From Rhizophagus irregularis (taxonomy: Eukaryota): a DNA stretch of 64,000 nucleotides. A program made the translations under genes and the position numbers. This document shows, piece after piece, positions 1 through 64,000 of this stretch. The stretch is from contig NC_089435.1 in NCBI RefSeq assembly GCF_026210795.1, positions 1,736,001 to 1,800,000 of the forward strand. The letters run 5' to 3'. The notes below the pieces were generated by a model. It was not told the DNA's origin, ran no database searches, and was given only the letters and a program-made list of their open reading frames with translations. Numbering within the stretch: position 1 is the stretch's first letter; each line of letters starts with the position of its first letter.

Positions 1-606
1 CAAAGATAATATGTAAAAAGAACATAAAAGATAGTATATAGATAGAATAGAAAGTAGCGTAAAATTTGTATAAATAGAGAACAGAATTCAAAGTAATTCC
101 ATAGTTCTCATCCACAGAACTCAATAAAAATATAAGTTTTATTTAATTATTTGTTAATGAAGTTTAATGTTAATTAAAGGTAATAGGTTCGCCCTAAACT
201 TTAATTAATGTTCGCTTAATTAATTTTAATTAAACAAATGAAAATTTTAAGATGAATTAAATATATGTTTTTGAAAAGTAATAATTCGTAGCGAGAGCTA
301 TCGAAGTTTGAAATTAAAGGTAAAAGTGGATATAATTTGGGGAAAATTTAGAGAAGTTAATTTTATTTTATATCGTTCAACGTTTTATATTACTAACGCT
401 ATTTATTTTGTGAACCAAGAATGTTGTTGTATGTTGTTCGTTAATTTTGTTGTTTGTTAATTATGTTGTTGAGTAATCGCTTGTTCGTTTATTTGTTTGT
501 TTGTTTGTTTGTTTGTTTGTTTGTTTGTTTGTTCGTTCGACCATGAGAAAGCCCGTTCGATGTGGTAACTCTGTAAATTGATGACAGGGGGAATTGGGAG
601 ATCTCA
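1..606 (+). repeat. 5' LTR of Gypsy 1 (partial)
   Basis: Colinear with 9589-10194, ends ...GATCTCA; differences are mostly transitions, many in the (TTCG/TTTG)n tract. Confidence 0.95.
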
Positions 607-608
607 TA

Positions 609-622
609 TGGTGCATGCTCGC
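609..622 (+). promoter_or_regulatory. Primer-binding site of Gypsy 1
   Basis: TGGTGCATGCTCGC 2 nt after the LTR end; TGG start is complementary to tRNA CCA. tRNA identity not established. Confidence 0.75.
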
Positions 623-2080
623 AAGAAAGGAAATGATCATCATCACATGATTATTATTATAATGAATATGAAAATTTAATTTCGTTAGTAAGTCACTGAT
701 AGGTATTATTAATCAATATTTTATTTTAGAATTTATTTTTAGATTTCAGGTTTTGACGAGTTCAAAAGGAACCAATAAATCAATGAGGATTTAACGTGTT
801 AAAAACTTGAAAAGGTGAAAGATTGGGGTTTGAAGTTGTGCAAGTAATCATTTAATCGATAGAAAGCACAAGAATATTTCTTTCGGGAATAAAGTACCTG
901 AGAAATTTCATAAGGAGATGGGGAAGCGAAAGATGAATTTTAGAATAAAGATTAATAATGGGAGAACACCAATGTATTATCTGGGGTTCATCTGTGTGGT
1001 ATGGGTTATCTCTGAGTTTGAATTTTGGATAAATGCTCGAGATTGGAAAACTTTTATTCTTCGACATTAAAGATTATAACGTATGGGTTACATCAAATCT
1101 GGATACCCAGCTCAATAATGCGCAAATTGCTTTGGGGACAGGGAATGAAAATTGTAAAGACACCTACTATCAAGAAATATTGAAAGAATAAAATAGGACA
1201 AACCTGTAAACTATCATGCTTTTACCCAATGGGAAAAAGATAGAGATAAGCCCAGTATAGGTCCACCAATTTGAGGAAAGATAAGTTGGTTTAGATGAGT
1301 TTTATGGATAGCTGATGACTTTTGAAACTGGATTTTGGAAGGTTAGATTCACCCGTTAAGAGACGAGTCGGCCAACGAAGGAGGAGAAGACGGATACGTT
1401 GTATTGTTACAGGTCCTAGGCTACATTTCAGATGAGGGTTCCTGGTGTAGTGTGCTAGGTCACGTTCTCATTACAATGTTCTGTTAAAAGAAGATAACAT
1501 AGAAGGATATTTACACATTAACGAGCCGTATAATGAACATTACGTGCAGTATTTAATAATAGAGTAAAATCCGAAAAGAAGGACATTTATTTAAAAGAAG
1601 AACATTTGTTTGAAAAAGAATATTTATTTGAAAAGGAACATTTATTTGAAAAGAAGGATATTTATCTGAAAAGAACGACATTTTGTGTGTTATAGATTAA
1701 TTTATATAATATAGAATATATAGTAAGAAGGATTTATGTGGACGATAAGAAAGATTGAAAATTTGCAAACTTTAAAAGTTATGAAAATTTTGGAGTTTGT
1801 GATATGTGATATGTGAAATTATGAATCTCGGTGATAGAAGATAAATTTTAGAATGTGATATTATAGATCTCGGTGACAAAAGATAAACTTTGTGGAGCAG
1901 TAAAAATTAATAGTAAAATATGGCATAGTAAATATATAGAACCGAAAGATGGAATCTAAAGATTGAAAGAAGCAATCTACTTAAAGATAAAAGAATGTTT
2001 AGAAGATTGAAAGTAGAAACGATAAGAGTGAAATATATATATATAAGAGGAGGTGAGATTTTAGTTAAGATTCTGGATGA

Positions 2081-5000
2081 ACGATTGCAACGATAAAATG
2101 GTACGAAACTTGGAGAGTTGATTACGAAAATCACAAATTAAGACACGATGAAAATATCAGGAATGTAGATATAAACGAATTAAGAGGAGAAAATATAACA
2201 TGTGAAATATGTTATCCAATAGGAGATACACCAGAAGTTTTCAAGAAATTTTGGAAAATATTGCAAAAATTTGAATATACGATAAAAGATTATAACGCAG
2301 AAACTATAAGAGCGTTATTAAATTTATTGAGTATAGATAGTGAAGAAAGAAATAATTATACAAAAGGAAGGACTAGAGATGCATTGGATGTAATGGTCGA
2401 ATCGATAAGATACTTGAAACAACCAGTATTAAGAGAAAAAGGATTAAAGATAATAATAATAGTAATCGTGAGAGATTGTATAGAAAATGATAAAGAAGAT
2501 GAAACAATGGACAGATTGATAGGGAATGAAGAATTAATAAGATATGGTTATATTTTGGAAGATTGGGATGTAAATATAAGATTTAGGGAATTTTATGAGT
2601 GGTATAAAGAAGCTATAACAGATTTTATAGAATGTAAAGATAGCACTATTAGAAGATACAAAAATATATTATATGAAGAGGCTGAATTAAAAGAAGATGA
2701 GTCAACAGAAAAGATAGAAGCGTTCAAACAAAAAATTAGATTAATGTTGCACACAATGCACATAAGAGTTCGTGAACATGGTTGGGAAATTAGCAAGGAA
2801 ATAGTTGGAAAAGTTTATGATAAGATTAGGGGGTTTGAGCAATTAAATATAGATGAAACAGATAGTGATGACACACCAAGAAGTTATACTATAACAGAAA
2901 CAGACGATGGGGAAGAAGAAAATTTACCAATTAGTAAGAATGAAGAAATGTCAGATGAGGAATCTGATGAATCTAGTGAATCTAATAATGTTGAAGAAAC
3001 AGAAACAACAAAGATATTCGAAGAAATAATTAGAATGGATTTAAAAAGAATGGGATATGATGTAGAAATAACAGAAATTGAAAGAATAAGAAAATTTGGA
3101 GTAACCGCAAAGATAATAACAACGTACGAATTTATGAAGAAATATTTAACAATATGGAATCTTGAAGATGAAGAATTAGATGAGCGAATATTACAATGGA
3201 GAGTTGAAAACACAAAAGAATGCGAAAGATGTGAAATTGAAAGATTAAAGAAAGAATTTAAAATCGGAAAAGAAACTTGCATAGAATGTGAAAAAGATAT
3301 TGAAGAAGAAAATCCAACAGATGATGAAGATGAAGTGGAAGAGGATATAAAAGGACCCGAAATTGGCTCAAGTAAAAAATCAAAAAGCAAAAAGGAAAAC
3401 AAAGAATTGAAGAAAACACCTATAATACCAATAATACCAGTACCACCAATAAAACCAAAGATAACAATGGCAGCAACAAGAGATGAAGTCAGGGCAGATC
3501 TAAGAGCAGTAACAAGTACTATGTATGGTCATGATATTGGGCCAGATTGGAACAATTTAGCAGTACCACCAATAACATTGACAGGATTACAAGGAGAAAT
3601 TCAAGCGAATACTAATGCGATAGGAAATTTAAACGCAAATAGGGGAGCTATTGTGGAATTACCAGCATTTTATGGTACCAGTGGAGAAGATCCAGAAGAA
3701 TGGGCAGATAAATTTGAGGAGGCGTTTACAGCGAATGGTTTAGGGAATGATGATGCACAGAGATTTATAATAGCAAAAGCGAGATTAATGGGAGGAGCAG
3801 CAGATTGGTTAAAAACTGAAGGAGTAAATATTGCCGATTGGAATGTTAATGGGGATCATAATTTAAGATTAAGAAGAAGAATAATTGGAAAGTATGCGAG
3901 TGATGAAATTAAAGATAGATGGCTAGAACAATTAGAAAAGATTAGACAGAGAGACGAGAATGTAACTCAATACCTTACGAGATTTAAATATATGTTAAAG
4001 AGAGTGGGAGGTGATGCAGAGTAGCAGCAAATCAGCAAAAGAGGATTTTTATTAGAGGATTAAAACCGGATTTTACTAAGGACGTAGTAATGGGAAATCC
4101 AGCAGATTTAAATGCAACATTTCAGATAGCAAAAAACGTAGAAAGAGGTTTAGAAGCATTAACAGATAAAGTACAACCAAAAGAAATTAATGATGAACAA
4201 AGAAGACAAGAACCTATTGTTCAAGGGAATGTAAGGAATAATAAAGAGGTAAATGTAGATGAATTAGCAAGCAGTTTTGCGAAGTTACAAATTAAGATGT
4301 TAGAAGATGAGAATGAAAGATTAAGAAATTTAGCGAGTCAGAGTCATAGGCGATTGCCACAAAGAAACCAACCAATACAAAGAAATCAACCAATTCAAAG
4401 AAATCAGTCATTCCAAAAAAGAGTACCGACATGCTATACATGTGGTAGAGTTGGTCATTATTCAAGAGAGTGTCCGGAGAAAAGAAGGAATGCAAAAGTG
4501 AATATGATGGACGAATATGATGACCAAGAAAAATATGATTATGATGAATATGGATACGAGGAACCACAATATAACGAAATGTATTATACACAAGGTTATT
4601 ACGATGATTATGAAGATAGGGAATTAAATTATCATAATGAATTGTACGCAAAAGATAACGCGGTAAAAACAAGAAGACAAACAAGAAGGACGGATCCAAC
4701 AGTGGGATATAAAAATAATAATGAAGAAGGAAATTTACAAGAAGAATTAAGAGAAGCAGGAAATAGAATGGATGATAGAGAAATACCAATTGGTACAACG
4801 GCACCAAATTATATACCTGAACGAACTGAACAGAATGGGGATAGAACGATAGGATCAAGAAAAATGAAATGGAGCAATAAAAGACAAGATTATTACGACC
4901 CAACTGAAGGACTAAGAAAATGGAGAGAAGCAGGAAGACCAACAAAACCCAGAGAGTATGGACCAAAATTAACTGACGGAATACCACCTTACGACATCGT

Positions 5001-5103
5001 GGGAGACGTGAAAAATTGTAGAGCGAATATAACATATGGACAATTAATAAGCGAGAATCCTAAGTATCATAAGCGATTGAGACATATAGACCAAGAAGTA
5101 TAG
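2081..5103 (+). pseudogene. gag: Gypsy 1 gag (frameshifted near 4020; true start uncertain)
   Basis: Frame open from 2081 with HxxxH..CxxCYP; capsid motifs FYGTSGEDPEEW and IRQRDENVTQY. Reading resumes in another frame at 4021 (VAANQQKRIFIRGL) and leads to zinc knuckle CYTCGRVGHYSREC. Confidence 0.88.
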
Positions 5104-5126
5104 ACGAGAAAAATTGACTACACTCG

Positions 5127-5630
5127 GTGGGAACTATGAAAAATGAGGAAAAAAGAACTACAGCAATGAGAACGGAATTAGAAGTTGAAGATCAATTAGT
5201 GAATGTAATAATAGATACTGGAGCAGCAGTAAGTGTGATAACAGATAAATTAAGAAGAAGATTGAATATACCTATATTTGGAAAAAGTAAATTTAGATGT
5301 ACAATAGCAAATGGACAAAAGATAGCAGCATTAGGAAAAGCAAATATAACTTTGAGGTACAAAGACGAATTAGAGATATTAAAAGAAGTTGAAGTGATCA
5401 ATTCAGAAGAAGAAGATCTAATTTTGGGAAATGATATATGGAAGTTGTATAATGCAAAAATAAATTTTGAAGATCATACCTTAAGAATAGAAGAACAGGG
5501 AGAAATAATAATGATTCCAGTAGGATATGAAAGAGAAGTAGCATATGAAAGTGAGGAGAGCGAGGACGATGAAGAATACGAAAGTAACGATGAAGGAGAG
5601 GTATTCAGAATGCACCAGAATTTTAAATAG
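5127..5630 (+). CDS. Gypsy 1 retropepsin aspartic protease (separate ORF)
   Basis: VIIDTGAAVSVI active site, ANG flap, LILGND motif. Confidence 0.92.
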   Translation: MGTMKNEEKRTTAMRTELEVEDQLVNVIIDTGAAVSVITDKLRRRLNIPIFGKSKFRCTIANGQKIAALGKANITLRYKDELEILKEVEVINSEEEDLILGNDIWKLYNAKINFEDHTLRIEEQGEIIMIPVGYEREVAYESEESEDDEEYESNDEGEVFRMHQNFK

Positions 5631-5665
5631 AAAGTCTTGGCTCTGAAGAGAGAGAGACGGAAAAG

Positions 5666-7747
5666 ATGCTCGAACCAAGTGAAAAATTTATGCAAAAACT
5701 AAGTATAGAAAAAGTAGAAGAACCGATTTGGGAAAATATGGTAAAATTACTATTAGAATACCAAGATATCTTAGAGTACGACGAGGAAATAGAAGAAAGA
5801 ACAAAAGCAGCGCAACATGAGATAAAAATAAAAGATGGGATAGAACCAATAAAGCAGAGAAGATATAAAGAAACAGATGAAAAGGCAAAATTTATAAGCG
5901 AAGAAGTAGATAAATTGTTAAAACAAGGAAGGATAAGGAAATCAAAAAGTCCATGGAGTTCACCGGTTACATTAGCAGGAAAGAAAACGGGAAAATATAG
6001 ATTCTGTATTGATTACAGAAAGTTAAACAAGATAACTATAATGGATAGTTTTCCTTTACCAAGAATGGATGAATTACTAGATAAATACAGGAAAGCAAAA
6101 TGGTTTTCAAGTATAGATTTAGCGGCAGGATTTAATCAAGTAGAAATGAAAGAAGAAGATAAAGAAAAAACAGCATTTGTATGTTCAAAAGGATTATTTG
6201 AGTATAATGTAATGCCGTTCGGTTTAACGAATGCACCAGCAACATTTCAAAGATTAATGGATGAAATATTAGAAGAATACATAAACGATTTTGTAGTAGT
6301 ATATATCGATGATATTATGATATATTCAGAAAATTTAAAAGACCATATGGAACATGTGGAAAAAGTATTAAAGAAGTTACAGGAGAATAATTTAATAATA
6401 AAATTAAAGAAATGTAGATTTTTGGAAAGAAACATAGAATTTTTAGGACATATAGTAGGAAATGATGGATTAAGGCCAGACGATAAAAAGATAGAAAAGA
6501 TAAAAGAAATGAAAGCACCAACAACAGTGAAAGAAGTAAGATCATTTTTAGGACTTTGTTCATATTACAGAAAATTTGTGAAGAATTTTTCAAAGATAGC
6601 AAGACCAATAAGCAATTTGAGAAAGAAGGGAATACCTTTTATCTGGGGAAAAGAACAACAAGAAGCGTTTGAAAGATTGAAAGAAAAGTTAATACAATAT
6701 CCAATATTACGACATCCAGATTGGAAGAAAGAATTTTTATTAATAACAGATGCATCAGGAAAAGGACTAGGTGCAGTATTAAGTCAAAAAGATGAAAAGG
6801 GAAAAGAAGTAGTAATAGCATATGCGAGTAGAAGCTTATTACCAGCAGAAGAAAATTATCCGATAACAGAATTGGAATGTTTAGGAATAGTTTGGGGAAT
6901 TCAACATTTTCATAAATATTTAATCGATAGAAAATTTAAAGTAATAACAGATCACAGTGCATTGAAAGGATTAATGAATGCAAAGATACCAAAAGGAAAA
7001 AGAGCAAGATGGGTAATGGAATTACAGCAATATAATTTTGAAGTAATACATAGGTCAGGAAAAGAAAATACGAATGCCGACGCATTAAGTAGGTTATTAA
7101 AGATAGTAGAGGATCAACCAGAAATAGTAATAATTGATGGAGTAGATGGATTAGGAAAAACAAGTATAGTACAAAATTTAATTAAAGAATGGGAAAAACA
7201 AGGATTAAAAGTAAGATTCAATACTTATAAAAGAAGAAGAAAAGATAAAGATGAATTTCACGAATCAAAGATGAATACAGAATGGAAATTCAGAAAAGAA
7301 GTAGTGGAACAAATAAATAGAAGAATGTTAGAATATGATGAAGATACAGATATAATAATTTTAGACAAATCACCATATTGTGAATATTATTATCAAAAGA
7401 CGAAAAGCTTTGACAGAGGATTAATTACTCCGCATGGAAATCATGAGATGGAAAAAGAAATATTCAGATTGAAAGAAACGATAGATAAATCAATAGTGAT
7501 ATTTTTAGAAAAAGATGGCGACGTATGTTGGAAAAATTACATCGGAAGAGAAACAAAGAAAACGGAAAAATCATCATATCCAACATTAAAGAAGGATGAA
7601 TATTTGGACATGGTTAGAATGTTTGAAGAAAATCAGAGCGTGTACAAAGATACCGAAAGATACAGTCGAGTAAAAGTTAAAAATGACAATAGTAGTTGGA
7701 GAAAAGTATTTAAAGAGGTGGAGAAATGGAGAAGAGCACAGAACTAA
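5666..7747 (+). CDS. pol: Gypsy 1 reverse transcriptase-RNase H with C-terminal P-loop (thymidylate/dNMP kinase-like) domain
   Basis: RFCIDYRKLN, MPFGLTNAPATFQ, YIDD; RNase H TDAS...ELE...TDH...NADALSR; then IIDGVDGLGKTS and IILDKSPYCEYYYQ. Confidence 0.95.
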   Translation: MLEPSEKFMQKLSIEKVEEPIWENMVKLLLEYQDILEYDEEIEERTKAAQHEIKIKDGIEPIKQRRYKETDEKAKFISEEVDKLLKQGRIRKSKSPWSSPVTLAGKKTGKYRFCIDYRKLNKITIMDSFPLPRMDELLDKYRKAKWFSSIDLAAGFNQVEMKEEDKEKTAFVCSKGLFEYNVMPFGLTNAPATFQRLMDEILEEYINDFVVVYIDDIMIYSENLKDHMEHVEKVLKKLQENNLIIKLKKCRFLERNIEFLGHIVGNDGLRPDDKKIEKIKEMKAPTTVKEVRSFLGLCSYYRKFVKNFSKIARPISNLRKKGIPFIWGKEQQEAFERLKEKLIQYPILRHPDWKKEFLLITDASGKGLGAVLSQKDEKGKEVVIAYASRSLLPAEENYPITELECLGIVWGIQHFHKYLIDRKFKVITDHSALKGLMNAKIPKGKRARWVMELQQYNFEVIHRSGKENTNADALSRLLKIVEDQPEIVIIDGVDGLGKTSIVQNLIKEWEKQGLKVRFNTYKRRRKDKDEFHESKMNTEWKFRKEVVEQINRRMLEYDEDTDIIILDKSPYCEYYYQKTKSFDRGLITPHGNHEMEKEIFRLKETIDKSIVIFLEKDGDVCWKNYIGRETKKTEKSSYPTLKKDEYLDMVRMFEENQSVYKDTERYSRVKVKNDNSSWRKVFKEVEKWRRAQN

Positions 7748-7807
7748 AAATACAGAACACATAACGAAAATAACAAATTTAGAAGCGAAATCAACTAAAG
7801 AAGTATT

Positions 7808-9034
7808 ATGGAAGAAAATAATTACAAGAGAATAATTAACAATATCGAAAAGGAGAATAAATATGAATTGAAAGAGGGAATTCTATATAGAGTGAAAGGA
7901 CAAAACAAATTTAGAGTAATTAGAGATTATGAATACGAGGGATTGATGTACATGATGCATGATAATGAATTATCAGGACATTTTGGGATAGAAGCGACAT
8001 TAGATAGAATAAAAGAAAATTATTGGTGGAAAAATATGAAAGAAGATGTAGAAGAATACGTAAGAACGTGTTGGAATTGTCAAATGAGAGGAAAACCAAG
8101 AGGAAAGAACGAATTGACATCAATAAAGATAAATGAACCATTCGAAATGATTGGGATAAATATAGTTGGACCATTAAAAGAGACAGAAAAGGGAAATAAG
8201 TATATTGTAGTAGTAATGGATTATTTTACGAAATGGCCCGAAGCCGCACCACTAAAAGAAGCTACAGCGAAAGAGGTAGTAGAATTTATTTGGAGAGACA
8301 TAATTTGTAGACATGGATGTCCAAAGAAAATAATTAGCGATAGAGGGACTCATTTTAACAATAAAATGATGGAAGAATTAGTAGAAAGATGTGGAATAAA
8401 TCATAGATTAAGTACACCATATAGGCCACAAACAAATGGTTTGGTCGAAAGATTCAATAAAACTTTATGCGAGGGATTAGCCAAATTAGGAGAAGAAAAT
8501 TGGGATAAACATATACCATCTGTATTATTTGCATATAGAACAAGAAAGCAATCATCAACAAAAATTAAACCTTTTTATGCGACATACGGAAGGAGAGCAA
8601 AACTACCATTAGATAAAGATGAAAACAAGATAACATTAGCTGACAGAGTAAAGGTATTAATTGAAGAGCTACCGGTAATAAGAAGGAAAATAAAAGAAAA
8701 TGTGAAAGAAGCTCAAGAGAGACAGAAACAACAACACGACAAAAGGGGAATTAGAAAACCTAAATTTGAAATAGGAGAAAAAGTATTATTATATGAAGCA
8801 TGGAGAGAGAAACAATGGTCTGGAAAATTACAGAACAAATGGAAAGGACCATATTTAATTCACGAAGAATTTGGAAATGGAGCGTATAAACTCAAAGAAT
8901 TAGACGGAAGAATACTAAAAACACCACAAAATGGAGAATGGTTAAAGAAATTTTATGATCGAGAGAGATTTACACCAAAAATAGTAATTAAAGGAAAAGA
9001 GGTATTCAATAAGACCCGAGTTCGATTCGATTAG
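7808..9034 (+). CDS. Gypsy 1 integrase (separate ORF; first catalytic Asp appears mutated to Asn)
   Basis: HHCC (HDNELSGH..CWNC), IGINIVGP (canonical IGIDxVGP), SDRG, GLVERFN, WKGPY. Confidence 0.93.
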   Translation: MEENNYKRIINNIEKENKYELKEGILYRVKGQNKFRVIRDYEYEGLMYMMHDNELSGHFGIEATLDRIKENYWWKNMKEDVEEYVRTCWNCQMRGKPRGKNELTSIKINEPFEMIGINIVGPLKETEKGNKYIVVVMDYFTKWPEAAPLKEATAKEVVEFIWRDIICRHGCPKKIISDRGTHFNNKMMEELVERCGINHRLSTPYRPQTNGLVERFNKTLCEGLAKLGEENWDKHIPSVLFAYRTRKQSSTKIKPFYATYGRRAKLPLDKDENKITLADRVKVLIEELPVIRRKIKENVKEAQERQKQQHDKRGIRKPKFEIGEKVLLYEAWREKQWSGKLQNKWKGPYLIHEEFGNGAYKLKELDGRILKTPQNGEWLKKFYDRERFTPKIVIKGKEVFNKTRVRFD

Positions 9035-9110
9035 AATTATTATGAATAAGACACGAGTTTGATTCTATTAAAGTTATTTGTGAGGTCACAAATAGCGAAG
9101 GGGGGGATAA

Positions 9111-10194
9111 TGTAAACGGTCGAATATCAAGCATGAGAATATGATAAAATTCAATCACCAAATGTAATTGTCAAATATTAAGAACGAACAAACTAATTAT
9201 GAATTGGCGTGGATGGATAAATAATTAGCCGAAAAGGATAAACATTTAGAAAGAGTAATGATCTGCATGATGTAATATTTATTGAATGATTGACAAAGAA
9301 CCAATAGGATAAATAGAGTCGATCAATTGGGCTTAGCAATCTTTAACAATAAGAACGATAAGAAAGAATAATTATAAGCCACAAAAGATAGATTATAAGT
9401 AAAACACATAAAGCGGATTGAAAGAACATATAAAATAATGTCAGAAAGATTAAAGAACGTAAAATAATATAAAAGATAATATAAAAAGATAATACAAAGA
9501 TATTATAAAAGATAATATATATATATATAAGATAGCATATTAAAAGATAGCGTATTTAAAATATAGATAGTATATTAGGAAGATAGTTCAAAGATAATAT
9601 GTAAAAAGAACATAAAAGATAGTATATAGATAGAATAGAAAGTAGCGTAAAATTTGTATAAATAGAAAACGGAATTCAAAGTAATTCCATAGTTCTCATC
9701 CACAGAACTCAATAAAAATATAAGTTTTATTTAATTATTTGTTAATGAAGTTTAATGTTAATTAAAGGTAATAGGTTCGCCCTAAACTTTAATTAATGTT
9801 CGCTTAATTAATTTTAATTAAACAAATGAAAATTTTAAGATGAATTAAATATATGTTTTTGAAAAGTAATAATTCGTAGCGAGAGCTATCGAAGTTTGAA
9901 ATTAAAGGTAAAAGTGGATATAATTTGGGGACAATTTAGAGAAGTTAATTTTATTTTATATCGTTCAACGTTTTATATTACTAACGCTATTTATTTTGTG
10001 AACCAAGAATGTTGTTGTATGTTGTTCGTTAATTTTGTTGTTTGTTAATTATGTTGTTGAGTAATCGCTTGTTCATTTATTTGTTTGTTCGTTTGTTCGT
10101 TTGTTCATTTGTTCGTTCGTTCGTTCGACCATGAGAAAGCCCGTTCGATGTGGCAACTCTGTAAATTGATGACAGGGGGAATTGGGGGATCTCA
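9111..10194 (+). repeat. 3' LTR of Gypsy 1 (1084 bp, TG...CA), preceded by PPT GAAGGGGGGG
   Basis: Starts TGTAAACGG directly after the polypurine tract; last 606 bp match the window start. Confidence 0.93.
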
Positions 10195-11731
10195 ACGTGG
10201 AGGAATAGCTATGGCTGGACACCGTTTTCTAAAAGCCAATAACCCTAAGATGGGTGACTCTTTTAATCCCTCTAAACCTACTACCTGGATTTCCTATGTA
10301 GATGCAAACAATCTGTATGGATGGGCTATGAGCCAGTACTTACCTATTGGTAATTACAGATGGGAAGCATCTCCAGAATATTTCAAACAGAATCCAGATA
10401 AGCAGAAGCAGATACTTAATGTAATTCTTAATACAAAACCAGATGCTGCCCGTGGTTACTTCCTAAATATCAAAGCGCACTACCCCCTTAGGACTCATGA
10501 TTATCTACAAGATTTACCTCCTGCAGTTGATAGTATAGCTGTAAAAAAGGATAGGTTAAGCCCATATATAACCAAACTTGTTGATAACTTAGATGGAGGG
10601 CGATTTCCTGAAACAGAGAAGTTAGTTCCACATCTTGGTAAACATGAAGATTATGTCATACATTACCAAGAGCTCCAGTATTACATTAAGTTAGGCATGG
10701 TTGTAGATGAGATTACACAAGTCCTATCATTTGATCAAGATAACTGGTTAGCTCCTTATATTGCAAAAAATACAAATTTACGTCAACAATCCAAGAATTC
10801 ATTTGAGAAAGACTTCTTTAAACTCATGAATAACTCAGTCTATGGCAAGACTATGGAGAATGTACGTAAGTATCAGGATGTCAAGCTTATGAGAATGATC
10901 AATGAAAATGATGAGAAGAAATTCCTTAAGAAAGTTCGCAAGCCCTCCTTCAAGTATGCTCGTCAACTTGGCAACACACTTGTAGGAGCACATATGGGTA
11001 AGGCTAGTGTTATTCTCAATAAACCTATCATTATCGGTGCATCTGTCCTTGGTCTCAGTAAACTCTTAATGTACTGCTTCTGGTATGGTTTTGTCAAAGA
11101 GAAGTATGGAAACAAAGTACGACTTGGATATATGGATACTGACTCCTTTATCTACCATGTCGAGACAGAAGATATTTACAAGGATATGGCAGAGCGTCCA
11201 GATCTCTTTGACCTTAATGATACCAAGACTATCGGGCTTTTCAAGGATGAGACTCCTGGAAATGTAATTACTGAATCTTACCACATCCGTGCAAAATCCT
11301 ACCACTATGTCTTGGCAGACAAGTCTACAAAGTCCAAACATAAAGGAGTAAGCAAGAAGGGTATGAGTGATATGGCTAAGGACACATATTTCCCATCTTT
11401 AGGTGGAACTTTATTAGATGATACAGTAGAAAAAGATGAAATCTTCGATCCTATGACTCAAGTATATCGGGACTGTCTGTTTGAAAATAATATCTTCTAT
11501 GCCAAGAATGTGGGAATGTGTACAAAAAATCATGTAATATTCCTAATCGAGTCAGAGAAGAAGGCATTATCCCCAATCGATACAAAACGCTGGATTTGGT
11601 CAGATGGTATATCCTCCTTACCATTCGGACACTGGCGTATTCAAGTATATAAGAAACTTCTTGAGCGTGGCACAAGTCATGAGGCAGCAGAAAAAATAGC
11701 TATAGGAACCAGATTACCAGAGAAATATTAG
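10195..11731 (+). pseudogene. polB: Protein-primed family B DNA polymerase, C-terminal half (interrupted by Gypsy 1)
   Basis: RGG, YVDANNLYGWAM, KLMNNSVYGK, YMDTDS, KHKGV motifs; the first ~36 aa of the listed ORF come from the LTR. Confidence 0.93.
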
Positions 11732-11804
11732 AATGATATAGAATAGTTTAGTGATACTTAGGTATATATTAATAATAAATTATATTTTTTTCTCAGTAGT
11801 TAAA

Positions 11805-12074
11805 ATGGAAGACGATCCAATCTATGATATACATAGTAAAGAATATATCGATGACCTAGTGCATGTTACAATTCAGAGAGGTCTCTTTAAAGATGTAGAG
11901 GATGCAATAAAAAGTATAAAGGCATTAGCTAAAATGGTCATAAGTTCTAAGACTAGTATTGATGCATTTATGAAATGCCCTGTACCAAACATTCCAAATG
12001 CCTTTTATGACTTAGTAGAGGCATTTTATTATTCAATACTAAGAGAAAGACAATCATTAGCACATGACATCTAA
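11805..12074 (+). CDS. Hypothetical protein (element A)
   Basis: AAAATG start (MEDDPIY), 89-aa ORF tightly packed after polB. Confidence 0.55.
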   Translation: MEDDPIYDIHSKEYIDDLVHVTIQRGLFKDVEDAIKSIKALAKMVISSKTSIDAFMKCPVPNIPNAFYDLVEAFYYSILRERQSLAHDI

Positions 12075-12166
12075 CAGATTTCTGGGAGGTGTCATATGAT
12101 AAGATATTCTATGGAATTCTTCAGAATTCTTTGGAATTCCAAATTTTTTTTTCGTAATAAGAACTA

Positions 12167-12604
12167 ATGTCTTTCAACCAGGTATACACTGAACTACTAG
12201 TTATATTACCAGCTTCTGTAATACATGAGGCATGGATTCGTCTCACAACAAGGAAGCGCAGTCCACTATCTGTGTCTGATGCCAGTGGAGTAAATTCCAT
12301 GGTAGAGTTATTTTTGAAACATGAAGTAGAAAGATACCAGAAAAAATTAGCACGTCAGAGACTAACTGTTAAACAGACATATATGCCAAGAAACAGAATG
12401 ACACAAGACATGATTAGTGAAGAGGTTTCCATACTTCAGAAGCACTTGCTTGAATATAATAAAGTTACTTTTGGCCGATTCATGCAGAACCTTACTAAAG
12501 AACATGAGAAATTGATCAAGACAAATCATCAGATACGACATGAAATTGATACCATGAAGAAGCAAGTACGAGAAATAGAAAAAAAACTTGCTTCCATGTC
12601 GTAG
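12167..12604 (+). CDS. Hypothetical protein with C-terminal coiled coil (element A)
   Basis: 145-aa ORF with ATG start and heptad-like C-terminus. Confidence 0.6.
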   Translation: MSFNQVYTELLVILPASVIHEAWIRLTTRKRSPLSVSDASGVNSMVELFLKHEVERYQKKLARQRLTVKQTYMPRNRMTQDMISEEVSILQKHLLEYNKVTFGRFMQNLTKEHEKLIKTNHQIRHEIDTMKKQVREIEKKLASMS

Positions 12605-12659
12605 TTCCCATTATTCATCAAGAAATAGACGAATGGGTACTGTTGCTTCACTCAAATTT

Positions 12660-12790
12660 TGTGTGGACTGCGCATGGGATTTTTTTACTGTGCATAGACT
12701 TTGCATGGACTTTGCATGGGAAATTTTAACTGCACATGGGCTTTGCATGGGCTTTGCATGGGACTTTTTTACTGCACATGGATTTTTTTG
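12660..12790. repeat. Short imperfect tandem repeats (TTTGCATGGRC / ACTGCACATGG units)
   Basis: Recurring TGCATGG units between convergent genes. Confidence 0.7.
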
Positions 12791-12858
12791 TAAAAAATGT
12801 TGTCTAAGATTAGAAGGATATGGGAATTCCTTCCCACAATGCTGACAGGTACGATCAG

Positions 12859-13800
12859 CTAGTTTTTTTTTATAGGCTGGCTATCTACTGCAAAAACATT
12901 ACGTTGTGCCTTATGTACAGAGAGAGGAATTGAGACAACCTGTCCATTTACATTTGCTTTGAACTCACCCTTTACTACAGGTTCCCAACCTGCACGATAC
13001 TGCCACTGTGTACCAAGTATTAGCAATGATTTGTCCTTACCATTTCGATCCTTCTCGGTAGGTATAACAGAGAATTCGTCTGATATAGTGACTGTATTTG
13101 TACCTTCACCAATAGTTATAGGAATTTCATTGATAGTGCCAAGAGTTTTGGTTGATCCAGCTACACCATTAAGTGCATGTATATTCTTTCGATCTATTTT
13201 GAGACCTAGATGCTTAGCTACATTCTCAGAGATTACTGAAGAGTCAGACCCTGTATCGATCATAGCATAGGGTATGCATACATTTTTGATTTTACAGGAA
13301 ATGGTCGCTACATCATTGGGATCATCTAACTGGAGAAAGTTGATTTCTAAGGGTCTTGACCAGTATAGGTTTTTCTGCTGATAGGCACGTATTGCATGGT
13401 TCAGTGTTTTGTCTTCTTTCTGTTCTACTTCAGATGGTACATCTGCAGGAGAAGTTGGTAATAGTGGAGTTGCTGTATTTACAGCATGAGCTAGAGGAGA
13501 TAAAATGTCTTGCATATTTGCTGAAAAAACATCCCAGAGTTTCTTTCTTTCACTAACTGGATAGTCACTAACAAAATGGTTTAAAAGCGGGTCTTTCAGA
13601 TTCTCATATGCTTAATTGGTATAAGCATTAATCTGTAGGAGGATTTCTTTAGAACATTGTGCTGCTAGTGAAGCAATTATAGACTTCAGTGCTGCATGAA
13701 AGACTTCATCAGTTTTCTTGAGAATAGGTTCTCTTTTAGATTTGGAAGTACGGGATTTTTTCCCTTTGGTTTTTACCGAAACTCCACGTTGATGAGTTTT
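12859..13800 (-). pseudogene. Element A retropepsin-like aspartic protease in the -1 frame relative to gag
   Basis: AMIDTGSDSSVIS, GVAG flap, LILGTQW. The frame runs back to the A10 run at the gag end with one TAA (likely CAA>TAA). Confidence 0.88.
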
Positions 13801-15818
13801 TTTTTTACACTAAAGCAATTCTGAGGTTCATCCTCCTCCTCTTCTTCTTCAGCTAACTCTTCCTCAGTTTCTTCATCAGTTTCCTCATCACTTTCAGATT
13901 CTTCATAGTCAACTATGTGAGTATTGTTAACTTTCTTAGCACGTCTACTCTGTGGACACTTGTTCTTGGAATGACCTGTTCTACCACAGTTTGAGCAATG
14001 ACATTTAGGAGAAGATTTGGTTGTCTTTGTCACCTTTTTAACCTGACCAGTTCCGAAGTGATCTCTTCTTAGATGTTGTGTTTGTCCACCTAACTTTCTG
14101 GTAAGATCACTCTCAATGAAAGTATGTATTGCTACAGGATTTGTTATGTCACCAGTATAGCCAAGACGTACTGCTATATCTGCAAACTTTTCTAATGCAG
14201 TTCTATTCTGTGGTTGTTCTACTATAGTGGTTGGATTTTTTCACCCTCCACTTTCATACCATTTATTACGCAACTCATTAAAGAAAGCATCAAGATCAGC
14301 AGGAGCAGCAATTCTAATTCTCATTTCTAAAGCATCAGGCAAATGATTATATAGATAAGGTAAAATTTCAGCATATACTTGTCCTTGTGCTAATGATCGA
14401 ATTCTTTTTGCATATGTATCTGGTGTATCTATAGGAGAAAATGATTCATTCATGAGTGCTATTATAGCACCTTGATTTGTTCCAACCATCACATCTCTAT
14501 ATTTTCCTTGCAGCCAGTTTAGAAACTCTAGTTCTGTATTAATAGCAGCATTGCCATTATATGGATTATTTACTGGAACAGGAATAAATCTACCAGACAT
14601 TTTATTTTTCATGACATTGCACCTCATAGCAGCATTAAAACCAGCAAAAGCTAGTGGACGAGCCATCTCATTGACAGCTCTAAGCTTTTGATAATAAGAG
14701 TCTGGCGGCTCTTGTCCATCATAAAATGGTAACTGTGCAAGACCTGGTGATATAGTATGCATGACATCTTGTATTGTAGCCATGTTTGAAGGATTGTTTT
14801 GTAACGCTAATATTTGTTGTTGTAAATTTAAAATATTTTGGGCCTGTGCTTGTACCTGGGTCTGTGAAATCCTATATTGTCTTTGCCAGTTTTGTGCCTG
14901 ACGTATACAACCTGCATGCCTTCTTCTCCAACGTTCTGTATCAGCATTATAACGTAACATCAGCCTGTGTGCATTCCTTCGATGCTCAGCTATCTGATTC
15001 TGTTGGTTTGCCAGTTGTGCATCTTTGCGTCTATTTAGAAAACGTATACCTAGATTGGCTATTTGTATTCCTGCAATACGTGCTTGATTCTGTTGTGCAA
15101 CAGTTTCCCAGTGTCTACGAGCATTTCTCTCATATGTAAAATCATCACGTACTCTTATTAAGTCTTGATTAAGAGCATTTGTACGATCTAAAGATTCTCC
15201 AAGTAATGTCTGCAATCCTTCTATCTGATTTAGTTAGTCTACACCAATTTCTTGCATTAGAGCAGCTTGACGAATAATTTCATCAAGACTTTGAGTGGTA
15301 GCATTAAAGACATCATCTATGTCTTGTGGAATTGGAATCCTATTCCGATCAAAAAATAGTCTAATCTCAGACACACAATCTGCAACTGCCCATCGGCGGT
15401 CTAGTATTCTTAGAATAGGATTGAATAATTCATTATCTTCATCCATTTCTATCTTTCCTTTACATAAAGATAATTCTTGAATGCGTTTTTTGAGTTTATC
15501 CACTGTGTCTTCAAGCTGAATGATACGTTCATCCTGGGCAACAAGTGCCTCTTCCTTTAACTCTAAGTGATCTCGATACTTTCCAAGTTCAACTAAAGTG
15601 GACTGACACTCTGCCTTTAACTGATCGATCTCATCCTCACGTGAAACAAGATTTTTTTCAAGATAGAAGATATATCGTTCACATGCCTCTATCTCCTTTG
15701 TGAGTTTACGGATTTTCTCCTTATTGGAAATATTATTTGTTTCCTCTAATATCAGCTCTTTACGTAAAGCAAAGTTGCTATTTAGCAGATCAAGATATGC
15801 CGATTCAATACCCATCAA
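13773..15818 (-). pseudogene. Element A Gag-like polyprotein (coiled coil + capsid-like + CCHC knuckle), two premature stops
   Basis: ORFs 15234-15818, 14241-15215 and 13773-14033 share one frame, separated by TAA and TGA; motifs LPFYDGQEPPDSY, PDTYAKRI and CSNCGRTGHSKNKC. Confidence 0.8.
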
Positions 15819-15862
15819 TTCCTATTATTAAAATAGATTCTGATGAAGCATGAAATGTAGAG

Positions 15863-16906
15863 GTGACTTCGACTTTATGTAGAATATTTTATCAACCATC
15901 TGGATATCAGAGGACTGCCAAAAAATTGTATGAGACATCACAAAATGCTGGATATGATTTCACCTTAGATGAAGTGCAGGATTGGCTTGAAAGACAGGCA
16001 GTACATCAAGTTCACAAACCTCATCCCCGATTTATCCCTCGTGTAAGTTTTAGTTCTATACAAGTTCCCAATGAAGTTCATCAAGCTGACATTTTGTATA
16101 TGCCATATGACAAGGTTGGACATGTGACTTATCTTTTCTGTCTCAATATAGTTGATATAGCATCGAGGTATAAAGAAAGTGTCCCTATAGGTTCAACCAG
16201 TGTTAAAGATCGACAGGGAATCCTAACTTCTCATACTATTGCTTGGGCTTTTGAAAAGGTATATGATGATACAACATGTCCGCTCACTTGGCCAAAATTA
16301 TTGATTACAGATAGGGGTTCAGAGTTTAAAGGTGAGTGTGAAAAGTTGATGACTTCCCATGGTGTAAAGATTCAGAAGGCCAAGTCTAAGCGTACTGTTG
16401 GCATTGTGGAGCGATATAACCGTACCTTGGTTGAGAAACTATTTCCCTCTCAAGATGCATCTGACTTACTAACTTTAGGTAAAACGAGATCTCGAATCTG
16501 GGTAAAAAACTTGCCTATTGCTGTAGAAAGTATAAATAACTCAGTGACCCAACAACTTGGTATATCTTCTGTTGTAGCTATAAAAAAATCACGAGTGTCT
16601 TCCAGATCTTCTTATCCTCGTGATGGACCTGTTGGGTATGAAAAGGAGAAACTACCACCTGATATAAGTGTAAGGTACTTACTTGAACCAAATGATCTGG
16701 AAGGTGGAAGACGTCGAGCAGGAGATATGAATTGGTCACCTAAGATTTATTATATCCATATGTCTTTAACACAGAAAAATCAACCAGTTTTGTACTGGCT
16801 TATTGATGATGATGGTAAAGAATCAGAGAGATCCTTTGTGAGGGAAGAACTTTTGGTTATACCAGATGATACAGAACTTCCACCACAATGGGTACTTATG
16901 AATTAA
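15863..16906 (+). CDS. Polinton-type c-integrase (rve), element A; 5' end decayed
   Basis: HQADILYM, LITDRGSEF, VERYNRTL DDE core; N-terminal YQPSG..KLY..VQDWL as in Polinton integrases. Confidence 0.92.
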   Translation: MTSTLCRIFYQPSGYQRTAKKLYETSQNAGYDFTLDEVQDWLERQAVHQVHKPHPRFIPRVSFSSIQVPNEVHQADILYMPYDKVGHVTYLFCLNIVDIASRYKESVPIGSTSVKDRQGILTSHTIAWAFEKVYDDTTCPLTWPKLLITDRGSEFKGECEKLMTSHGVKIQKAKSKRTVGIVERYNRTLVEKLFPSQDASDLLTLGKTRSRIWVKNLPIAVESINNSVTQQLGISSVVAIKKSRVSSRSSYPRDGPVGYEKEKLPPDISVRYLLEPNDLEGGRRRAGDMNWSPKIYYIHMSLTQKNQPVLYWLIDDDGKESERSFVREELLVIPDDTELPPQWVLMN

Positions 16907-17273
16907 GATAGTCTTCTACCTCATCATCTGCTTGGGAGTCTGTGAGGAAGTAGTCTTTTGCCAATTCATAGTATAACCTGTATAGCTTATTAATAGCAGA
17001 CAAAAGTTTTGGCTCTCTGCTATACCAGGTCTTATAATTTTCCAAGATTTGCTGATACTTTGTCTCATTAGGTAGAATAGATTGTGCTGTTTCAAGAACA
17101 AAATTTTCTGGTTCTTCTGCTTGACGCAATTTGATTATCCTTTGTTTGTAACATAACATGAATTTACCATCCTTTGGTTTTTTGTAAAGGATGCCTGCTT
17201 TAATTACAGCAATTAGAGCTGATTCAATTTCACGGTATGTTGGCTTAGCTGGTATAGCTTGGGTAGACATCAT
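16896..17273 (-). CDS. Uncharacterised helical protein, homologous to element B ORF 26473-26943
   Basis: Aligns by eye with the element B protein along almost its full length. Confidence 0.75.
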   Translation of the reverse strand: MMSTQAIPAKPTYREIESALIAVIKAGILYKKPKDGKFMLCYKQRIIKLRQAEEPENFVLETAQSILPNETKYQQILENYKTWYSREPKLLSAINKLYRLYYELAKDYFLTDSQADDEVEDYLNS

Positions 17274-17325
17274 TTTTATATCATGTAAAGTTTTTTTTAA
17301 TTTAACTTATTTATACTTAATAAAA

Positions 17326-17562
17326 ATGATTGGAGAATATACTTGTGAATATTTACATAACACAGGAAAGCCTTGTGGTCGTCCTTGTGTGAGGCCAGAA
17401 GGTTGTCGCATTCATTGGAAGACAAAATCACGCTTTCCTTGTGCTGTATGTGGTAAACCTACAGGTTCATCTAGTGGTCGATGTCAATCTCATATTGGGA
17501 GTTACTATCAAAATCGGTATGAAAATAGGCTTCGTCAAAGAATCAGAGCAATTTATGATTAG
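17326..17562 (+). CDS. Small Cys/His-rich zinc-finger protein (element A)
   Basis: AAAAATG start; CEY..PCGRPC..GCRIH and CAVC..RCQSH. Confidence 0.65.
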   Translation: MIGEYTCEYLHNTGKPCGRPCVRPEGCRIHWKTKSRFPCAVCGKPTGSSSGRCQSHIGSYYQNRYENRLRQRIRAIYD

Positions 17563-17569
17563 GGTTAAA

Positions 17570-17998
17570 TTTTGGTTAGACTTCATTGTCTCAGATTTTT
17601 TCATATTGCAGGGGAAGCTTTACAATATGTCTAGTTGTCTTCCTGCTGTATATTTTTTGGTTAGACCTTGGACGGATTTTTGGTTAGACTTTTGGTTAGA
17701 CCTGTTGTCCCAGATTTTTTCGTATTGCAGAAAAAGCTTTACAATATATCTAGTTACCTTCCTGCTATACATTTTTTGGTTAGACCTGGGTTGGATTTTT
17801 GGTCAGACTTCGCTGTCCCAGATTTTTTCGTATAGGAGGAAAAGCTTTAAAACATATCTAGTTGCCTTCCTGCTATACATTTTTGGTTAGACCTGGGTTA
17901 GATTTTTGGTTAGACTTCGCTGTCCCAGATTTTTTCGTATAGCAGGAAAAGCTTTACAATATGTCTAGTTGCCTTCCTGTTAAAAATTTTTGGTTAGA
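17570..17998. repeat. ~107-bp tandem repeat, about 4 copies, subterminal in element A
   Basis: Repeated TTTTGGTTAGAC..CTGTCCCAGATTTTTTCGTAT..AAGCTTTACAATATGTCTAGTT..TTCCTG. Confidence 0.9.
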
Positions 17999-18953
17999 GC
18001 ATAAATGGCTTAAATCATCGAATGAATCCATTTTAGAGTATCATAAAAATAGTATGCCACAATGGATTGCTGAATCGTGCCATCGGTATTACAGACACTT
18101 CGTGTCCTTCATACCTTTGGCACTTATAAAGGCAATCTGATATAGCATAAAATTATAATACCCTGGAATGGATCCATGCGTGGTAATAATGCCTAGGAAT
18201 ATATGATTTTAATCTTATCTACAACACTTGGGGGTTCTTTTTTAGCTATCAAGTATTAACATATCGGGAATCAAGGTTAGGTGGTCTGGGGATAGAAAAA
18301 CAGGTATAGTGTTATCATATCAGAAAACAAGGCTAGGTGGTCTGGGGGTACACTAAATTATGGTTAGACCTATGTGATAGCCGCTGTCCCAGAACCCCCA
18401 AGTTTGCCCTACTACTGATATTACTTCTAATGTACAGGATTAAAGAAGATTTATACTTCACAAATTTTTATAATTGTAAAGAATAATTGTAAAATAAAGG
18501 TATCATAATAGATTCTGCATTCCAAAGCTTTAACTTCATCTGTCAATATAATATGTAGTTAATGAAATAACAAAGCAAAGCCATATTTACTGGCTAGTAT
18601 TATAGTATGTTATTATTCTAATTAATGGACAAATAAATATTTTTCTATCTTGTTTGGGGAATAAAAAATTCAGAAGGAGCAATAAAATAATAGTATATTT
18701 TTTTATATATACTATGACTATCTTAACTTTAGTTATTGATGTTGAAATATTGTGGATAAGCAAATAAAAAAGGAATATGTTGTTTAAAAGAAGTAATTGT
18801 CCAATTATATTAAAAAGAAGTAAATATTTATTTAGTTTGAAATTTCAATCATAACATCAAAATTTGTTTTATATGATTAGTTAAATAATTACTGGATCGA
18901 GTTGTAAATCTTTTTAAAGTTGAGGTTTGAATTGGGTAAATAGTTGCCTAATT

Positions 18954-19154
18954 ACACACGTCAAATGATCAAAAATAGGCAAAAAAATGGCGCAAATCGC
19001 ATAAACTATTCGCAAATTTGTATAAACTATTTACAAATAGTATAGGTTAATTCGTAAATAGCCAAAAACAGCCAAGAATAGCCAAGAATAGCCAAGAATA
19101 GCTACTGCTTTTCGCGCCATTTTTTTTGCCAATTTTTAGCATTTCGACCTGTGT
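18954..19154. mobile_element. MITE-like element with ~45-bp imperfect inverted ends
   Basis: ACACACGTCAAATG..GGCAAAAAAATGGCGC versus GCGCCATTTTTTTTGCC..CATTTCGACCTGTGT; internal GCCAAGAATA repeats. Confidence 0.65.
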
Positions 19155-19160
19155 TAGTAT

Positions 19161-19780
19161 TGTTACAATGAAAAACAATGCGACGAAGTCACGTGATATA
19201 ACCGATGATCAATGGTAATTACCGGGATAATTGGTATTACCAATGTGTGATTGTATGATCAACGTCATATAGCGGGAAGATTAATGTTCGAAATGTTTAT
19301 ATTAAATATATTGCACATATTGCACATATGGTATATATGGCATATATTAAACATTTTAAACATTTTTAGTTTAGTGTTTTTGCTTATAAATAGACGCGAT
19401 GTTTTTCGATGTAATTAGATAGGTATCCAAGTCAATAAGATATTTACCGATATTAAATAAAAACATATTTTATTATTTATAATATCTTTGGTTATCTCAT
19501 TGTTTATTTTATAGTTTGTTATAATTGTGAGTCAATATTGCGTCTGAGTGTATATGCCTGTGTGTGCAATACCGTATTCGAATTTGACTGAAATTTTATT
19601 TTGTTTTATTGTGTAACCTTCGTAAATCGATTGACAGTGATACATTTACTAATATTTACATATAGTTATTTTCACTTTGCGTTCATTAATATTATTTAAC
19701 ATTTATTTTATTCAATTATCCTTCTGCTTACCATACACCCATACGCTTATTTTTATAAGCATACAAGAACTGGCTTAACA
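19161..19780 (+). repeat. 5' LTR of Gypsy 2 (620 bp)
   Basis: Near-identical to 41430-42061. Confidence 0.96.
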
Positions 19781-19783
19781 AAT

Positions 19784-19801
19784 TGGTGCCTTCTGCCAGA
19801 A
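19784..19801 (+). promoter_or_regulatory. Primer-binding site of Gypsy 2
   Basis: TGGTGCCTTCTGCCAGAA 3 nt after the LTR; resembles the complement of a tRNA-His 3' end (unverified). Confidence 0.75.
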
Positions 19802-19835
19802 ATCATCTGAATCCCTATTTTAATCCTTTCTTTTT

Positions 19836-21006
19836 ATGTTCCAAAACCATTTTAATCGCAACGCTATACACGACGCTATACATAGACAATTAGGGCTAAA
19901 TAATATAGCTGCTTATCATCGTGATCTATCGTGTAATAATTGTTACCCATCTGAGATTCCCTTAATCCCCACTTTTCAACACTTTTTGGATTGGATTTCT
20001 TCTAATTATCCGGTTATAGAATATACCCGATACACTCAACAATACTTTAAAGAGGTTGCTTATTCGATTACTAACGCGGATATTGACAACGCCATACATA
20101 ACCTATTGTTCAATATCCAATACACTGATATAGAACCAATAGATTATACCCTTTTGCGTCAGGATCTTATTAACGCCTATAATCTAACTAACGGATTTCA
20201 GCAAGATCCTAACGAAGTCCTTTATCAAGTCAGCGAAACTACTACCTCACCAGAACCTGAAGTTTTAAGTGACACTACGTCAGAAAACTCTGAGAAAGAT
20301 ATTCCCCAATTGCATATTCTCTTACCATCTATATATAATACCCCGAATAACCCAGCTCCAGTAATCCTACCTTTGAATAATATGGCCCAACCTAATCAAC
20401 AGGACTTTCAACAACTGCGAGTTGCCATTGCTGCTTTAACCCAAGCGTTGCCTAATACTAACAATGCTTTGGTTGGAAATACCCAAGCGATTAATAACTC
20501 TCTACGTCGAGAAGGTAAAGTAGCTGATTTACCCCATTTTTACGGTAGTAATCAGGACCCGGTCGCATGGTTAGAAGACTTTACTAGATCTTGTAATGCG
20601 AATGGTATCACAAACGGATGAAAATTAGAAGTTGTACCAGCCTATCTAAAGGGTGCCGCCTCCACATGGTGGAATACTAACCAAGCATTATAACCTGAAT
20701 AGGATTATTGCATGGACCGGTAATAATAATAATACCAATTTTGTTCAGAACTTCCCTACGGCATTTCGAACCCAAACGTTAGTCGAAACCTGGACCACCG
20801 AATTGGAACAAAGGCGTTAGCAACCTGGCGAAGACGTCAACACTTATGCCGCTGCGTTACAAGAATTGTATAGAAGAGTTGAGACGAATGCCTTTGTTTA
20901 TCCTGACGCTATAAAGGTACGAAAGTTTGTCAACGGTTTATTACCGGACTTATATGTAACTGTCAAACCACACAATGACCAGACGTGGAATGGCGCCGTG
21001 GATAGG
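19836..21006 (+). pseudogene. gag: Gypsy 2 gag, 5' part
   Basis: HxxxH..CNNCYP, FYGSNQDPVAWLEDF, QPGEDVNTY, KFVNGL; stops and a frameshift; cut at AVDR by element B. Confidence 0.9.
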
Positions 21007-21488
21007 GTCGTCGGGCTGGTAGTGTGCCTCGCTAGCGCTCACCCCACCTCGGCCAGAGCCTCGCAGTACCTACATCCCCCTCCGTGGGGCAGGGAACCCC
21101 CCATAGATCCTCCACAATTCTCCACATAGATCCTCCACAAAAATATATAACAAAAAAGGATAAAATAAGGGAAAAGAGAGGAAAATAAGAGGGAATCGGA
21201 GAAGTGTGGAGGATGTGGAGGATGTGGAGGACGTTTTAAAAAAATCGGGAGAGGGATCCCCCCAGAAAAAAGTTTTGATTTTACCCCCCAGATCCTCCAC
21301 ATCTTCCACATCTTCCACACGTACAGGATTCCATTCATTTTCCTATTGGAAGCAATGAGATAGCAAACCAGGTAAGTTATTAGCAGGTAAGTCCCTAGAA
21401 GGCCTGTAGAGCCATAGAGATATAACCGGGTAGGAGCGCGGATCTTTGGAAAAAATATATTCGGCAATTGAAGATTAGGTAACTATAA
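21007..21488 (+). repeat. Left TIR of element B
   Basis: Reverse complement of 35452-35933; by eye 1 substitution and 2 compensating homopolymer indels. Confidence 0.97.
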
Positions 21489-21517
21489 ATTAGTACTCGA
21501 TTTGATAGAACGAAAAA

Positions 21518-23863
21518 ATGACCACTCAAGCTCAAGTTATCCCTAAGTTCGGTGAACAAAAGAAAGCCTTCAGTATCGATGAGCTTAAACGGCTTATTGT
21601 CGCTGCAAAGAGTATGAGTGACCTCGATCAAGCCAAGAGGTATCTTTGCAGTTATTTCATTCCCTGTGCAGATCCTCATGGGGTTTTCTGGTGGGACCCG
21701 GATAGTAAAAGTTTGAAACACGTTATTGACAAAAATATTGGTAAACTTATCCGTCCAATCACGAAGGCATTCTACACACAACCTGAACAAGGACCCTCTC
21801 AAAAGACCGAGTTCAACATCTACAAGTGGTTTATGGTCGAGAATACCGATGTATGTAATGCAACCTGTGATCCCCATAAACAGCGAATCTTCAGATCCTT
21901 AACTGGCCAACTCTATCTAAATATCTTCCCGGGATTCCTCCACGTCTTGCGTCCAATATCCACCTTTGAGTCTACAATCCACCTCGCGGTTAAATTTATC
22001 TTTTCTCATATTCGGGATATCTGGTGTTCAGGCGATTGGAATCTTACTGAGTATATCATTAAGTGGTTGGCCGGTGTATCTGCTGGAAGGAAGATGTACT
22101 CGATTCTTTACCTGAAATCTGGACAGGGTTGGGGCAAAGGTATTATAACAGATTTCATTCAGCGCAGCGTCCTAGGCACTCAACTCGTTTATAAGACCAG
22201 CGATCCTCGGACGATTCTTGGAAGTTTTAATGGGCAATTACAGGGTAAGGTTCTTCTTCTTCTCGAGGAAATGCCCACGGAAAAAAGCCAGTGGAATAAT
22301 CTGTATCGCTCTTTGAAGGATAAGGTAACGAGTGACATAATGGAAATCCATGAAAAATACAAGACACCAACACATTATAAAAACTTTATGTCCACTATCG
22401 TCCTAACCAACGAAAATGCTCTCAGAGTGGAGAATGACGATAGGCGCACAGTGTTCTTGGATGTGTCACCATCCCGCAAGGGAGACCTCAACTACTTCAA
22501 AAGACTCAGTGACGCTATGAAATACCCAGGCGCCAGTGAGGCGTTCTATGCTTACTTGAGAGCCATCGCAGACACTTACCCGGACTTCAATGGAAATCCA
22601 CCACCTATGACAACATCCAAACAGGAACATATCATCTCGACTCTTCCACCCCTATTTCAGTTTATAAAGGATACATACCTCGTAATGAAAAATTATATGA
22701 CCGACCTACCTATTCAAGAATTTTATAGGGTATATACTTCATACTGTGAAACTCATGGCATTACACCCTTATCAAAGATAAACGCTTCTAGAATCCTATC
22801 AAATGAGCTAAGTATAAAAAGTAAAAAAATGCGTATAGGTAAAACAACACCACAAGTTTACAGTATATCCAGGGAGGATCTATACAAGAAGTTTCTCGGC
22901 AAAAACTGGATCCACGAAACAGACGAGATAGACATAGAAGGAATTGATATAGAGACTTCTAAGAAACCCGCATCAGACCCCAAAGCCTTGGAAAAGTTCT
23001 TGGCAAATATATATAATCCAGCTAACAATCCACAAGACGTACAAGAGAAACCCACTGAGAAAAAACCCGAACCCGCTGAGGAAAAACCCACTGAGAAAAA
23101 ACCCGAACCCGCTGAGGAAAAACCCGCTGAGAAAAAACCCGAGCCAGATAACTACGACGTTTTAGATGACTTGCTATCTGACTCAGATTTTACAACTGTG
23201 AACCCAGCTCCTGAACAACAACCCGAGTCTCCCGCAGAATCTTCTGCATCTGTCACTAAGCCTGACCCAGAACCGGCTTCTGAAGAGCAATTTATCCCAG
23301 AACCCGACACAGAACCAGAAGTTGACCGGGATCCTGAACCAAAGGAAGGCACTCGAGCGCACTGGGCTTGGCAAGAAAGACACCGATGGGATCGCAAACC
23401 ATGGGTTAAAAATTTAAAGGACCAGGTCTTCAATGATCTCTACAATACAGGTAAGGAATTATGGGCCAAGTACCAAGATGCGTCAGACGAATATGACTGG
23501 GAAATACTCGCGTTTGAAATAGAGGAATGTCCCACAACGCGTATTGAGGACGAGTACCAGTACTACCTTATGGAGGTAGTAGACCGCTTCAAGGACTGGA
23601 TTGAATATAATGGATACTTACCTAAAATACCTAGCCGTAAAGAACTCGCAGATTTAATAAGAATATACAAGGAGAATCGTAATGCCGAGATTATTCCCAC
23701 CCCCTCTGGTTATGAAACTATGAGGGCAGATAAGGGTAAAGCGCGAGAGATCCCCGAGGAACGTCCAAAAACTGATATGGAACGTGAATGGGAGGCCGCC
23801 AATGGAATCATCGATGACTGGGACGAAGAGGATACTGAGGGCGCTATCAACGACATATTGTAA
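21518..23863 (+). CDS. SF3 (D5-like) helicase with winged-helix region and acidic repetitive tail
   Basis: SGQGWGKG (Walker A), LLLEE (Walker B), IVLTN (motif C), DDRR; EEKPTEKKPEPA repeats. Confidence 0.85.
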   Translation: MTTQAQVIPKFGEQKKAFSIDELKRLIVAAKSMSDLDQAKRYLCSYFIPCADPHGVFWWDPDSKSLKHVIDKNIGKLIRPITKAFYTQPEQGPSQKTEFNIYKWFMVENTDVCNATCDPHKQRIFRSLTGQLYLNIFPGFLHVLRPISTFESTIHLAVKFIFSHIRDIWCSGDWNLTEYIIKWLAGVSAGRKMYSILYLKSGQGWGKGIITDFIQRSVLGTQLVYKTSDPRTILGSFNGQLQGKVLLLLEEMPTEKSQWNNLYRSLKDKVTSDIMEIHEKYKTPTHYKNFMSTIVLTNENALRVENDDRRTVFLDVSPSRKGDLNYFKRLSDAMKYPGASEAFYAYLRAIADTYPDFNGNPPPMTTSKQEHIISTLPPLFQFIKDTYLVMKNYMTDLPIQEFYRVYTSYCETHGITPLSKINASRILSNELSIKSKKMRIGKTTPQVYSISREDLYKKFLGKNWIHETDEIDIEGIDIETSKKPASDPKALEKFLANIYNPANNPQDVQEKPTEKKPEPAEEKPTEKKPEPAEEKPAEKKPEPDNYDVLDDLLSDSDFTTVNPAPEQQPESPAESSASVTKPDPEPASEEQFIPEPDTEPEVDRDPEPKEGTRAHWAWQERHRWDRKPWVKNLKDQVFNDLYNTGKELWAKYQDASDEYDWEILAFEIEECPTTRIEDEYQYYLMEVVDRFKDWIEYNGYLPKIPSRKELADLIRIYKENRNAEIIPTPSGYETMRADKGKAREIPEERPKTDMEREWEAANGIIDDWDEEDTEGAINDIL

Positions 23864-23948
23864 GCGCTATTTGAGATTATTTCTTTTTTTTTTCGTATAT
23901 ATATAGAAAGATATTATTTATAGTTGAAGACAAATCATATACATAAAA

Positions 23949-25802
23949 ATGCAATACTCAAGAATTGCCCGCACTTTACCAACACGACCTGACATCAAGG
24001 AACTTCAGTATTCCGGTGCTCGCTTTTCCAGAGGAGCTATCGCCAGACTCGGTCAGACTCTCCAGACGCGATTTCCAGATAGAAAGTTCCAGATCCTACT
24101 TCCCTATGAAAACTGGAAACCCGGTGGATGGACATCAGGAAACCAACCAGCCAGCCTCTTTTCACTATTAGACCATTATGATGAAGCACAACTACCGGAT
24201 GACGCAGACCCTGATTATTTTGAACGATTCATAATTTATGCAAGAGATAGTCCACCGGCCGCAGGAGGATGCAATGGGGAGCTAAATGATTGCCTGTATG
24301 AATGCCTAAAAAATATTTACGGCACATTCTCTAAAATGCCAAAGTCAATCGAAAAGCCCGAGTATATCAAAAAGGCATTAGGTCTCAATCGCGATGCTCC
24401 CATCCCAGTTTCATGCATGGACAAGGTTGAACAACTCGCAGGAAGTCTCGCAATTAATATTGTGGGGGACATTACCCGAATCTCTAAGAGTAAGTCCGAT
24501 AGACGTGCGACTCTCATCCTATCAGAAGGCCATTACTCCCTCACGTTAAATCCTGGAAGACTCCACCCCAGTAAAATAGATAAAAAGCGTAATTTACCCA
24601 TTGTATACCATGAAGATGGGACCAATAATGTAGTCACAATATACAACGGCAAAACAGTTAAGTCTTGCACAATTGCGCAGTTTCAAAAAACTAAGAATTC
24701 CAAAAGTTCTTTCATCCCCGTCGAGAAAAACCGTAAGACTGGAGTATATGAAACTCTTGAAGAAGCATATCAGAGAATCCACGAGGAGCGGAATTCCTTT
24801 CTACAGGAGACAAAGAAGTTCGGTTTAGGAATCGACTTATCATACCATAACTGGTCTTACAAAAGAACGGCTCTCTGGTTATTCGAACGATTAAGTGTAG
24901 GAATTCCAGCCAATGATCCTCTTGACCCGATAGAAGCGGAGTGGTTAAGTGATGCAATGATGGGAGGATTAATCTGGGCAGATAACGAGTGGAAAGGCTA
25001 TGGAAGACAGTATGACGCAACAAGTTTATACCCGAGTATCCAACAATCAAACGTGAACTTTCCAATCAGACGGGGTAAATTCCAGACACTTAATGACTTT
25101 GTCGACCACAGGGGTTATGCCTTGTATGGATTATTCCGTGCCAAAATAAGTGGGAATAATATTCTCTTCCGACAGAATAAAAGGGGAATCTATACATTCA
25201 TCGACTTACAACGAGCAAAAAAACTTGGTCTCAATATACAGTTAATACAGGATGGGAAGCCAAATGCATTGATATATGATAGAGAAGCGAGAATCCCTGG
25301 AACTGTAATATTCGGTGAGTATGTACACTTCCTCTTCAAAATTAAAAACCAGGGTGGCATAGCTGGCCGCGTGGCAAAGCGAGTCCTCAACACATTATGG
25401 GGAGCATTATGCCAGAGGAAGCGTAATTACAAGACACTCACCACAGATCAAACAGACCCATTTACATTTCCAGAGGGCCATACACTCGACTCTATCATAC
25501 CAGTAGGATCTGACCAGTGGCGATTCCAGTTTACAAACCCGGGTAATCCCTTCAAAGGTGAGTATCCCAGGATCGCCCCATTCTTATTAGCACGTGGTCG
25601 CAAAATCACATCTGAGGCAATTCAACCATACAAGGATAAAGTACGACGTATCCATACAGACGGATTTATTTTAGAAGAACAGCCAGATAGCCCCGCGCTT
25701 TTCACTTGTTCAGAGAATGCAGATACGACTCTAAAGACTTTCAAGTTTGAAACCGCGGGATACTGCCATGTGAAAAATGCGAACAAGGTTATCTGGACAT
25801 GA
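23949..25802 (+). CDS. polB: Compact protein-primed-type family B DNA polymerase with putative OTU-like N-terminal domain
   Basis: GG, YDATSLYPS, KRVLNTLWG, IHTDG; NDCLYECL...GHY upstream. Confidence 0.85.
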   Translation: MQYSRIARTLPTRPDIKELQYSGARFSRGAIARLGQTLQTRFPDRKFQILLPYENWKPGGWTSGNQPASLFSLLDHYDEAQLPDDADPDYFERFIIYARDSPPAAGGCNGELNDCLYECLKNIYGTFSKMPKSIEKPEYIKKALGLNRDAPIPVSCMDKVEQLAGSLAINIVGDITRISKSKSDRRATLILSEGHYSLTLNPGRLHPSKIDKKRNLPIVYHEDGTNNVVTIYNGKTVKSCTIAQFQKTKNSKSSFIPVEKNRKTGVYETLEEAYQRIHEERNSFLQETKKFGLGIDLSYHNWSYKRTALWLFERLSVGIPANDPLDPIEAEWLSDAMMGGLIWADNEWKGYGRQYDATSLYPSIQQSNVNFPIRRGKFQTLNDFVDHRGYALYGLFRAKISGNNILFRQNKRGIYTFIDLQRAKKLGLNIQLIQDGKPNALIYDREARIPGTVIFGEYVHFLFKIKNQGGIAGRVAKRVLNTLWGALCQRKRNYKTLTTDQTDPFTFPEGHTLDSIIPVGSDQWRFQFTNPGNPFKGEYPRIAPFLLARGRKITSEAIQPYKDKVRRIHTDGFILEEQPDSPALFTCSENADTTLKTFKFETAGYCHVKNANKVIWT

Positions 25803-25865
25803 TTGCTAGGGACCGGTATGTATATTTTTTACTGACATATCGTGATGGCATAATTGAATAAACCT

Positions 25866-26390
25866 ATGGGATATGTAATCTTACGAGATACCCAAATGCA
25901 AAACACCGACGGATTAGGTAGACAAGACGACGAAAGTTTCCACGTGTGGGCTAAGCGCATTCAGAATGCTGTGCAATATTATGAGACTTGTAGTAGAATA
26001 GGTTTTCATAGGCGGCTACCTTATCCAAGGTCTCGTCAAGCTGTATATGCTTATATTGTGCACATTAGGAGAATAGTATCACGACTACCAAATAGGTGGT
26101 ACTGTACCTACTGTAAATCTTTTATTGATCGCGGATGGGGAGCTGACGCTTTCATGGATCAAGCGGTGCGACTACATTTATATAGTTGCCCAAAGCATTT
26201 TAATTTCGACTATTATACTCATCATGCTGAAATGATCCAGAATGCCTTTAGGAGATATATAGAAAGAAGGAACAATAAAGCGGCTAGGATAATCCAGAAA
26301 GTCGCTATCCCCTGGTTATATAGACCAGGCTCTCCATTGATGCAAAAGGCCGAGCGACGCTTCTACTGTCTTGCAGTATCCCAAGTGTAA
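25866..26390 (+). CDS. Hypothetical protein with Zn-finger-like and IQ-like motifs (start uncertain)
   Basis: CTYC..HLYSC; IQNAFRRY and ARIIQK..W. Confidence 0.65.
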   Translation: MGYVILRDTQMQNTDGLGRQDDESFHVWAKRIQNAVQYYETCSRIGFHRRLPYPRSRQAVYAYIVHIRRIVSRLPNRWYCTYCKSFIDRGWGADAFMDQAVRLHLYSCPKHFNFDYYTHHAEMIQNAFRRYIERRNNKAARIIQKVAIPWLYRPGSPLMQKAERRFYCLAVSQV

Positions 26391-26472
26391 ACCCCGAGGT
26401 TCATATTTATTTTTTCTCATTCGAATGAACAGGTAACTGAAGATTTATATTTTTTACAAAGTACAAAGAATC

Positions 26473-26943
26473 ATGTCAACATATACCGAATTCGCAAGCA
26501 TTGTTAACAGCACTGACAGCACTAGTGAGGAGGTTATTTACGAGGCATCGCGCATTCAGCCTAATGTTGTCTCTGACGAAACTGTCCCCAAGATTATCCG
26601 CGCATTAAAAGATACTATAGTAATCGCATTAGTATCTGGGTTTAGCAAAACCAGTTACCTCGTCCAGGACCACGTGAAGTATATCAAGCGAATCCAAACG
26701 GCAAATTCTCCTGTATCATATGTGAAGTTCGTGGCCAGAAAACTCTTCCCAGATAATGCGGCATATACTGCTAAAATAGCAAAAATCCGCGAATCATACA
26801 AGAATAAACAAGCTCTCCTAGATAAGCTTGAGGCCCTCTTCGAATTGTATTATAATGCGACTAAGGACTCATCAACCGGTCCCCCAAAGCGAGCTATTAC
26901 TAAAAACGAGGCTGAGAAAACCTTAACAGAACTTCTTGCATAA
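26473..26943 (+). CDS. Uncharacterised helical protein, homologous to element A ORF 16896-17273
   Basis: 156-aa ORF with upstream AACTGAAGAT motif; similar to the element A protein. Confidence 0.8.
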   Translation: MSTYTEFASIVNSTDSTSEEVIYEASRIQPNVVSDETVPKIIRALKDTIVIALVSGFSKTSYLVQDHVKYIKRIQTANSPVSYVKFVARKLFPDNAAYTAKIAKIRESYKNKQALLDKLEALFELYYNATKDSSTGPPKRAITKNEAEKTLTELLA

Positions 26944-27052
26944 GCGGCTCCTGTGGTCCTACGATTCTGTACGAATTTAGTCTATATTTTTTATCCATGT
27001 GTAATAGGCATACAGTAATTGAAGATAGCTATAGTATAAGTAACATAACATC

Positions 27053-27457
27053 ATGTTGGACCGATTACCAGTAGAAATAGTCGAACGCATTGTCGCAAAG
27101 ATCCCGGATACTGACCTTATTGCAGCGAGTAAGGTAGATAGAGTGTGGTGGCAGGAAGTTCGTCGAGAGGCATATAAGAGGTGGAAAAATTATGCCACTA
27201 CGATCGGGGATGTGTACTGTGAAATCCGAGCTCTCGGAAAGCATTATATAAAGAGGGAAATTGACTGGATAACGTTTGAAGATGTAAACGACTTCTATAA
27301 AAGATGGATAGACCGCCTCACCGAGGATCAGCTTTATATTATGGAGAAAATGCTTAGGAATGGGATGGTCGTGGACCCCCAAGAGAGGGAAACCATAGAG
27401 CATGCATTAAGTGAACAAAGATGGGGAGGCGATCCTTGGAGACTGGGAGTGGTATGA
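27053..27457 (+). CDS. F-box protein
   Basis: N-terminal LDRLPVEIVERIV...L...SKVDRVW matches the F-box consensus. Confidence 0.8.
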   Translation: MLDRLPVEIVERIVAKIPDTDLIAASKVDRVWWQEVRREAYKRWKNYATTIGDVYCEIRALGKHYIKREIDWITFEDVNDFYKRWIDRLTEDQLYIMEKMLRNGMVVDPQERETIEHALSEQRWGGDPWRLGVV

Positions 27458-27796
27458 ATGGACTCAACAGGAGTAAGCATTTTGTACTTGACTTTCGTAG
27501 GAATTACCCTGCAGAGTCATATTTTTTAGATCCGGCCGGCATTACCGCGTAATCCCGAATTACCGAAAAAGGAAATTTATGTTACACAAGATTCCAAACG
27601 CATTTTTACCAAAATCGATTTTTTGTGGAACGGGTATCGCCCAAAAAGGAAATGATCTACGTACCACATGAAGTCACGTGACACTCTACACATTTGTTCA
27701 GGGTATCACGTGACATGAACTCCGTTCACATTTTCTGTAATATAATCCATAGTTTTTTCATGAATGCTTTTTAGGCCAATAATCCAATAACTTATT

Positions 27797-27946
27797 CATC
27801 AGGTATCCTCGTGTTTTGCGACAAGGACTGATGACCATGTAACCTCATCATCAGGCATCCTCACATTTTTTGACAAGGACTGATGACCATGTAACCTCAT
27901 CATCAGGCATCCTCGCATTTTTTGACAAGGACTGATGACGATGTCA
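27797..27946. repeat. 52-bp tandem repeat x~3 with internal dyad symmetry
   Basis: Units start at 27797, 27849 and 27901; CATCAG..TCCT pairs with AGGA.CTGATG. Confidence 0.92.
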
Positions 27947-28005
27947 CTTGGTTATTGTAAATTGAAGATAACAATTAGGTATGTAGACACGTACAGAAAA
28001 AAGAC

Positions 28006-28590
28006 ATGTCATACCCTTATATAACTAATCCTATAACCGGACGTCCAATCCGTGTTGGTGGAGATACCTTTAATCGAATAGTTATGGAATCCCATGATTA
28101 TATCGATGGAAGGCTTGTCCGTAGACAAACCGTACCGCCTCCACCCCAGGAACAACCTGTATATTTAAATACAGATACAGGACGCTATATTCAACACGGT
28201 ACTAGAACGTATCATAGACTGGTTGAGAGTGACTACGAGGTAGTTGAGGACTACTACCTTGTTCATTCTGAAGAGGAGGAGCTTATAGAGGAAATCATCA
28301 ATGAAACACGCTATAATGAGGAAAATCTTGATGGCCAGCGGTTAACTTTCAATAATGTACAACAAATCAGAGCCGCTATTCAAGCTGACCAAGATGAATA
28401 TGATGATTTTATCTTACAGCAGAATACGACTAACGGGACACCTTCCTCCGGTCCTTCCGGTCGTCCACGAACTTTGGAGGACCATGCCCCGAGACTTGCA
28501 GAGCTTAATATTGAGTTGTGTAGGGAATGTCTCATGCCTGTAAGCCCAAGTGACTTAACGGACAAGTTGTGCAAGGACTGCGCTTCCTAA
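28006..28590 (+). CDS. Hypothetical protein with duplicated N(P)xTGRxI motif and C-terminal Zn ribbon
   Basis: NPITGRPIRVGG and NTDTGRYIQHG; CREC...CKDC. Confidence 0.75.
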   Translation: MSYPYITNPITGRPIRVGGDTFNRIVMESHDYIDGRLVRRQTVPPPPQEQPVYLNTDTGRYIQHGTRTYHRLVESDYEVVEDYYLVHSEEEELIEEIINETRYNEENLDGQRLTFNNVQQIRAAIQADQDEYDDFILQQNTTNGTPSSGPSGRPRTLEDHAPRLAELNIELCRECLMPVSPSDLTDKLCKDCAS

Positions 28591-28750
28591 TGGTCAGTCC
28601 TCCGGTCCTCTGGTCTTCCGGTCTTTCCAACGGTTGATCCCTTAATGCCAGTTATTTTTTTTTATACAAATGACAGGTATTTAAAGATAACAATATATAA
28701 AAAAGATTGTGAAGGATACTAAGTGAGCGAATAATCAAAGAAAGATAGCC

Positions 28751-29302
28751 ATGTCAACATCAATCGTAATAAACCAGTGTCAGAACTGTGGAGTATTCTC
28801 TGCAAAAGCGGCATATAGAGGATTATCCAGCGTGTTGTATAGACAGATTATAAAGAAGATTGGTGACGAGAGTGAACCTTTACAAGCCTTGGGACTTGCC
28901 AGGGATAAGTTGGTCCAGATTATCCGTCGGGCAAGTAATGCGGATTTTACACAATTATTCACACAAAGACTAGATATGAAAATTATGGACGGAGATTCAT
29001 ACGAGGATACTAGGAAGTGGCTTCTTGAACAGCTTATAGCCATTGGATGTGACAGTGGGGAAATTGCCTTATATCAGTTCTTACGGAATACATACCCGGA
29101 TGGTATTGACGAACCCTTTACTACATTCTATGAGAACTATGTAAATCATGTAAGAAATCCGATGACTAAGAACTTTGCTTCTCGAGCCTTAGGAGCTATT
29201 GGATTAAAAGCTAGGATGCTACGGATTGACTTCGAAGGACGTAAAAAAAGCGCCATGATTCTTAGGGCTTCTGCGGAAGAACTTCGCGAGATGGGTTGCT
29301 AA
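28751..29302 (+). CDS. Protein resembling the helicase C-terminal winged-helix region
   Basis: LYQFLRNTY..FYENY..PMTKNFASRAL versus helicase LFQFIKDTY..FYRVY..PLSKINASRIL. Confidence 0.75.
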   Translation: MSTSIVINQCQNCGVFSAKAAYRGLSSVLYRQIIKKIGDESEPLQALGLARDKLVQIIRRASNADFTQLFTQRLDMKIMDGDSYEDTRKWLLEQLIAIGCDSGEIALYQFLRNTYPDGIDEPFTTFYENYVNHVRNPMTKNFASRALGAIGLKARMLRIDFEGRKKSAMILRASAEELREMGC

Positions 29303-29315
29303 AGCAACCAGATTC

Positions 29316-30506
29316 TTACAAAATACTATTGATCCCTACTCGTAATGCTCGACGGTCCATATGACCCTTAGAAAAGATCTGTAAAAGGACCCCGATGCCT
29401 TCTATTAATTTTTTATTATCCAAAGGGTGACTAGACTTCAGGACTTCATATCGGGAGAATAACTCCTTTACGGTCTCAGATTTTGGAATTTCAGTCTTTG
29501 CGGTCCTATCCCGTACTTTTGCTAAGAATTTTTGGAAGTCCGATCCCAGGGTTTTACCAGATAGTCCGTAGGCTTCCCGAAAGACGTACTTAATCCAGGT
29601 ATCTGCGTTCTTAGCTATAATACCAGATACGAGGAGGTGTTTTCTCTCTTTAGGCGATGGATATTCCCGAGCAAACTCAATTAGCTGGGAGGACTTTTTT
29701 GCTTCAGCTACAGCTTTCTGGCCATAAGGACTAAACTTTGATCGAACTGGGTTCAAACTCGGATCGAACGGGGATTGAACTGAGTTCGAACTAGGATCGA
29801 ACTGAGATTGATCAGTGATCGAACTGAGACTAGTATCCCATCTAACCCGAATGGATAACGGATCGCTCTTGGATCTTCTAAGATCAAATACTATAAATTC
29901 GCGTTGCAGAGTAAGGTCATCGATTACTGGAGCTAGTGACTCCGATTCTTCTGTATACTGGCGGATGATCCTCTTAGTATCAGTCAAACTTCCGTGACCT
30001 CCATGTAGGGAAATATAATTCACATTTTCACGAATAGCCTTGGGAATGGTAAAGAATCTTTGGGCCACATAAATACATGAAATATTTTTGTGTTGTCCGT
30101 GTGTAAAAAATCCAGTGATGAGATCCTGGGTTTTTTTAGGCGCATCCATCAAATCCTCGAAGATTACCACAGTAGCCTGGGTGGAGTTGAAGTCCTTAAC
30201 ATTTGGAATCTCACTATGGGATACTGCGGTAAACGGAATTTCTTCTTCTTTGAAAAAATCACGTACGATTGCCCACTTCGGTTCATCGAGGTATCTGCCA
30301 ACTAGAATTACCGCATCACATAATATGTACCTTTCGCCATCCTCCTTTGCCTTCTTGTCTCCCATTAACAAATTAATGATCATAGTTGTCTTACCCGAGT
30401 CAGAACTTCCTGCTACGGCAAGACAGAAAGGCCATGATGGGGCAAACTCATTACCCTGTCTCGAGTCGGTCGTGTACTCGTCCAAATTGTATACATAAAG
30501 ATCCAT
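29316..30506 (-). CDS. A32-like (FtsK-HerA) DNA-packaging ATPase
   Basis: VAGSSDSGKTT, VVIFEDL, THGQHKNISCIYVAQ..IPKAIREN (canonical GRHxxIS...Q...P..IR.N). Confidence 0.88.
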   Translation of the reverse strand: MDLYVYNLDEYTTDSRQGNEFAPSWPFCLAVAGSSDSGKTTMIINLLMGDKKAKEDGERYILCDAVILVGRYLDEPKWAIVRDFFKEEEIPFTAVSHSEIPNVKDFNSTQATVVIFEDLMDAPKKTQDLITGFFTHGQHKNISCIYVAQRFFTIPKAIRENVNYISLHGGHGSLTDTKRIIRQYTEESESLAPVIDDLTLQREFIVFDLRRSKSDPLSIRVRWDTSLSSITDQSQFDPSSNSVQSPFDPSLNPVRSKFSPYGQKAVAEAKKSSQLIEFAREYPSPKERKHLLVSGIIAKNADTWIKYVFREAYGLSGKTLGSDFQKFLAKVRDRTAKTEIPKSETVKELFSRYEVLKSSHPLDNKKLIEGIGVLLQIFSKGHMDRRALRVGINSIL

Positions 30507-30534
30507 TTGAATTTTATTCTAATTTAGTTTAAAT

Positions 30535-31248
30535 ATGATGTCGACATCGACACCAATTGCAATTTATACTCCTTCAGAGCCTACTGGACCGCCTCCTAGG
30601 GATTTGCGTGATATGAATAATATACCATTAGTTGCGGTAATTAAGGATCTAACAGATTTTTTAACTGTCAGTGATCGCATGGTTGTTAATCGAGATGTAC
30701 AAAATGCAAACCATCGTCTTAAACATGCTCTTAATTTATTAATTCATCGCTGTAGAGAAACATACGAAGAACGTGATATATTAAAAGCGGAACGCGATCG
30801 ATCTCGAAAAGAACGCGATGAATTACAAGACGAACTCGAGGTTCAAACAGGTTTGTTAGGTCTTACACAAGATGAGCTAAATAACGTACAAGATACTATT
30901 ACTAGTTTAGAAGCTAATTTGGCTGAATTGGAACGGGAGTTTGGTGGTATGCGGACGACTAATCGTCGTCTTCAGCAGCAATATAATCTTATGAGAGGAG
31001 AACGTAATAGAGCTATAGGTGAACGTAATAGAGCTATAGGCGAGCGTGATGTGGCACGAAATCGGCTTGTATATGCCAATAATCGGGTTCTTTTTGGAAT
31101 TCGGACATTGGGACGTCTTAGGAATCGACTTTTCCAACAAATAGCCGCTCTGCGTATCCAAGTACAATGGTTTCGGATTAGACAATTGAACCCTCCTCCA
31201 CATCCTCTCAACCATCCACAAAATACGATATGGCTGCCGTTGGTATAG
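30535..31248 (+). CDS. Coiled-coil protein, probable N-terminal part of element B Gag
   Basis: Heptad-rich with GERNRAI repeats; overlaps the gag start; the equivalent region is fused to Gag in element A. Confidence 0.75.
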   Translation: MMSTSTPIAIYTPSEPTGPPPRDLRDMNNIPLVAVIKDLTDFLTVSDRMVVNRDVQNANHRLKHALNLLIHRCRETYEERDILKAERDRSRKERDELQDELEVQTGLLGLTQDELNNVQDTITSLEANLAELEREFGGMRTTNRRLQQQYNLMRGERNRAIGERNRAIGERDVARNRLVYANNRVLFGIRTLGRLRNRLFQQIAALRIQVQWFRIRQLNPPPHPLNHPQNTIWLPLV

Positions 31249-32726
31249 CTGCCCCCATATTTCATGGTCGGGAAGATGAAGATCTTAATCTTTTTATTGA
31301 TAACTTTTTAGGGTATATTAATACCGTTGGTATTGATCCATTGGACGATGCCGGTGCGCCTCCTGGTCGGGTGCGAGCGATGGGGGTTCTTCGTAGCTGT
31401 ATGAGAGATGAAGCGGCGAGGTGGTTTGATGCAGAACTTACTGGAAAAAATTGGGAACTCTCGAATATTCGGTTAGTGGCTGCTGCAAATGGTGGAGCCG
31501 GTGCTACTCGCCGAGCGTTCAGAGCTTTAGCTGTTCCTGAGGTTGCTAATGGATTACATGTTGGTACTTACTTACCCGGGTCTGATGCTGATGTATATTC
31601 AAGGGTTGCAGGTAATGCGGCGGTAACCGTTGGAGATGCATTTTTCCCATCACGCGCTGATATCGTTAGAACGAATTTTAAAGTTGAAGAGCAGTGGAGG
31701 CGTGCGGGCGGACGTCCTACTCATCAACCCGTTAATGGGTTGGGAAATCATGGAGGTCCATTTAATGCTGCTGTCCAGAATCAACCAATAGTCTTACAGG
31801 GGATTCTCCTGGATCAAGCATTTATGCATATGCGTACAAATTTTCCAACCGTCGTGGAAGAAAGACTTCAGATACGATTTAGTAATCTTTACCAGGAACA
31901 AGGTGAACCTGTTCGATCTTACTATAAGCGAGTTGAGAGGGCTGGGGATATTGTAGGATATAATCGAATTATGGTTACTGACCAGTTCTATAGAGGACTT
32001 TTGCCGGAAAACGTTATTGAAGCTTCCAGAATCGGGGCGGCACCTCTTAATACATTAATCGATAGATTGAGTGATCTTGAGCGACGAAAGGGCGAAATGT
32101 TCTATGGATTACAAAGGCGTCAGGGTATTGAAAAGGCTAAAAAAGAGGAATTGGCTGGCTATACTCATCCCGTGACTCCACACGAAGGTGCTGTAATACA
32201 AAGGTCGACAGACGTTATTACTCAAGAACGATTACAAGAATTGCTCAAGGCACAAGCCGAGGAACTTACCAAGAATTTCCAGGCACAATTTAAACAATTA
32301 CAAGCATCTAAGCCAGTTCGTAAACCACCGGTCTATAGACAACAGATTAAACCTGTTCGACCAAAACCACAGAGACGTGTCATTCAGGATCCTCAGGATC
32401 CTGATTGGGATGATGGTTATGTAGATCATAATTTTGGTGATGACCCTGGTGACCCTGATGCTCCTGAGTGGACTAGTGAGGATGATCAACATGTTATTGA
32501 TCTTATTATGGGATATGAGACGTCTAAAAGATTTCCAAAGAGACTTCAGAAGGCTAAAGATAGACGCGATGATCTGGAATTAGCCCGAGCAATGAGAAAC
32601 CTCGATCTTAATGATGATGCTATGGATATTGATACTAATACCACGAGTTTTGATGACTTGAAAATTGTTCCCGATGAGGAAGGTGGTTTTCGGATTTGTG
32701 TGGTTCGAAGTACAAAAAAAAAGTAA
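31230..32726 (+). CDS. Retrotransposon-type Gag (capsid-like) protein of element B
   Basis: PIFHGREDEDLNLFIDNF, AARWF, major-homology-region-like LYQEQGEPVRSYYKRV, QFYRGL. Confidence 0.85.
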   Translation: MAAVGIAAPIFHGREDEDLNLFIDNFLGYINTVGIDPLDDAGAPPGRVRAMGVLRSCMRDEAARWFDAELTGKNWELSNIRLVAAANGGAGATRRAFRALAVPEVANGLHVGTYLPGSDADVYSRVAGNAAVTVGDAFFPSRADIVRTNFKVEEQWRRAGGRPTHQPVNGLGNHGGPFNAAVQNQPIVLQGILLDQAFMHMRTNFPTVVEERLQIRFSNLYQEQGEPVRSYYKRVERAGDIVGYNRIMVTDQFYRGLLPENVIEASRIGAAPLNTLIDRLSDLERRKGEMFYGLQRRQGIEKAKKEELAGYTHPVTPHEGAVIQRSTDVITQERLQELLKAQAEELTKNFQAQFKQLQASKPVRKPPVYRQQIKPVRPKPQRRVIQDPQDPDWDDGYVDHNFGDDPGDPDAPEWTSEDDQHVIDLIMGYETSKRFPKRLQKAKDRRDDLELARAMRNLDLNDDAMDIDTNTTSFDDLKIVPDEEGGFRICVVRSTKKK

Positions 32727-33445
32727 ACTCGGATAAGGGTGTAAGTATCTCGAAACTTCTTAAATCTGTTCCAAAAAAATCAGTTAAAATGACTCCTATT
32801 AAGATTCCTGTGAAGGTTACTAGTAGTAAGCCCACACTTATAAAAGCCGTCACCAAAAATGATTCATTAAGTTTATTAAGGTCTGCAGATTTTAGGAAAT
32901 TACTCCGCGAGATTCTTCGGGAAGAATTAAAGTCTGCTCGTAAAAGTACGGAGATTCCGGAAGACCTAGTTGAGGAAAAACAAGAAGAGGATATCAGGGA
33001 AGATGACCCGATGGATATTGACATAGCTCGTTTGGAGAATACTAAAGATCTTTTAGCGCTGGATGGGGAGGTCAATGGGATAGCAATTCAGTGTTTAGCA
33101 GACACTTGTGCTAACGCGTCTTTTATTCAGAGGGAAGCCGCTGAAGAATTAGGGTTGGATATCGACAAGAGTATTACACATAACATATCCGGCGCTCCGG
33201 GTTCTGGTAGGACATTCGGCATGGTAAAAGGTGTGTCAATCAAACTAACCCCTGATTGTGTAATCACTGAGAATCTCGCGGTTTTAAGCGATTACAAGCA
33301 TAGGGAGATTGGATTGAGCCGGACGTGTCTGAAACGTTACAATTATGATGTCCATGAATCACGTGAACATATCGCCCTTACTTGTAATGAGAAGAATGTT
33401 TTTATCCCGATAGTTTCTGATGTGAATCGAGGAGACAAAAAATAG
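32696..33445 (+). CDS. Retropepsin-like aspartic protease, probably made by -1 frameshift from gag
   Basis: CLADTCANASFI..AEELGL, ISGAPG flap, IGLSR; in the -1 frame behind A AAA AAG TAA (32717-32726). Confidence 0.82.
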   Translation: MCGSKYKKKVNSDKGVSISKLLKSVPKKSVKMTPIKIPVKVTSSKPTLIKAVTKNDSLSLLRSADFRKLLREILREELKSARKSTEIPEDLVEEKQEEDIREDDPMDIDIARLENTKDLLALDGEVNGIAIQCLADTCANASFIQREAAEELGLDIDKSITHNISGAPGSGRTFGMVKGVSIKLTPDCVITENLAVLSDYKHREIGLSRTCLKRYNYDVHESREHIALTCNEKNVFIPIVSDVNRGDKK

Positions 33446-33459
33446 GGAATATTTATTTT

Positions 33460-34551
33460 TTATTCCCAAAACTTGCGGATTAAGGCAGGGACATCCTCCT
33501 CCAACCGGTCAGTGGGTTCCCAAGTGGCTTCGGTATCTGGGTATCGTTCCCACTTGACTAGATACTGGTCTTGACCCTTCCTGATGCGATGCCGGAGTAT
33601 CCGCTCAGGTACAAATCTTTCGGGTTGCCCTCTTATCATGGAGTCAGGTGGGGGATGTTCATTTTCTGGAACAATCTGCAACTCTTTTCGGGTGTACGCA
33701 CATCTGGATACACCTAGACGCCCGTGTGGTCCATCAAGAAGATACGTAGGAGGCTGTTCGGGTGAGAGGATCATTTTTTTGATGACACGGATATTGGGAT
33801 TCCATCTTATGTCACCTGTACGAAATTTTCCATGGAGTTTATTCCCGAGTACTGAAATAGGTTCGTCTAACTTGACTCGGACATGTGTTCCTTCAGAGAG
33901 AAGTTCCGTCTTTTTTGACACTTTGGGTGACCCTGTCGGAATGTCTGGGGGATTTCTCTGCCAGATTTCATCTATTTTATTAACTACATCACGGAAATCT
34001 TCTGACCATTCCACGGATGTCACCCCGGTCTTCAACTCCTGTGCCACCATTCGTTTTAGGAGAGGCTCCTGGATCGCTTGGATAGCTCGTTCAGCGTATG
34101 ATTGCTGTTTGTGTCTTCCTGGCTCTCCAAACCTCATCATCACCCCTAGGCTGTTCAGGAAAAAATCACGTACCTGATCATTGGTGAATTCTGATCCGGA
34201 GTCTGTCTCCATTCGATGTGTTGGTGGTTTAATGCGATTTCTTCTGTAGATTTTAACAAATCCATTGAGAACCCTATTTGCAGTCTTATCCTTTAGGAGT
34301 TCTGCATCAACTCGTTTACCCGCGACTTCCACCACTATGAGAAAATAGTGGAATCCTTTGGGGTCGACTGGCATCTCTGCGAGATCTGCCTGATGCGTCG
34401 CATTTGGTTTCCATACAACTACTCGTGGACGCTCTGATGACTTTTCCTTTAGGGGCTTTTTGTATAGGTTGTAGTGCTCCTCACCTTTTAGAATTCGTGC
34501 TGGTACTCTGGAGAGATTGTAGTATTTGTAGTAATTCTCTAAATGCGACAT
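33460..34551 (-). CDS. Polinton-type c-integrase with C-terminal chromodomain
   Basis: HQADLAEM, TDSGSEF, AERA; chromodomain PERILRHR..YLVKWERY...TWEP. Confidence 0.93.
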   Translation of the reverse strand: MSHLENYYKYYNLSRVPARILKGEEHYNLYKKPLKEKSSERPRVVVWKPNATHQADLAEMPVDPKGFHYFLIVVEVAGKRVDAELLKDKTANRVLNGFVKIYRRNRIKPPTHRMETDSGSEFTNDQVRDFFLNSLGVMMRFGEPGRHKQQSYAERAIQAIQEPLLKRMVAQELKTGVTSVEWSEDFRDVVNKIDEIWQRNPPDIPTGSPKVSKKTELLSEGTHVRVKLDEPISVLGNKLHGKFRTGDIRWNPNIRVIKKMILSPEQPPTYLLDGPHGRLGVSRCAYTRKELQIVPENEHPPPDSMIRGQPERFVPERILRHRIRKGQDQYLVKWERYPDTEATWEPTDRLEEDVPALIRKFWE

Positions 34552-34595
34552 ATTACGACAAATTAAAGGAAAGATTTCGGACTTCAAATCTTAAA

Positions 34596-34916
34596 ATGAC
34601 ACGATTTTACTGCCTAAAGTGTAAGAAGGAAACCGAGACTGCTAGTGAAATACAAGATATGACCACAAATGGCCGCTATCGTTTACATGGTGATTGCACA
34701 GTTTGTGGTATGCATAAGAATACTTTTACTGGGATAGACTGGGTTATCAAAAAGAAAACCAAGGAGAAGAAAAAAGAAACTGCGGCTAAAAGACATCAGA
34801 CGGCGTACAATCGGCAATGCAAAAAACTCGGGCAGAAAATCTTAGAGGCTGATGACGCGTGTAAACAGTGTATTGATAAATGCCTTAAGGAGGCAAAAAA
34901 GAGGAAGACGGATTAG
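34596..34916 (+). CDS. Small Zn-ribbon basic protein (DUF5679-like)
   Basis: YCLKCKKET...TTNGR....GDCTVCGMHKNTF; AAAATG start. Confidence 0.75.
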   Translation: MTRFYCLKCKKETETASEIQDMTTNGRYRLHGDCTVCGMHKNTFTGIDWVIKKKTKEKKKETAAKRHQTAYNRQCKKLGQKILEADDACKQCIDKCLKEAKKRKTD

Positions 34917-34925
34917 TACCGCCTT

Positions 34926-35441
34926 CTAAAAGTATTCCTCATCATCTGAGTCATCGAGAGATACCTCTCCATCATCTGATTCATCATCCGAGTCGTCAGG
35001 AGTGCGACCTTCCTTAAGCAATTGGATGTTGTACGTTATTTGAGTCCATTTCTCCCAGTCGGACTCTTGCGTTATAAAGCCGCATCTGAGGAGTGCTCTT
35101 TCTATTACTACCATCCCTGCAAACCTGGTGTATTTTTTCTGATCGGCTTCATTGAAATTGTCAATAGCTTCTTTGTAGTAGTCTACTGCTTGTTTGTATA
35201 CCTCTTCGGCTTCTTTATGCCGCTTCCACAACTCGGCTTTACAACAGTTATACCAGAGTCTGTTAATCTTGAGATGTTTTCCGAATTCTTTAACCGGAAG
35301 GTTTCTGACCATCTCTGCTACTATGTCCGGGTCATTGAGGGGTGATGCCTGAATTTGGATCCATTTACGGATTCCATAGATGTCTACAAGATCAAGCCCG
35401 AGGTCTTCGGCAAGAGAAGTGGCGGCGTGTAAGTTTATCAT
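34926..35441 (-). CDS. Putative divergent F-box protein with acidic tail
   Basis: LNDPDIVAEMVRNLPVKE....KINRLW; starts just inside the right TIR boundary. Confidence 0.65.
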   Translation of the reverse strand: MINLHAATSLAEDLGLDLVDIYGIRKWIQIQASPLNDPDIVAEMVRNLPVKEFGKHLKINRLWYNCCKAELWKRHKEAEEVYKQAVDYYKEAIDNFNEADQKKYTRFAGMVVIERALLRCGFITQESDWEKWTQITYNIQLLKEGRTPDDSDDESDDGEVSLDDSDDEEYF

Positions 35442-35451
35442 TGTATGTTAC

Positions 35452-35933
35452 TTATAGTTACCTAATCTTCAATTGCCGAATATATTTTTTCCAAAGATCC
35501 GCGCTCCTACCCGGTTATATCTCTATGGCTCTACAGGCCTTCTAGGGACTTACCTGCTAATAACTTACCTGGTTTGCTATCTCATTGCTTCCAATAGGAA
35601 AATGAATGGAATCCTGTACGTGTGGAAGATGTGGAAGATGTGGAGGATCTGGGGGGTAAAATCAAAACTTTTTTCTGGGGGGATCCCTCTCCCGATTTTT
35701 TTAAAACGTCCTCCACATCCTCCACATCCTCCACACTTCTCCGATTCCCTCTTATTTTCCTCTCTTTTCCCTTATTTTATCCTTTTTTGTTATATATTTT
35801 TGTGGAGGATCTATGTGGAGAATTGTGGAGGATCTATGGGGGTTCCCTGCCCCACGGAGGGGGGATGTAGGTACTGCGAGGCCCTGGCCGAGGTGGGGTG
35901 AGCGCTAGCGAGGCACACTACCAGCCCGACGAC
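35452..35933 (-). repeat. Right TIR of element B
   Basis: Reverse complement of 21007-21488; ends ...GCCCGACGAC, followed by ATAGG. Confidence 0.97.
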
Positions 35934-35938
35934 ATAGG

Positions 35939-36415
35939 GCAAAAGCTTATGAGTTGACTCATAAAGATCAACATGCCGTCAATGCTTATCTAAATAAATT
36001 TGCGCCGTCTGGCACCGGCAATCAATCAGATGACCTTCTTAAGGCAATCAACGAGTTGACTAAACAAGTTCAAAACCTAAGTACTGGAAATCGTGGTAAT
36101 AGAGGTTATAATAATAGTAGTGATTTTAGAAATACGAGTCAATCAACGACATATACACCAAACCGTCAAAACCAAATCGTGTGTTATTCATGTGGTCAAT
36201 CCGGACATATTGTTAGATATTGTCTGAATGGTAATAATAATGATATCCCTAATAATCGACCACCACCACCTATTAATAATAATGGTAATACTAGTAATAA
36301 CAATACGACCGTCCCTCAACCAGCTAATGATAGTGGACAACAACTGGCACAAATTCAGCAGATGTTAGCCCAATTATTACCTCAAGATAATACTAGCGAC
36401 CAATCTTTAAACTAA
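35939..36415 (+). pseudogene. gag: Gypsy 2 gag, 3' part
   Basis: In frame with the 5' part once element B is removed; CYSCGQSGHIVRYC knuckle; ends at T TTA AAC TAA. Confidence 0.9.
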
Positions 36416-39400
36416 ATGGCGTACCTTCGGAGGGTAAGCGTACATGCCAAAAGACAATCCCCTCAAACCTTACATTATTGGAAACGTATTCCGCTACTAG
36501 GACAACCTGTAGCATGTCGAGATTAAACCCGTTAGAAGGAACATTAAAGGAGAATCCTACTGAAGAGGAAAATGTATTACGGGCTACGCAGCAAGTGAAT
36601 AAAAGTAAACGACCGATAAAGATATCGGATGTAAGACAAACCGAAGCTAAAAGGATAGTACAAAAAGGAACCAAAAAGAAATTGGTTACTGTAGCCCCAA
36701 TTAACAAAATGGTTGAGCCGTATACTCCTCAACAATTTTTTGACCAAAAGGCTGATATCACCAATGGTCAATTGTTGGCTATGAACCCGAAATTTGGATT
36801 GACAATTGCCAAACAATTACGAAAACCTGTAGTTAGAAAAAGGGACGATGACCAGGACAAGAAAACAATTAAGATGGTAATCGACGAAGTGACCCAAGAA
36901 AATGGAAATACGCCTGAAGTCAATGATTTACTACAAGTAAATCTTTCAAAACCAAACGATGATAAAACTTCAGCGTTATATTGTGAAGCCTTGATAAATC
37001 ATATCAAGTTTCCACTAATAGTCGATTCAGGGTCAGCTGGAAGTATTATATTCTTATCGTTATTAAAGGATTTAGAAATGGAAATAACCTAAGCGTCAAA
37101 AACTGTTATGGTCAACGTAAACGGTAAAAGACAAAGGCCGTTAGGGGCAGTAACCAATCTGCTACTAAAAATACATGGTTGTATTATCCTTATAGACGCC
37201 ATCGTTACAGACGCTAACTCATATTCCGCAATTGTTGGTAACGACTAGTTACGAAAGACTAAGGCTATCTTAAATTATGATAGCAATATAATGGTCATTA
37301 AGTGGCAAGACGAAACGTTTGAAGTCGCCACTGAGTGTAGGGAGATGCCTCAACACATTGTAAGTATTGAAGTGCCTGACTTGGAGGTAGATGAAAATGA
37401 AGAGGAAGCCGCTAACGAATCTGAAGAAGAAGAGTACGAAAGCGATGACGAAGAAACGCAAGATCAATTATTTTGCAATGCTCAATTTATAACTAAAGAA
37501 CAAGCGCAAGAAATCGAAGATGATTTAAAAGACAATAAACTTGTCAAAAATGAGTTTTATTATCAATATGAAGAAATAGAGAAGGGCAATTTTCATACAG
37601 GAAAACTGAGTAAAGAACAACATCAGAAATTCCGAAAGTTTATGGAGCGACATCAGAATTTGTTTGCCTGGAATCCTAATGATTTCGGACAAACATCGGT
37701 AATCACCCATAGTATCGATACCGGAACTGCCACTCCAGTTAAACAAAGGTTTTACCAAACTTCATATCAAAACTAATTGTTTATAAAGGATGAAATACAA
37801 TGACTTTTAGAAGCGGGACTAATTATACCATCAAAAAGCCAGTGGACTTCACCAGTAGTAGTTGTAAAGAAGAGAAATGGTAAAAAACGCCTTTGTGTAG
37901 ATTACCGAAAGCTGAACAAAATTACGAAAAGAGACAATTACCTGTTGCCAAGAGTAGATGATATGCTGGAAACCTTGTCAGAATCTCAATGGTTTTCATT
38001 CTTGGACCTTGCCAGCAGTTTTTGGCAAGTTGAATTGGACTCAAAAGACAGAGAAAAATCGACCTTTATCACCAGGTTCAGAACATATGAATTTACGGTG
38101 ATGCCCTTCGGTCTTTGTAACGCTCCTGCCACTTTTCAGCGTTTAATGGACACAGTATTGCGGGATATACTATGGCAATTCATCATAGTATACATAGACG
38201 ATATCAATATAGGTTCCAAAACATTCGATGAACATCTTCATCATTTGGAACAGGTTTTTTATCGATTGGAACAGGCTGGTCTCAAATTAAGCCTGGAAAA
38301 ATGTTTCTTCTTTAAAGAAGAAATCCCATTCTTAGAACATATTGTAAGCCGGAATGGCATACAAACCGATCCAGAAAAATTGCAAACTATCAAGGAGTTT
38401 CCTATACCACAGGACTTAACGCAACTAAGGGGATTCATCGCCCTAGCATCTTATTACCGAAAATTCGTAAAGAATTTTTCGTTTATCGTTGAACTGTTAA
38501 ACCGTTTATTAAAAAAAATGTCCCGTATGTTTGGGGTGAAGAACAACACGATACTTTTGAACGATTAAAGTGTTGTTTAATGACGCCACCAATATTGGCG
38601 TATCCTAATTTTACCAAACCTTTTATTCTTTATACGGACGCTTCCACTTTCACCCTTGGAGCTATACTATCGCAAAAGGACGAAGAAAGGAAGGAACGAG
38701 TAATTGCTTATGCGAGCAGGACTCTCAATAAGCATGAGTGAAATTATGGCGTTACTGAATTAGAGTGTCTTGCCGTCGTATGGGTAGTAAGACACTTTCA
38801 CCATTACCTTCACGGTCAAAAATTTCTTGTTATAACTGATCATGCAGCGTTGAGGTATTTGATGAATATGACTAACCCGATCGGCAAATTCGGCAGATGG
38901 ATAATGACTTTAAACGGATATGAATTGGAAATTATAAATCGCCCAGAAAAATTACACTCCAACGTAGATTCATTAAGCCGAATAAGAGTTAATAAAACTG
39001 ATATATTATATTTTTCTTTACACACACTGGATTAACATTTTTGACACCTCTTTAACGGATTTCCCATCTTTAGATTAACAGAATGGATTTAACAACGTAT
39101 TACTTACTCATCTGATATTTGACAGATTTTTCAATGCTGACTAATATCTCAAAAGAGCAGCAGGCTGCTATAAAAAAAAAGTCTCGATATTTTATAATTT
39201 TAAATAATCAGTTATACAAAAAGAATAAAGACAACCCTAACAGGCCAATTAGAGTAGCTAAAGAAAGTGAAATAGAGGAAATTTTATATCATACACATTC
39301 GGATCCTTTAGCTGGACACTTCTCGATTGACGAAACCTATTGAAGGGTAAAAATCTGCTATTACTGGCCGCAAATGTTTAAGGATGTTCGTAGATATGTA

Positions 39401-40790
39401 CGAACATGTGACGAGTGCCAACGTAGAGGTAAAAATCGACGCATTGAACTTCTACATCCAATCAAGGTCAGACAACCTTTTGACAGAATAGGTATGGACA
39501 TTGGCACGTCTGAAATGTGTGCCAGGTTGACGGCGCAGTGTGGCACAGTAATTTTAAAAAGATTTAAGTTAAAGATTTTCATTTTAATGTAAAGCTTTCA
39601 AATTTACACATTAGATGTATTTTCATCTGTTTTACAAAATTCACTTATAAATGGAAGGAGGTTTTGGAAGTAGATTTTGACTTTAGTATATAACAACCAA
39701 TTTTATCGTCTTTGCCGATCATTTCCAAAATTGGATTTGTCGAAAGAACAGTTTTTGTTAAATAACTCGAAAATGGCCTTCTAAACCACCTGTATATGCT
39801 TTAAGTAAATTTGCAGAGTGAACAAAAATACTCCTAATGCAGGAATTTAAAGGTTTTATTTTAAATAAAAAAAATTGCAATTTAATTTTTTTGGAAAAAA
39901 TCGCTGCACCACATTGCGCCATCAACCTGGCACACATTTCAGACATACTGGACATTGTTAGACCGCTCCCTGAAATGAAAGATGGCAACAAGTATATAGT
40001 GGTTGCCACTGAATATCTAACAAAATGGCCTGAAGCAAAAGCCATCCCTGATGCAAAGGCATCTTCAGTAGTCACATTTTTCTATAATGATATTATATGC
40101 CGTTATGGCTGTCCCAAGGAAATATTAACAGACCGTGGAAGCCATTTTGTGAACGAAATGCTGAATTCCCTATGTGATAATCTCGGTACTAAACATAGAT
40201 TATCAACGGCATACCACCCTCAGACTAATGGATTGGTGGAGTGTTTTAACCGAACGCTGTGTGAAGCATTGGCTAAATATGCCAATGAAAACAAGGATAA
40301 TTAGGACGCATATATACCATCTGTCCTGTTTGCTTATAGAACCAAATGGCATAATACTACACGTCATGAGCCTTTTTATCTCATGTATGGTCGGGATGCA
40401 GTATTGCCAATAGAATTTGTGATAGAAACTTCTCAAGTTAATTATCCTGAAGATAACTGGCAAGATGATCTTACTAAGCGCATACATACATTAACTGGTA
40501 AAGTAATAGGTGATAGACTTGAGACACAGGATATGATATACAAATCGCAGCAAAAGCAGAAACAACGTCATGATGCTGATCTTAAGGAAATTATCTTCAA
40601 GATAGGTGACCTTGTTCTATTATACCAAAGTCAATTCTGAGGAAAACAGAAGCTACAAGAACGTTGGAAAGGACCATATTATGTTCATGAAATTATAGGA
40701 GATAGGGCATACAAACTTAGGACTATGGAAGGAAAAATTTTAAAGGTCCCAGTGAATGCTGATCGCCTGAAATATTATCACCAATGGTGA
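36406..40790 (+). pseudogene. pol: Gypsy 2 pol (protease, RT, RNase H, integrase) with many stops and frameshifts
   Basis: IVDSGS; MPFGLCNAPATFQ; YIDD; TDAS/TDH; H..GH..CDEC; GMDIV; TDRG; GPY. Confidence 0.93.
39503..39949. mobile_element. MITE inserted in Gypsy 2 integrase
   Basis: TIRs of >=55 bp (GGCACGTCTGAAATGTGTGCCAGGTTGA...); duplicated target GGACATT (39496-39502, 39950-39956). Confidence 0.92.
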
Positions 40791-40980
40791 TGACTTAATT
40801 AGTTTATATTGCATGAATGACATAATCATAAAATGAAATGCATATACATGCATAAATTAGGTTGTTTATTAAAAAAAAAAAAAAAAATATATTTTTTTTA
40901 TATATATATATATGTGTGAATTTTTTTTATTTTTATAGGTTATATTATTGTTTATTTAAGTTTATTATCGATATTTATCT

Positions 40981-41418
40981 ATGGCAAATACAGTGAATGC
41001 ACACCAAAAGATTCTTGAAGACCTTTATCAAATCTTCCCAATTGAAGTTGCGCCAATAATGCCACCTTATAATGAAGAAGCAACTATGGATAGTAAATTC
41101 GAAACATTAAAGGAGGCTATTAGACGCTTGAAAAGACTGGGTGACCGACGATTGCATTTGGTAAATGCATTCTTTTTAGGACAATTCTTGGAAAAGAAAG
41201 TAAAAACTAATGCTTTACGAAGTCATTACACGCAACAACTGACGCCACATTATCGTATCACATCTCAACAGGTGTATTATTTATTCGAAGCCTTCGGTGT
41301 AAGTCAAGTTATGAGGACTGTTAATACCACATTAACCTTGGTCAGAAAATTAAACCAAGAAGAATATCAAGATCTGGTCATGAGGTCTATGGAGATTTTC
41401 AACGGGGTTGAAAATTAG
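40981..41418 (+). CDS. Extra 3' ORF of Gypsy 2 (unknown function)
   Basis: Intact 145-aa ORF between the integrase and the PPT. Confidence 0.7.
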   Translation: MANTVNAHQKILEDLYQIFPIEVAPIMPPYNEEATMDSKFETLKEAIRRLKRLGDRRLHLVNAFFLGQFLEKKVKTNALRSHYTQQLTPHYRITSQQVYYLFEAFGVSQVMRTVNTTLTLVRKLNQEEYQDLVMRSMEIFNGVEN

Positions 41419-41429
41419 GAGGAGAGTGA

Positions 41430-42061
41430 TGTTACGATGAAAAACAATGCGACGAAGTCACGTGATATAACCGATGATCAATGGTAATTACCGGGACGAT
41501 TGGTATTACCAATGTGTGATTGTATGATCAATGTCATATAGCGGGAAGATTAATGTTCAAAATGTTTAATATATCAAATATATTAAATATATTGCATATA
41601 TTGCACATATGGTATATATGGCATATATTAAACATTTTAAACATTTTTAGTTTAGTGTTTTTGCTTATAAATAGACGCGATGTTTTTCGATGTAATTAGA
41701 TAGGTATCCAAGTCAATAAGATATTTACTGATATTAAATAAAAACATATTTTATTATTTATAATATCTTTGGTTATCTCATTGTTTATTTTATAGTTTGT
41801 TATAATTGTGAGTCAATATTGCGTCTGAGTGTATATGCCTGTGTGTGCAATACCGTATTCGCATTTGACTGAAATTTTATTTTGTTTTATTGTGTAACCT
41901 TCGTAAATCGATCGACAGTGATACATTTACTAATATTTACATATAGTTATTTTCACTTTGCGTTCATTAATATTATTTAACATTTATTTTATTCAATTAT
42001 CCTTCTGCTTAGCATACACCCATACGCTTATTTTTATAAGCATACAAGAACTGGCTTAACA
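41430..42061 (+). repeat. 3' LTR of Gypsy 2 (632 bp)
   Basis: Follows PPT AGGAGGAGAG; 12 bp longer than the 5' LTR. Confidence 0.96.
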
Positions 42062-42284
42062 GTATTAACTAAATAATTTAGTTTCGCCCTAATGTTGCTT
42101 TAAATTCTTTCGAAATAAAAACTGTTATTGTAAACTTTTGTACGTAATAATGTTTTAATCAAATATTTTAAGAAAAAGAAATTTGTCAAGTTCATTTTAA
42201 CACTTATAATATTTGCATCGATCTTCATTAAAATTTAATATAAAGCATATATAGCGGAAGATACAAATTACAAAGCGTAGTGGA

Positions 42285-42656
42285 TAGGGATGGCAACGGT
42301 CACGGTCATTAACCGGTTATGACCGGTCATGACCGTGACCGATATTGGTCGGTCAAAGACCTCTGACTGACCATTTGACCGACCGTTTGACCAACCGTTT
42401 AACTGATCCTGAAAATGTTTGCGAAATGTAATTTAATAAAAAAATGTTTTGCAAACGTTTTTTTAATTATTTTAATAGAAAACGTTGCGAAAACGTTTTT
42501 TATTAAGTATTTCAAACGTTTTTTTATTAAATTACATTTTGCAAATGTTTTCAGGATGGGTTAAATGGTCAGTCAAACGGTCGGTCGGTCGGTCAAAGGT
42601 TCTTGACCGGTTATGACCAACCGATGACTGACCATGACCGACCGTTGCCATCCCTA
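42285..42656. mobile_element. hAT-type MITE (372 bp)
   Basis: TIR TAGGGATGGCAACGGTC / GACCGTTGCCATCCCTA; 8-bp TSD GTAGTGGA; subterminal GACC/GGTC repeats. Confidence 0.93.
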
Positions 42657-44879
42657 GTAGTGGAGGATACATGATGTAGCGGAAGACATTTCTGTTCTAC
42701 TTCTGTACTTAGGAGTATATAAATGTCTGTTTATACGCACATATATGAAAAACAACTTTTTGTTAAACTATAAATCGCATCTTGAGATTCATAAAAGTCC
42801 AATTTAAAAATAATAATAATAAATCATGAATCTATCTAATGATTTTAAAAGTTCCTGTTTGTCATAATTAATTTAAATATAGTAATAAAAAAATCATTAC
42901 TTCACTGAAGGGTAATTTTTATCTGCGATCAATATGATCAATATTATTTATTTTTTAATTAAAATATATTTATGATTTTAAAATCTTCAAATATTCAAAA
43001 ATTAAGATGTTACAATTCATTACTTGAAAATGTTTTAGGGTTTGTTGCATAATTTTGTAATAATTTGATCATTATTCGTTATGTACCATACAGAAATTCA
43101 GTACATTTATAAAGAGAGTGACGTAAAGAATATATATTCACTTTACGTCCTACGATAACTCTCAATTACCTTTAAATGGTATACCAAATACTAAACCTTA
43201 AAAAGAAAATATATGAACGGATTTTGAAAGAATTACTATTAATTTTATGGACTCTATATCCCGTCACCCTAAATTCCGACACTCAAAATCTGACAAAATC
43301 TTAATCCAGATGTCATAATCCCAAAATAAATGTCATAATCTCGTAACCCCCATAATACCGATTTCAAGATTTTTCATTTCTGTATTTTGAATTTCGGGCT
43401 TATAAAGTATCGTGATTATAACATTCCGATATTTTGATTTTTCGGGAAGAAACTACAGGTGAATTTCGGGATATTATGATGGAAATGTAATTGGATTACA
43501 AATGTATTATATCGAGGAATACTATAGACTCAGCCAAAAATAAAGAATTATTCCGTTTCACAACCCTACTTTAAAATATTTTCCAAAAGTAAAAACTTTG
43601 GTTTAAATTTATTTCTTTTTTTTCTTATAATATTTTAAAGAAATTTAAGTGATTATAATTTTATTATTGATTTTAAAGTTAGGCGAATTTTACTATTCAA
43701 ATTTTAATGAAATTTTTTATTAGCTCCTTATTAATAATAACTTTTTTTTTTTTAATATCATTAATTATAGTTTCGGCTTGACCAAATTTCACCTAATTAG
43801 TTACGAGTATATAAAAAATTCTGTATTACTATACTCTTATTTGATATTTTAATAAACACATCAGAGAAATTTTATATGAAATTACGATCTATCAATATAA
43901 ATAACTTAATTCTCAAATTACGTATTTTTTTTTGCCTGTACAAAGCACATTCGTTTCCAAATTATCTGAATCGGCATCATTTTAATTTTTTATTATAGTA
44001 AACATTTACAAAAAGATATTTATAATGAGAATTTTGCTAAATTTTCTATTCTTTAATTAAATTTAATTCAAGCTAATATATACTGTTGAAAGTTAACATA
44101 TTGTCTTCCGGACTATAGTTTCTCCGATTTTTTTTTAAGTAAACATCGTAGAAAGAGAATTTGCCAAGCAATGATACTTAAAGAAAACATTAATATATTT
44201 ATATATATGGATTTTTTTTTAAACATATTATATGATTTAAAGCATATTAATATAGTTGTTAAAATTTATTTATTACCCTTAATTAGCAATAAAAGAATAA
44301 AATCTAGATAATAATTTTATAGTATTGTGAGAGTTTAACAAATTCTTTCTTTTTGACGAGAGTATTGATAATGTCCCAACCTAGGTTAAATCATATATTT
44401 AAATTGTATACCATATTCCTATAAATTACAGTATCAATTTTTTGCATTCCGTCTTGATAAGTATTGTCACAATATTTTCATAATCTAATCTTTAATAAAG
44501 AGACACACTATGCTTATCTGTAATTAAGTAATTAAGTGTATAATAATTTTGATATGCGAAATATAACCGCACAATAGGAAAAATTTTATTATTTTGAAAG
44601 AAAATGTTAGCAATAAATCCACTATTGAAGCAATTATTAGTAATAATTCGCCAATAATAGGCTTAAAAAAATTGATAATTACTAGTATATTTATATTTAT
44701 TATTAATTTATTTCTTAATTTTAATCAACAATAAAATTAACAGTTAATGATATTTTCAAATCCTATATTGTATTTGTTCAATTACAAACTAATTTTTTAT
44801 TAATATAAAAAAAAATTACATATACTCTATAATTAGTGTTACTGTAAATAAAATACAATGATATCAACAAAAAAAAATA

Positions 44880-46100
44880 ATAATATCCTAATTATAAAAT
44901 CGTGTTAATAGTTGGTTAGATGGTTCAATAAATGATAAAGTTAATTATTCAAAATTGGGAGAGAGAGAAGAAATAATGAAACTATCATATTAAAAAATTT
45001 AATGATTCTCAAGGTGTTAGCAAATATTTTTTGAATGAGGTAAATTACATTATATTTTATACTATTTATCATATGTTTAATTAATTTTTAATTTTTAATC
45101 TGAAAATTTATAGTTAAAATCAAATCAACATTGTTACGTATTTAATCGTCATATTATTAGCACTTATGGCTTTACAAAAGATGATTATATATTAGTTATG
45201 CAATATGCGTCAGGAGGAGATTTACATAATTTTTTACGAGAGAAATTTACTGAAATTACATGGAATAAATAAAAAATAAGTATTTTGTGGCAAATTGTGA
45301 AAGGGTATTTATAATTTTATATTTGTTATGTTTACTAATATTAATTTCTAATTAGTTGATTTTTTCCTTTTTCTCTAGGCTCGAAATTATACATAATGCA
45401 AAATTTACACATCGAGATTTTCATAGTGGGAAAATGTTGATTGAATTTATCATATGATAAAGAACATCAATGGCAAATTAGAGACTTAGGACTATCTAGC
45501 CTGTAAATAACGTATCACCAAATAATGATCTATATGGAGTGATACCATACATCGCACCAGAAATATTTAGAGGATCTAAATTTTCTAAAGAATCTGATGT
45601 CTATTGTGGGCATGATTATGTGGGAACTTACAACAGGTTGTAAACCTTTTGCTAATGTTGAACATGATACTCACCTTGTTTATAAAATTTTTGATGGAGA
45701 ACGTCCTGAAATTACAGAAGATACATCAGAATGCTATGCTAATTTAATGAAAAGATGTTGGGATGCTAATCCCAAAAAAAAGACCTCTTATAACAGAAAT
45801 TCGTAAGATTTTAAATAAGTGGTATTATGGAAATAAGAATTTAAAACAATTCAAAAAAGCTGAAATAAAAAGAAAGAGTTAATAAATTTAAAAAAACTTG
45901 GTCCCGAGTTAGTAAAAAACCTTATCCAAGTGCTATATATACAAGTAGACCGTTAAGAATGTTCATTAAATTCTTCAAAAGGTATGCAGTAAAAATAGGC
46001 AATATAAATATGATTAAGTCTTTAAGTCTTTGGATTTTAAATACCAAATTTTTTTATAGATTACACTTCAATAGAACTAGAGCTCAATATAGATATTAAA
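44880..46100 (+). pseudogene. TKL-family protein kinase pseudogene (boundaries approximate)
   Basis: Exonic fragments FLNE, HRDFHSG, YGVIPYIAPE, MIMWELTTG..CWD with stops and frameshifts. Confidence 0.8.
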
Positions 46101-47177
46101 AGGTATTTAAAGTTTAACATTTTAATTCATTTTTACGTAAACTTATATTCAAACAATAATTCGTATATTATTAGCCCAAAAATTCTTGGAACTAAGCGAA
46201 ATATTGAAGAATTAGATATTAATTCTTATGGAAATAGTGGTATATACTAATTTGAATAATATTGAGTTTATATTTATTAATTCATTTGTATTTTTAATTT
46301 AAAATAGGAAAACATTAAAATTAAGTCAATTTAGTCAAAGACTTCTTTCACAGACCGATGAGATATGAATCTGGGAAAAAAAATCCCGAATTGATAGAAT
46401 AAATATTCTTAATATATAATTTAATTTTAGCATTCTTCATATATACGAGATATCATTAAACGTGTATAATTGGACAATAATATTATTTTAGGGATCAAAT
46501 TGAGTTTATTAAACAAAATATGGTTATTAGGCAGCGCGTATATGTTGTACTAACAGTATTTTCATAGCGCAGCCAACTGCAAGCGTAAAAAATGTCCAAA
46601 ATGGCCGGCATTATGTACGTAATTTAACTGAAATTAAGTATGGCACACATGTAATAGTTAGTGCGTTGTCGAATAGGATTTTGCACATAAAACTGATAGG
46701 TGTGGTGAAAAAAGACACGTGTAAAAATCAGTTTTCAAAATACATGTTTTACATATGTAAATAATAATTTAATATTTAATCGTCTAACGCTACGCCTTAT
46801 ACGAAAATTTTTATTAAAATATATTAAAACTTCTGATGTAATATTGATATGCGCAAATCTCTTTTTTTTTTGTTAGACATTAGGTGGCTAGACAATATTT
46901 ATTTATAATTTATATTATGCTCTATTTAATAGAGATGTGCCATGCACAGTATGCGAAGCATGATGTGATGTTCATAATCCGCCCATATGTTCAACCAGTA
47001 TTTATATATATTATTTTTTTTTTTTACTCTTTCTCCGTTTTCACCAAAATTCATAGTATGGCGCAGTAAAGATTTTTATAAACTTCAAGTTTTCAAAAAC
47101 TGTTATACAAAGTTTTTATAACACCGCTTATAACCAAACACAAGTGCGGATATATCTAACGATAATACCACTCTATA

Positions 47178-47752
47178 TCTTATAGTATATACATATGGTA
47201 AAGGTTTCGACCTTTAAAAGACATATACAGCCTTTCTAAGGGTAAAGTTTTTATTCAAACTTTTTTTTTTTACATCTACTTTAACACATATTTTACAATA
47301 CGAAGAGTTTAACACTTTCCTGCGACATAAAAATATAAAAAAAAAACCTATCACTTTTCCTTCGGGAAAAAATTCTCTCTTCCGCCGCTCAAAAAGTTTT
47401 TTTTTTTTAGGTTGCTGATCGCCAATGATATTCATTTGAAAATTCATACTAAGATAAACACAACTCCTATTACAAATTACATTATTATAAATTTATAATT
47501 ATAGATCCACTGTAGATGTAATTTGTATTGTTCTAATTATAATAAATTATATTGTAAATATAATTTAAGTTATTCTGATATAATCATATTATAAATACAA
47601 TTAACCTGCATATTATTTTATTTAAATTAATTTATACTTTATTACTCTCATAATCTAATTATTAATTATAGTGAACTTCTAATTGTAACTAAAAATTTAA
47701 TATTATATAGTAATACTACTGTTCCCGGTGCGAAGCAACGGGCAACTGCTAG
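47178..47752 (+). mobile_element. Probable non-autonomous Helitron (3' end clear, 5' end tentative)
   Basis: Hairpin CCCGGTGCGAAGCAACGGG, then CTAG|T at 47749-47753; candidate A|TC start at 47178. Confidence 0.55.
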
Positions 47753-49038
47753 TAATTATTAAAAATATTATATATTATTAAAAAAAAATCATGACAAATA
47801 AATTTTTCACAAAGAAACTGGTGGTATATAGCAATTTTGAAGAGTTAAATTGCATGATTTCCATTAACCTTAATTATTATTTTCATTAAAAAAAAAGTAT
47901 AAGTAACTAATAAAAATTATTATGTACACAGTGTATAATATATAAATTAAATCTTACGATTATAATTTTTTTATAATTTATTATGCACCTTTTTTTTATT
48001 ATATCAAAATTGATAATAATTTTCTAGTTACTCTTGCTTATTTTTTTCTATTTAGCTTGTTAGAAAATCAATATATTATTTGTTTTCTAAAACGTAATAC
48101 TACTGTCTTACTAGTTACTAGTATAAATAAATGTTCATGTAATTTGATAATATAGCGCAAATAATAACTAGAGCAGTGAGCTTAATAAATAATTATTCGT
48201 TTTCTTCAGGGATTCGCATATGATATAGAAGTAACCCAGAATTTTTACCTTCTTTTTTTTTAGCAATAATTGATTACTAATCAATTTATCTTTCAATTAA
48301 TACTTTAAATTTGTTTTTTTCAGAACATTAAATCTAGTTGTTAAAGCTTACTGTCATATTTTACAGTATCTTTGAGTGTAACTACTTTTGGACGTTATTA
48401 AATTATTATATTTTTGAATTTTAAGAAAATATTTAGTAAGTCATTAAATACCCAAATTTGTTTTAATAATAATATTTCATGTTATTATTAAAATGATGTT
48501 AAAATAGATGGAAATTTTAATAATTTATTGTTTTGTCATAATAATTATTTTTTTTTATTTACAAGCAGATTGAAATTTTTTATAAATATTACCTACTCTA
48601 ATGATGAATTATATTATTCATTAATACGAATTTCCTTCATATAATATTTCTTTTAGTTTTATATAGATTTGAAGCAATTAAACTAATTGGATAATACATT
48701 TTTTAAAATTTTTTTTAATCTAACAATTTTAAACACGATTTTAATTATAGTAATTTTGACTGTACTGTATTTTTCAACGTTAAATGATCGACACAGATTT
48801 TTTTTCTGTGAAACAAGTATTTTGGTCGGGAGTTTATGAAAAAGGAAATTTCTTACTTTAATAATCTGTGATTTTCTGCTGACTTCTTGAATGATTTCAT
48901 TGTATTGCCTAAATTTTGTCAATCGCTGCTGTGCAACTGTTATACGTTTTAAAAGGTCGCCCTTTTTTTTTTAAAAAAAAAAAGAAATTTTTTTACTCCG
49001 TTTAGATATAAAATTGAAGTCACATTTATTAATCCAAT

Positions 49039-50699
49039 ATGGAAGAATTTATACTCAATGATGATGTATATGAGCAAATAAAAGATTTTAACTATCTGAA
49101 CCTAACTAAAGAACAAAGTTCGTTAATTGATAAGTTAATATTAAATGAAGAATTAAAAGAACGTTATAAACAAAATGGTTTATGCAAAGAATGTAAGCAG
49201 CCTAATACTGGTGGTAGTTGGTGTAATTCATGTAATGCTAAGAATTTTCAACAAAATTTCAAAAATTGGACCAGTGGAAATCATGAAGTTGACAAGTTTA
49301 TTCAAAAAACACAACTTAAAGCTAAAGGATATTGTGAGGTTTTAGAATGGATTGAATATGATAGATTTGAAAATGTTGAATACTTGGCAAAAGGAGGATT
49401 TGGAACTATTTATAAAGCAATTTGGAAAGATGGATATATTTTGGATTTTGAGAATAATGAATGTATAAGAAGTAAATTTTGGTTTAGGAAATATGAGAAT
49501 TTTCCAGTTGTTTTAAAATGTTTACATAATTCTCAAGATATTACGTCTGATTTTTTAAGAGAAGTAAGTTACTTATTTGTATATAGTAATTTCAAGATAT
49601 TGTTATTAATATGGATTTTTTTTTAGATTGGAACCCATAATATGATTCCAGGTACAGGTAATATAACACACTGTTTTGGCATTACTAAAGATCCAGAATC
49701 TAGAAATTTTATGATAGTAATGGGATATGTAATAAATGGTAGTTTAAGACAACATTTAAATAATAGTTTTAATTCAACAAAATGGTATGAAAAGTTGAAT
49801 ATTTTACAAAATATTGCAGATGGCCTCAATTATATTCATGAAAATGGGTTAATTCATCGTGATTTTCATTGTGGTAATATATTAAAAGAAGATATTACTA
49901 CTTTAATTACCGATTTAGGATTATGTCGACTAGCGAATGTAAACCCATCCCAAAATGAATGTAAAGAACTATATGGGGTATTACCCTATGTAGCACCAGA
50001 AGTTTTAAGAGGAAAAGAATATACTCAAGAAAGTGATATATATGGATATGGAATTATTGCATATGAAGTCTGTACAGGGCTTCCTCCTTATCATGATATT
50101 GTTCATGATAACTTCTTAGCTATTAGCATTTGTCAAGGACTTAGGCCAAAATCGAATTATAAAATTCCTCAATTAATTCTAAACATAATTAAACAATGTT
50201 GGGATGCTGATCCTTTAAAACGACCTAAAGCAAATGAATTGCAAATGTTATTATTCAATTTATGGTATGAATCAAATGCTGATGATGAAACTGAAATCAA
50301 AAAGCAATTTGAAGAAGCAGAAAAAGTTAATGAGAAGTTAACTTCCTCTTCATTGATATATACTGGTCCTACTCTTTCATATACTACAAATCCCCAAGCA
50401 GTTTACACGAGTAGACTTTTAAATTTTAAAAATCTTCCAGAACCAAAAAATGCTATTGGTAACAAGGATGATGATAATTCATTTGGAGAATATTCAGGTA
50501 ATTAATTTCCTACAAAAGTATTCTATAAATATTTTATTTGATGTATATAATTATTTTTTTTTTACATTTAGAATCAATAGAAGCAATAGATTTTACTAAA
50601 CTAGATCTAGGTACTTATATACATTAACTTGTATATGATTTATTTTATTAATAATATTATTTAATAATTTATTTTTCACTTATAGATAAAAGCAGCTGA
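49039..50699 (+). CDS. TKL-family protein kinase; exons 49039-49563, 49627-50497, 50572-50610, 50686-50699
   Basis: KGGFG, VVLK, HRDFHCGN, DLG, YVAPE; GT-AG introns keep the frame. Confidence 0.9.
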
Positions 50700-53600
50700 A
50701 TAAAAGAAAGGAAGGTTATAAATTTCTTTTATTATTTACTATTTATTTTTTTTAACATTACTACAGATATGATATTTTTATTGGAATGTATTTTTTATAA
50801 TTAAATAAAGTATTATTATATATAAAATTATATGAAAAATAAATAGAATGAATTATATGTAATATGCTATAAAATTGCAACAAAGTAAAAAATTACATAG
50901 TATTTTATGTTAATCTTTAAATATTGTAAAGTTATCCAACTCAAAAGGAGGTCAAAAACTTATTATGACCCAGTCCAGATTTTTAGTTCGGGTTGGATCA
51001 ATAAACAAATCTTTTAGTGGTGTAAATATTTTGAAAGAGTAATATTATAAGAATTATATATACATTGTAAATAGTAAAAAAAAAAAATTATTAAAATTAT
51101 TGGTTTTATATTGAGATATTCTTCTGTCTAATAATGTTTATAAAATTTATCAAACGAAAAGTTATATAAGAATTTGAACTTTTATGTCTTTATGTAAAAA
51201 ATTTAAAATAAAATATTCTACTTTTAATATTAAAGATGAAAAAACGGAATGGGATATATAATATATAGTATGTATAACGAATTATCAATAATGATTACAT
51301 TTATTTAAAATGAAAGAGGGTGTAGCAGTTTCTGAAACATATATCTGTATGTGGTAAATCGAGATATAACAAATCAGAAATTACAAAATATCGTTATGCG
51401 TTATTAATTTCCATTGACTGTGTTAATGAAACAAATTATCAAATAAATTTATGGTTAAAAATCGAATTTTTCCAATTAGAAAACAACTTTTAAATACAAT
51501 GAAATATTTATAAGTGGCTTTTCGTAATATATATTGGATAAAAAATAAAAAATAATTATTTTTGCTTTAATAGTAAACATGTGAGTAAATACATTAAATA
51601 CATTGGAATGAATGAAGTGTATGTAACTTTACATAATATTTATTTAAGAGAAATTGAGTTTGAAATTGACTCGTGCGATGGGTTTCTCGTTACACGTATA
51701 ATTTACACCACGTATAGTTTGCCTTTTTTAATTATGTATTAATCCTCAAAGGTTATACTAATCAACTTGTATGTAATTTAGTCATTGACAAATAATTTAA
51801 CTATATCCGGTGAGTATATATAAAATTTTTACTATATTGTTAGTAGTCTTATGTTTTAATAAAGGAATATGCGAGTGGCAAAAAATTTACACTTATTTTA
51901 TAAAGAATTTCACAAGTATTGAAGTGGATCGCAAAATTAGTTGTTTTGAGCCAAAATTTGGTTGGTATTTACATTTATATTATTTTTTACTAATAATTAT
52001 TTGAATGATATTAAATTATACAATAATTTATTTCCTAAAATTTTTATTTATTCTACTAATTCCGATCAGAATTAAGATAATTAAAAAAGTGGACACACGA
52101 AGTTAATAAACAAATTGCCTACAAAAAAATCATAAAATGAAGTGGACAATTGAAATCAATAACAAAAAAAGAAGTGAGTTGTCTACAAGAAATCAAAAAA
52201 ATGGAGTGAATATGTAAATATAAAAGAGAAAAAATGAATGAAATTTAAAAGACACTTTTATAAAATAAGAAACTAGCAAGTTGAACCCCAAAAAATAGGT
52301 AACCACAAAAAATTTAACGAAATGGCCGGGCATTTCACATTTTGGCTGAAATTAAGTGTTGTGACAGATAATATATCTCAGATACTTATGAAATGACATT
52401 TTTCAAATTTGCTGCGATAAATTACCAAATTATCAATTAATCACCTGTTACAGTATTACTCCGATGTTCCATGAAAATATTTAAATTTTCAAGATGATTT
52501 TATGGATGATTGTATTTTTTACATTTTATAGTTATTTAATTGCTTTAATAAAGAAGAAATTTTACAATTGAAGAATCAACTAAAATTAAACCAGATTAAT
52601 AATATTAATTTGGATGAAGAATACAAATCATTATTTGAATATCAAAATATTTGAAAAAATCTAATTATTATTCTATAATAGATTTCGTAATTAATAGTTG
52701 TTTTGTAAGATAAGATCGTTCAGGTTTACGTATTAAAAAGATTTACTATAATTCATTGTAATAAGAAAGTGTACAATATTAAATATACTGTATCTCATTC
52801 AGGTTTATCAAAAATTGGTAAATAATTGTAACAAATTACAAGAATTTGGTTTTACAAATAGACCAATTATGACCCCTACTATTGTAATGGAATTAATTAA
52901 TTGAAATTTTATATATAAGAAGTACGGCTGATTCTAGTGTTAAAAAACCTTATCCAAAATTTGATTTAAATTTAATAAATCTTGTTCAAGATTTAACATG
53001 GTAGGATTAAGTCCTGATGTAAGTAAATTGTGATAATTGATATATATATACATACGGTATACTGTATATATATATATATTTTTATACAAGCAATACGTAA
53101 ATTTCATAAATTAGAAAAATTATAAATATTAATAATTGGTGATAAAAAATTTAAAAAAAGATCATATAATGATATAAAAGAATTAGAAACACATCATAGA
53201 TTAAAAGAAGTTAAATTTGTAGGAAATTCTGCTTTAGATCAAGATGTTAAAATTTATTTGGTTTATAGAAAAAGTAAAGAAAAATGTCAAGGTCCTTTTA
53301 TTACAATTTCTTTATAATATTATAGTTGTAATATTTTGGAGGATTTAATATTTGGGGATTTTTTCTTGGTGGGAATTCGAATAATTCGAATTTTTTATTT
53401 TTTTTTTTATTACCATAGTTACATGACTTTTAATAGGTTTTGACATTTATAAAAAAAAAACACAAAATAAATAAAAAAAATATTTTTCTATATATTGTAA
53501 GCATGAACAATTTTATGTATATCTTACATATCTTTCAATATGACGTTTATTTATTAATCAATCTAACTCTGTACTCGCACATGATTACTGAATTTGTAAT

Positions 53601-54040
53601 CAAAAAAAAATATATTTTCATATAGAATGTAAAATTTTATAGATGTACTAGAAAATTATGCAAAAAAAGTAGATACATTCAGTAGGTAAATATAAGAAAT
53701 TGAGGAGATGAATACAATATAGTGTGATTTTAGCGCTATATTAGATGGGTTTCAAATTGGTTAGTCTTTTATAGTGTAGTTTCAAAAATTTTTTAGATAG
53801 TTACCTTATTGATATGATGCTTTTGCGTCTATGTTTTAATCATTTATATTGTATAAATTTTTATAATACTAATAAAGGGTTACAAAAAAAAAATAAAAAA
53901 AAATAAGAAATTGAAAATCACATCCGGATTTGGACGCCAAATAAAAAATCAAGCATTTATTTCAGTCGTGAAATTTTTTTTTTTTTTTTTGCTGATCGAC
54001 AAGATCTTTTTCTTCTTCATTAATAAAATTTAACTTAATT

Positions 54041-57000
54041 ATGTTTCATCATAATTTATTACGGAAAAGAAATTATTTTCCTATTAAATTTACATTAAAA
54101 TTTTCAAGGACATTGTTATTAAAAAAATTTTCTTCAAAAATAATTGACGAATCATCAAAAAAAAGTAAAGTAAATAATAATAATTTAAGTAAATTGTATA
54201 GTGATACTTTATTATTACCAAAAACAAACTTTCCATTAAGGGCTGATGCTGCCAATAGAGAAATTTTATTTCAAGATCGATGTTCTAAAGATTTGTACAA
54301 ATGGCAGGTATTTAAGATTTTTCTTTTTTCTTTTTTCTTTTTTTTAATACTTGTTTGTTTCTTTTTTAGATATTAAACTTGTTATTGATCACTAGATAGA
54401 AAATAATCCAAAAGAAATGTTTATATTACATGATGGACCACCTTATGCTGATGGAAGTTTACACATTGATAATTTTCATCAATTTAATTTTTAATTTTTA
54501 ATTTATTTATAAAATCTAAATATTTATAATATTTATTTAATTTTATATTAAGGTCACGCGTTAAATAAAATATTAAAAGACATTATAAATCGTTATAAAG
54601 TATTACATGGATATAAAGTAAAGTAAGTTTCATAATTAATATAGAAAACTATTTTGTATCCATATATATTTTATGTATGCTAATATTATTCAAGTTACAT
54701 TCCAGGATGGGATTGTCATGGTTTACCAATTGAATTAAAAGCATTAAAGGAATTAAGAGTAATATTATTATTATTTGCTTTATCGTTAATTATAATAAGA
54801 AAGTTCTGATACAATAATATATTTATTAGGGCGTTGATAAATCATCATTGACACCATTACAAATTCGTGATGTAGCAAAAAAAAGTGCTTTAGAAGCATT
54901 AGAAATTCAAAGAAAAGAATTTATTAGTTGGGGCATAATGGGAGATTGGGAAAATCCTTATAGAACTTTGGGTATGAAAATTTATACAACTTATTCCTAA
55001 TTTTTAGATGATATTTTCTTAATAGTAGGTTATTTTTAGACAAGGAATATGAAGTTAGACAGTTACAGGTGTTTCACAACATGATGAAGAAAGGTAATGA
55101 CCCTAAGAATTATCACTATTTTACCAAAGTTGGTTTGTTATTTACGAACTCTTTTTTTTAAGGATATATTTACAGGCAAAATAAACCTGTACATTGGTCT
55201 CCTTCTTCAAGGTAGCCGTAAAATTTAAATTAATGTTTGTAAATTAGTCTTATATAATATTTGAATTTATTCTTTTATCTTTCTATTTAGAACAGCTTTA
55301 GCTGAAGCAGAATTGGAATATCATGATGACCATCAAAGCAAATCTGTTTATGTGAAGCTCTCTGTGATAAATTCAAGTAAACATTAAGAATGTTTCATCT
55401 AAAAATTTTCATAATTTTATAATTAATTAATAATATTTTTTTTATTTATTTTCAGCCTTAAATTCGCAAGAAGGATTAAAAGATAATTTATACATACTGA
55501 TATGGACGACGACTCCATGGACTCTTCCTGCGAATCAGGTTTAAAAAATTATCTAATTACTTAATTATTTTGATCATAATTAATGAAATTTATTTAATTT
55601 AGGCTGTTGCAATAAATCCAAATATAGAATATTCAATTGTTTGTCCAAATAACGATACATTAATGACACAAAATAATTATATAATTGCAACCAAAAGGTT
55701 AGATGCATTACAAAAAATGCTTTGAACAGAATTGAACGTCAAATTTACATTTAAAGGTAATTATATATTTTATTAACTATTTTTATGTATTTTTTTTTCA
55801 TTTAATTTAACAAAATCTGATAATATTTTATTAGGTCAGCAACTTATTGGAACAACTTATATACATCCAATAAGTGAAAAGCAATGTAAGATTATCGATG
55901 CTTCTCACATTACTGAAGAATCTGGTACAGGTAGATATTAAAAAAATAATAAATATACGCGATCTATTTATAACAATTCTTAAAAGATAATAATTTTTTT
56001 AGGATTAGTTCATATAGCACCGGGTCATGGAATGGAAGATTATGAAGCTTGTAAAAAATTTGATATTCCAACATTTTGTCCAGTTGATGAATTTGGTATA
56101 TTTACTTCAGAAGTAGGTGAATCTACATTTGAAGGTAAATTGGTGCTAACAGATGGAACGTTGGCAGTAATAGAATATTTGAAAAAAAGGAATAGTTTAA
56201 TTAAAGAAGAAAATTTTAAGCATAAATATCCTTATGATTGGAGAACAAAGAAGCCAATTATATTAAGAGCTACACCTCAATGGTTCGCCAATGTTGAAGC
56301 TATTAAACAACAAGCCATTAAATTACTTGAGGATGTTAAAATGGTACCTAAATCTGGTAAGATACTTTATATATTTATATATATTTTTTACTTTAAAATA
56401 AAATTCACTTTTATTTTTTTATTATAGCACGATATCGATCACTTTATCACGAAGTGAATGGTGTATTTCATGTCAAAGATCTTAGGGAGTTCCTATTCCT
56501 GTTTTTTATGAATCAGAAACAGATGTTCCTCTGTTAACAGATTCTTCTGTAGAACATATTAATGAAATCTTTAAAAAACATGGATCAGATGGATGGTGGG
56601 AACTTGATGATCAAGAATTACTTGCACCTGAATATAAAAATAATGGTAGTTATAATTAAATTCAGATTATTATAGTTTTAAAAATAATTTCATTTTAATT
56701 TATAAATAAATAAATGTTTGATTTTCATTTTATTAAAATTATTTTAGGTAAAACATATAGAAAGGGAAATGATACAATGGATGTATGGTTTGATAGTGGA
56801 GTTTCATGGAATTTTATTTTGGAACAAACTAAAAAGTGAATAAATTTAATTTTACAACGTATTTGTATATTTCAATTTTTATTTACTGAAAATTTATTAA
56901 TTTTTATAGAAAGGATTTCAAGGCAATTGCAGATTTATATTTGGAAGGAAGTGATCAGCATCGTGGGTGGTTCCAATTTTCATTATTGACATCAGGTAAA

Positions 57001-58653
57001 CAATTAATTTTAAAATTTTATTTTTATTTATTTAGATCAAACTCAATTAAAATTTTTTTTTCATTTAGTGGCTGTTAATGATAAAGCTCCATATTCAACA
57101 TTAATTACACATGGATTTGTTATGGGTGAACAAGATCAAAAAATGTCAAAATCATTAGGAAATGTTATAAATCCTAGTACTATAATTAAAGGTGGGAAGG
57201 TAAGTATAATTAGCAACATATTATAATAATATATATTTTTTATTAATTAGTTTATTATAATAGAACGAGCCAGCATATGGAGTAAATGTATTAAGATTGT
57301 GAGTTGCATCATCAGAATATGTTAATGATATTGGTATAGGAAAAAATATCATGAGTCAAGTTGGAGAAAATATTCGAAAATATCGTAATACAGCAAGATT
57401 TATGTTAGGTAATTTAAATAATTTTAAATATAATCAATTAGTTGAATATAAGGAACTTGATTTGGTTAGTAAATTTATTTAATATAGTCATGATTAAAAG
57501 CTAATTTGATTATTTTTTTCATTAATAGATTGATAAATATATGTTACATGAAACCTATAATTTTGGGAAAAATACTAAGATCTTCTATGATGAATATGCA
57601 TTTAATAAAGGTATTTTAAAAACCTTGTTTTTTAACGTTCTATATTAATAAAACCTATTAATCATAATATTATTTTCCTAATAAATATAAAAAAATAGTC
57701 GTTCAGGCATTAAATAATCTCTCAAATGTGTTGTTATCAGCATTTTATTTTGATATTGTAAAAGATAGATTATATGCTGATCATATAACAAGTCAAAGTA
57801 GAAGAAATGTTTTAACTGTTCTTTATCATTCATTAATTGTATTTTTATTTATATAAAAATTACTAATCGGAATTTATTTTTTTATAGATTTTAAATATAT
57901 ATACTATATTATTATCACCAATAGTTCCATATCTTGCAGAAGAAATTTATGATAATTATAAAAACATTAGGCATAAGGAAAATGATAGTGTATTCAAATT
58001 AGGGTGGTATGATTTGGTACATAATTTATTTTAATTTTGCTAATTCTTTTTTTTTTAAAAAAAAAAATTAATTATATTCACTAATTATAGGATGAAAAAT
58101 GGAATAATCAACTTTTGCAACAAGAGTGGAATACTTTAAAGCATTTAAGAAGTGAATTAAATCAGTTGCTGGAAGTTGCAAGAAAAGACAAGTATGCTTT
58201 AATATTTTGATTTTTATTTATTTGATTATCCATTTTTTTTTAAAAAAAATGACGTTTAAAATTTTATTTATATAGATTTATTAAAAGTTCTTTAGAGGGT
58301 AATGTAGAATTATATGTAAATTCTTCAGAATTATTACATTTATTACAAAATCATGGTAATGTAATACATATTATTGCTCATTAAAAGAATTTTAATTTAT
58401 TTTTCTAATCATCCTTTTTGTATTAAATTATTAGATTTAAAATCTATTTTTATAAACAATCTCTTCATCTCCGGAAATGATTGAAAATTGTTCAAATAAT
58501 ACTTCGATATATACTAATGAAGTTGATTTATCTGATGGGATTTGTAAGATTATAATTAAAAGGGCTTCCTTATTTAAATGTCCTAGATGTTGGAATTATA
58601 ATGCACAAACAGAAGGTGAATTATGTAAAAGATGCGAAAATGTTTTAGAATAA
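54041..58653 (+). pseudogene. ileS: Mitochondrial (bacterial-type) isoleucyl-tRNA synthetase, multi-exon, apparently pseudogenised
   Basis: [55 protein letters not shown]; in-frame stops at 55723, 56483 and 57300. Confidence 0.9.
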
Positions 58654-59299
58654 GTAATTTATATTATTTGACTTATCATATTAATACTTAAATTAATATA
58701 TTTTACAAATCATATGAAGTTCACATAATATTTTGTAGTATATATAATAAATTTGTAAATATTTTTATTTAATAAATGAATAAGTTTAATATAAAAAAAA
58801 AGAATTATTTAAATTACATTTAAAATTTAAAATATTGATTAGTAAATATTTTATATATTTTATATAATATTCATTTTATTATTTTTTAAAATTATAAAAT
58901 TAATAAATTACCTTCAATAATACTGTTCATTTTTGATGTATTCTGATTACTTGATTTGTCAAAATCATCAACTAAAAATAAAAACAATTATTTTTAAGCG
59001 ATACATATATTTAATATAACTTTAATAATTACTTACTATTATAAGGAACACTAAAACCATATGATGATGATTTAACATGAAATGTTATTAAATAAAAATG
59101 GTTTTTAATTAAAGATTTTATAAATAAGGCTAAAAAAATCAATTCTATATTACCTTCTTGTTGTTCTGTTATTTCACAAATTAGAAGTGATGATATTATT
59201 AAAAATAGAAATGAAAATATTAAATGGCAAAAATTATTAAAATAATTTACCTTCTGTTGCATTTTTTTGCTTAATGTAGGTTTTCAAATTTATTATTAT

Positions 59300-60050
59300 T
59301 TGTTAAATTATTCGTTTTTATTTTTAGTTGAGGTAATTCATTTGGATTGTTTTGACAATGTGACTCATCTTAATTGATCAGAAATTCGGCATCCCAACAT
59401 TATTCCATTAAACTTTGTATTCTGAACGAATTTCTGATATAACTTTTGGTCTCATATCATTAATAATATTAATTGCAAGATTACAATCATGTTCATAATT
59501 TATAAATGGTGGTTGTCCAGATGAAATTTCCCACATAAGCATTGCAATACTATATATATCCGATTTTAAAGTATATTCTTTTTCATTAATAACTTCGGGT
59601 GCTATGTAAGGAAGATTTCCATATATGCATGTTGATTTATTTGCAGGACCACAAAATCCAAAATCACTAATACACCAAGTATTATAAACTGTGAATATAA
59701 TATTATTTCCAGAATGAAAATCTCTATGAATTGAATTTTCTTTATGAATTTTATAAAGTGCATCAATTGTTAAAAAAGTAATTTTCATTCTTTCTTTCCA
59801 TTTAAGTTGATTATGATTTTGTTGTAAATATTCTCTTAAATTTGCATCCATTCTTCTCATTATAAGCATATAATTTCCATCTGATTGATCTTGTGTTAAA
59901 CCAAAACATTGAACAATCTCTGCATATTTGTTACTTATAGTCAAATGTGATTTAGCCTATAAAAAATGATTTTAAATTTTAGTTTCTTATAAATAAAAAA
60001 ATATATCTTAAATTATTTTAGATTACAAACCTCTTCAAACCAACTTTGAC
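59300..60050 (-). pseudogene. 5'-truncated TKL kinase fragment
   Basis: CFGLTQD, HRDFHSGN, SDFG, YIAPE, MLMWEISSG; frameshift before CWD; N-lobe missing. Confidence 0.8.
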
Positions 60051-61939
60051 TTGAGCGTACGCTTTTTTTTATTTGCTACGTTTTTATTTTCCTCTTGGAA
60101 TAAGAAATTTATTTCATTATATTATTATTATTTATTATTTTTAAGATGTTGGATATAACAGAAATGATGTATGAGAGCCTTGATGCTCTAACCAATAATC
60201 CTTCTATTCCAACAACTCTGACAACCCAAATACTCCAATAACTCCCATGACTCTTTTGACTCCCTTGACTCCATTAACTCCAATCATTCCAATACATTAT
60301 AAAGCATCAATAACGTCTCCATCATATAATATTCCATCTTCTCCGTTACATGAAATGGAAATATTACAACCAAATGATAATTGGAATCATAGACATTTTA
60401 AAATAATTGGTGACAGTAATGATCATTCAAAACGACATTTATCAAGAATTTTCATCATCAACTTTATCATCATCAGAATTCTCAATTTTAACAACAAACA
60501 CTTTAAATTCAACTATATCATCATCACCATATCTTACTCTTCATAATGGTGATTCTTATTTGGATGATTCAGATTTTGAAAATTAATTAATTTTGATGAT
60601 ATTAATATTGATAATTCCAATAACACAAATTTTGATGTAATTATTAATATTGGAGAAGAACCACATGTTAAAAAATTTAGAAGTAATTCAATTATTTTAA
60701 GTAAAAGATCTTCATATTTTTGTACCACTTCTTCTCAATGTTGAGTGAAAAAACATGCTTGTTTGATAAACCAAATATGTCGCCAAAAGTATTTACCGCA
60801 ATATTAAGGTAATTATTAAATTTTTTTTGTCATGTGTACATTCAAGATACTGTATATAACAAACATTTTTTTCCTTCACCCAGGTATCTTCATTTTAGAA
60901 ATATTAAATTAGAGAGATTGGATATAAATGACCTATAACGGGACAAAATGTCCTTGACGAAAAACTCTCGGAGCGTTCGTCGGAGGTGTATGTTGTGTAA
61001 CCCAACCTGAGTAATAATTAGGTTGGGCGTCGTTAGTTAAGTTATTGTGACGTGACTGTTTTTGCCTCGCTGAAGAGGTATTTATATTTGAAAAGTTTCG
61101 TGAATATCGAGTCTTTTTCAGTTTAGTGACCTTGACACCTTTTTCCCAAGCTTTCGAGGCGTCGTTATTTACATGCCAAATCGCTTTAGTTAGGTGTCCA
61201 TGAGTGGTCATAAAAGTGATAGTTGCTTGCCGCGTCTTGTTCGAATGTTGTGTATATTTATGGATCAGATCTGTGAGTTCTGTCGGGATAAGTTGATGGA
61301 CGAGTAATGACTGGAGTGCGATCCAGGGTTAATCAGAGGAGTAAGACAATCTAAAGAATCTATGTCATCTTTTAGATAGTACAAAATAATTTCTTCCTTA
61401 GCGTAATTTTTAGTATCATCTAAGTATCTTACTAGAACGGTATTGGAAGTGATATCACGGTCTTGTTCACGATTATGGATATTTGTGATTTTGGTCATGT
61501 TCAAAGTCAAATGACGGTCGTGTAAAGCGTCAATTCGTTGTATTATAAAAGCACTTATATTAATTTATCATGTGATATGTCGTCGCACTAAGTGTGACAC
61601 GTGATGTTAAATGATTTCCATGAATATTTTCACTCCAGTGACCCGTCCGGGATATGAGGATCAATTTTTTTGTGTCGCCTTATTATTCTTATTTGGAACT
61701 ATTTAGAAGTTAGAACTCATGTTTATATAAAACAAGACTGCTAGTTGCAGTGAGGTTTTTATACTATAGTTTAAGATAAATAAAAATACGCTTTTCCAAA
61801 AATGGCACTTCTGTTTATTTTAAATTATTTATTTGAAATTTCCTTATAGTATATGTACAGCCACAGCCACACAAAAAAAAAAAAAAAAAATACTTAAATT
61901 TGATTCACAATGAAAAATTTTTATGTCGAAAGTTGATCA

Positions 61940-62670
61940 TTGCTCAATTAACTTTTCATAAAAAATTTTTTTTTTATGCAAGAGGCGAAATTTTACGTAC
62001 AGACATGCATATTTATATGTGTTTCAAATAAAAAAGCTCAATTAACTTTTCACAATAAAAAAAATTTTTTTTTTTCATGCAAGAGGCGAAATTTTGCGTA
62101 ATGTATACAACCATGCCTATTTAATTTGTGTTTCAAATAAAAAATCTCAGTTAACTTTTCATAATAAAAAAAATTTTTTTTTTTTTATGCAGGAGACGAA
62201 ATTTTACGTACGGCAATGAATATTCGACTTGTGTTTCAATATAAAAACTTAATTAGCTTATACAATAAAAAAAAAAATTCTTTTTTTATGTATGAAGCGA
62301 AATTTACACACAGATTTATACGAGTGCTACGAAAAGGTGTAGAGTAGTGCCCCCGTGGTGAGTAGAGTATAGCGAGGATGTGACATTATACTCAAGTGAT
62401 AAACAAACATCTCGGCCCAAGCTCGGCCCAGCGGTTTGGCCGGGTGTCTATTCATCACTTGAGTATGTTTCACACCCTTTATGTTACACACTGCCAAATG
62501 TCACCATACTCTACTCACCACAGGGGCCCTACTCTACACCTTTTCGTCTTACCGGATTTTATACACGTGTTTCAATAAAAAACTTAATTAGTTTTTACAA
62601 TTAAAAAAAAATCTTTTTTTATGTACGTATAAGTCGTATAACCATGCATATTTACACGTGTTTCAAATGA
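61940..62670. repeat. ~110-125-bp imperfect tandem repeat array interrupted by an inverted-repeat element
   Basis: Recurring CAATTAACTTTTCA..TTTTATGCAAGAGGCGAAATTTT..GTGTTTCAAATAAAAA. Confidence 0.75.
62330..62546. mobile_element. MITE-like inverted-repeat element
   Basis: CGAAAAGGTGTAGAGTAG..GTGGTGAGTAGAGTAT versus ATACTCTACTCACCAC..CTACTCTACACCTTTTCG; no clean TSD seen. Confidence 0.7.
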
Positions 62671-62758
62671 AAAAAAAAACTATATAATCGCAAATGGATG
62701 ATATAAAAAAAAATAATTTCTTTGGTAAGAAATTTATATATTTATAAGCGATTTCCAG

Positions 62759-64000
62759 ATGAGTGACAATTCAGTAATCGAAGTTAACGATAATGTTAAC
62801 AAAATCGAAATCGAAGTTGATAAAATTGATGATAAAATCGAAGTTGATAAAATTGATGATAAAATCGATGTTGATAAAAATGTTGTTGATAAGTTTTTTA
62901 CCTTCGATGATGAACGACATAATGGTAAATCTATTACTATGGTAGAAATATCACCAAATGAAAAATACCTTATTACTTATAGTGAAGAAGATGGTTCAAT
63001 TGTCGGTTGGAATGTTGAAGATATAGATAAGGTACAACTTGAATTTCATCAAGCTGTTAAAACTAATGGAGATAATAAAGATAAGAAATATGGAATCAAC
63101 CGTTTATGCGTTTCCGATGATAAGAAACTTGCTTATATTACTTATACTATTACTGGTAAGTAATAAATTAGTTGATTATGTAGTTATTAAATTATGGTAG
63201 ATATTTATTTTAATATTTTTTTAGTAATCGATATGAATAATAAAAAAGATATTGCGTTATATTTAAATAAAAAACGTTATCGTCGATACTATTTATATTA
63301 TTGTACCTTTAATTTAAAAGGTGAATTTATTTTATATGGTGAAGTTTATGCTGTTTCTGGAAAACATAAAATTATTTATATTTACTCCACACAAACTAAA
63401 AATAACAAATGGGAATATAAGAGATTTTACGAGATACCTGAAGATTATGAATTAATTAGTATATCAAAATATGATAAAGTTTACCTGTTTTCAAATAATC
63501 ACATTTATGAATGGAATATTAATACTGAAAGAGTTGTAAAAATATTTGGTAATAATAAGGATAAGAATAAGGTAATAAATATTATAAAATTTATTTTCCA
63601 ATCAATATTAAATTATAATTAAATATATAAATATTAATTATTTTTTAGTTTGAAACAAAAAATATCGGAATATTCAGTAATGATGAAAAATTTATTTTTC
63701 TAAATATCAATGATAAAATCATCGTTTATTCAATCGAATTGGGAATTTTTATTGCTTCTTTGGATATAAATGATGGTAACCATTTTTAAAAAATTTTATT
63801 TATACTTTAATTATTACTCATATTAAATCATTATTTTTTATTTAGATATTCAACTATATAATTTTATGTATCATACTGGTTTATTTCTTTTACCTTCTTT
63901 ATTCTATTTTACTTCGGATGAAGAAATCAAATATTGCTGGAACAATAAATACGAAAATATGTTTAATCAAATAAAACCAACTGATGAATCAACTGATGAT
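62759..64000 (+). CDS. 5' exons of a multi-exon host gene with a WD40/beta-propeller-like N-terminus (runs off the window)
   Basis: HNGKSITMVEISPNEKYLITYSEEDGSIVGWNV; GT-AG introns at ~63156-63224, ~63572-63648 and ~63776-63845. Confidence 0.7.

Follow-up and report, generated by a model that had tools for sequence, protein, structure and literature searches.

A P-loop kinase domain with a predicted thymidylate kinase/deoxynucleoside kinase (TMK/dNK) fold has been found in the pol region of a Ty3/Gypsy LTR retrotransposon of Rhizophagus irregularis. The domain lies between RNase H and integrase, occurs in three gene layouts, keeps an intact P-loop and is under purifying selection. The kinase is a real, family-wide and selected component of these Gypsy elements, and its link to retrotransposons is apparently undescribed in the literature searched. 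The best reading, to which about even chances are given, is that this accessory domain of Glomeraceae Ty3/Gypsy elements works as an ATP-dependent dNMP kinase supplying dNTP precursors for reverse transcription.

Organization of the kinase-bearing element

The window, i.e. the whole stretch of DNA that was analysed, comprises 64,000 nt of the forward strand of R. irregularis NC_089435.1 (positions 1,736,001-1,800,000). Its start is occupied by a Rhizophagus-type Ty3/Gypsy LTR retrotransposon bearing the kinase, with the following features.

1-606, + strand: 5' LTR, 3' part only (the LTR is truncated by the window start), with terminal CA
609, + strand: putative PBS-like TGG, just 3' of the 5' LTR
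2081-5103, + strand: gag in two frames (2081-4024 and 4015-5103), with Pfam matches to Retrotrans_gag (weak) and zf-CCHC; CCHC knuckle
5118-5630, + strand: aspartic protease (PR) frame (PF13975/PF13650), preceded by TGA-CTA at 5115-5120
5631-5668, + strand: spacer from the PR stop to the RT ATG, conserved in comparison with locus L002, with a predicted hairpin
5627-7108, + strand: RT and RNase H (Pfam RVT_1, RT_RNaseH), first Met at 5666
7109-7747, + strand: P-loop kinase domain of predicted TMK/dNK fold, C-terminal to RNase H, with TAA at 7745-7747
7124-7165, + strand: P-loop GVDGxGKT/S, IVIIDGVDGLGKTS, with conserved D13, G16 and K17
7217-7240, + strand: basic cluster N-x-F/Y-K-R-R-R after strand 2, replacing TMK REP/dNK EP
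7355-7396, + strand: DKSPY-x-E-x-x-YQ motif, IILDKSPYCEYYYQ, counterpart of the DR/ERS motif in alignments
7496-7510, + strand: VIFLE, in the same open frame as the P-loop and DKSPY motifs
7799-9034, + strand: integrase (Integrase_H2C2, rve) as a separate frame, with its ATG at 7808, 60 nt past the kinase stop
9098-9107, + strand: polypurine tract, immediately preceding the 3' LTR
9111-10194, + strand: 3' LTR, TG...CA

Paired TG...CA LTRs, a polypurine tract, the order gag-PR-RT-RH-INT and a Ty3-like RT were all found. The RT of Ty3 was the best solved-structure match of the window RT (E ~1e-105, the next being ~1e-70), and Ty3 (Metaviridae) also shares with the element the LTRs, the polypurine tract and a CCHC gag. 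The usual Ty3/Gypsy pol is one uninterrupted PR-RT-RH-INT frame, whereas PR, RT-RH-kinase and INT are separate both in the window and in L002; the pol of the window element thus differs from that of Ty3 in consisting of three frames with their own ATGs, and in the added kinase.

The 5' LTR was 98.0% identical to positions 9589-10194 across the 606 nt shared, the LTR start and the target-site duplication falling outside the window. The gag of the window copy is frameshifted, other copies having one extra base at 4019, and its end is out of register when compared to the L002 locus. With frameshifts in gag around 4019 and towards its end, the window copy is probably non-autonomous, although it keeps open RT-RH-kinase and integrase frames and LTRs of 98% identity.

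An identical TGA-CTA context was found at the gag/PR junction of L002, where PR is in frame with gag, and we take this to be a read-through-type context. The PR/RT spacer is near-identical in the window and L002 despite a coding-domain dS > 1, and a hairpin of -10 kcal/mol was predicted in both. By inspection, a slippery heptamer of the classic -1 type was rejected for the PR/RT junction because it does not suit the frames.

The kinase domain in the window copy

The open reading frame 5627-7747 (+) runs 706 aa from stop to stop, with RT at aa 119-277 and RNase H at aa 340-469 (Pfam). A preliminary description of this DNA had placed a kinase-like domain at aa 485-693, in a numbering whose residue 1 is the initial Met (position 14 of the 706-aa frame), directly after the NADALSR sequence. 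This in-frame run was borne out: from NADALSR (nt 7073-7093) the frame stays open for ~210-217 residues, and all of the motifs named are in the one frame that ends at TAA 7745-7747. The kinase domain closes the RT frame and the integrase is a frame of its own behind two in-frame stops, the same split being present in other elements. Decay as the origin of the stops around the kinase was rejected, as the stops of other elements fall at this same position and their integrase starts at a Met.

The A-rich composition that had been reported as matching the rest of the element was found both overall and at third codon positions. The A content is 0.48 in the kinase domain and 0.44-0.46 in gag/PR/RT/RH/INT, and third-position A is 0.53 in the kinase domain, 0.58 in RT-RH and 0.54 in INT, whereas the adjacent polB frame differs (A 0.34, third-position A 0.28). 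The depth of polyA RNA across the kinase domain was 0-4.5 reads, from other copies (three runs, about a quarter read).

Distribution of the kinase and its relatives

The domain is shared with other copies, contrary to the single-copy case that the preliminary description had named as a refutation, and recurs in more than 100 proteins of the databases, from metagenomes as well as from Rhizophagus and Glomus. The domain search returned 36 proteins of 388-1236 aa (800 candidates), 1 longer protein (301 candidates) and 95 shorter ones (3586 candidates). Named hosts were R. irregularis, with homologues up to 99% identical, R. clarus and Glomus cerebriforme, and the remainder were metagenomic; the sole other organism label was one Gammaproteobacteria MAG record on a 3.9-kb contig, which is probably misbinned. 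A metagenome scan gave 18 loci out of 148 pattern matches. When 1.84 billion representatives were scanned with HMMER, 63 matches were obtained at E<=0.001, 44 of them at <=1e-10, and generic TMKs and dNKs surfaced only at ~1e-4. Close relatives of the kinase were absent from the phage records (1 weak match, E 0.9), from the viral contigs (three weak generic kinases in one search) and from the prokaryotic genomes (0/7 pattern matches).

In four more distant relatives (P0140, P0141, P0179 and P0190) an N-terminal NUDIX domain is joined to a DKSPY/DKTPY kinase with ~28-32% identity to the element kinases (E 6e-30 for P0140 and 3e-25 for P0141). NUDIX-kinase fusions were also observed in P0181 and P0188, and one cluster has 71 members from ENA, JGI and NCBI, the listed contigs reaching ~11 kb. 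Stand-alone kinases have an N-terminal extension of 40-50 aa, and its origin as a NUDIX remnant was tested and not supported: the HHalign probability was 4% (E 0.01), and in HMM scores five of the seven extensions fell in the shuffle range, the other two being reached by 2 of 200 shuffles.

The NUDIX-kinase fusions support a nucleotide-handling role, NUDIX hydrolases being nucleotide-pool enzymes too, and they also feed an alternative of low probability. In this alternative the substrates would be damaged or non-standard nucleotides (base modification, pool cleaning), or the enzyme would oppose a nucleotide-draining host defence, rather than contributing to bulk dNTP. Among the HMMs the best match is to a phage family, PHROG 761, and not to cellular TMK; a weakly matched phage kinase has the same DR-x3-SE-x2-Y spacing, another adjoins a dUTPase/MazG-like frame (labelled by eye), and the altered substrate pocket is invariant, all of which would suit such an activity. 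The link between the N-terminal extension and NUDIX is, however, not significant, and we know of no nucleotide-draining host defence in these fungi, a point against the counter-defence version.

Gene layouts and split pol

Three arrangements of the kinase occur between RNase H and integrase, as an RNase H fusion, as its own cistron or as an integrase fusion, the last known from protein records alone, so that a gene-model artefact is possible. It is fused to RNase H in the DNA of the window, L001, L002, L003 and L009, in L016 and L018 it forms a separate frame that follows the stop of RNase H, and in L008 and L017 it begins at its own Met. Many records of 250-265 aa are stand-alone kinases with a 40-52 aa extension, and a 593-aa kinase-integrase fusion (P0030) recurs in a 47-member R. 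irregularis cluster. The preliminary description of the kinase as fused after RNase H in Pol therefore holds for the window and some subfamilies; in others the kinase is a separate cistron.

In every one of the 14 listed junctions, from 13 loci and from the window, the kinase frame ends in a stop, and in 8 of these 14 the next ATG lies within 20 nt of the kinase stop. Exact TAATG or ATGA overlaps occur at the kinase end in L002 (3010-3018), L013 and L015, and an ATGA overlap was found at the RH/kinase junction of L018. The split of pol was observed family-wide (window 5103-5668 and 7745-7810; L002 374-926 and 3010-3018; L013, L015 and L018). In viruses and in SART1 stop-start overlaps mark termination-reinitiation, according to PMC10275272, and by analogy those of the kinase elements may work in the same way.

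In a quick tree, which contains one generic TMK (P0173) mislabelled as stand-alone and whose root is open, the RH-fused label takes 6 changes, at least 2 of them forced by the starred branches, and the window falls in a 7-member RH-fused clade (98%). The RTs of P0011 and P0012 are 72% identical to that of the window and their kinases 87-88% identical, which suggests exchange or recombination of the kinase between element subfamilies (P0011, P0012, P0014 and P0034).

Some loci carry additional small frames. Between kinase and integrase, L011 has a frame of 144 aa (655-1089) whose start is F-box-like by eye. A small frame, 47 aa long in L009 (977-1120), recurs at the corresponding location in one subfamily, and the L004 and L014 spacers contain similar text. 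Coiled-coil-like extra frames (by eye) were seen after the kinase in L001 (1010-1291) and before it in L008 (3-389), with similar text in P0022 and P0032.

Selection and conservation

The dN/dS of the domain across copies, a comparison proposed in the preliminary description, indicated purifying selection similar to that of RT. The Nei-Gojobori median was 0.19 for 19 kinase sequences (166 of 170 pairs usable), as compared with 0.155 for RT (10 pairs), 0.157 for RNase H (15) and 0.246 for integrase (45), the pairs being non-independent and dS often near saturation. Close kinase pairs gave values of 0.04-0.12, with 0.08 for the window against L001/L002, and the closest pairs 0.04-0.07. In close copies from sequencing runs, 17 of the 23 displayed substitutions in the kinase domain were at the third codon position (hand count; 89 rows not shown). 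The long residence in the element that had been proposed from its composition is in keeping with this selection, with the multi-copy nature of the domain and with homologue identities of ~41-99%.

Conservation was determined in 64 sequences of less than 90% identity, drawn from the window and from those proteins, 85 out of 132, in which the domain spans 150 aa or more. In the P-loop, D13 and G16 are each present in 59 and K17 in 60 of 61 non-redundant homologues. The basic cluster keeps K41 in 64/64, R42 in 61/64 and R44 in 62/64, and in the DKSPY motif K87, Y90 and Y95 are each invariant (64/64), with E92 in 62/64. Residues conserved at 95% or above are D13, G16, K17, K41, R44, R62, N70, R72, D86, K87, Y90, E92, Y95, Q96, R103 and R147. 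The glutamates E67, E92 and E117 are conserved among the homologues.

That the kinase is a neutral captured passenger is very improbable. In favour of a passenger, a sister Gypsy element does without the kinase and its RNA signal is low, but the near-invariant motifs across the 64 sequences and the retention of the domain through changes of gene layout argue against it, and the RT-like dN/dS across the 19 sequences contradicts it.

Predicted fold and sequence family

A TMK/dNK-clade fold was predicted for the kinase domain. The model was built on 13 sequences (pLDDT 83, pTM 0.80) and searched against 48,161 chains with VIA-align. The model matched human dGK 2ocp (Z 15.7, rmsd 3.3, 198 aligned), Staphylococcus aureus TMK 4dwj (Z 14.7, rmsd 3.4, 183 aligned) and Giardia dAK 8puu (Z 14.5), and that of the NUDIX-kinase protein P0141 (kinase part pLDDT ~90) matched TMK at 15.8 (rmsd 3.2, 179 aligned) and dGK at 14.9. 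The best Foldseek matches were dAK, archaeal adenylate kinase and TMK, and a further search gave viral dNKs/TMKs. The best structural matches of these predicted models are thus NMP or dN kinases, in agreement with the preliminary description. The same fold list contains NDUFA10, NadR and PPK2 at Z 11-13, and therefore the fold does not fix the function.

Identity to solved kinases was 10-18%, and a sequence search against solved structures gave matches mainly to the P-loop (FtsY, adenylate kinase) and was uninformative. Pfam PF02223 scored the window protein at 20.4 bits, below the gathering cut-off of 27, and matched 11 of 13 members at E<=0.01 (best 3e-8). The NCBIfam dTMP kinase models matched 13/13 members, with the window member far below the cut-off in all of them. 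PHROG 761 (phage thymidylate kinase) covered the whole kinase domain (E 1.6e-13, best member 7e-16) in 13/13 aligned members and also matched 9/9 further relatives. It is the best profile match across the full element kinase domain, but the domain matches only part of the profile (positions 21-214 of 362, ending near 214-221, with the C-terminal ~150 positions unmatched), has Lys for Arg, and no close phage relative was found. The nearest Atlas clusters (0.95-0.96) include TMK-like viral and archaeal proteins. The match is judged not to be due to chance because of the sub-threshold PF02223 hit, the whole-domain PHROG 761 match and the recurring homologues.

The active site combines features of two kinase families

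A TMK (P0168) and a dNK for alignment were taken from the HMMER scan. In a profile alignment against the TMK the acidic P-loop E/D-G-x-D/E-G-x-G-K-S/T is present, the TMK REP position aligns with F-N-T, after which the K/R cluster follows, and the YQ of the DKSPY motif aligns with the TMK AYQ after the DR motif. The Arg of the DR motif, catalytic in TMK and dNK, is replaced by Lys in 64/64 sequences. The Glu of the dNK EP motif is also catalytic, and its position aligns with Thr39 in one profile-to-sequence alignment. The LID R-x-R-x-x-E is incomplete, with R147 alone aligning and the second Arg and the Glu missing.

Thymidylate kinases (PF02223; 4dwj and Thermus thermophilus 5x7j) resemble the domain in predicted fold (Z 13.6-15.8), GxDGxGK and YQ, whereas the element kinase has DK for DR, lacks REP, scores below the Pfam cut-off and is 12-16% identical. 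Deoxynucleoside kinases (PF01712; 2ocp, 8puu and Drosophila dNK) resemble it in predicted fold (Z 13.3-15.7), in DKS as counterpart of ERS/DRS and in the first LID Arg, whereas the element kinase lacks the EP catalytic Glu, has a TMK-type P-loop and has an incomplete LID. Given the TMK-type P-loop Asp, the Lys for the DR Arg and the absence of both REP and the dNK Glu, the aligned residues make the domain a standard member of neither family. The earlier naming as thymidylate/deoxynucleotide-kinase-like consequently stands for the clade of the predicted fold, and is weakened for TMK in particular by the missing REP, the invariant Lys and a dGK match level with TMK by fold.

The domain could instead be a deoxynucleoside (salvage) kinase through which nucleosides would become usable for the element, the base being some other conserved acidic residue, but we consider this unlikely. 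dGK and dAK are top fold matches of the window model, the alignment to a dNK covers 186 columns (probability 96%) and that to a TMK only 97 columns, DKSPYS resembles the dNK ERSxxS, and the three conserved glutamates could offer the base; moreover, to our knowledge most fungi are without deoxynucleoside kinases. This explanation is opposed by the EP position without Glu, by the P-loop Asp, which is TMK-type and not the dNK Ile, by the LID without its second Arg and Glu, and by the P0141 model, which puts TMK first.

An ATP- or RNA-binding module or a nucleic-acid-end kinase, outside small-nucleotide metabolism and helping RT, primer tRNA or particle assembly, would accord with the invariant KRRR cluster, the loss of the DR Arg and REP, and the matches to kinase-fold proteins of other roles (NDUFA10 Z 12.7, PSTK 9.8, Kti12 9.6). 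These three proteins rank below TMK/dNK, however, the acceptor pocket retains its acidic and aromatic residues and the NUDIX partners point to free nucleotides, and this possibility is regarded as quite improbable.

A possible dNMP kinase for reverse transcription

As a dNMP kinase, the element enzyme would phosphorylate dNMP in an ATP-dependent manner. The acceptor would be a nucleoside monophosphate rather than a nucleoside because of the TMK-type P-loop Asp, the missing dNK catalytic Glu and the invariant Lys/Arg where the phosphate would bind. In the window subfamily the fusion may cause the kinase to be made with RT and carried into the particle, where local dNTP could be raised for cDNA synthesis when host enzymes are low. 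The single most likely substrate would be dTMP, a doubtful choice that is favoured partly because the element RNA strand is ~46% A, so that first-strand synthesis draws heavily on dTTP.

The low identity, the Lys for the DR Arg, the absence of REP, the single LID Arg and the sub-Pfam score all speak against a dNMP kinase, as do the sister Gypsy element without a kinase and the scarce polyA reads over the domain. The host presumably has its own TMK. In yeast, removal of RNR inhibitors led to higher Ty1 mobility and cDNA was not raised, as reported in PMC3002893; dNTP supply therefore need not limit cDNA synthesis.

A dUTPase at the equivalent position of some retroviruses, mentioned in the preliminary description, agrees with PMC4531489, which places the lentiviral enzyme between RNase H and integrase and links it to growth in non-dividing cells. 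The dUTPase of non-primate lentiviruses is likewise an accessory nucleotide-metabolism enzyme in this pol slot (PMC4531489), but it is a hydrolase and a cleaved part of a single Gag-Pol, whereas the element enzyme is a P-loop kinase that ends the RT-RH frame or has its own cistron. Accessory enzymes known in LTR elements include dUTPase and others; some LTR retrotransposons of fungi and rotifers have a dUTPase placed between PR and RT (PMC6431247).

A nucleotide kinase of this kind in a retrotransposon was not described in the literature searched, Repbase and most subscription papers being outside its scope. In a word search, "thymid" was absent from the main texts of PMC8647823, PMC11075540, PMC6431247, PMC6416283 and PMC3248453, and neither "thymidylate" nor "PF02223" occurred in the supplements searched (excluding those of PMC3248453 and PMC6431247, one PMC8647823 file and the PMC11075540 GitHub library). 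Automatic "thymidylate kinase" labels are present in JGI and UniRef records of the homologues.

A broader interpretation, held tentatively and with less than even chances, is that a Glomeraceae-wide Gypsy group combines a virus-like polycistronic pol (read-through, stop-restart) with its own DKSPY kinase of a new family, related to phage and NUDIX-kinase proteins. It would be the first known case of a retroelement producing dNTP precursors for itself, and could then reverse-transcribe in syncytial or spore nuclei of the fungus that are not dividing. Retroelements are regarded as reliant on host dNTPs, and the one exception known to us is dUTPase, which removes dUTP. A selected kinase in the pol slot of dUTPase would be a second, different solution. 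Whether nucleotide supply limits retrotransposition could be tested through one small soluble domain, which defines an uncharacterised kinase family with an invariant Arg-to-Lys change, and the unusual split-frame pol is found in a class of transposons that is abundant in a symbiont of agricultural importance.

Other features of the window

A second Gypsy element at 37636-40781, with an RT 43% identical, has no kinase. It is decayed (35909-40781) and flanked by direct repeats of 300 nt and 144 nt near 19156-19597 and 41425-41878. Over the gag stretch 2986-3473 of the kinase-bearing element polyA RNA piled up to ~140 deep in one run; since these reads are 90-95% alike and have loose ends, they are attributed to a related transcribed locus elsewhere.

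The kinase-bearing retrotransposon appears to be inserted in a Polinton/Maverick-like region (10195-35900, by eye). A polB-like frame (10061-11731, by eye) resumes right after the 3' LTR, with no polB match in the Pfam scan. Other frames identified by eye in this region are integrase-like (15854-16906 and 33460-34590), primase-helicase-like (21509-23863) and ATPase-like (29316-30518), and inverted repeats of 482 nt are located at 21007-21488 and 35452-35933.

What the first reader, a model, noticed from the sequence alone, without database searches (positions are those of the whole stretch)
10195..18416. A second, divergent Polinton-like element carries the same Gag-Pro module
Element A has a different PolB type (DANNLYG/NSVYGK/DTDS versus DATSLYP/NTLWG/HTDG), an integrase with no chromodomain and a different gene order. 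It still encodes coiled coil + Gag + CCHC knuckle followed by a -1-frame DTG protease, packed head-to-head against the integrase with <50 bp between them. Two distant elements with this module suggest a family trait, not a one-off retrotransposon insertion.
Basis: partly seen in the sequence, partly recalled or inferred. Interest (0 to 1): 0.88.

Follow-up and report, generated by a model that had tools for sequence, protein, structure and literature searches.

The report
Polinton with a retroviral-type capsid
A virus-like DNA transposon of a root-symbiont fungus has its own DNA polymerase and integrase but no sign of the usual Polinton shell genes; instead it and its relatives keep a gene predicted to fold as a retroviral capsid, plus a retroviral-type protease, so it likely builds retrovirus-like particles without any reverse transcriptase.

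Summary
Element A (10195-18413) is the right ~8 kb of a multi-copy Polinton of an arbuscular mycorrhizal fungus, cut inside PolB by a Gypsy insertion. This copy is dead: four premature stops. Its Gag models confidently as a retroelement capsid (best matches PEG10, copia, Arc), followed by a CCHC knuckle and a -1-frame retropepsin. In 34 soil-metagenome relatives the cassette sits head-to-head with the integrase (10 of 10 with enough flank), never beside a reverse transcriptase, and is under purifying selection. Homologs occur in seven glomeromycete genera. New details: a second conserved -1 shift leads from protease into a C2H2 finger, and integrase and Gag start codons often share one CATG. 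A left TIR is seen indirectly; the inferred full length (~12.0 kb) matches Polinton-1_GI, published as lacking capsid, penton, ATPase and protease. 'Same module' is only partly right: element B's Gag has no detectable sequence likeness to A's and no knuckle, but the proteases are related and one bridge protein exists. The element class is known and Gag/retropepsin labels appear in one figure legend and one supplement; a capsid swap as a family trait was not found described. Particles are untested.

The parts
9111..10194 (+). 3' LTR of Gypsy 1; the retrotransposon interrupts element A inside PolB (not part of A)
   Evidence: LTR copies 1-606 and 9589-10194 are 98% identical; a contig of another run continues 628 nt left of 10194 without the LTR (X8 record 25)
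10195..11731 (+). C-terminal 511 codons of a family B DNA polymerase, Polinton type; intact relatives are ~1390 aa with an endonuclease VII insert
   Evidence: motifs; 86% to L001 PolB, 1413-codon ORF, PF02945 E 9.7e-7; weak match to DNA polymerases of 13-14 kb Bacillus records, E 2e-3; no PF03175 hit
11805..12074 (+). small ORF, unknown, absent from L001
   Evidence: no family
12167..12604 (+). small coiled-coil ORF, unknown; homologs in L007 and L010
12611..12880 (-). C2H2 zinc finger plus 42-nt repeats, no ATG before the finger, -1 frame to the protease
   Evidence: PF00096 E 7.5e-5; -1 and ATG-less in 6 of 7 loci with the finger, and in the window; repeats
12863..12871 (-). second A-run (A9) just before the protease stop; predicted -1 slip site
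12859..13809 (-). protease ORF (-1 frame to Gag): ~140-aa linker then retropepsin with DTG; premature stop at 13612-13614 in this copy
   Evidence: other copies read a different base at 13614 in 4 of 4 runs; 93% to the open ORF of L001
13797..13806 (-). first A-run (A10); predicted -1 slip site between Gag and protease
   Evidence: -1 in 13 of 15 loci and the window; short-read contigs cross it without a gap (X14 record 12, X8 record 27)
13773..15815 (-). Gag, 680 codons: long coiled coil, capsid domain (14244-14789), CCHC knuckle, acidic tail; two premature stops in this copy
   Evidence: model pLDDT 90.4; 31 top structural matches are all retroelement or retroviral capsids; open 695-codon ORF in L001
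15797..16906 (+). DDE integrase, no chromodomain; start overlaps the Gag start; premature stop at 15851-15853 in this copy
   Evidence: PF00665 E 1.5e-6, below the curated cut-off; D79, D153, E186 invariant in 9 of 9 rows
16896..17306 (-). small conserved ORF, weakly related to an ORF of element B (26437-26943)
   Evidence: homologs in L003, L005, L010; E 1.6e-4 to B's ORF
17326..17562 (+). small Cys/His-rich ORF running into the TIR
   Evidence: 57% homolog in L003
17502..18413 (.). right terminal inverted repeat, ~912 bp, with 107-bp tandem units; terminus 5'-AGTAGGGC on the minus strand
   Evidence: one identical alternative sequence joins at 17502 in 4 of 4 runs, and different flanks follow 18413/18414 in 3 runs; tandem units
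21007..35933 (.). element B, the comparison element: complete, 483-bp TIRs, 5-bp TSD, inserted in Gypsy 2 gag; helicase, PF03175 PolB, A32 ATPase, coiled coil, Gag, -1 protease, chromo-integrase, DUF5679; no ORF left for a jelly-roll capsid
   Evidence: Gag C-terminal part matches PEG10 capsid domain (model poor overall, pLDDT 42)

Best explanation
Element A is a decayed copy of a Polinton family of arbuscular mycorrhizal fungi that carries a conserved Gag-protease cassette and shows no jelly-roll capsid, and the cassette likely serves as the element's replacement virion, building a retrovirus-like particle around its own DNA. Shown: polymerase, integrase, TIR, multiple insertion sites, capsid fold by prediction, knuckle, protease, two conserved frame offsets at A-runs, purifying selection, no RT. 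Inferred: Gag is made in bulk; slippage at the first A-run gives a minority Gag-protease and at the second a rarer Gag-protease-zinc finger; the capsid domain assembles, the knuckle and basic tract bind nucleic acid and the protease matures the shell. Inferred, weaker: because A appears to lack a packaging ATPase, the shell would co-assemble around a flexible single strand displaced by protein-primed synthesis (closed by the 912-bp TIRs), with PolB completing the duplex inside, in the role RT has in retroelements, and the integrase inserting it; in a fungus with many nuclei in one cytoplasm this would shelter the DNA and carry it between nuclei and fused hyphae. The overlapping divergent starts of Gag and integrase would couple or alternate their expression.
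For: Fold: (PEG10 Z 11.2, rmsd 2.2, 80 aa; copia capsomer Z 9.4, rmsd 7.1, 150 aa). Linkage: (integrase 10 of 10, protease 13 of 13, PolB in 3 of the 6 loci with >=300 nt past the protease, RT 0 of 34). No RT, RNase H or Gypsy integrase match in 452 fetched proteins. Selection. Frameshifts. Spread: named homologs in Rhizophagus, Glomus, Diversispora, Acaulospora, Gigaspora, Cetraspora, Entrophospora. Loss of the normal virion module: no unassigned ORF over ~150 aa in the window part or in L001; Polinton-1_GI listed without MCP, penton, ATPase, protease. In 358 mavirus-related elements retropepsin_like co-occurs with PolB 57 times, with RT_LTR 5 times and with MCP once. A full maturation set (capsid + knuckle + protease at a fixed ratio) is what particle-forming retroelements keep (established knowledge).
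Against: No particle, protein or transcript was observed. The left end is off the window; ~0.2 kb between TIR and PolB is assumed from a different subfamily. Structural scores are modest (Foldseek best E 0.033; Atlas shared features 136 of 256, below the same-family range) and Pfam finds no Gag family in A. A shared fold shows no function: domesticated capsid genes act as restriction factors or RNA carriers. Element B keeps an A32 packaging ATPase and has lost the knuckle, so the two families may not work alike. Retro-type capsids are known to assemble on RNA, not DNA (recalled). A-runs could slip during transcription rather than translation.
Confidence: 0.6

Rival explanations
1. The cassette is useful cargo but not the element's virion: a dominant-negative or decoy capsid against the host's abundant Gypsy elements (as Ty1-derived Drt2/p22), or a nucleic-acid chaperone or integration-targeting protein; the element moves as a naked DNA transposon.
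For: Both elements in this window are entangled with Gypsy elements. A Ty1-derived restriction factor is among the fold matches (9rxy). Capsid-less Polintons exist without any shell genes.
Against: A decoy needs neither an active-site protease nor a conserved frameshift, yet the protease is the most constrained part (dN/dS 0.07-0.18). The capsid shows no sequence likeness to the window's Gypsy Gags, which a co-assembling decoy would need.
Confidence: 0.2
2. The particle is real but packages RNA: element transcripts are carried between nuclei, or are copied by a Gypsy reverse transcriptase in trans.
For: CCHC knuckles and retro capsids normally package RNA (established). Gypsy RT is plentiful in this genome.
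Against: Ends are TIRs, not LTRs; genes lie on both strands so no single transcript is the genome; PolB is intact and constrained in relatives (dN/dS 0.11-0.13).
Confidence: 0.15
3. Gag-Pro is the remnant of one or two recent Gypsy insertions that happen to sit in Polintons.
For: Gypsy elements do insert into these elements (Gypsy 1 in A's PolB). The protease tree does not reject grouping B with a window Gypsy (p-AU 0.146).
Against: Same position and orientation in 9 distinct sequence clusters, down to ~54% capsid identity; no LTR, RT or same-strand integrase; purifying selection; protease ends in its own stop or a zinc finger.
Confidence: 0.03

Closest known systems
Polinton-1_GI / P_Gi1.1 of Glomus (Rhizophagus) intraradices, 11,954 bp (PMC4028283, Table S1 read in full)
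   Same: Same host group; listed with no MCP, penton, ATPase or cysteine protease; my inferred length of A is 11,783 nt plus a ~0.2-kb spacer.
   Different: The paper's main text has no 'gag', 'Glomus' or 'fung' and treats such elements as having lost morphogenesis genes; here a different capsid module is present.
pMVRE group 1 fungal lineage (PMC13215967; section 7, passages, supplements 3 part 1 and 5 by search)
   Same: Element B has the listed hallmarks (PF03175 PolB, DUF5906, DUF5679, chromodomain, rve) and the paper lists Glomeromycota elements; its supplement records retropepsin_like with PolB 57 times and Retrotrans_gag 8 times.
   Different: The paper calls the lineage free of viral structural proteins and 'likely plasmids'; 'gag' and 'retro' occur 0 times in its main text. 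Element A has another polymerase, no helicase seen and no chromodomain.
Unnamed 'related element' in Fig. 5 of Starrett et al. 2021 (PMC8502044; sections 7 and 10, passages; figure not visible)
   Same: [quoted passage not shown] 3 legend. A's PolB fits their Beta class in missing PF03175.
   Different: No sentence in the sections read discusses it; host and family are not stated in the text held; no family-wide conservation, frameshifts or fold test.
Ty3/Gypsy and other LTR retroelements; beta- and deltaretroviral gag-pro-pol
   Same: Capsid fold, CCHC knuckle, retropepsin, -1 frame offsets; two successive -1 shifts as in MMTV or HTLV (recalled).
   Different: No RT, RNase H, LTR; third frame is a C2H2 finger; integrase on the opposite strand and far from Gypsy integrases; replication enzyme is a DNA polymerase.
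Ngaro retrotransposons inside endogenous mavirus-like elements (PMC8547959, passages)
   Same: Gag-like ORF found within a pPolB element.
   Different: Those are whole passenger retrotransposons with RT and their own repeats at varied sites, not a fixed core gene.
Caulimoviridae (recalled)
   Same: Retro-type coat protein with knuckle and aspartic protease enclosing DNA.
   Different: They make that DNA by reverse transcription and have no integrase or PolB.

Membership tests
Polinton/Maverick transposon (capsid-less type included) | family B DNA polymerase with Polinton-type motifs | tested here: met
Polinton/Maverick transposon (capsid-less type included) | protein priming (terminal-protein and vOTU domains) | not tested
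   PolB was not folded; no Pfam or PDB sequence match to these domains
Polinton/Maverick transposon (capsid-less type included) | retroviral-like DDE integrase | tested here: met
   broken by a stop in this copy, open in relatives
Polinton/Maverick transposon (capsid-less type included) | long TIRs with AGT-type ends, multiple insertion sites | tested here: met
   right end direct; left TIR indirect from one shared junction in 4 of 4 runs; several flanks
Polinton/Maverick transposon (capsid-less type included) | 5-6 bp target-site duplication | not testable with these tools
   left end lies outside the window; no genome held. Element B has a 5-bp TSD
Polintoviruses (Polintoviricetes, jelly-roll virion) | double jelly-roll MCP, penton, Ulp1 protease, packaging ATPase | tested here: not met
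   no unassigned ORF over ~150 aa in 10195-18413 or in L001 from PolB start to integrase; the stretch between left TIR and PolB was not seen
Retroelement Gag-Pro module | two-domain retroviral capsid fold | tested here: met
   (prediction, not a solved structure)
Retroelement Gag-Pro module | CCHC knuckle and D-T/S-G retropepsin in a shifted frame | tested here: met
   (zf-CCHC in 12 of 45 aligned homologs)
Retroelement Gag-Pro module | particle assembly and proteolytic maturation | not testable with these tools
   needs bench work
Ty3/Gypsy LTR retrotransposon | RT-RNase H and same-strand integrase after the protease | tested here: not met
   0 of 34 loci, 0 of 452 proteins, 0 of 120 listed protease homologs with an RT Pfam label
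Ty3/Gypsy LTR retrotransposon | LTRs around gag-pro | tested here: not met
   no such direct repeat
pMVRE group 1 (mavirus-related) | PF03175-type PolB with DUF5906 helicase | tested here: not met
   for element A; met for element B

The most novel reading that the evidence does not exclude
Glomeromycete fungi host a cross-realm chimeric virus: two unrelated DNA-polymerase lineages (Polinton-type A, mavirus-type B) have swapped the jelly-roll virion for a retroviral Gag-protease shell from one ancient capture, and replicate and travel as DNA inside a retro-type capsid with PolB in the place of reverse transcriptase and a zinc finger in the place of pol.
Probability: 0.4. Interest if true: 0.93.

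Novelty: new variant of a known kind. Interest (0 to 1): 0.76.

Why it matters
Retroviral-type capsids are tied to reverse transcription in every mobile element I know of, and Polintons are tied to jelly-roll capsids. A stable, selected swap between the two would be a new route of virus origin, would reclassify fungal Polintons now filed as capsid-less or plasmid-like, and offers a testable vehicle for DNA movement among the many nuclei of a major plant symbiont in which Mavericks are recently expanded (PMC8647823, PMC11952901, passages). It also makes a direct experiment possible: can a retro capsid package DNA made without RT?

Tried and rejected
No whole genome was held, so the left end could not be read. 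Scans of viral contigs with Gag, PolB and integrase and of prokaryote genomes found nothing. The 30-nt left-TIR junction is not in L001 or the window. Direct homology of A and B capsid domains: BLASTP and hhalign negative. PDB sequence searches gave only coiled-coil noise or nothing. A weak RT_RNaseH label on 3 of 45 homologs was checked on 18 of them: the one found lies in the coiled coil, below cut-off; rejected. No consistent stimulatory RNA structure after the first A-run (minimum energies -2 to -14 kcal/mol, no shuffle control). Decay is mostly G:C to A:T but not CpG-focused (5 of 23 listed sites). Integrase and capsid trees are too poorly resolved to show co-divergence. Expression could not be judged: all runs laid were contigs and the RNA label of X17 is a guess. 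A capsid self-association prediction was not obtained, and a second-method fold search for B's Gag was not obtained. Searches of earlier scan notes gave nothing relevant.
Full report
Setting. The window holds two nested pairs. Gypsy 1 (3' LTR 9111-10194) sits inside the polymerase gene of element A; element B (21007-35933, 483-bp TIRs 99.4% alike, 5-bp duplication) sits inside the gag of Gypsy 2. The nearest named proteins are 95-99% identical and come from Rhizophagus irregularis, so the host is inferred to be an arbuscular mycorrhizal fungus of that kind. No whole genome was held.

Observation. This copy is dead: stops at 15234-36 and 14241-43 (Gag), 13612-14 (protease ORF) and 15851-53 (integrase). 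At 15236 and 13614 all four runs laid show another base, and locus L001 has open Gag (695 codons), protease, integrase and a 1413-codon PolB frame, so the stops are private decay. A contig of run X8 runs 628 nt left of 10194 without the LTR, confirming that the Gypsy is a later insertion.

Is it a Gag? Pfam gives no Gag family for A. An AlphaFold2 model of the 182-aa domain from a 45-row alignment has mean pLDDT 90.4. Against 48,161 solved chains the first 31 rows are all retroviral or retroelement capsids: PEG10 C-terminal domain Z 11.2 (rmsd 2.2, 80 aa), copia capsomer Z 9.4 (rmsd 7.1, 150 aa), Arc, Ty1-derived Drt2, MLV. Foldseek ranks HIV-1 CA first but with E 0.033. The ESM Atlas gives Retrotrans_gag clusters at 0.94, with 136 of 256 features shared, which points to a distant relative. 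B's model is poor (pLDDT 42) but its C-terminal part matches PEG10 (probability 1.0, E 0.12) and the Atlas agrees.

Is it a family trait? A metagenome scan gave 34 loci (76 pattern matches, 35 confirmed), 27 clusters after merging near-copies. The A-type integrase lies head-to-head with Gag in 10 of 10 loci with at least 1300 nt upstream (11 of 34 in all, 9 clusters); the protease follows in 13 of 13 loci with at least 900 nt downstream; PolB lies tail-to-tail in 3 of the 6 loci that reach 300 nt past the protease; none of 34 matches the window's Gypsy RTs. None of 452 fetched proteins matches Gypsy RT, RNase H or integrase, and none of the 120 listed protease homologs of 304-2000 aa carries an RT label (many rows have no precomputed labels, and the word-based search is not exhaustive). 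Named homologs come from Rhizophagus, Glomus, Diversispora, Acaulospora, Gigaspora, Cetraspora and Entrophospora; their genomic context was not seen except for one Entrophospora gene model that joins Gag to a PolB piece. dN/dS over six pairs is 0.19-0.32 for the capsid and 0.07-0.18 for the protease, against 0.13-0.39 for integrase and 0.11-0.13 for PolB (several dS values are near saturation).

Expression logic. Gag and protease are offset by -1 at an A-run in the window and 13 of 15 loci (11 clusters); of the two exceptions L015 is broken and L002 was measured across a longer span. Short-read contigs cross the site without a gap, so it is not an assembly slip. B has an A9 run at the same junction. 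Two successive -1 shifts recall gag-pro-pol of MMTV and HTLV (recalled), with a zinc finger where RT would be. The integrase and Gag start codons share one CATG in 7 of 11 loci, overlap by 19 nt in 2 loci and the window, and are 33-37 nt apart in 2; each promoter must then lie inside the other gene (inference).

Ends and the unseen left part. In 4 of 4 runs one identical foreign sequence joins at 17502, and depth rises from there, which is what the inner edge of a second, left TIR of ~912 bp would give; different flanks follow 18413-18414 in three runs, showing several insertion sites. Adding the visible 8219 nt, the 2652-nt PolB front part of L001 and one TIR gives 11,783 nt; L001 has 220 nt more before the PolB start. 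Polinton-1_GI of the same fungus is listed at 11,954 bp with no MCP, penton, ATPase or protease (PMC4028283 Table S1). The match suggests A is that family and has no room for virion genes; it is a size argument that borrows from another subfamily, not a sequence identification.

Same module as B? Only in part. The capsid domains do not match by BLASTP or profile, and B lacks the knuckle. The proteases match (24-25%, E 4e-12) better than either matches the two window Gypsy proteases. In a 24-row tree (10 of 34 extracted rows left out as mis-cut, partial or near-identical) A and B types form one side against the two Gypsies at 86/89, with intermediates from Glomus and Gigaspora, but grouping B with Gypsy 1 is not rejected (p-AU 0.146); two outgroups are too few. 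One R. irregularis gene model, P0265, has an A-type coiled-coil half (42% over 310 aa to P0053), a B-type capsid and a knuckle. A and B also share a weakly similar small ORF and integrases with similar C-terminal motifs. One old capture followed by shuffling is favoured, not shown.

Mechanism. Shown: the parts, their linkage, constraint and frame offsets. Inferred (0.6): the cassette is the element's virion. Capsid, knuckle and a ratio-controlled protease are kept together where particles mature, and the jelly-roll module appears absent. The weakest step is the cargo. With no ATPase in A, co-assembly on a displaced single DNA strand, finished inside by PolB, is my preferred route; B, which keeps an A32 ATPase (PF04665), may differ. 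Rivals: defensive or chaperone cargo (0.2), RNA cargo (0.15), Gypsy remnant (0.03).

What is in print. Ten searches found no paper that describes a Gag-protease cassette as a core feature of Polintons. Partial prior art exists. [quoted passage not shown] 5 legend without discussion in sections 7 and 10; the figure is not held and the supplement, cut at 4 million characters, had no hit. PMC13215967 covers B-like elements, calls the fungal lineage free of structural proteins, yet tabulates retropepsin_like with PolB 57 times, with RT_LTR 5 times and with MCP once; its file mmc1.docx could not be read. A 2026 preprint notes fungal A32 ATPases only (passages). PMC11952901 and PMC8647823 report Maverick expansion in these fungi without gene content (passages). 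An HNH insert in Polinton polymerases is described for nematode and oomycete pPolB2 (10.1101/2023.08.22.554363, passages and section 8); whether A's endonuclease VII insert is the same was not tested. The defining Polinton gene set is taken from passages of PMC11161782. Kapitonov and Jurka 2006, Pritham 2007 and the Repbase entry were not available and may annotate these genes.

Verdict. A real, conserved and largely unremarked chimera: a known capsid-less Polinton type that turns out to carry a retro-type capsid module across glomeromycete fungi. New variant of a known kind; interest 0.76; categorically new if DNA-filled particles are shown.

Noticed in passing
window 5627-7747 (+), residues ~485-643: Gypsy 1 pol carries a P-loop, thymidylate-kinase-like domain between RNase H and integrase (PF02223 E 4e-4).
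   Followed up: no
window 30523-32726 (+): In element B the coiled-coil ORF and the capsid ORF are in different frames, the capsid ATG lying just before the coiled-coil stop; database gene models of divergent B copies splice across the same point, so the break may be a conserved feature.
   Followed up: partly
window 29316-30518 (-): Element B keeps an A32-type packaging ATPase with Walker motifs although it has no jelly-roll capsid ORF.
   Followed up: no
window versus L001; L003 versus L006: Synonymous distance is lower for Gag (0.28-0.30) than for integrase and PolB (0.71-0.73) between the window and L001, hinting at module exchange between subfamilies.
   Followed up: partly
L010 5881-6141: The variable middle region of a relative holds a small ubiquitin/Crinkler-N-like ORF.
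   Followed up: no
protein P0406: A 66%-identical A-type protease is labelled as from a Mycoplasmataceae endobacterium MAG; contamination or transfer; not found in the prokaryote genome collection.
   Followed up: partly
window 27044-27457 and 27979-28590 (+): Element B carries an F-box-like ORF and a 2-cysteine adaptor ORF.
   Followed up: no
window 49033-50505 (+): Tyrosine-kinase-like host gene split by an in-frame stop or intron.
   Followed up: no
window 42368-42595, 62329-62547, 61942-62625: Two short inverted-repeat elements and a ~105-bp tandem array in AT-rich host DNA.
   Followed up: no

Follow-up and report, generated by a model that had tools for sequence, protein, structure and literature searches.

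We found that the DNA at positions 21007-35933 is a Polinton-type element of about 15 kb, bounded by terminal inverted repeats (TIRs), of the arbuscular mycorrhizal fungus Rhizophagus irregularis, and that a gag-pro gene pair is a fixed trait of the element family. It is probable that this family uses a Gag capsid and protease in place of a jelly-roll capsid, and that an A32 ATPase serves to load the element's own linear, protein-primed DNA into a shell made of Gag. The element lies within a 64-kb window (the whole stretch of DNA that was analysed), and its ends are the following.

21002-21006, no strand: left target site duplication (TSD), ATAGG, 5 bp, in gag of a Ty3/gypsy element
21007-21488, plus strand: left TIR, 482 bp, starting with the trinucleotide repeat GTC GTC
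35452-35933, minus strand: right TIR, 482 nt
35934-35938, no strand: right TSD, ATAGG

A preliminary description of this DNA had claimed near-identical 482-bp TIRs and a TSD, and both were confirmed: the repeats are 98% identical without gaps and 99.4% identical with gaps over 482 nt, and ATAGG is found on both sides. The termini are GT...AC, and the TIR sequence was not conserved in the metagenome loci of the family. The host site is the gag gene of a Ty3/gypsy element, which the element interrupts, and the empty target site was represented by contigs joining across it in sequencing runs X1 and X5. The description had also placed no LTR inside the element, which agrees with ends that are inverted repeats and with a search for long direct repeats within the element that found none. 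The window itself is a nest of LTR elements, including RT-encoding Ty3/gypsy elements. The interior of the element was assigned as follows.

21518-23863, plus strand: SF3 (D5-like) helicase, 781 aa, with an acidic repetitive tail (Pfam DUF5906, E=6e-17; Pox_D5 weak)
23949-25802, plus strand: compact protein-primed PolB (pPolB), 617 aa (DNA_pol_B_2, E=7e-6, just under the Pfam cut-off)
25866-26390, plus strand: ORF of 174 aa, C-terminal part common to loci L033 and L034
26473-26943, plus strand: ORF of 156 aa, kept in loci L014 and L035 and in the second element of the window (16896-17306)
27053-27457, plus strand: F-box-like protein, 134 aa (F-box, E=0.008; relatives, E ~1e-5)
28006-28590, plus strand: conserved 2-cysteine-adaptor-like protein, 194 aa (2C_adapt, E=9e-4)
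28751-29302, plus strand: ORF of 183 aa, conserved in the family comparison
29316-30506, minus strand: A32-like packaging ATPase, 396 aa (Pox_A32, E=1e-8), with a conserved extra C-terminal domain
30535-31248, plus strand: coiled-coil protein, 237 aa, head-to-head with the ATPase, its 3' end overlapping the Gag start codon
31230-32726, plus strand: Gag, 498 aa, with a two-domain CA (residues ~1-290) followed by coiled-coil, basic and acidic segments; no CCHC
32714-32723, plus strand: run of nine A, with A AAA AAA / A AAA AAG in register, immediately ahead of the Gag stop
32678-33445, plus strand: retropepsin (Pro) frame, -1 relative to Gag, first ATG at 32789 (Asp_protease_2, E=4e-8)
33460-34551, minus strand: integrase, 363 aa, D56-D117-E154 (rve, E=7e-8; C-terminal Chromo, E=4e-17), convergent with Pro
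34437-34916, plus strand: DUF5679 protein, 159 aa (E=1e-17)
34926-35441, minus strand: ORF of 171 aa, no match in 59 loci

The gene set proposed earlier (SF3 helicase, pPolB, A32-like ATPase, chromodomain integrase, Gag and retropepsin) was supported by Pfam and fold. In an alignment of 26 sequences (55-89% identity), the pPolB catalytic motifs YDxTSLYPS, KxxLNTLWG and HTDG were kept; inspection of this protein by eye revealed no exonuclease motifs, and it carries an N-terminal Cys/His pair (NDCL..GHYS) that we take to be OTU-like. No PDB sequence was matched at E<=1 by the profiles of the ATPase or the pPolB. F-box ORFs were recurrent across the family. The integrase is 32-38% identical to integrases of the IMG/VR viral contigs L060-L062 and is of the viral type in the integrase tree, the deep nodes of which are without resolution and give neither donor nor event order. 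As claimed, RT and RNase H are missing: neither had a Pfam match in the element, and tblastn with the Ty3 pol of the window detected nothing in the element or the 59 loci. The element resembles Polintons/Mavericks (Polintoviricetes; adintoviruses of Starrett et al. 2021, PMC8502044) in being integrated, in its TIRs, TSD and size of ~15 kb, and in coding for a pPolB, an A32 ATPase and an rve integrase that bears a chromodomain. It differs from them in having Gag CA and retropepsin in place of a double jelly-roll (DJR) major capsid, with no sequence match to a penton or adenain, and also in the combination of a compact pPolB with an SF3 helicase, the 5-bp TSD and the GT...AC ends. Animal Polintons have a 6-bp TSD and AG...CT ends.

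Evidence on the nature of the capsid came from the Gag model (pLDDT 77, pTM 0.67). A retroviral CA fold had been expected for 31230-32726, and a two-domain CA fold was seen both in the model and in the structural ranking; the Gag-like motifs listed earlier (FHGREDED, AARWF, QEQGEPVRSY and FYRGL) are all present in the translation. Against 48,161 chains, ranks 1-37 were occupied exclusively by retroviral, retrotransposon, Arc, PNMA or foamy capsid domains, the best match being the C-terminal domain of PEG10 (Z 10.5, rmsd 2.5, 84 residues). Full-length CA alignments (144-171 residues) to the RSV, Copia, MLV, dArc1 and PNMA2 capsids had rmsd values of 6.5-9.5, and Foldseek pointed in the same direction with E>=0.004. 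The C-terminal domain alone was resolved in the first model, which was built from a shallow alignment, and the N-terminal domain of CA contains an insertion of ~120 aa. The Gag ORF of the element had no Pfam match itself; Retrotrans_gag was matched by 9 of 24 aligned family Gags, and the family Gag profile matched PEG10 CA (E=0.0017). The second element of the window also encodes a Gag, with NC, whose CA was assigned from layout and motif pattern; the family Gag profile did not match it.

The junction between gag and pro has a retroelement layout. At the nine-A run before the Gag stop, a -1 frameshift (or slippage) that leads into Pro is predicted. Of 13 junctions, 11 had Pro in the -1 frame together with an A7 in register, and the remaining two had broken gag frames; among 231 ORFs the 14 that end on such a heptamer were all Gag. 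RNA structure 3' of the site is weak (-4 to -9 kcal/mol), which leaves room for transcriptional slippage or for a low efficiency. The catalytic Asp of the protease is in a DTC motif. Family proteases do not keep D[TS]G throughout but have DTC, DSA or DSG, so protease activity is not assured. In public annotation, spliced cc-Gag-Pro gene models are found, which are predictions. With Ty3/gypsy elements (Metaviridae) and other Ortervirales the element has in common a two-domain CA, a retropepsin and a -1 downstream gene behind a slippery run; in contrast to them, it lacks RT and RNase H, has neither LTRs nor a zinc knuckle, and carries DNA-to-DNA replication genes and a packaging ATPase. This retro-type Gag-Pro, together with RT-encoding Ty3/gypsy elements in the same window, might suggest that Gag packages element RNA and that an LTR retrotransposon in the same genome provides the reverse transcription in trans. 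We consider this extremely unlikely, as the ends are TIRs and not LTRs, genes are located on both strands, pPolB and helicase are conserved, and the CCHC knuckle is absent from the Gag of the element and from all 11 full-length metagenome Gags. The absence of this RNA-binding knuckle fits with DNA loading by the ATPase.

Family loci were obtained from one ATPase-seeded soil-metagenome scan, in which 57 of 59 loci were family members; the 57 include near-duplicates and represent roughly 18 Gag types by eye. Gag was found behind the ATPase, in constant position and orientation, in all 23 loci with at least 1400 nt upstream of the ATPase, even though the ATPases of family loci are only ~50-90% identical. 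Similarly, Pro was present in 12 of 13 loci with at least 3000 nt upstream, and the 13th ends within the Pro N-terminus. Gag, ATPase and a pPolB occurred on one contig in three cases (L014, L050 and L016), and R. irregularis assemblies contain gag and ATPase neighbours as judged by accession adjacency (e.g., CAB5188301/302). In all four sequencing runs compared, contig depth, a coarse measure, was about the same over gag-pro as over the other parts of the element. Values of dN/dS for gag were 0.21 and 0.23 in the two cleanest, moderately diverged pairs, and none of 194 usable pairs reached 1 or above. Median values were 0.50 for gag (all usable pairs, of which the deep ones are close to saturation), 0.28 for Pro, 0.15 for ATPase and 0.11 for integrase. 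A majority of siblings lacking gag-pro, or showing it flanked by LTR/TSD remnants and evolving neutrally, had been named as evidence that would speak against a Gag-Pro Polinton; the relatives show instead a fixed position and purifying selection.

CA distances had rho of 0.18 with those of ATPase (p 0.053, n=20), 0.09 with integrase and 0.04 with Pro, whereas Pro distances followed integrase (0.67) and ATPase (0.45). Trees of CA and core genes were concordant in tip clades and discordant in deep branching. Because CA distances do not track the core genes, CA is either exchanged or saturated and not strictly co-inherited. This lack of co-divergence, the nest of LTR elements in the window and the -1 slip of gag-pro could all be accommodated if gag-pro were a passenger, left over from an LTR retrotransposon that had jumped into a Polinton without a capsid. 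Fixed linkage and purifying selection largely refute such an origin. Besides, RT and long direct repeats are absent, the family Gag profile recovered no Ty3 Gag in the window and matched the Ty3 proteases only weakly, and the integrase gene, of viral type, runs on the other strand; we regard a passenger as very unlikely.

A jelly-roll capsid was sought in the element and its relatives. Assigned ORFs leave gaps of at most 548 nt, and each unassigned ORF is shorter than 240 aa; no unassigned ORF of DJR major capsid protein (MCP) size was found in the element or, ORF by ORF, in 12 long family loci, among which small-ORF content varies. At the sequence level, element ORFs had no Pfam or tblastn match to penton and no Pfam match to an adenain-like cysteine protease, and MCP-like and penton-like proteins of L057, L060 and L062 had no tblastn match in the element or family loci. 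A Chou-Fasman screen of the small ORFs gave no discrimination. Pfam did not recognise even the real MCP of L060, so it is ORF size that speaks against a jelly roll. The earlier statement that the element has no jelly-roll capsid accordingly stands for unassigned ORFs of DJR MCP size, of which there is none, although a spliced product might still encode one. The true capsid might then be a jelly roll encoded by spliced or very divergent small ORFs, or it might come in trans from a helper virus or element, with Gag as an accessory or core protein. The overlooked MCP of L060 would be compatible with this, as would the remote CA similarity noted for accessory proteins of a few hexon-bearing adintoviruses by Buck et al. 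(PMC11071296) and, for a helper, the giant endogenous viral region of R. irregularis mentioned in PMC10640383. The small size and variability of the ORFs, the negative tblastn searches and the presence of a dedicated retropepsin where Pfam found no adenain make a jelly-roll capsid, whether hidden or provided in trans, unlikely.

A jelly roll was present in a viral relative. Of the viral-contig scans, only that with the pPolB alignment retrieved relatives; those with Gag, with one pPolB sequence, and with alignments of the ATPase or of Gag gave none. Like the element, the IMG/VR Polinton-like contigs L060-L062 encode an SF3 helicase, an A32-like ATPase, an integrase with a chromodomain, and a compact pPolB with HTDG at its end (26-32% identity). 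In the stretches of L061 and L062 covered, no capsid gene was identified. L060, whose pPolB and integrase are 32% and 38% identical to those of the element and which has an A32 ATPase, differs in having a DJR major capsid and a penton-like ORF and no Gag or Pro match. Its 412-aa protein matched NCLDV-type major capsid clusters (TM 0.75-0.76), and a PDB sequence search with it gave one unrelated match (E=1.3). That a relative with the same type of polymerase and integrase has a DJR capsid instead supports capsid replacement. The proposal that Gag-Pro replaced the morphogenetic module is thus favored by the CA fold, the fixed linkage and the DJR relative, and particle formation and DNA packaging by the element may be expected from its gene content.

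The ATPase is the candidate motor. It is well conserved in the family (62 invariant columns across 46 sequences); that of the element has GQH where 155 of 157 ATPase sequences have GRH, so that a conserved Arg is lost. A long ORF upstream of Gag and overlapping it was found in 25 of 31 family junctions. A32-type ATPases are established as partners of DJR capsids (PMC4028283). Complex prediction for the ATPase and Gag CA was uninformative (score 0.00). It is conceivable, and we would give it a minor but appreciable chance, that Gag-Pro is selected without forming a closed DNA-filled virion and serves as a scaffold, a replication compartment or a nuclear-delivery coat of an intracellular transposon. 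The ~120-aa insertion in CA, the non-canonical protease motif, the domesticated capsids PEG10, Arc and PNMA among the best structural matches, and the pairing of an A32 ATPase with a CA shell, for which no precedent was found, are in line with such a role. However, both CA domains, the protease, the Gag:Gag-Pro switch and the conserved ATPase are all kept head-to-head family-wide; together they make up all that a particle would be expected to need for being assembled, matured and filled, which counts against it.

For a packaging element, which we favor, the following cycle may be proposed. The compact pPolB would replicate a linear TIR-ended copy while the SF3 helicase unwinds ahead. Gag would be made from its own AUG, with slippage on the A-run yielding a minority of Gag-Pro; CA would assemble a retro-type lattice and the protease would trim the acidic Gag tail. 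The ATPase would load the ~15-kb DNA. Within the coenocytic mycelium the particle could then bring both DNA and integrase from one nucleus to another, where the integrase, through its chromodomain, would insert the element into repeat-rich chromatin with a 5-bp TSD. More broadly, and with confidence only somewhat above even, we suggest a glomeromycotan lineage of non-reverse-transcribing dsDNA viruses with a CA-lattice virion, a frameshift-made retropepsin and an A32 motor, which arose by a whole-module capsid swap between jelly-roll DNA viruses and reverse-transcribing viruses, has at least two sub-lineages in one genome and is able to move genes between nuclei or strains.

A Polinton of Glomus intraradices / Rhizophagus irregularis has been reported as capsid-less (Kapitonov and Jurka 2006; Pritham 2007, as cited in PMC7805220 and PMC11952901), and Bellas and Sommaruga 2021 (PMC7805220) stated that the MCP of the G. 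intraradices Polinton was not yet found. It has the same host as our element, and the passages of its literature consulted make no mention of Gag or retropepsin; a Gag capsid would explain the long lack of a recognisable capsid gene in R. irregularis Polintons (PMC7805220). In a 2026 preprint (10.64898/2026.06.19.733378), Rhizophagus A32 ATPases group with Maverick-Polintons. The Fig. 5 legend of Starrett et al. 2021 (PMC8502044) lists 'Matrix/Capsid/NC/Pro' genes in an unnamed MELD-related element, i.e., a PolB element with Gag and retropepsin similarity and, in the same figure, an S3H label; by the legend it includes NC, which our element lacks, and the text of the paper offers no discussion of it. 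Beyond this legend, the accessible parts of the literature contain no description of such a Gag-Pro Polinton, and Table S1 of that paper may name the element. The suggestion that the family is undescribed therefore holds for a family-level or mechanistic account, none of which was found in these sources, and not for the gene labels, which the legend already gives.

The family belongs to one recently expanded repeat class of a model mycorrhizal fungus, Mavericks being reported to have expanded recently in R. irregularis and Glomerales (PMC8647823, PMC11952901). The finding also bears on how a capsid and its genome are matched. Caulimoviruses hold dsDNA in a Gag-derived shell, and in virus classification a jelly-roll capsid with an A32 ATPase, and a Gag capsid with RT, are treated as inseparable hallmarks of two realms. 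If our reading is true, the family joins the DNA replication genes and motor of one realm with the shell and protease of the other, so that this coupling would be broken, and it raises the question of whether a DNA-packaging ATPase can fill a CA lattice. If particles exist, they would represent a native integrating DNA vehicle in these fungi.

The element is bounded by terminal inverted repeats (TIRs) of 482 nt each, 99.4% identical in a gapped alignment, and a 5-bp target site duplication (TSD), ATAGG, was found at both ends, as the preliminary description had proposed.

21007-35933: Polinton-like element, TIR-bounded and TSD-flanked
31230-32726: Gag ORF
32678-33445: retropepsin (Pro) frame

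Its G+C content (about 0.39-0.45) was above that of most of the window, in which at least four elements are nested together. The insertion target was gag of a Ty3/gypsy element; this host element (19160-42060) contains several stops, and its LTRs, at about 19160-19780 and 41430-42060, share 96.5% identity. In-silico excision of the element with one TSD copy restored the Ty3/gypsy gag frame across the junction, and the empty insertion site was spanned by contigs in two of four public runs. Pfam matches within the element comprised SF3 helicase, protein-primed family B polymerase (pPolB), A32 ATPase, retropepsin, an rve integrase with a chromodomain, and DUF5679, besides weak matches to F-box and 2-cysteine-adaptor domains. 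This confirmed, Gag aside, the gene set read earlier from the sequence. The lack of reverse transcriptase (RT) and RNase H was confirmed too, both for the element and for 59 related loci. Three 52-bp tandem repeats (27788-27947) mark its largest intergenic gap.

Gag-Pro is a trait of the whole family. A single metagenome scan, for which an ATPase alignment served as the seed, yielded 59 loci, comprising 57 family members (ATPase best-segment identity mostly 50-92%) and two remote ones; many family loci are near-duplicates, representing roughly 18 Gag types as counted by eye. All 23 family loci that extend 1400 nt or more upstream of the ATPase carry Gag there, so that sibling copies do not mostly lack gag-pro, the case that the preliminary description had named against itself. 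Pro was present in 12 of the 13 that extend 3000 nt or more, and the 13th contig stops within the N-terminal part of Pro. Four loci that extend 1000-1400 nt gave no Gag match; in these, the coiled-coil ORF occupies the space up to the contig end. The recurrent gene order was integrase, Pro, Gag, coiled coil and ATPase, except for locus L033, where Pro has no adjoining integrase. Gag, ATPase and a pPolB occurred on one contig in L014, L050 and L016, and adjoining gag and ATPase accessions were found in named assemblies (CAB5188301/302, GBC12195/197 and GET52522/524). By contig depth, a coarse measure, gag-pro resembled the remainder of the element and far exceeded the flanks in all four runs. 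At least 120 Gag homologues were among the matches listed, all named Rhizophagus irregularis and up to 100% identical; an ATPase relative from R. clarus showed 76% identity. R. irregularis is thus very likely the host of the element.

Structural modeling predicted a retroviral-type capsid (CA) fold for the Gag ORF, as had been expected. A first model, built from 17 sequences of which most were similar, resolved residues 219-306 only; even so, each of its best 27 matches in a set of 48,161 chains was a capsid domain. With 24 diverse sequences (pLDDT 77, pTM 0.67), ranks 1-37 among the 48,161 chains were capsid domains of retroviruses, retrotransposons, Arc, PNMA or foamy viruses. The top match, at Z 10.5 and rmsd 2.5 over 84 residues, was the PEG10 C-terminal domain, and full-length alignments with RSV, Copia, MLV, dArc1 and PNMA2 covered 144-171 residues at rmsd 6.5-9.5. 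Foldseek pointed in the same direction, with all E-values >0.001; a sequence search found PEG10 at E=0.0017, the Retrotrans_gag Pfam domain matched 9 of 24 Gag family members, and Atlas leads (0.86-0.88) agreed with the capsid assignment. The N-terminal CA domain carries an Ala/Gly-rich insertion (residues about 72-192) that is variable among relatives. A CCHC knuckle was absent from the element's Gag and from all 11 full-length metagenome Gags.

A double jelly-roll (DJR) major capsid protein (MCP) among the ORFs, which would have spoken against replacement of the capsid by Gag-Pro, was not found as judged by size: every unassigned ORF of the element is <240 aa, the largest inter-ORF gap is 548 nt, and none of 12 long family loci has an MCP-sized unassigned ORF. 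Because Pfam missed a real MCP, this absence is one of ORF size and leaves room for a jelly roll of penton size or for a product of splicing. A jelly roll that is hidden, or supplied by a helper, is considered improbable. A search with the pPolB alignment retrieved three IMG/VR Polinton-like virus contigs (L060, L061 and L062), the first of which is organized as follows.

L060, 1-13963: Polinton-like virus contig
L060, 4782-5534: penton-like ORF
L060, 5615-6853: DJR major capsid protein

L060 has a compact pPolB and a chromodomain integrase (32% and 38% identity to those of the element, respectively), an SF3 helicase fragment and an A32 ATPase. Its 412-aa ORF matched NCLDV-type major capsid clusters (TM 0.75-0.76), and no match to Gag or Pro was found in it. 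Viruses thus carry this replication-integration module together with a DJR capsid, and the fungal family carries the same module together with Gag-Pro. The replication module of L060 is common to L061 and L062. In the integrase tree, six family rows formed a clade (99/100) and deeper nodes were unsupported; the direction of the capsid swap is therefore a parsimony argument. In L057:5365-8776, a remote ATPase relative (26%) precedes a penton-like ORF of 272 aa and an unassigned, capsid-sized ORF of 466 aa; the overlapping L058 also has a long pPolB and an integrase.

Gag ends on a run of nine A (32714-32722), with Pro in the -1 frame. The same arrangement was observed in 11 of 13 junctions, the gag frames being broken in the remaining two. 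In a control count of the 231 ORFs that reach 120 aa or more across the element and the family loci, 14 terminate on an in-register A AAA AAA heptamer, and every one of the 14 is the end of a Gag. No strong hairpin was found 3' of the A-run, which leaves ribosomal frameshifting and transcriptional slippage both as candidate routes to Pro. In 25 of 31 junctions, the Gag AUG lies within the end of a long coiled-coil ORF, which stops 13-16 nt beyond that AUG.

The gag gene is not evolving neutrally, as it would in the other case named against the initial reading. Its dN/dS was 0.21 and 0.23 in the two moderately diverged pairs; over all 194 usable pairs the values stayed below 1, with a median of 0.50, although deep pairs approach saturation. 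The medians were 0.28 for Pro, 0.11 for integrase and 0.15 for ATPase. Gag-pro as a passenger and an RNA route are, even taken together, very improbable. A Gag-Pro selected for a non-virion role deserves more weight, and we consider it unlikely. CA distances were uncorrelated with those of ATPase (rho 0.18, p 0.053), integrase (0.09) and Pro (0.04), whereas Pro distances correlated with integrase (0.67) and ATPase (0.45); Gag and ATPase trees had the same tip clades and a different deep order. These comparisons argue against strict co-inheritance of CA. Also, R. irregularis has two CA types, about 44% identical (window 31230-32100 compared with L056 and P0109-P0120), which alternate between similar to near-identical flanking genes, suggesting capsid-domain exchange. 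CA thus appears to be either exchanged within the family or fast-evolving. In L028:2508-2882, the C-terminal half of a small F-box ORF resembles the C-terminal domain of Gag CA (tblastn E=7e-4); it is possibly an F-box-CA fusion, which could target capsid proteins for degradation.

A second sub-lineage was found at about 10190-18400, the decayed right half of another, distant Gag-Pro Polinton-like element, interrupted by an LTR retrotransposon and cut within a long-type pPolB.

Minus strand: coiled coil, Gag (by layout and motif pattern), CCHC, Pro
Near 13802: A AAA AAC run, Pro in -1 frame
15854-16906: integrase

Family profiles matched its coiled coil (E=6e-9), protease (E=7e-15) and integrase (E=6e-16), scoring far better than with the window's Ty3 proteins; the family Gag profile gave no match to its Gag. 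Tandem repeats of 107 nt (17546-17986) may belong to its terminus. The family ATPase is paired with the long pPolB type in L016 and L024; in L024:2154-5681 it adjoins a 1176-aa pPolB with an endonuclease VII domain, implying at least two polymerase types in the family. Elsewhere, a Ty3/gypsy LTR retrotransposon (1-10194, LTRs 98% identical) has a P-loop, thymidylate-kinase-like domain after RNase H in its pol frame (5627-7747; Thymidylate_kin E=4e-4), and a cluster of about 105-nt direct repeats (61966-62621), containing a G+C-rich 47-nt inverted repeat (62329-62547), is possibly a small DNA-transposon end.

Taken as a mechanism, a linear element copy would be made by protein-primed replication with helicase help; Gag would be produced in excess and Gag-Pro as a minority product, the CA shell would be matured by the protease, the ATPase would load DNA into it, and integration would be guided by the chromodomain. 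We regard such a DNA-filled Gag particle as probable. A Ty3-like shell has an inner radius of ~20 nm. By a rough estimate, 15 kb of dsDNA (~16,000 nm3) would fill around half of its interior, which supports the need for a packaging motor, though CA lattices can be larger. The protease motif is DTC in the element and DSA or DSG in relatives, and its ATPase has GQH where 155 of 157 stored sequences have GRH, so the element's own copy may be defective.

Polintons with an MCP generally have ATPase and adenain too, with joint loss (PMC4028283), and the MCP was reported undetectable in a G. intraradices Polinton (PMC7805220). Maverick expansion in Glomerales and recent activity in R. irregularis (PMC11952901, PMC8647823), and D5-like helicases of R. 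irregularis (PMC11296320), have been noted. Rhizophagus A32 ATPases were grouped with Maverick-Polintons in a 2026 preprint (10.64898/2026.06.19.733378), the word gag being absent from its available text. A few adintovirus accessory proteins have remote CA similarity (Buck et al., PMC11071296). The element was initially not recognized as a described family, and no family-level description was found in the literature searched, most subscription papers and the 2006/2007 original descriptions lying outside its scope; an element of this kind was glimpsed once, in the Fig. 5 legend of Starrett et al. 2021 (PMC8502044), where 'Matrix/Capsid/NC/Pro' labels appear with no organism and, in the text available, no discussion. 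The element in that figure may be the present or the second one. At the gene level, the proposed hybrid of Polinton and Gag-Pro stands. Its transposon features make the element a Polinton; it differs from a polintovirus in lacking a jelly-roll capsid, as judged by ORF size, and from a retroelement in having neither RT nor LTRs. If particles are shown, it would be a new type of virus.

What the first reader, a model, noticed from the sequence alone, without database searches (positions are those of the whole stretch)
29316..31248. Packaging ATPase head-to-head with Gag, but with an altered arginine-finger motif
The A32-like ATPase and the coiled-coil/Gag unit diverge from a 28-bp spacer, suggesting co-regulation of a morphogenesis module. 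A32-type ATPases normally pump DNA into jelly-roll capsids, so pairing with Gag is unexpected. The conserved GRH reads GQH (CAA, one CpG-type transition from CGA), so this copy may be inactive.
Basis: partly seen in the sequence, partly recalled or inferred. Interest (0 to 1): 0.7.

Follow-up and report, generated by a model that had tools for sequence, protein, structure and literature searches.

The report
Polinton carrying a retrotransposon-type capsid
A 15-kb virus-like DNA transposon of a mycorrhizal fungus keeps a conserved ATPase gene of the viral DNA-packaging type next to genes for a predicted retrotransposon-type capsid and a protease, and has no recognisable jelly-roll capsid gene, so it likely packs its DNA into a borrowed retro-type shell; the odd ATPase motif in this copy is a rare, likely damaging mutation.

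Summary
The A32-type ATPase (29316-30506, minus strand) starts 28 bp from a coiled-coil ORF, which overlaps a gag ORF, followed by a retropepsin in the -1 frame. All lie in a 14.9-kb element with terminal inverted repeats, in a Rhizophagus-like fungus. It also carries an SF3 helicase, a protein-primed-type polymerase and an RVE integrase, but no reverse transcriptase and no recognisable jelly-roll capsid gene.

Gag is predicted to have a two-domain retroviral CA fold (pLDDT 91; the top 36 structural hits are all CA) with a ~125-residue insert. The ATPase-coiled-coil layout recurs in 4 of 4 metagenomic loci, and gag follows in the one long enough to show it. The ATPase core is under strong purifying selection (dN/dS 0.03-0.07).

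GQH is decay, not a variant motor: R in 156 of 165 aligned homologs, Q in 1. This copy has a second private CpG-type change.

Best reading: a Polinton whose capsid module was replaced by gag-pro and whose ATPase likely loads DNA into that shell. Binding, particles and expression are untested. Capsid-less, ATPase-positive Glomus Polintons are published, and one figure legend (Starrett 2021) already names Gag/retropepsin genes on a related element.

The parts
21007..21488 (+). Left terminal inverted repeat (482 nt), preceded by target-site duplication ATAGG (21002-21006; a 6-bp reading ATAGGG also fits)
   Evidence: 480 of 483 aligned columns identical to the right TIR
21518..23863 (+). D5-like superfamily 3 helicase, 781 aa
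   Evidence: Pfam DUF5906 E 5.9e-17 and weak Pox_D5; Walker A/B present
23949..25802 (+). Short protein-primed-type family B DNA polymerase, 617 aa; N-terminal C...H pair resembles a vOTU domain (recalled motif, inference)
   Evidence: Pfam DNA_pol_B_2 E 6.7e-6, 25.7 bits against a 25.8 cut-off; PHROG DNA polymerase E 3.4e-5; motifs
25866..29302 (+). Five small accessory ORFs (174, 156, 134 with a weak F-box hit, 194, 183 aa) and a 52-nt tandem repeat at 27788-27947; no capsid family hit
29316..30506 (-). A32/FtsK-HerA packaging-type ATPase, 396 aa: core 15-230 plus a conserved, family-specific helical C-terminal domain 255-395
   Evidence: dN/dS core 0.03-0.07, tail 0.14-0.18; tail aligned over more than 70% in 42 of 51 further homologs
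30093..30095 (-). Q138 (CAA) at the conserved arginine-finger position G-R-H; rare lesion of this copy
30423..30425 (-). C28 (TGT), where homologs mostly have R; second private CpG-type change, just before Walker A
   Evidence: C in 0 of 152 aligned homologs, R in 143; codons
30507..30534 (.). 28-bp spacer between the divergent starts, with an AGTTTAA block shared by 5 of 5 aligned copies
30535..31248 (+). Coiled-coil ORF, 237 aa; predicted proteins in more distant relatives have a coiled coil at the N-terminus of Gag
31230..32726 (+). Gag, 498 aa: predicted CA N-terminal domain, ~125-aa beta-containing insert (about 70-195), CA C-terminal domain (about 205-290), basic/proline-rich and acidic tail, no zinc knuckle found; ends in an A AAA AAG run
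32678..33445 (+). Retropepsin-like aspartic protease ORF (D-T-C motif), open in the -1 frame across the Gag stop; likely made as Gag-Pro by frameshift
   Evidence: Pfam Asp_protease_2 E 3.9e-8; frames; DTC in 100 of 100 homologs where the motif was found, of 120 scanned
33460..34551 (-). RVE (DDE) integrase with chromodomain, 363 aa, convergent on the protease
   Evidence: Pfam rve E 6.7e-8, Chromo E 3.8e-17; DDE motifs
34437..35441 (.). DUF5679 ORF (+, 34437-34916) and a 171-aa ORF (-, 34926-35441)
35452..35933 (-). Right terminal inverted repeat, followed by ATAGG (35934-35938)

Best explanation
This is a Polinton/Maverick-lineage DNA element of a Rhizophagus-like mycorrhizal fungus that carries an LTR-retrotransposon-type gag-protease cassette where Polintons have jelly-roll capsid genes, and its conserved A32-type ATPase likely loads the element's linear 15-kb DNA into a capsid predicted to be built from Gag. 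Shown: terminal inverted repeats and a target-site duplication; helicase, polymerase and integrase genes; no reverse transcriptase; the recurring ATPase / coiled-coil / gag order; strong purifying selection on the ATPase. Predicted: the CA fold of Gag with a large insert. Inferred: the element is copied as linear DNA by its own polymerase and helicase; Gag and a frameshifted Gag-Pro assemble a shell and mature it by proteolysis; the ATPase ring docks through its family-specific C-terminal domain, the coiled coil or the CA insert and pumps or condenses the DNA; the integrase inserts it at a new site. The GQH motif is a CpG-type decay mutation that likely weakens this copy's ATPase and says nothing new about the mechanism.
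For: Element anatomy. The largest unassigned ORF between the TIRs is 237 aa and the largest ORF-free gap is 548 nt, partly tandem repeat, so there is no room for a double-jelly-roll gene (the size expected of such a protein is recalled). ATPase class: Pfam A32; 18 of the top 50 BFVD rows are named A32, packaging, IVa2 or FtsK ATPases and most of the rest are unnamed, uncharacterised or generic P-loop proteins; STIV2 B204 at Z 12.8, 176 residues, 3.6 A, tied near the top with VirB4, DndH and HerA. Gag: model pLDDT 90.9, pTM 0.83; 36 of the first 36 VIA rows are retroviral or retrotransposon CA, best Z 9.0, MLV CA 179 residues at 3.7 A, first unrelated row Z 4.8; profile hit to PEG10 CA E 6.7e-4; 17 of 31 long homologs hit Retrotrans_gag at E<=0.01, 2 above the cut-off. 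Linkage: 4 of 4 loci head-to-head, L001 continuing into gag at 46% identity; 5 of 5 chosen ATPase/Gag pairs have neighbouring accession numbers (chosen for sharing a small contig length); 3 of 14 distant Gag records on contigs of at least 3 kb share an exact contig length with an ATPase record, against 0.14 expected, at 30-34% Gag and 52-60% ATPase identity to the window (indirect). Selection: ATPase core dN/dS 0.03-0.07 in 4 of 4 comparisons with the window, Gag N-terminus 0.31 in 1 comparison. In Polintons the ATPase is usually lost with the capsid (nine MCP-less elements also lacked ATPase and protease; PMC4028283 passage), so keeping it here suggests a shell to serve. By my estimate 14.9 kb would fill about half of a 40-nm interior (Ty3-like size recalled), a density at which a motor is plausible.
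Against: No particle or transcript was observed. Retro-type capsids are known (recalled) to co-assemble around RNA and have no portal vertex, so a pump needs an unknown adaptor. The capsid region varies far more than the ATPase: L001 has a 91% identical ATPase core beside a 47% identical Gag N-terminus, and R. irregularis records hold Gag types about 50% identical with near-identical proteases, which does not look like tight co-evolution. Synonymous divergence differs between ATPase and coiled coil (dS 2.2 against 0.5 for L002), suggesting the two sides recombine or are differently constrained. The coiled coil is weakly constrained (dN/dS 0.49-0.79). A second, distantly related fragment in this window has coiled coil-gag-pro, polymerase and integrase but no ATPase in its preserved part, and two Glomus Polinton rows in Krupovic's Table S1 lack an ATPase (their gag content not seen). 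The RNA after the slippery run folds no better than shuffles (z 0.21). The seven small ORFs were not folded, so a small single jelly-roll is not excluded.
Confidence: 0.5

Rival explanations
1. Same element and same gene swap, but uncoupled functions: Gag co-assembles around the DNA or an integration complex without a pump, and the ATPase is kept as a DNA translocase for replication, for end processing, or for packaging into a helper virus's jelly-roll capsid.
For: Capsid sequence varies widely beside a stable ATPase. A gag-pro-bearing fragment with no visible ATPase lies in the same window. The nearest solved folds include non-packaging HerA, VirB4 and FtsK translocases.
Against: The ATPase sits in the same tight divergent position in 4 of 4 loci and likely shares contigs with Gags only 30-34% identical to the window's. 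ATPase loss normally tracks capsid loss. Bellas 2021 found no jelly-roll MCP for G. intraradices Polintons.
Confidence: 0.33
2. A retro-like element without its own reverse transcriptase: Gag packages an RNA copy, borrows RT from resident Ty3-type retrotransposons and integrates with its own integrase; polymerase, helicase and ATPase are leftovers.
For: It has gag, a retropepsin in the -1 frame and an RVE-chromodomain integrase, and RT-bearing retrotransposons are adjacent.
Against: The ends are 482-nt inverted repeats, not LTRs. The integrase is on the opposite strand to gag-pro. Polymerase and helicase ORFs are open and the ATPase is under strong purifying selection. No zinc knuckle was found in this Gag.
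Confidence: 0.08
3. The gag-pro block is a recently nested retrotransposon fragment or a passenger in a capsid-less Polinton.
For: The element itself sits inside an LTR retrotransposon and the window is full of nested elements.
Against: No LTR pair was listed around the cassette. The order is kept in diverged relatives. 11 of 16 printed Gag homologs at 32-50% identity end in the same lysine run. Gag N-terminal dN/dS is 0.31.
Confidence: 0.05
4. GQH is a functional adaptation of the motor to a Gag capsid.
For: One other homolog, from Diversispora epigaea (P0487), also has Q.
Against: R in 156 of 165 aligned homologs, including Gag-linked ones. The other true substitutions are scattered single cases (C, H, S, S), the rest look like mis-spliced models, and the Diversispora protein has a further change in the same helix. 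The window copy has a second private CpG-type change. R. irregularis transposons are CG-methylated (PMC8647823 passages).
Confidence: 0.03

Closest known systems
Glomus/Rhizophagus Polintons (Mavericks) P_Gi1.2 and P_Gi1.1 / Polinton-1_GI (PMC4028283 Table S1, supplement rows seen)
   Same: Same host group. P_Gi1.2 (11,019 bp) is scored ATPase +, MCP -, penton -, cysteine protease -, as here. Bellas 2021 (PMC7805220, passage) states that no MCP was found for G. intraradices. A 2026 preprint (10.64898/2026.06.19.733378, passage) places Glomus/Rhizophagus A32-like ATPases with Maverick-Polinton ATPases.
   Different: This element is 14,927 bp. The passages and rows seen do not mention gag or retropepsin. 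I did not see the P_Gi sequences, so identity with them is untested.
Unnamed element in Fig. 5 of Starrett et al. 2021 (PMC8502044; section 3.4, legend and passages read; figure not visible)
   Same: [quoted passage not shown] This is probably the same kind of element.
   Different: The section text does not discuss it, name its host, or link Gag to a packaging ATPase. The supplement archive was cut before its tables, so the match could not be checked.
Animal Polintons / adintoviruses (Polintoviricetes)
   Same: TIRs, short target-site duplication, protein-primed-type PolB, RVE integrase with chromodomain, A32/FtsK-like ATPase.
   Different: No recognisable double-jelly-roll MCP, penton or adenain; gag plus aspartic protease instead; D5-like helicase; extra C-terminal domain on the ATPase.
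Ty3/gypsy LTR retrotransposons (Metaviridae) and derived capsids (PEG10, Arc, PNMA2)
   Same: Predicted two-domain CA fold, gag followed by a retropepsin in the -1 frame.
   Different: No RT/RNase H, no LTRs, integrase on the other strand, a ~125-aa insert in CA, no zinc knuckle in this lineage, own DNA polymerase.
Caulimoviruses (recalled, not searched)
   Same: Double-stranded DNA inside a Gag-related shell with a retropepsin.
   Different: They make the DNA by reverse transcription and have no packaging ATPase, DNA polymerase B or TIRs.

Membership tests
Polinton/Maverick (transposon definition) | Long terminal inverted repeats and a 5-6 bp target-site duplication | tested here: met
   482-nt TIRs, ATAGG(G) duplication
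Polinton/Maverick (transposon definition) | Protein-primed family B polymerase | tested here: met
   Pfam DNA_pol_B_2 E 6.7e-6, 0.1 bit under the cut-off; motifs present; short (617 aa); protein priming itself not testable
Polinton/Maverick (transposon definition) | RVE integrase | tested here: met
   Pfam rve above cut-off, plus chromodomain
Polintoviruses / Varidnaviria (virus definition) | A32/FtsK-HerA packaging ATPase with Walker A, Walker B, arginine finger and Q sensor | tested here: met
   Met for the family: K39, E117-D118, R138 and Q149 conserved; motif set as described in PMC11703096 passages. This copy lacks the arginine.
Polintoviruses / Varidnaviria (virus definition) | ATPase falls in the Polinton clade on a tree | not tested
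   No reference ATPases on hand and no tree built; rests on a preprint passage about Glomus/Rhizophagus ATPases and on structural hits that do not separate clades
Polintoviruses / Varidnaviria (virus definition) | Double-jelly-roll major capsid protein | tested here: not met
   All ORFs over 240 aa between the TIRs are assigned to other families; largest gap 548 nt
Polintoviruses / Varidnaviria (virus definition) | Single-jelly-roll penton | tested here: inconclusive
   No family hit in the small ORFs, but they were not folded
Polintoviruses / Varidnaviria (virus definition) | Adenain-like cysteine maturation protease | tested here: not met
   No Pfam hit in any ORF of the element; an aspartic protease is present instead
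Ty3/gypsy LTR retrotransposon | Gag with retroviral CA fold | tested here: met
   On a predicted model; Atlas features for homolog P0238
Ty3/gypsy LTR retrotransposon | Retropepsin downstream of gag | tested here: met
Ty3/gypsy LTR retrotransposon | Reverse transcriptase / RNase H and long terminal direct repeats | tested here: not met
   No RT hit between the TIRs; ends are inverted
Virion-forming element | Particles that contain element DNA and the ATPase | not testable with these tools
   Needs microscopy and proteomics

The most novel reading that the evidence does not exclude
A lineage of double-stranded DNA viruses of mycorrhizal fungi that replicates like a Polinton but builds its virion from a retrotransposon Gag and fills it with an A32 motor: a stable chimera of a varidnavirus replicon and pump with an ortervirus-type capsid, with the CA insert, the coiled coil or the ATPase's own C-terminal domain acting as the docking site that retro capsids otherwise lack.
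Probability: 0.4. Interest if true: 0.93.

Novelty: new variant of a known kind. Interest (0 to 1): 0.72.

Why it matters
Glomus/Rhizophagus Polintons are a cited example of Polintons with no detectable capsid (PMC7805220), yet one keeps its packaging ATPase (PMC4028283 Table S1). A Gag capsid would explain that gap and make it testable. A32-type motors are known with jelly-roll shells, and retro-type capsids are known to assemble around RNA (both recalled), so a working pairing would be a new way to build a DNA virion and a capsid swap between virus realms. Mavericks are among the most recently expanded elements in R. irregularis (PMC8647823) and are expanded in Glomerales (PMC11952901), so the mechanism bears on how DNA moves among the many nuclei of these root symbionts. 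The GQH change itself is ordinary decay.

Tried and rejected
No whole genome is held for this window, so sibling copies could not be read in place. IMG/VR scans with the ATPase, its alignment and the second element's polymerase found no relative; the Gag alignment was too divergent to scan. The metagenome scan gave 4 short loci of 118 pattern matches. DNA contigs of four runs cover all 30 bins of the element, but no listed piece spans ATPase to gag, and the table of differences (40 of 1,319 rows shown) did not include the Q138 base. No RNA run could be laid, so expression, splicing between coiled coil and gag, and co-regulation are open. The ATPase profile has no PDB sequence hit, and the Atlas gave no usable hit for its C-terminal domain; that domain was not folded alone, so its fold is open. 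Foldseek gave no Gag match at E<=0.001 (best PEG10 CA 0.014); the wider aligner resolved it. Direct BLAST between the Gags of the two window elements shows no similarity; they link only through intermediate homologs and a weak profile hit (E 0.0014). No frameshift-stimulating RNA structure was found. The bacterial promoter scan of the spacer is at chance and not suited to a fungus. Gene models that join coiled coil, Gag and protease through introns vary from record to record and were not taken as evidence of splicing. Nine paper searches turned up no text that discusses a Gag-bearing Polinton beyond the Starrett legend; most hits were seen as listings only, and Kapitonov and Jurka 2006, Pritham 2007 and Repbase were not read. 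[quoted passage not shown] The B204 mutagenesis paper is not held. Seven look-ups of earlier scan findings returned nothing on this element.

Full report
1. Observation. The 396-aa ORF at 29316-30506 (minus) and the 237-aa ORF at 30535-31248 (plus) start 28 nt apart and point away from each other. The first is a Pox_A32 ATPase above Pfam's cut-off; the second hits only coiled-coil models. Gag begins at 31230 in the -1 frame, overlapping the end of the coiled-coil ORF. Residues 137-139 read GQH, with codon CAA at 30093-30095.

2. The element. The module lies in a 14,927-bp element (21007-35933) with 482-nt inverted ends, identical at 480 of 483 columns, flanked by ATAGG. It interrupts the gag region of an LTR retrotransposon whose LTRs differ at 10 positions plus 12 gap columns of 454; one contig in run X1 shows a related retrotransposon copy without the insertion. 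Gene order: D5-like helicase, short family B polymerase, five small ORFs, ATPase (reverse), coiled coil, gag, aspartic protease, RVE-chromodomain integrase (reverse), DUF5679, one more small ORF. No reverse transcriptase lies between the TIRs, and no unassigned ORF or gap is large enough for a double-jelly-roll capsid protein. The nearest named homologs are from Rhizophagus irregularis at up to 98-100% identity; others come from R. clarus, Diversispora epigaea and Entrophospora candida. The host is thus a mycorrhizal fungus.

3. The ATPase. The model (pLDDT 78.5) has a FtsK/HerA core at about 15-230 and a separate helical domain at 255-395. Viral structural matches are A32-like, IVa2, virophage and adintovirus ATPases; solved matches include STIV2 B204 at Z 12.8 among HerA, VirB4 and FtsK relatives (Foldseek's top PDB rows were clamp loaders with poor TM-scores). 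No tree was built. Against 4 of 4 metagenomic loci the core has dN/dS 0.03-0.07, and the tail 0.14-0.18 in the 3 loci that hold it. The tail aligns over most of its length in 42 of 51 further homologs, with several invariant residues. The family is keeping a working enzyme and an extra domain.

4. The motif. Q138 sits at the end of the helix after Walker B, before the strand ending in Q149, matching the arginine-finger and sensor pair described for this family (PMC11703096, passages). Of 171 homolog rows, 6 have a gap there; of the other 165, 156 have R and 1 has Q (the rows include splice-isoform models of the same loci, so they are not independent). L004 has CGA. The only other position where the window departs from a strong majority is C28, which is R in 143 and C in 0 of 152, again a CpG-type change. 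R. irregularis methylates CG in transposons (PMC8647823, passages). This is decay in a young copy. Loss of activity is likely but not certain: a review table notes some tolerance in B204 arginine-finger mutants (PMC10551542, passages). Integrase, protease, polymerase and helicase motifs are present.

5. Gag. A search of 1.84 billion representatives found 155 relatives of residues 1-300; 63 of the 150 listed, chosen for coverage, were aligned with the query. The model reaches pLDDT 90.9. The first 36 structural matches are all retroviral, retrotransposon or domesticated CA proteins, several spanning both domains, and the profile hits PEG10 CA at E 6.7e-4. About 125 residues with beta-strands are inserted in the N-terminal domain. 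The gag ORF ends in A AAA AAG TAA with the protease frame open across it, and 11 of 16 printed homologs end in a lysine run (the other five are shorter and look truncated). A -1 frameshift is therefore likely, although no stimulating structure was found. None of 31 long homologs carries RT, which is weak evidence because pol may lie in another frame.

6. Linkage. All 4 metagenomic loci keep the ATPase and coiled coil head-to-head, with spacers of 31-54 nt and a shared AGTTTAA block; L001 runs on into a gag 46% identical to the window's. Five selected pairs from R. irregularis contigs have neighbouring accession numbers. 28 of 44 ATPase contig lengths recur in the capped Gag list, 7 of them under 300 kb. 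Among distant records, 3 of 34 Gag contig lengths (3 of the 14 at 3 kb or more; 0.14 expected) equal an ATPase contig length, which is indirect. Against tight coupling: CA diverges much faster than the ATPase, dS differs on the two sides of the spacer, and a second, distant fragment at 10061-17560 has polymerase, coiled coil-gag-zinc knuckle-protease and integrase but no ATPase in what survives.

7. Mechanism. I commit to a Polinton that swapped its jelly-roll and adenain genes for gag-pro and uses the ATPase to load DNA into the Gag shell (0.5). The main rival is the same swap with the ATPase doing another DNA job (0.33). An RNA route with borrowed RT (0.08), passenger gag (0.05) and adaptive GQH (0.03) are unlikely. 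The architecture, the selection on the ATPase and the rarity of GQH are shown; the CA fold is predicted; frameshifting, particles, docking, pumping and co-regulation are inferred.

8. Prior art and verdict. Glomus Polintons are known, one with an ATPase and no capsid or protease (PMC4028283 Table S1 rows), and their missing capsid is stated as unresolved (PMC7805220 passage). Starrett et al. 2021 define Gag/retropepsin and S3H labels in the legend of Fig. 5; the figure and the supplement tables could not be seen, so the gene content is probably already depicted, without discussion in the section read. Nine searches found no text linking this Gag to the ATPase, but subscription papers and Repbase were out of reach. 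It meets the transposon definition of a Polinton, fails the jelly-roll test for a polintovirus and fails the RT/LTR test for a retrotransposon. Verdict: new variant of a known kind, interest 0.72. If DNA-filled Gag particles with the motor exist (0.4), it would be a new kind of virion (0.93).

Noticed in passing
window 10061-17560: Fragment of a second, distantly related Maverick-like element: a different family B polymerase (10061-11731 +), coiled coil-gag with zinc knuckle broken by stops and a protease after an A-run (12859-15821 -), and a divergent RVE integrase (15854-16906 +, 27% identical to the first). No ATPase in the preserved part. Gag-pro therefore occurs in at least two Polinton-like lineages in this fungus.
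   Followed up: partly
window 21468, 27019, 27962, 35465-35472 and near 23924, 26438: A TGAAGA(T) word lies 25-50 nt upstream of the helicase, polymerase and several accessory ORFs (TGAAGAT: 5 of 9 occurrences in such windows, 0.26 expected; motif picked by eye, and two hits are the two TIR copies) but not upstream of coiled coil or gag. Possibly an early-gene promoter word that sets the replication genes apart from the capsid genes.
   Followed up: partly
window 29319-29741 (-): The ATPase carries a conserved ~140-aa helical C-terminal domain with no Pfam or Atlas hit; a candidate adaptor.
   Followed up: partly
window 31440-31815: A ~125-aa insert with beta-strands inside the CA N-terminal domain, confidently modelled and variable between relatives; fold not searched alone.
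   Followed up: partly
window 33101-33109: The protease motif is D-T-C rather than D-T/S-G, in 100 of 100 homologs where it was found.
   Followed up: no
window 23949-25802: The polymerase is short (617 aa) with deviant motifs (KxxLNTLWG, HTDG) and an N-terminal C...H pair; no exonuclease motif was evident by eye.
   Followed up: no
window 19156-21006 and 35934-41878: The host LTR retrotransposon is degraded by stops and frameshifts; its LTRs are more diverged than the TIRs of the inserted element.
   Followed up: partly
proteins P0229-P0240: R. irregularis records hold a second coiled-coil/CA type, about 50% identical, joined to a near-identical Gag tail and protease, which suggests swapping of the capsid module among copies.
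   Followed up: partly
window 2081-9034: A further, strongly purine-skewed Ty3-type retrotransposon with gag, protease, RT-like and integrase ORFs.
   Followed up: no
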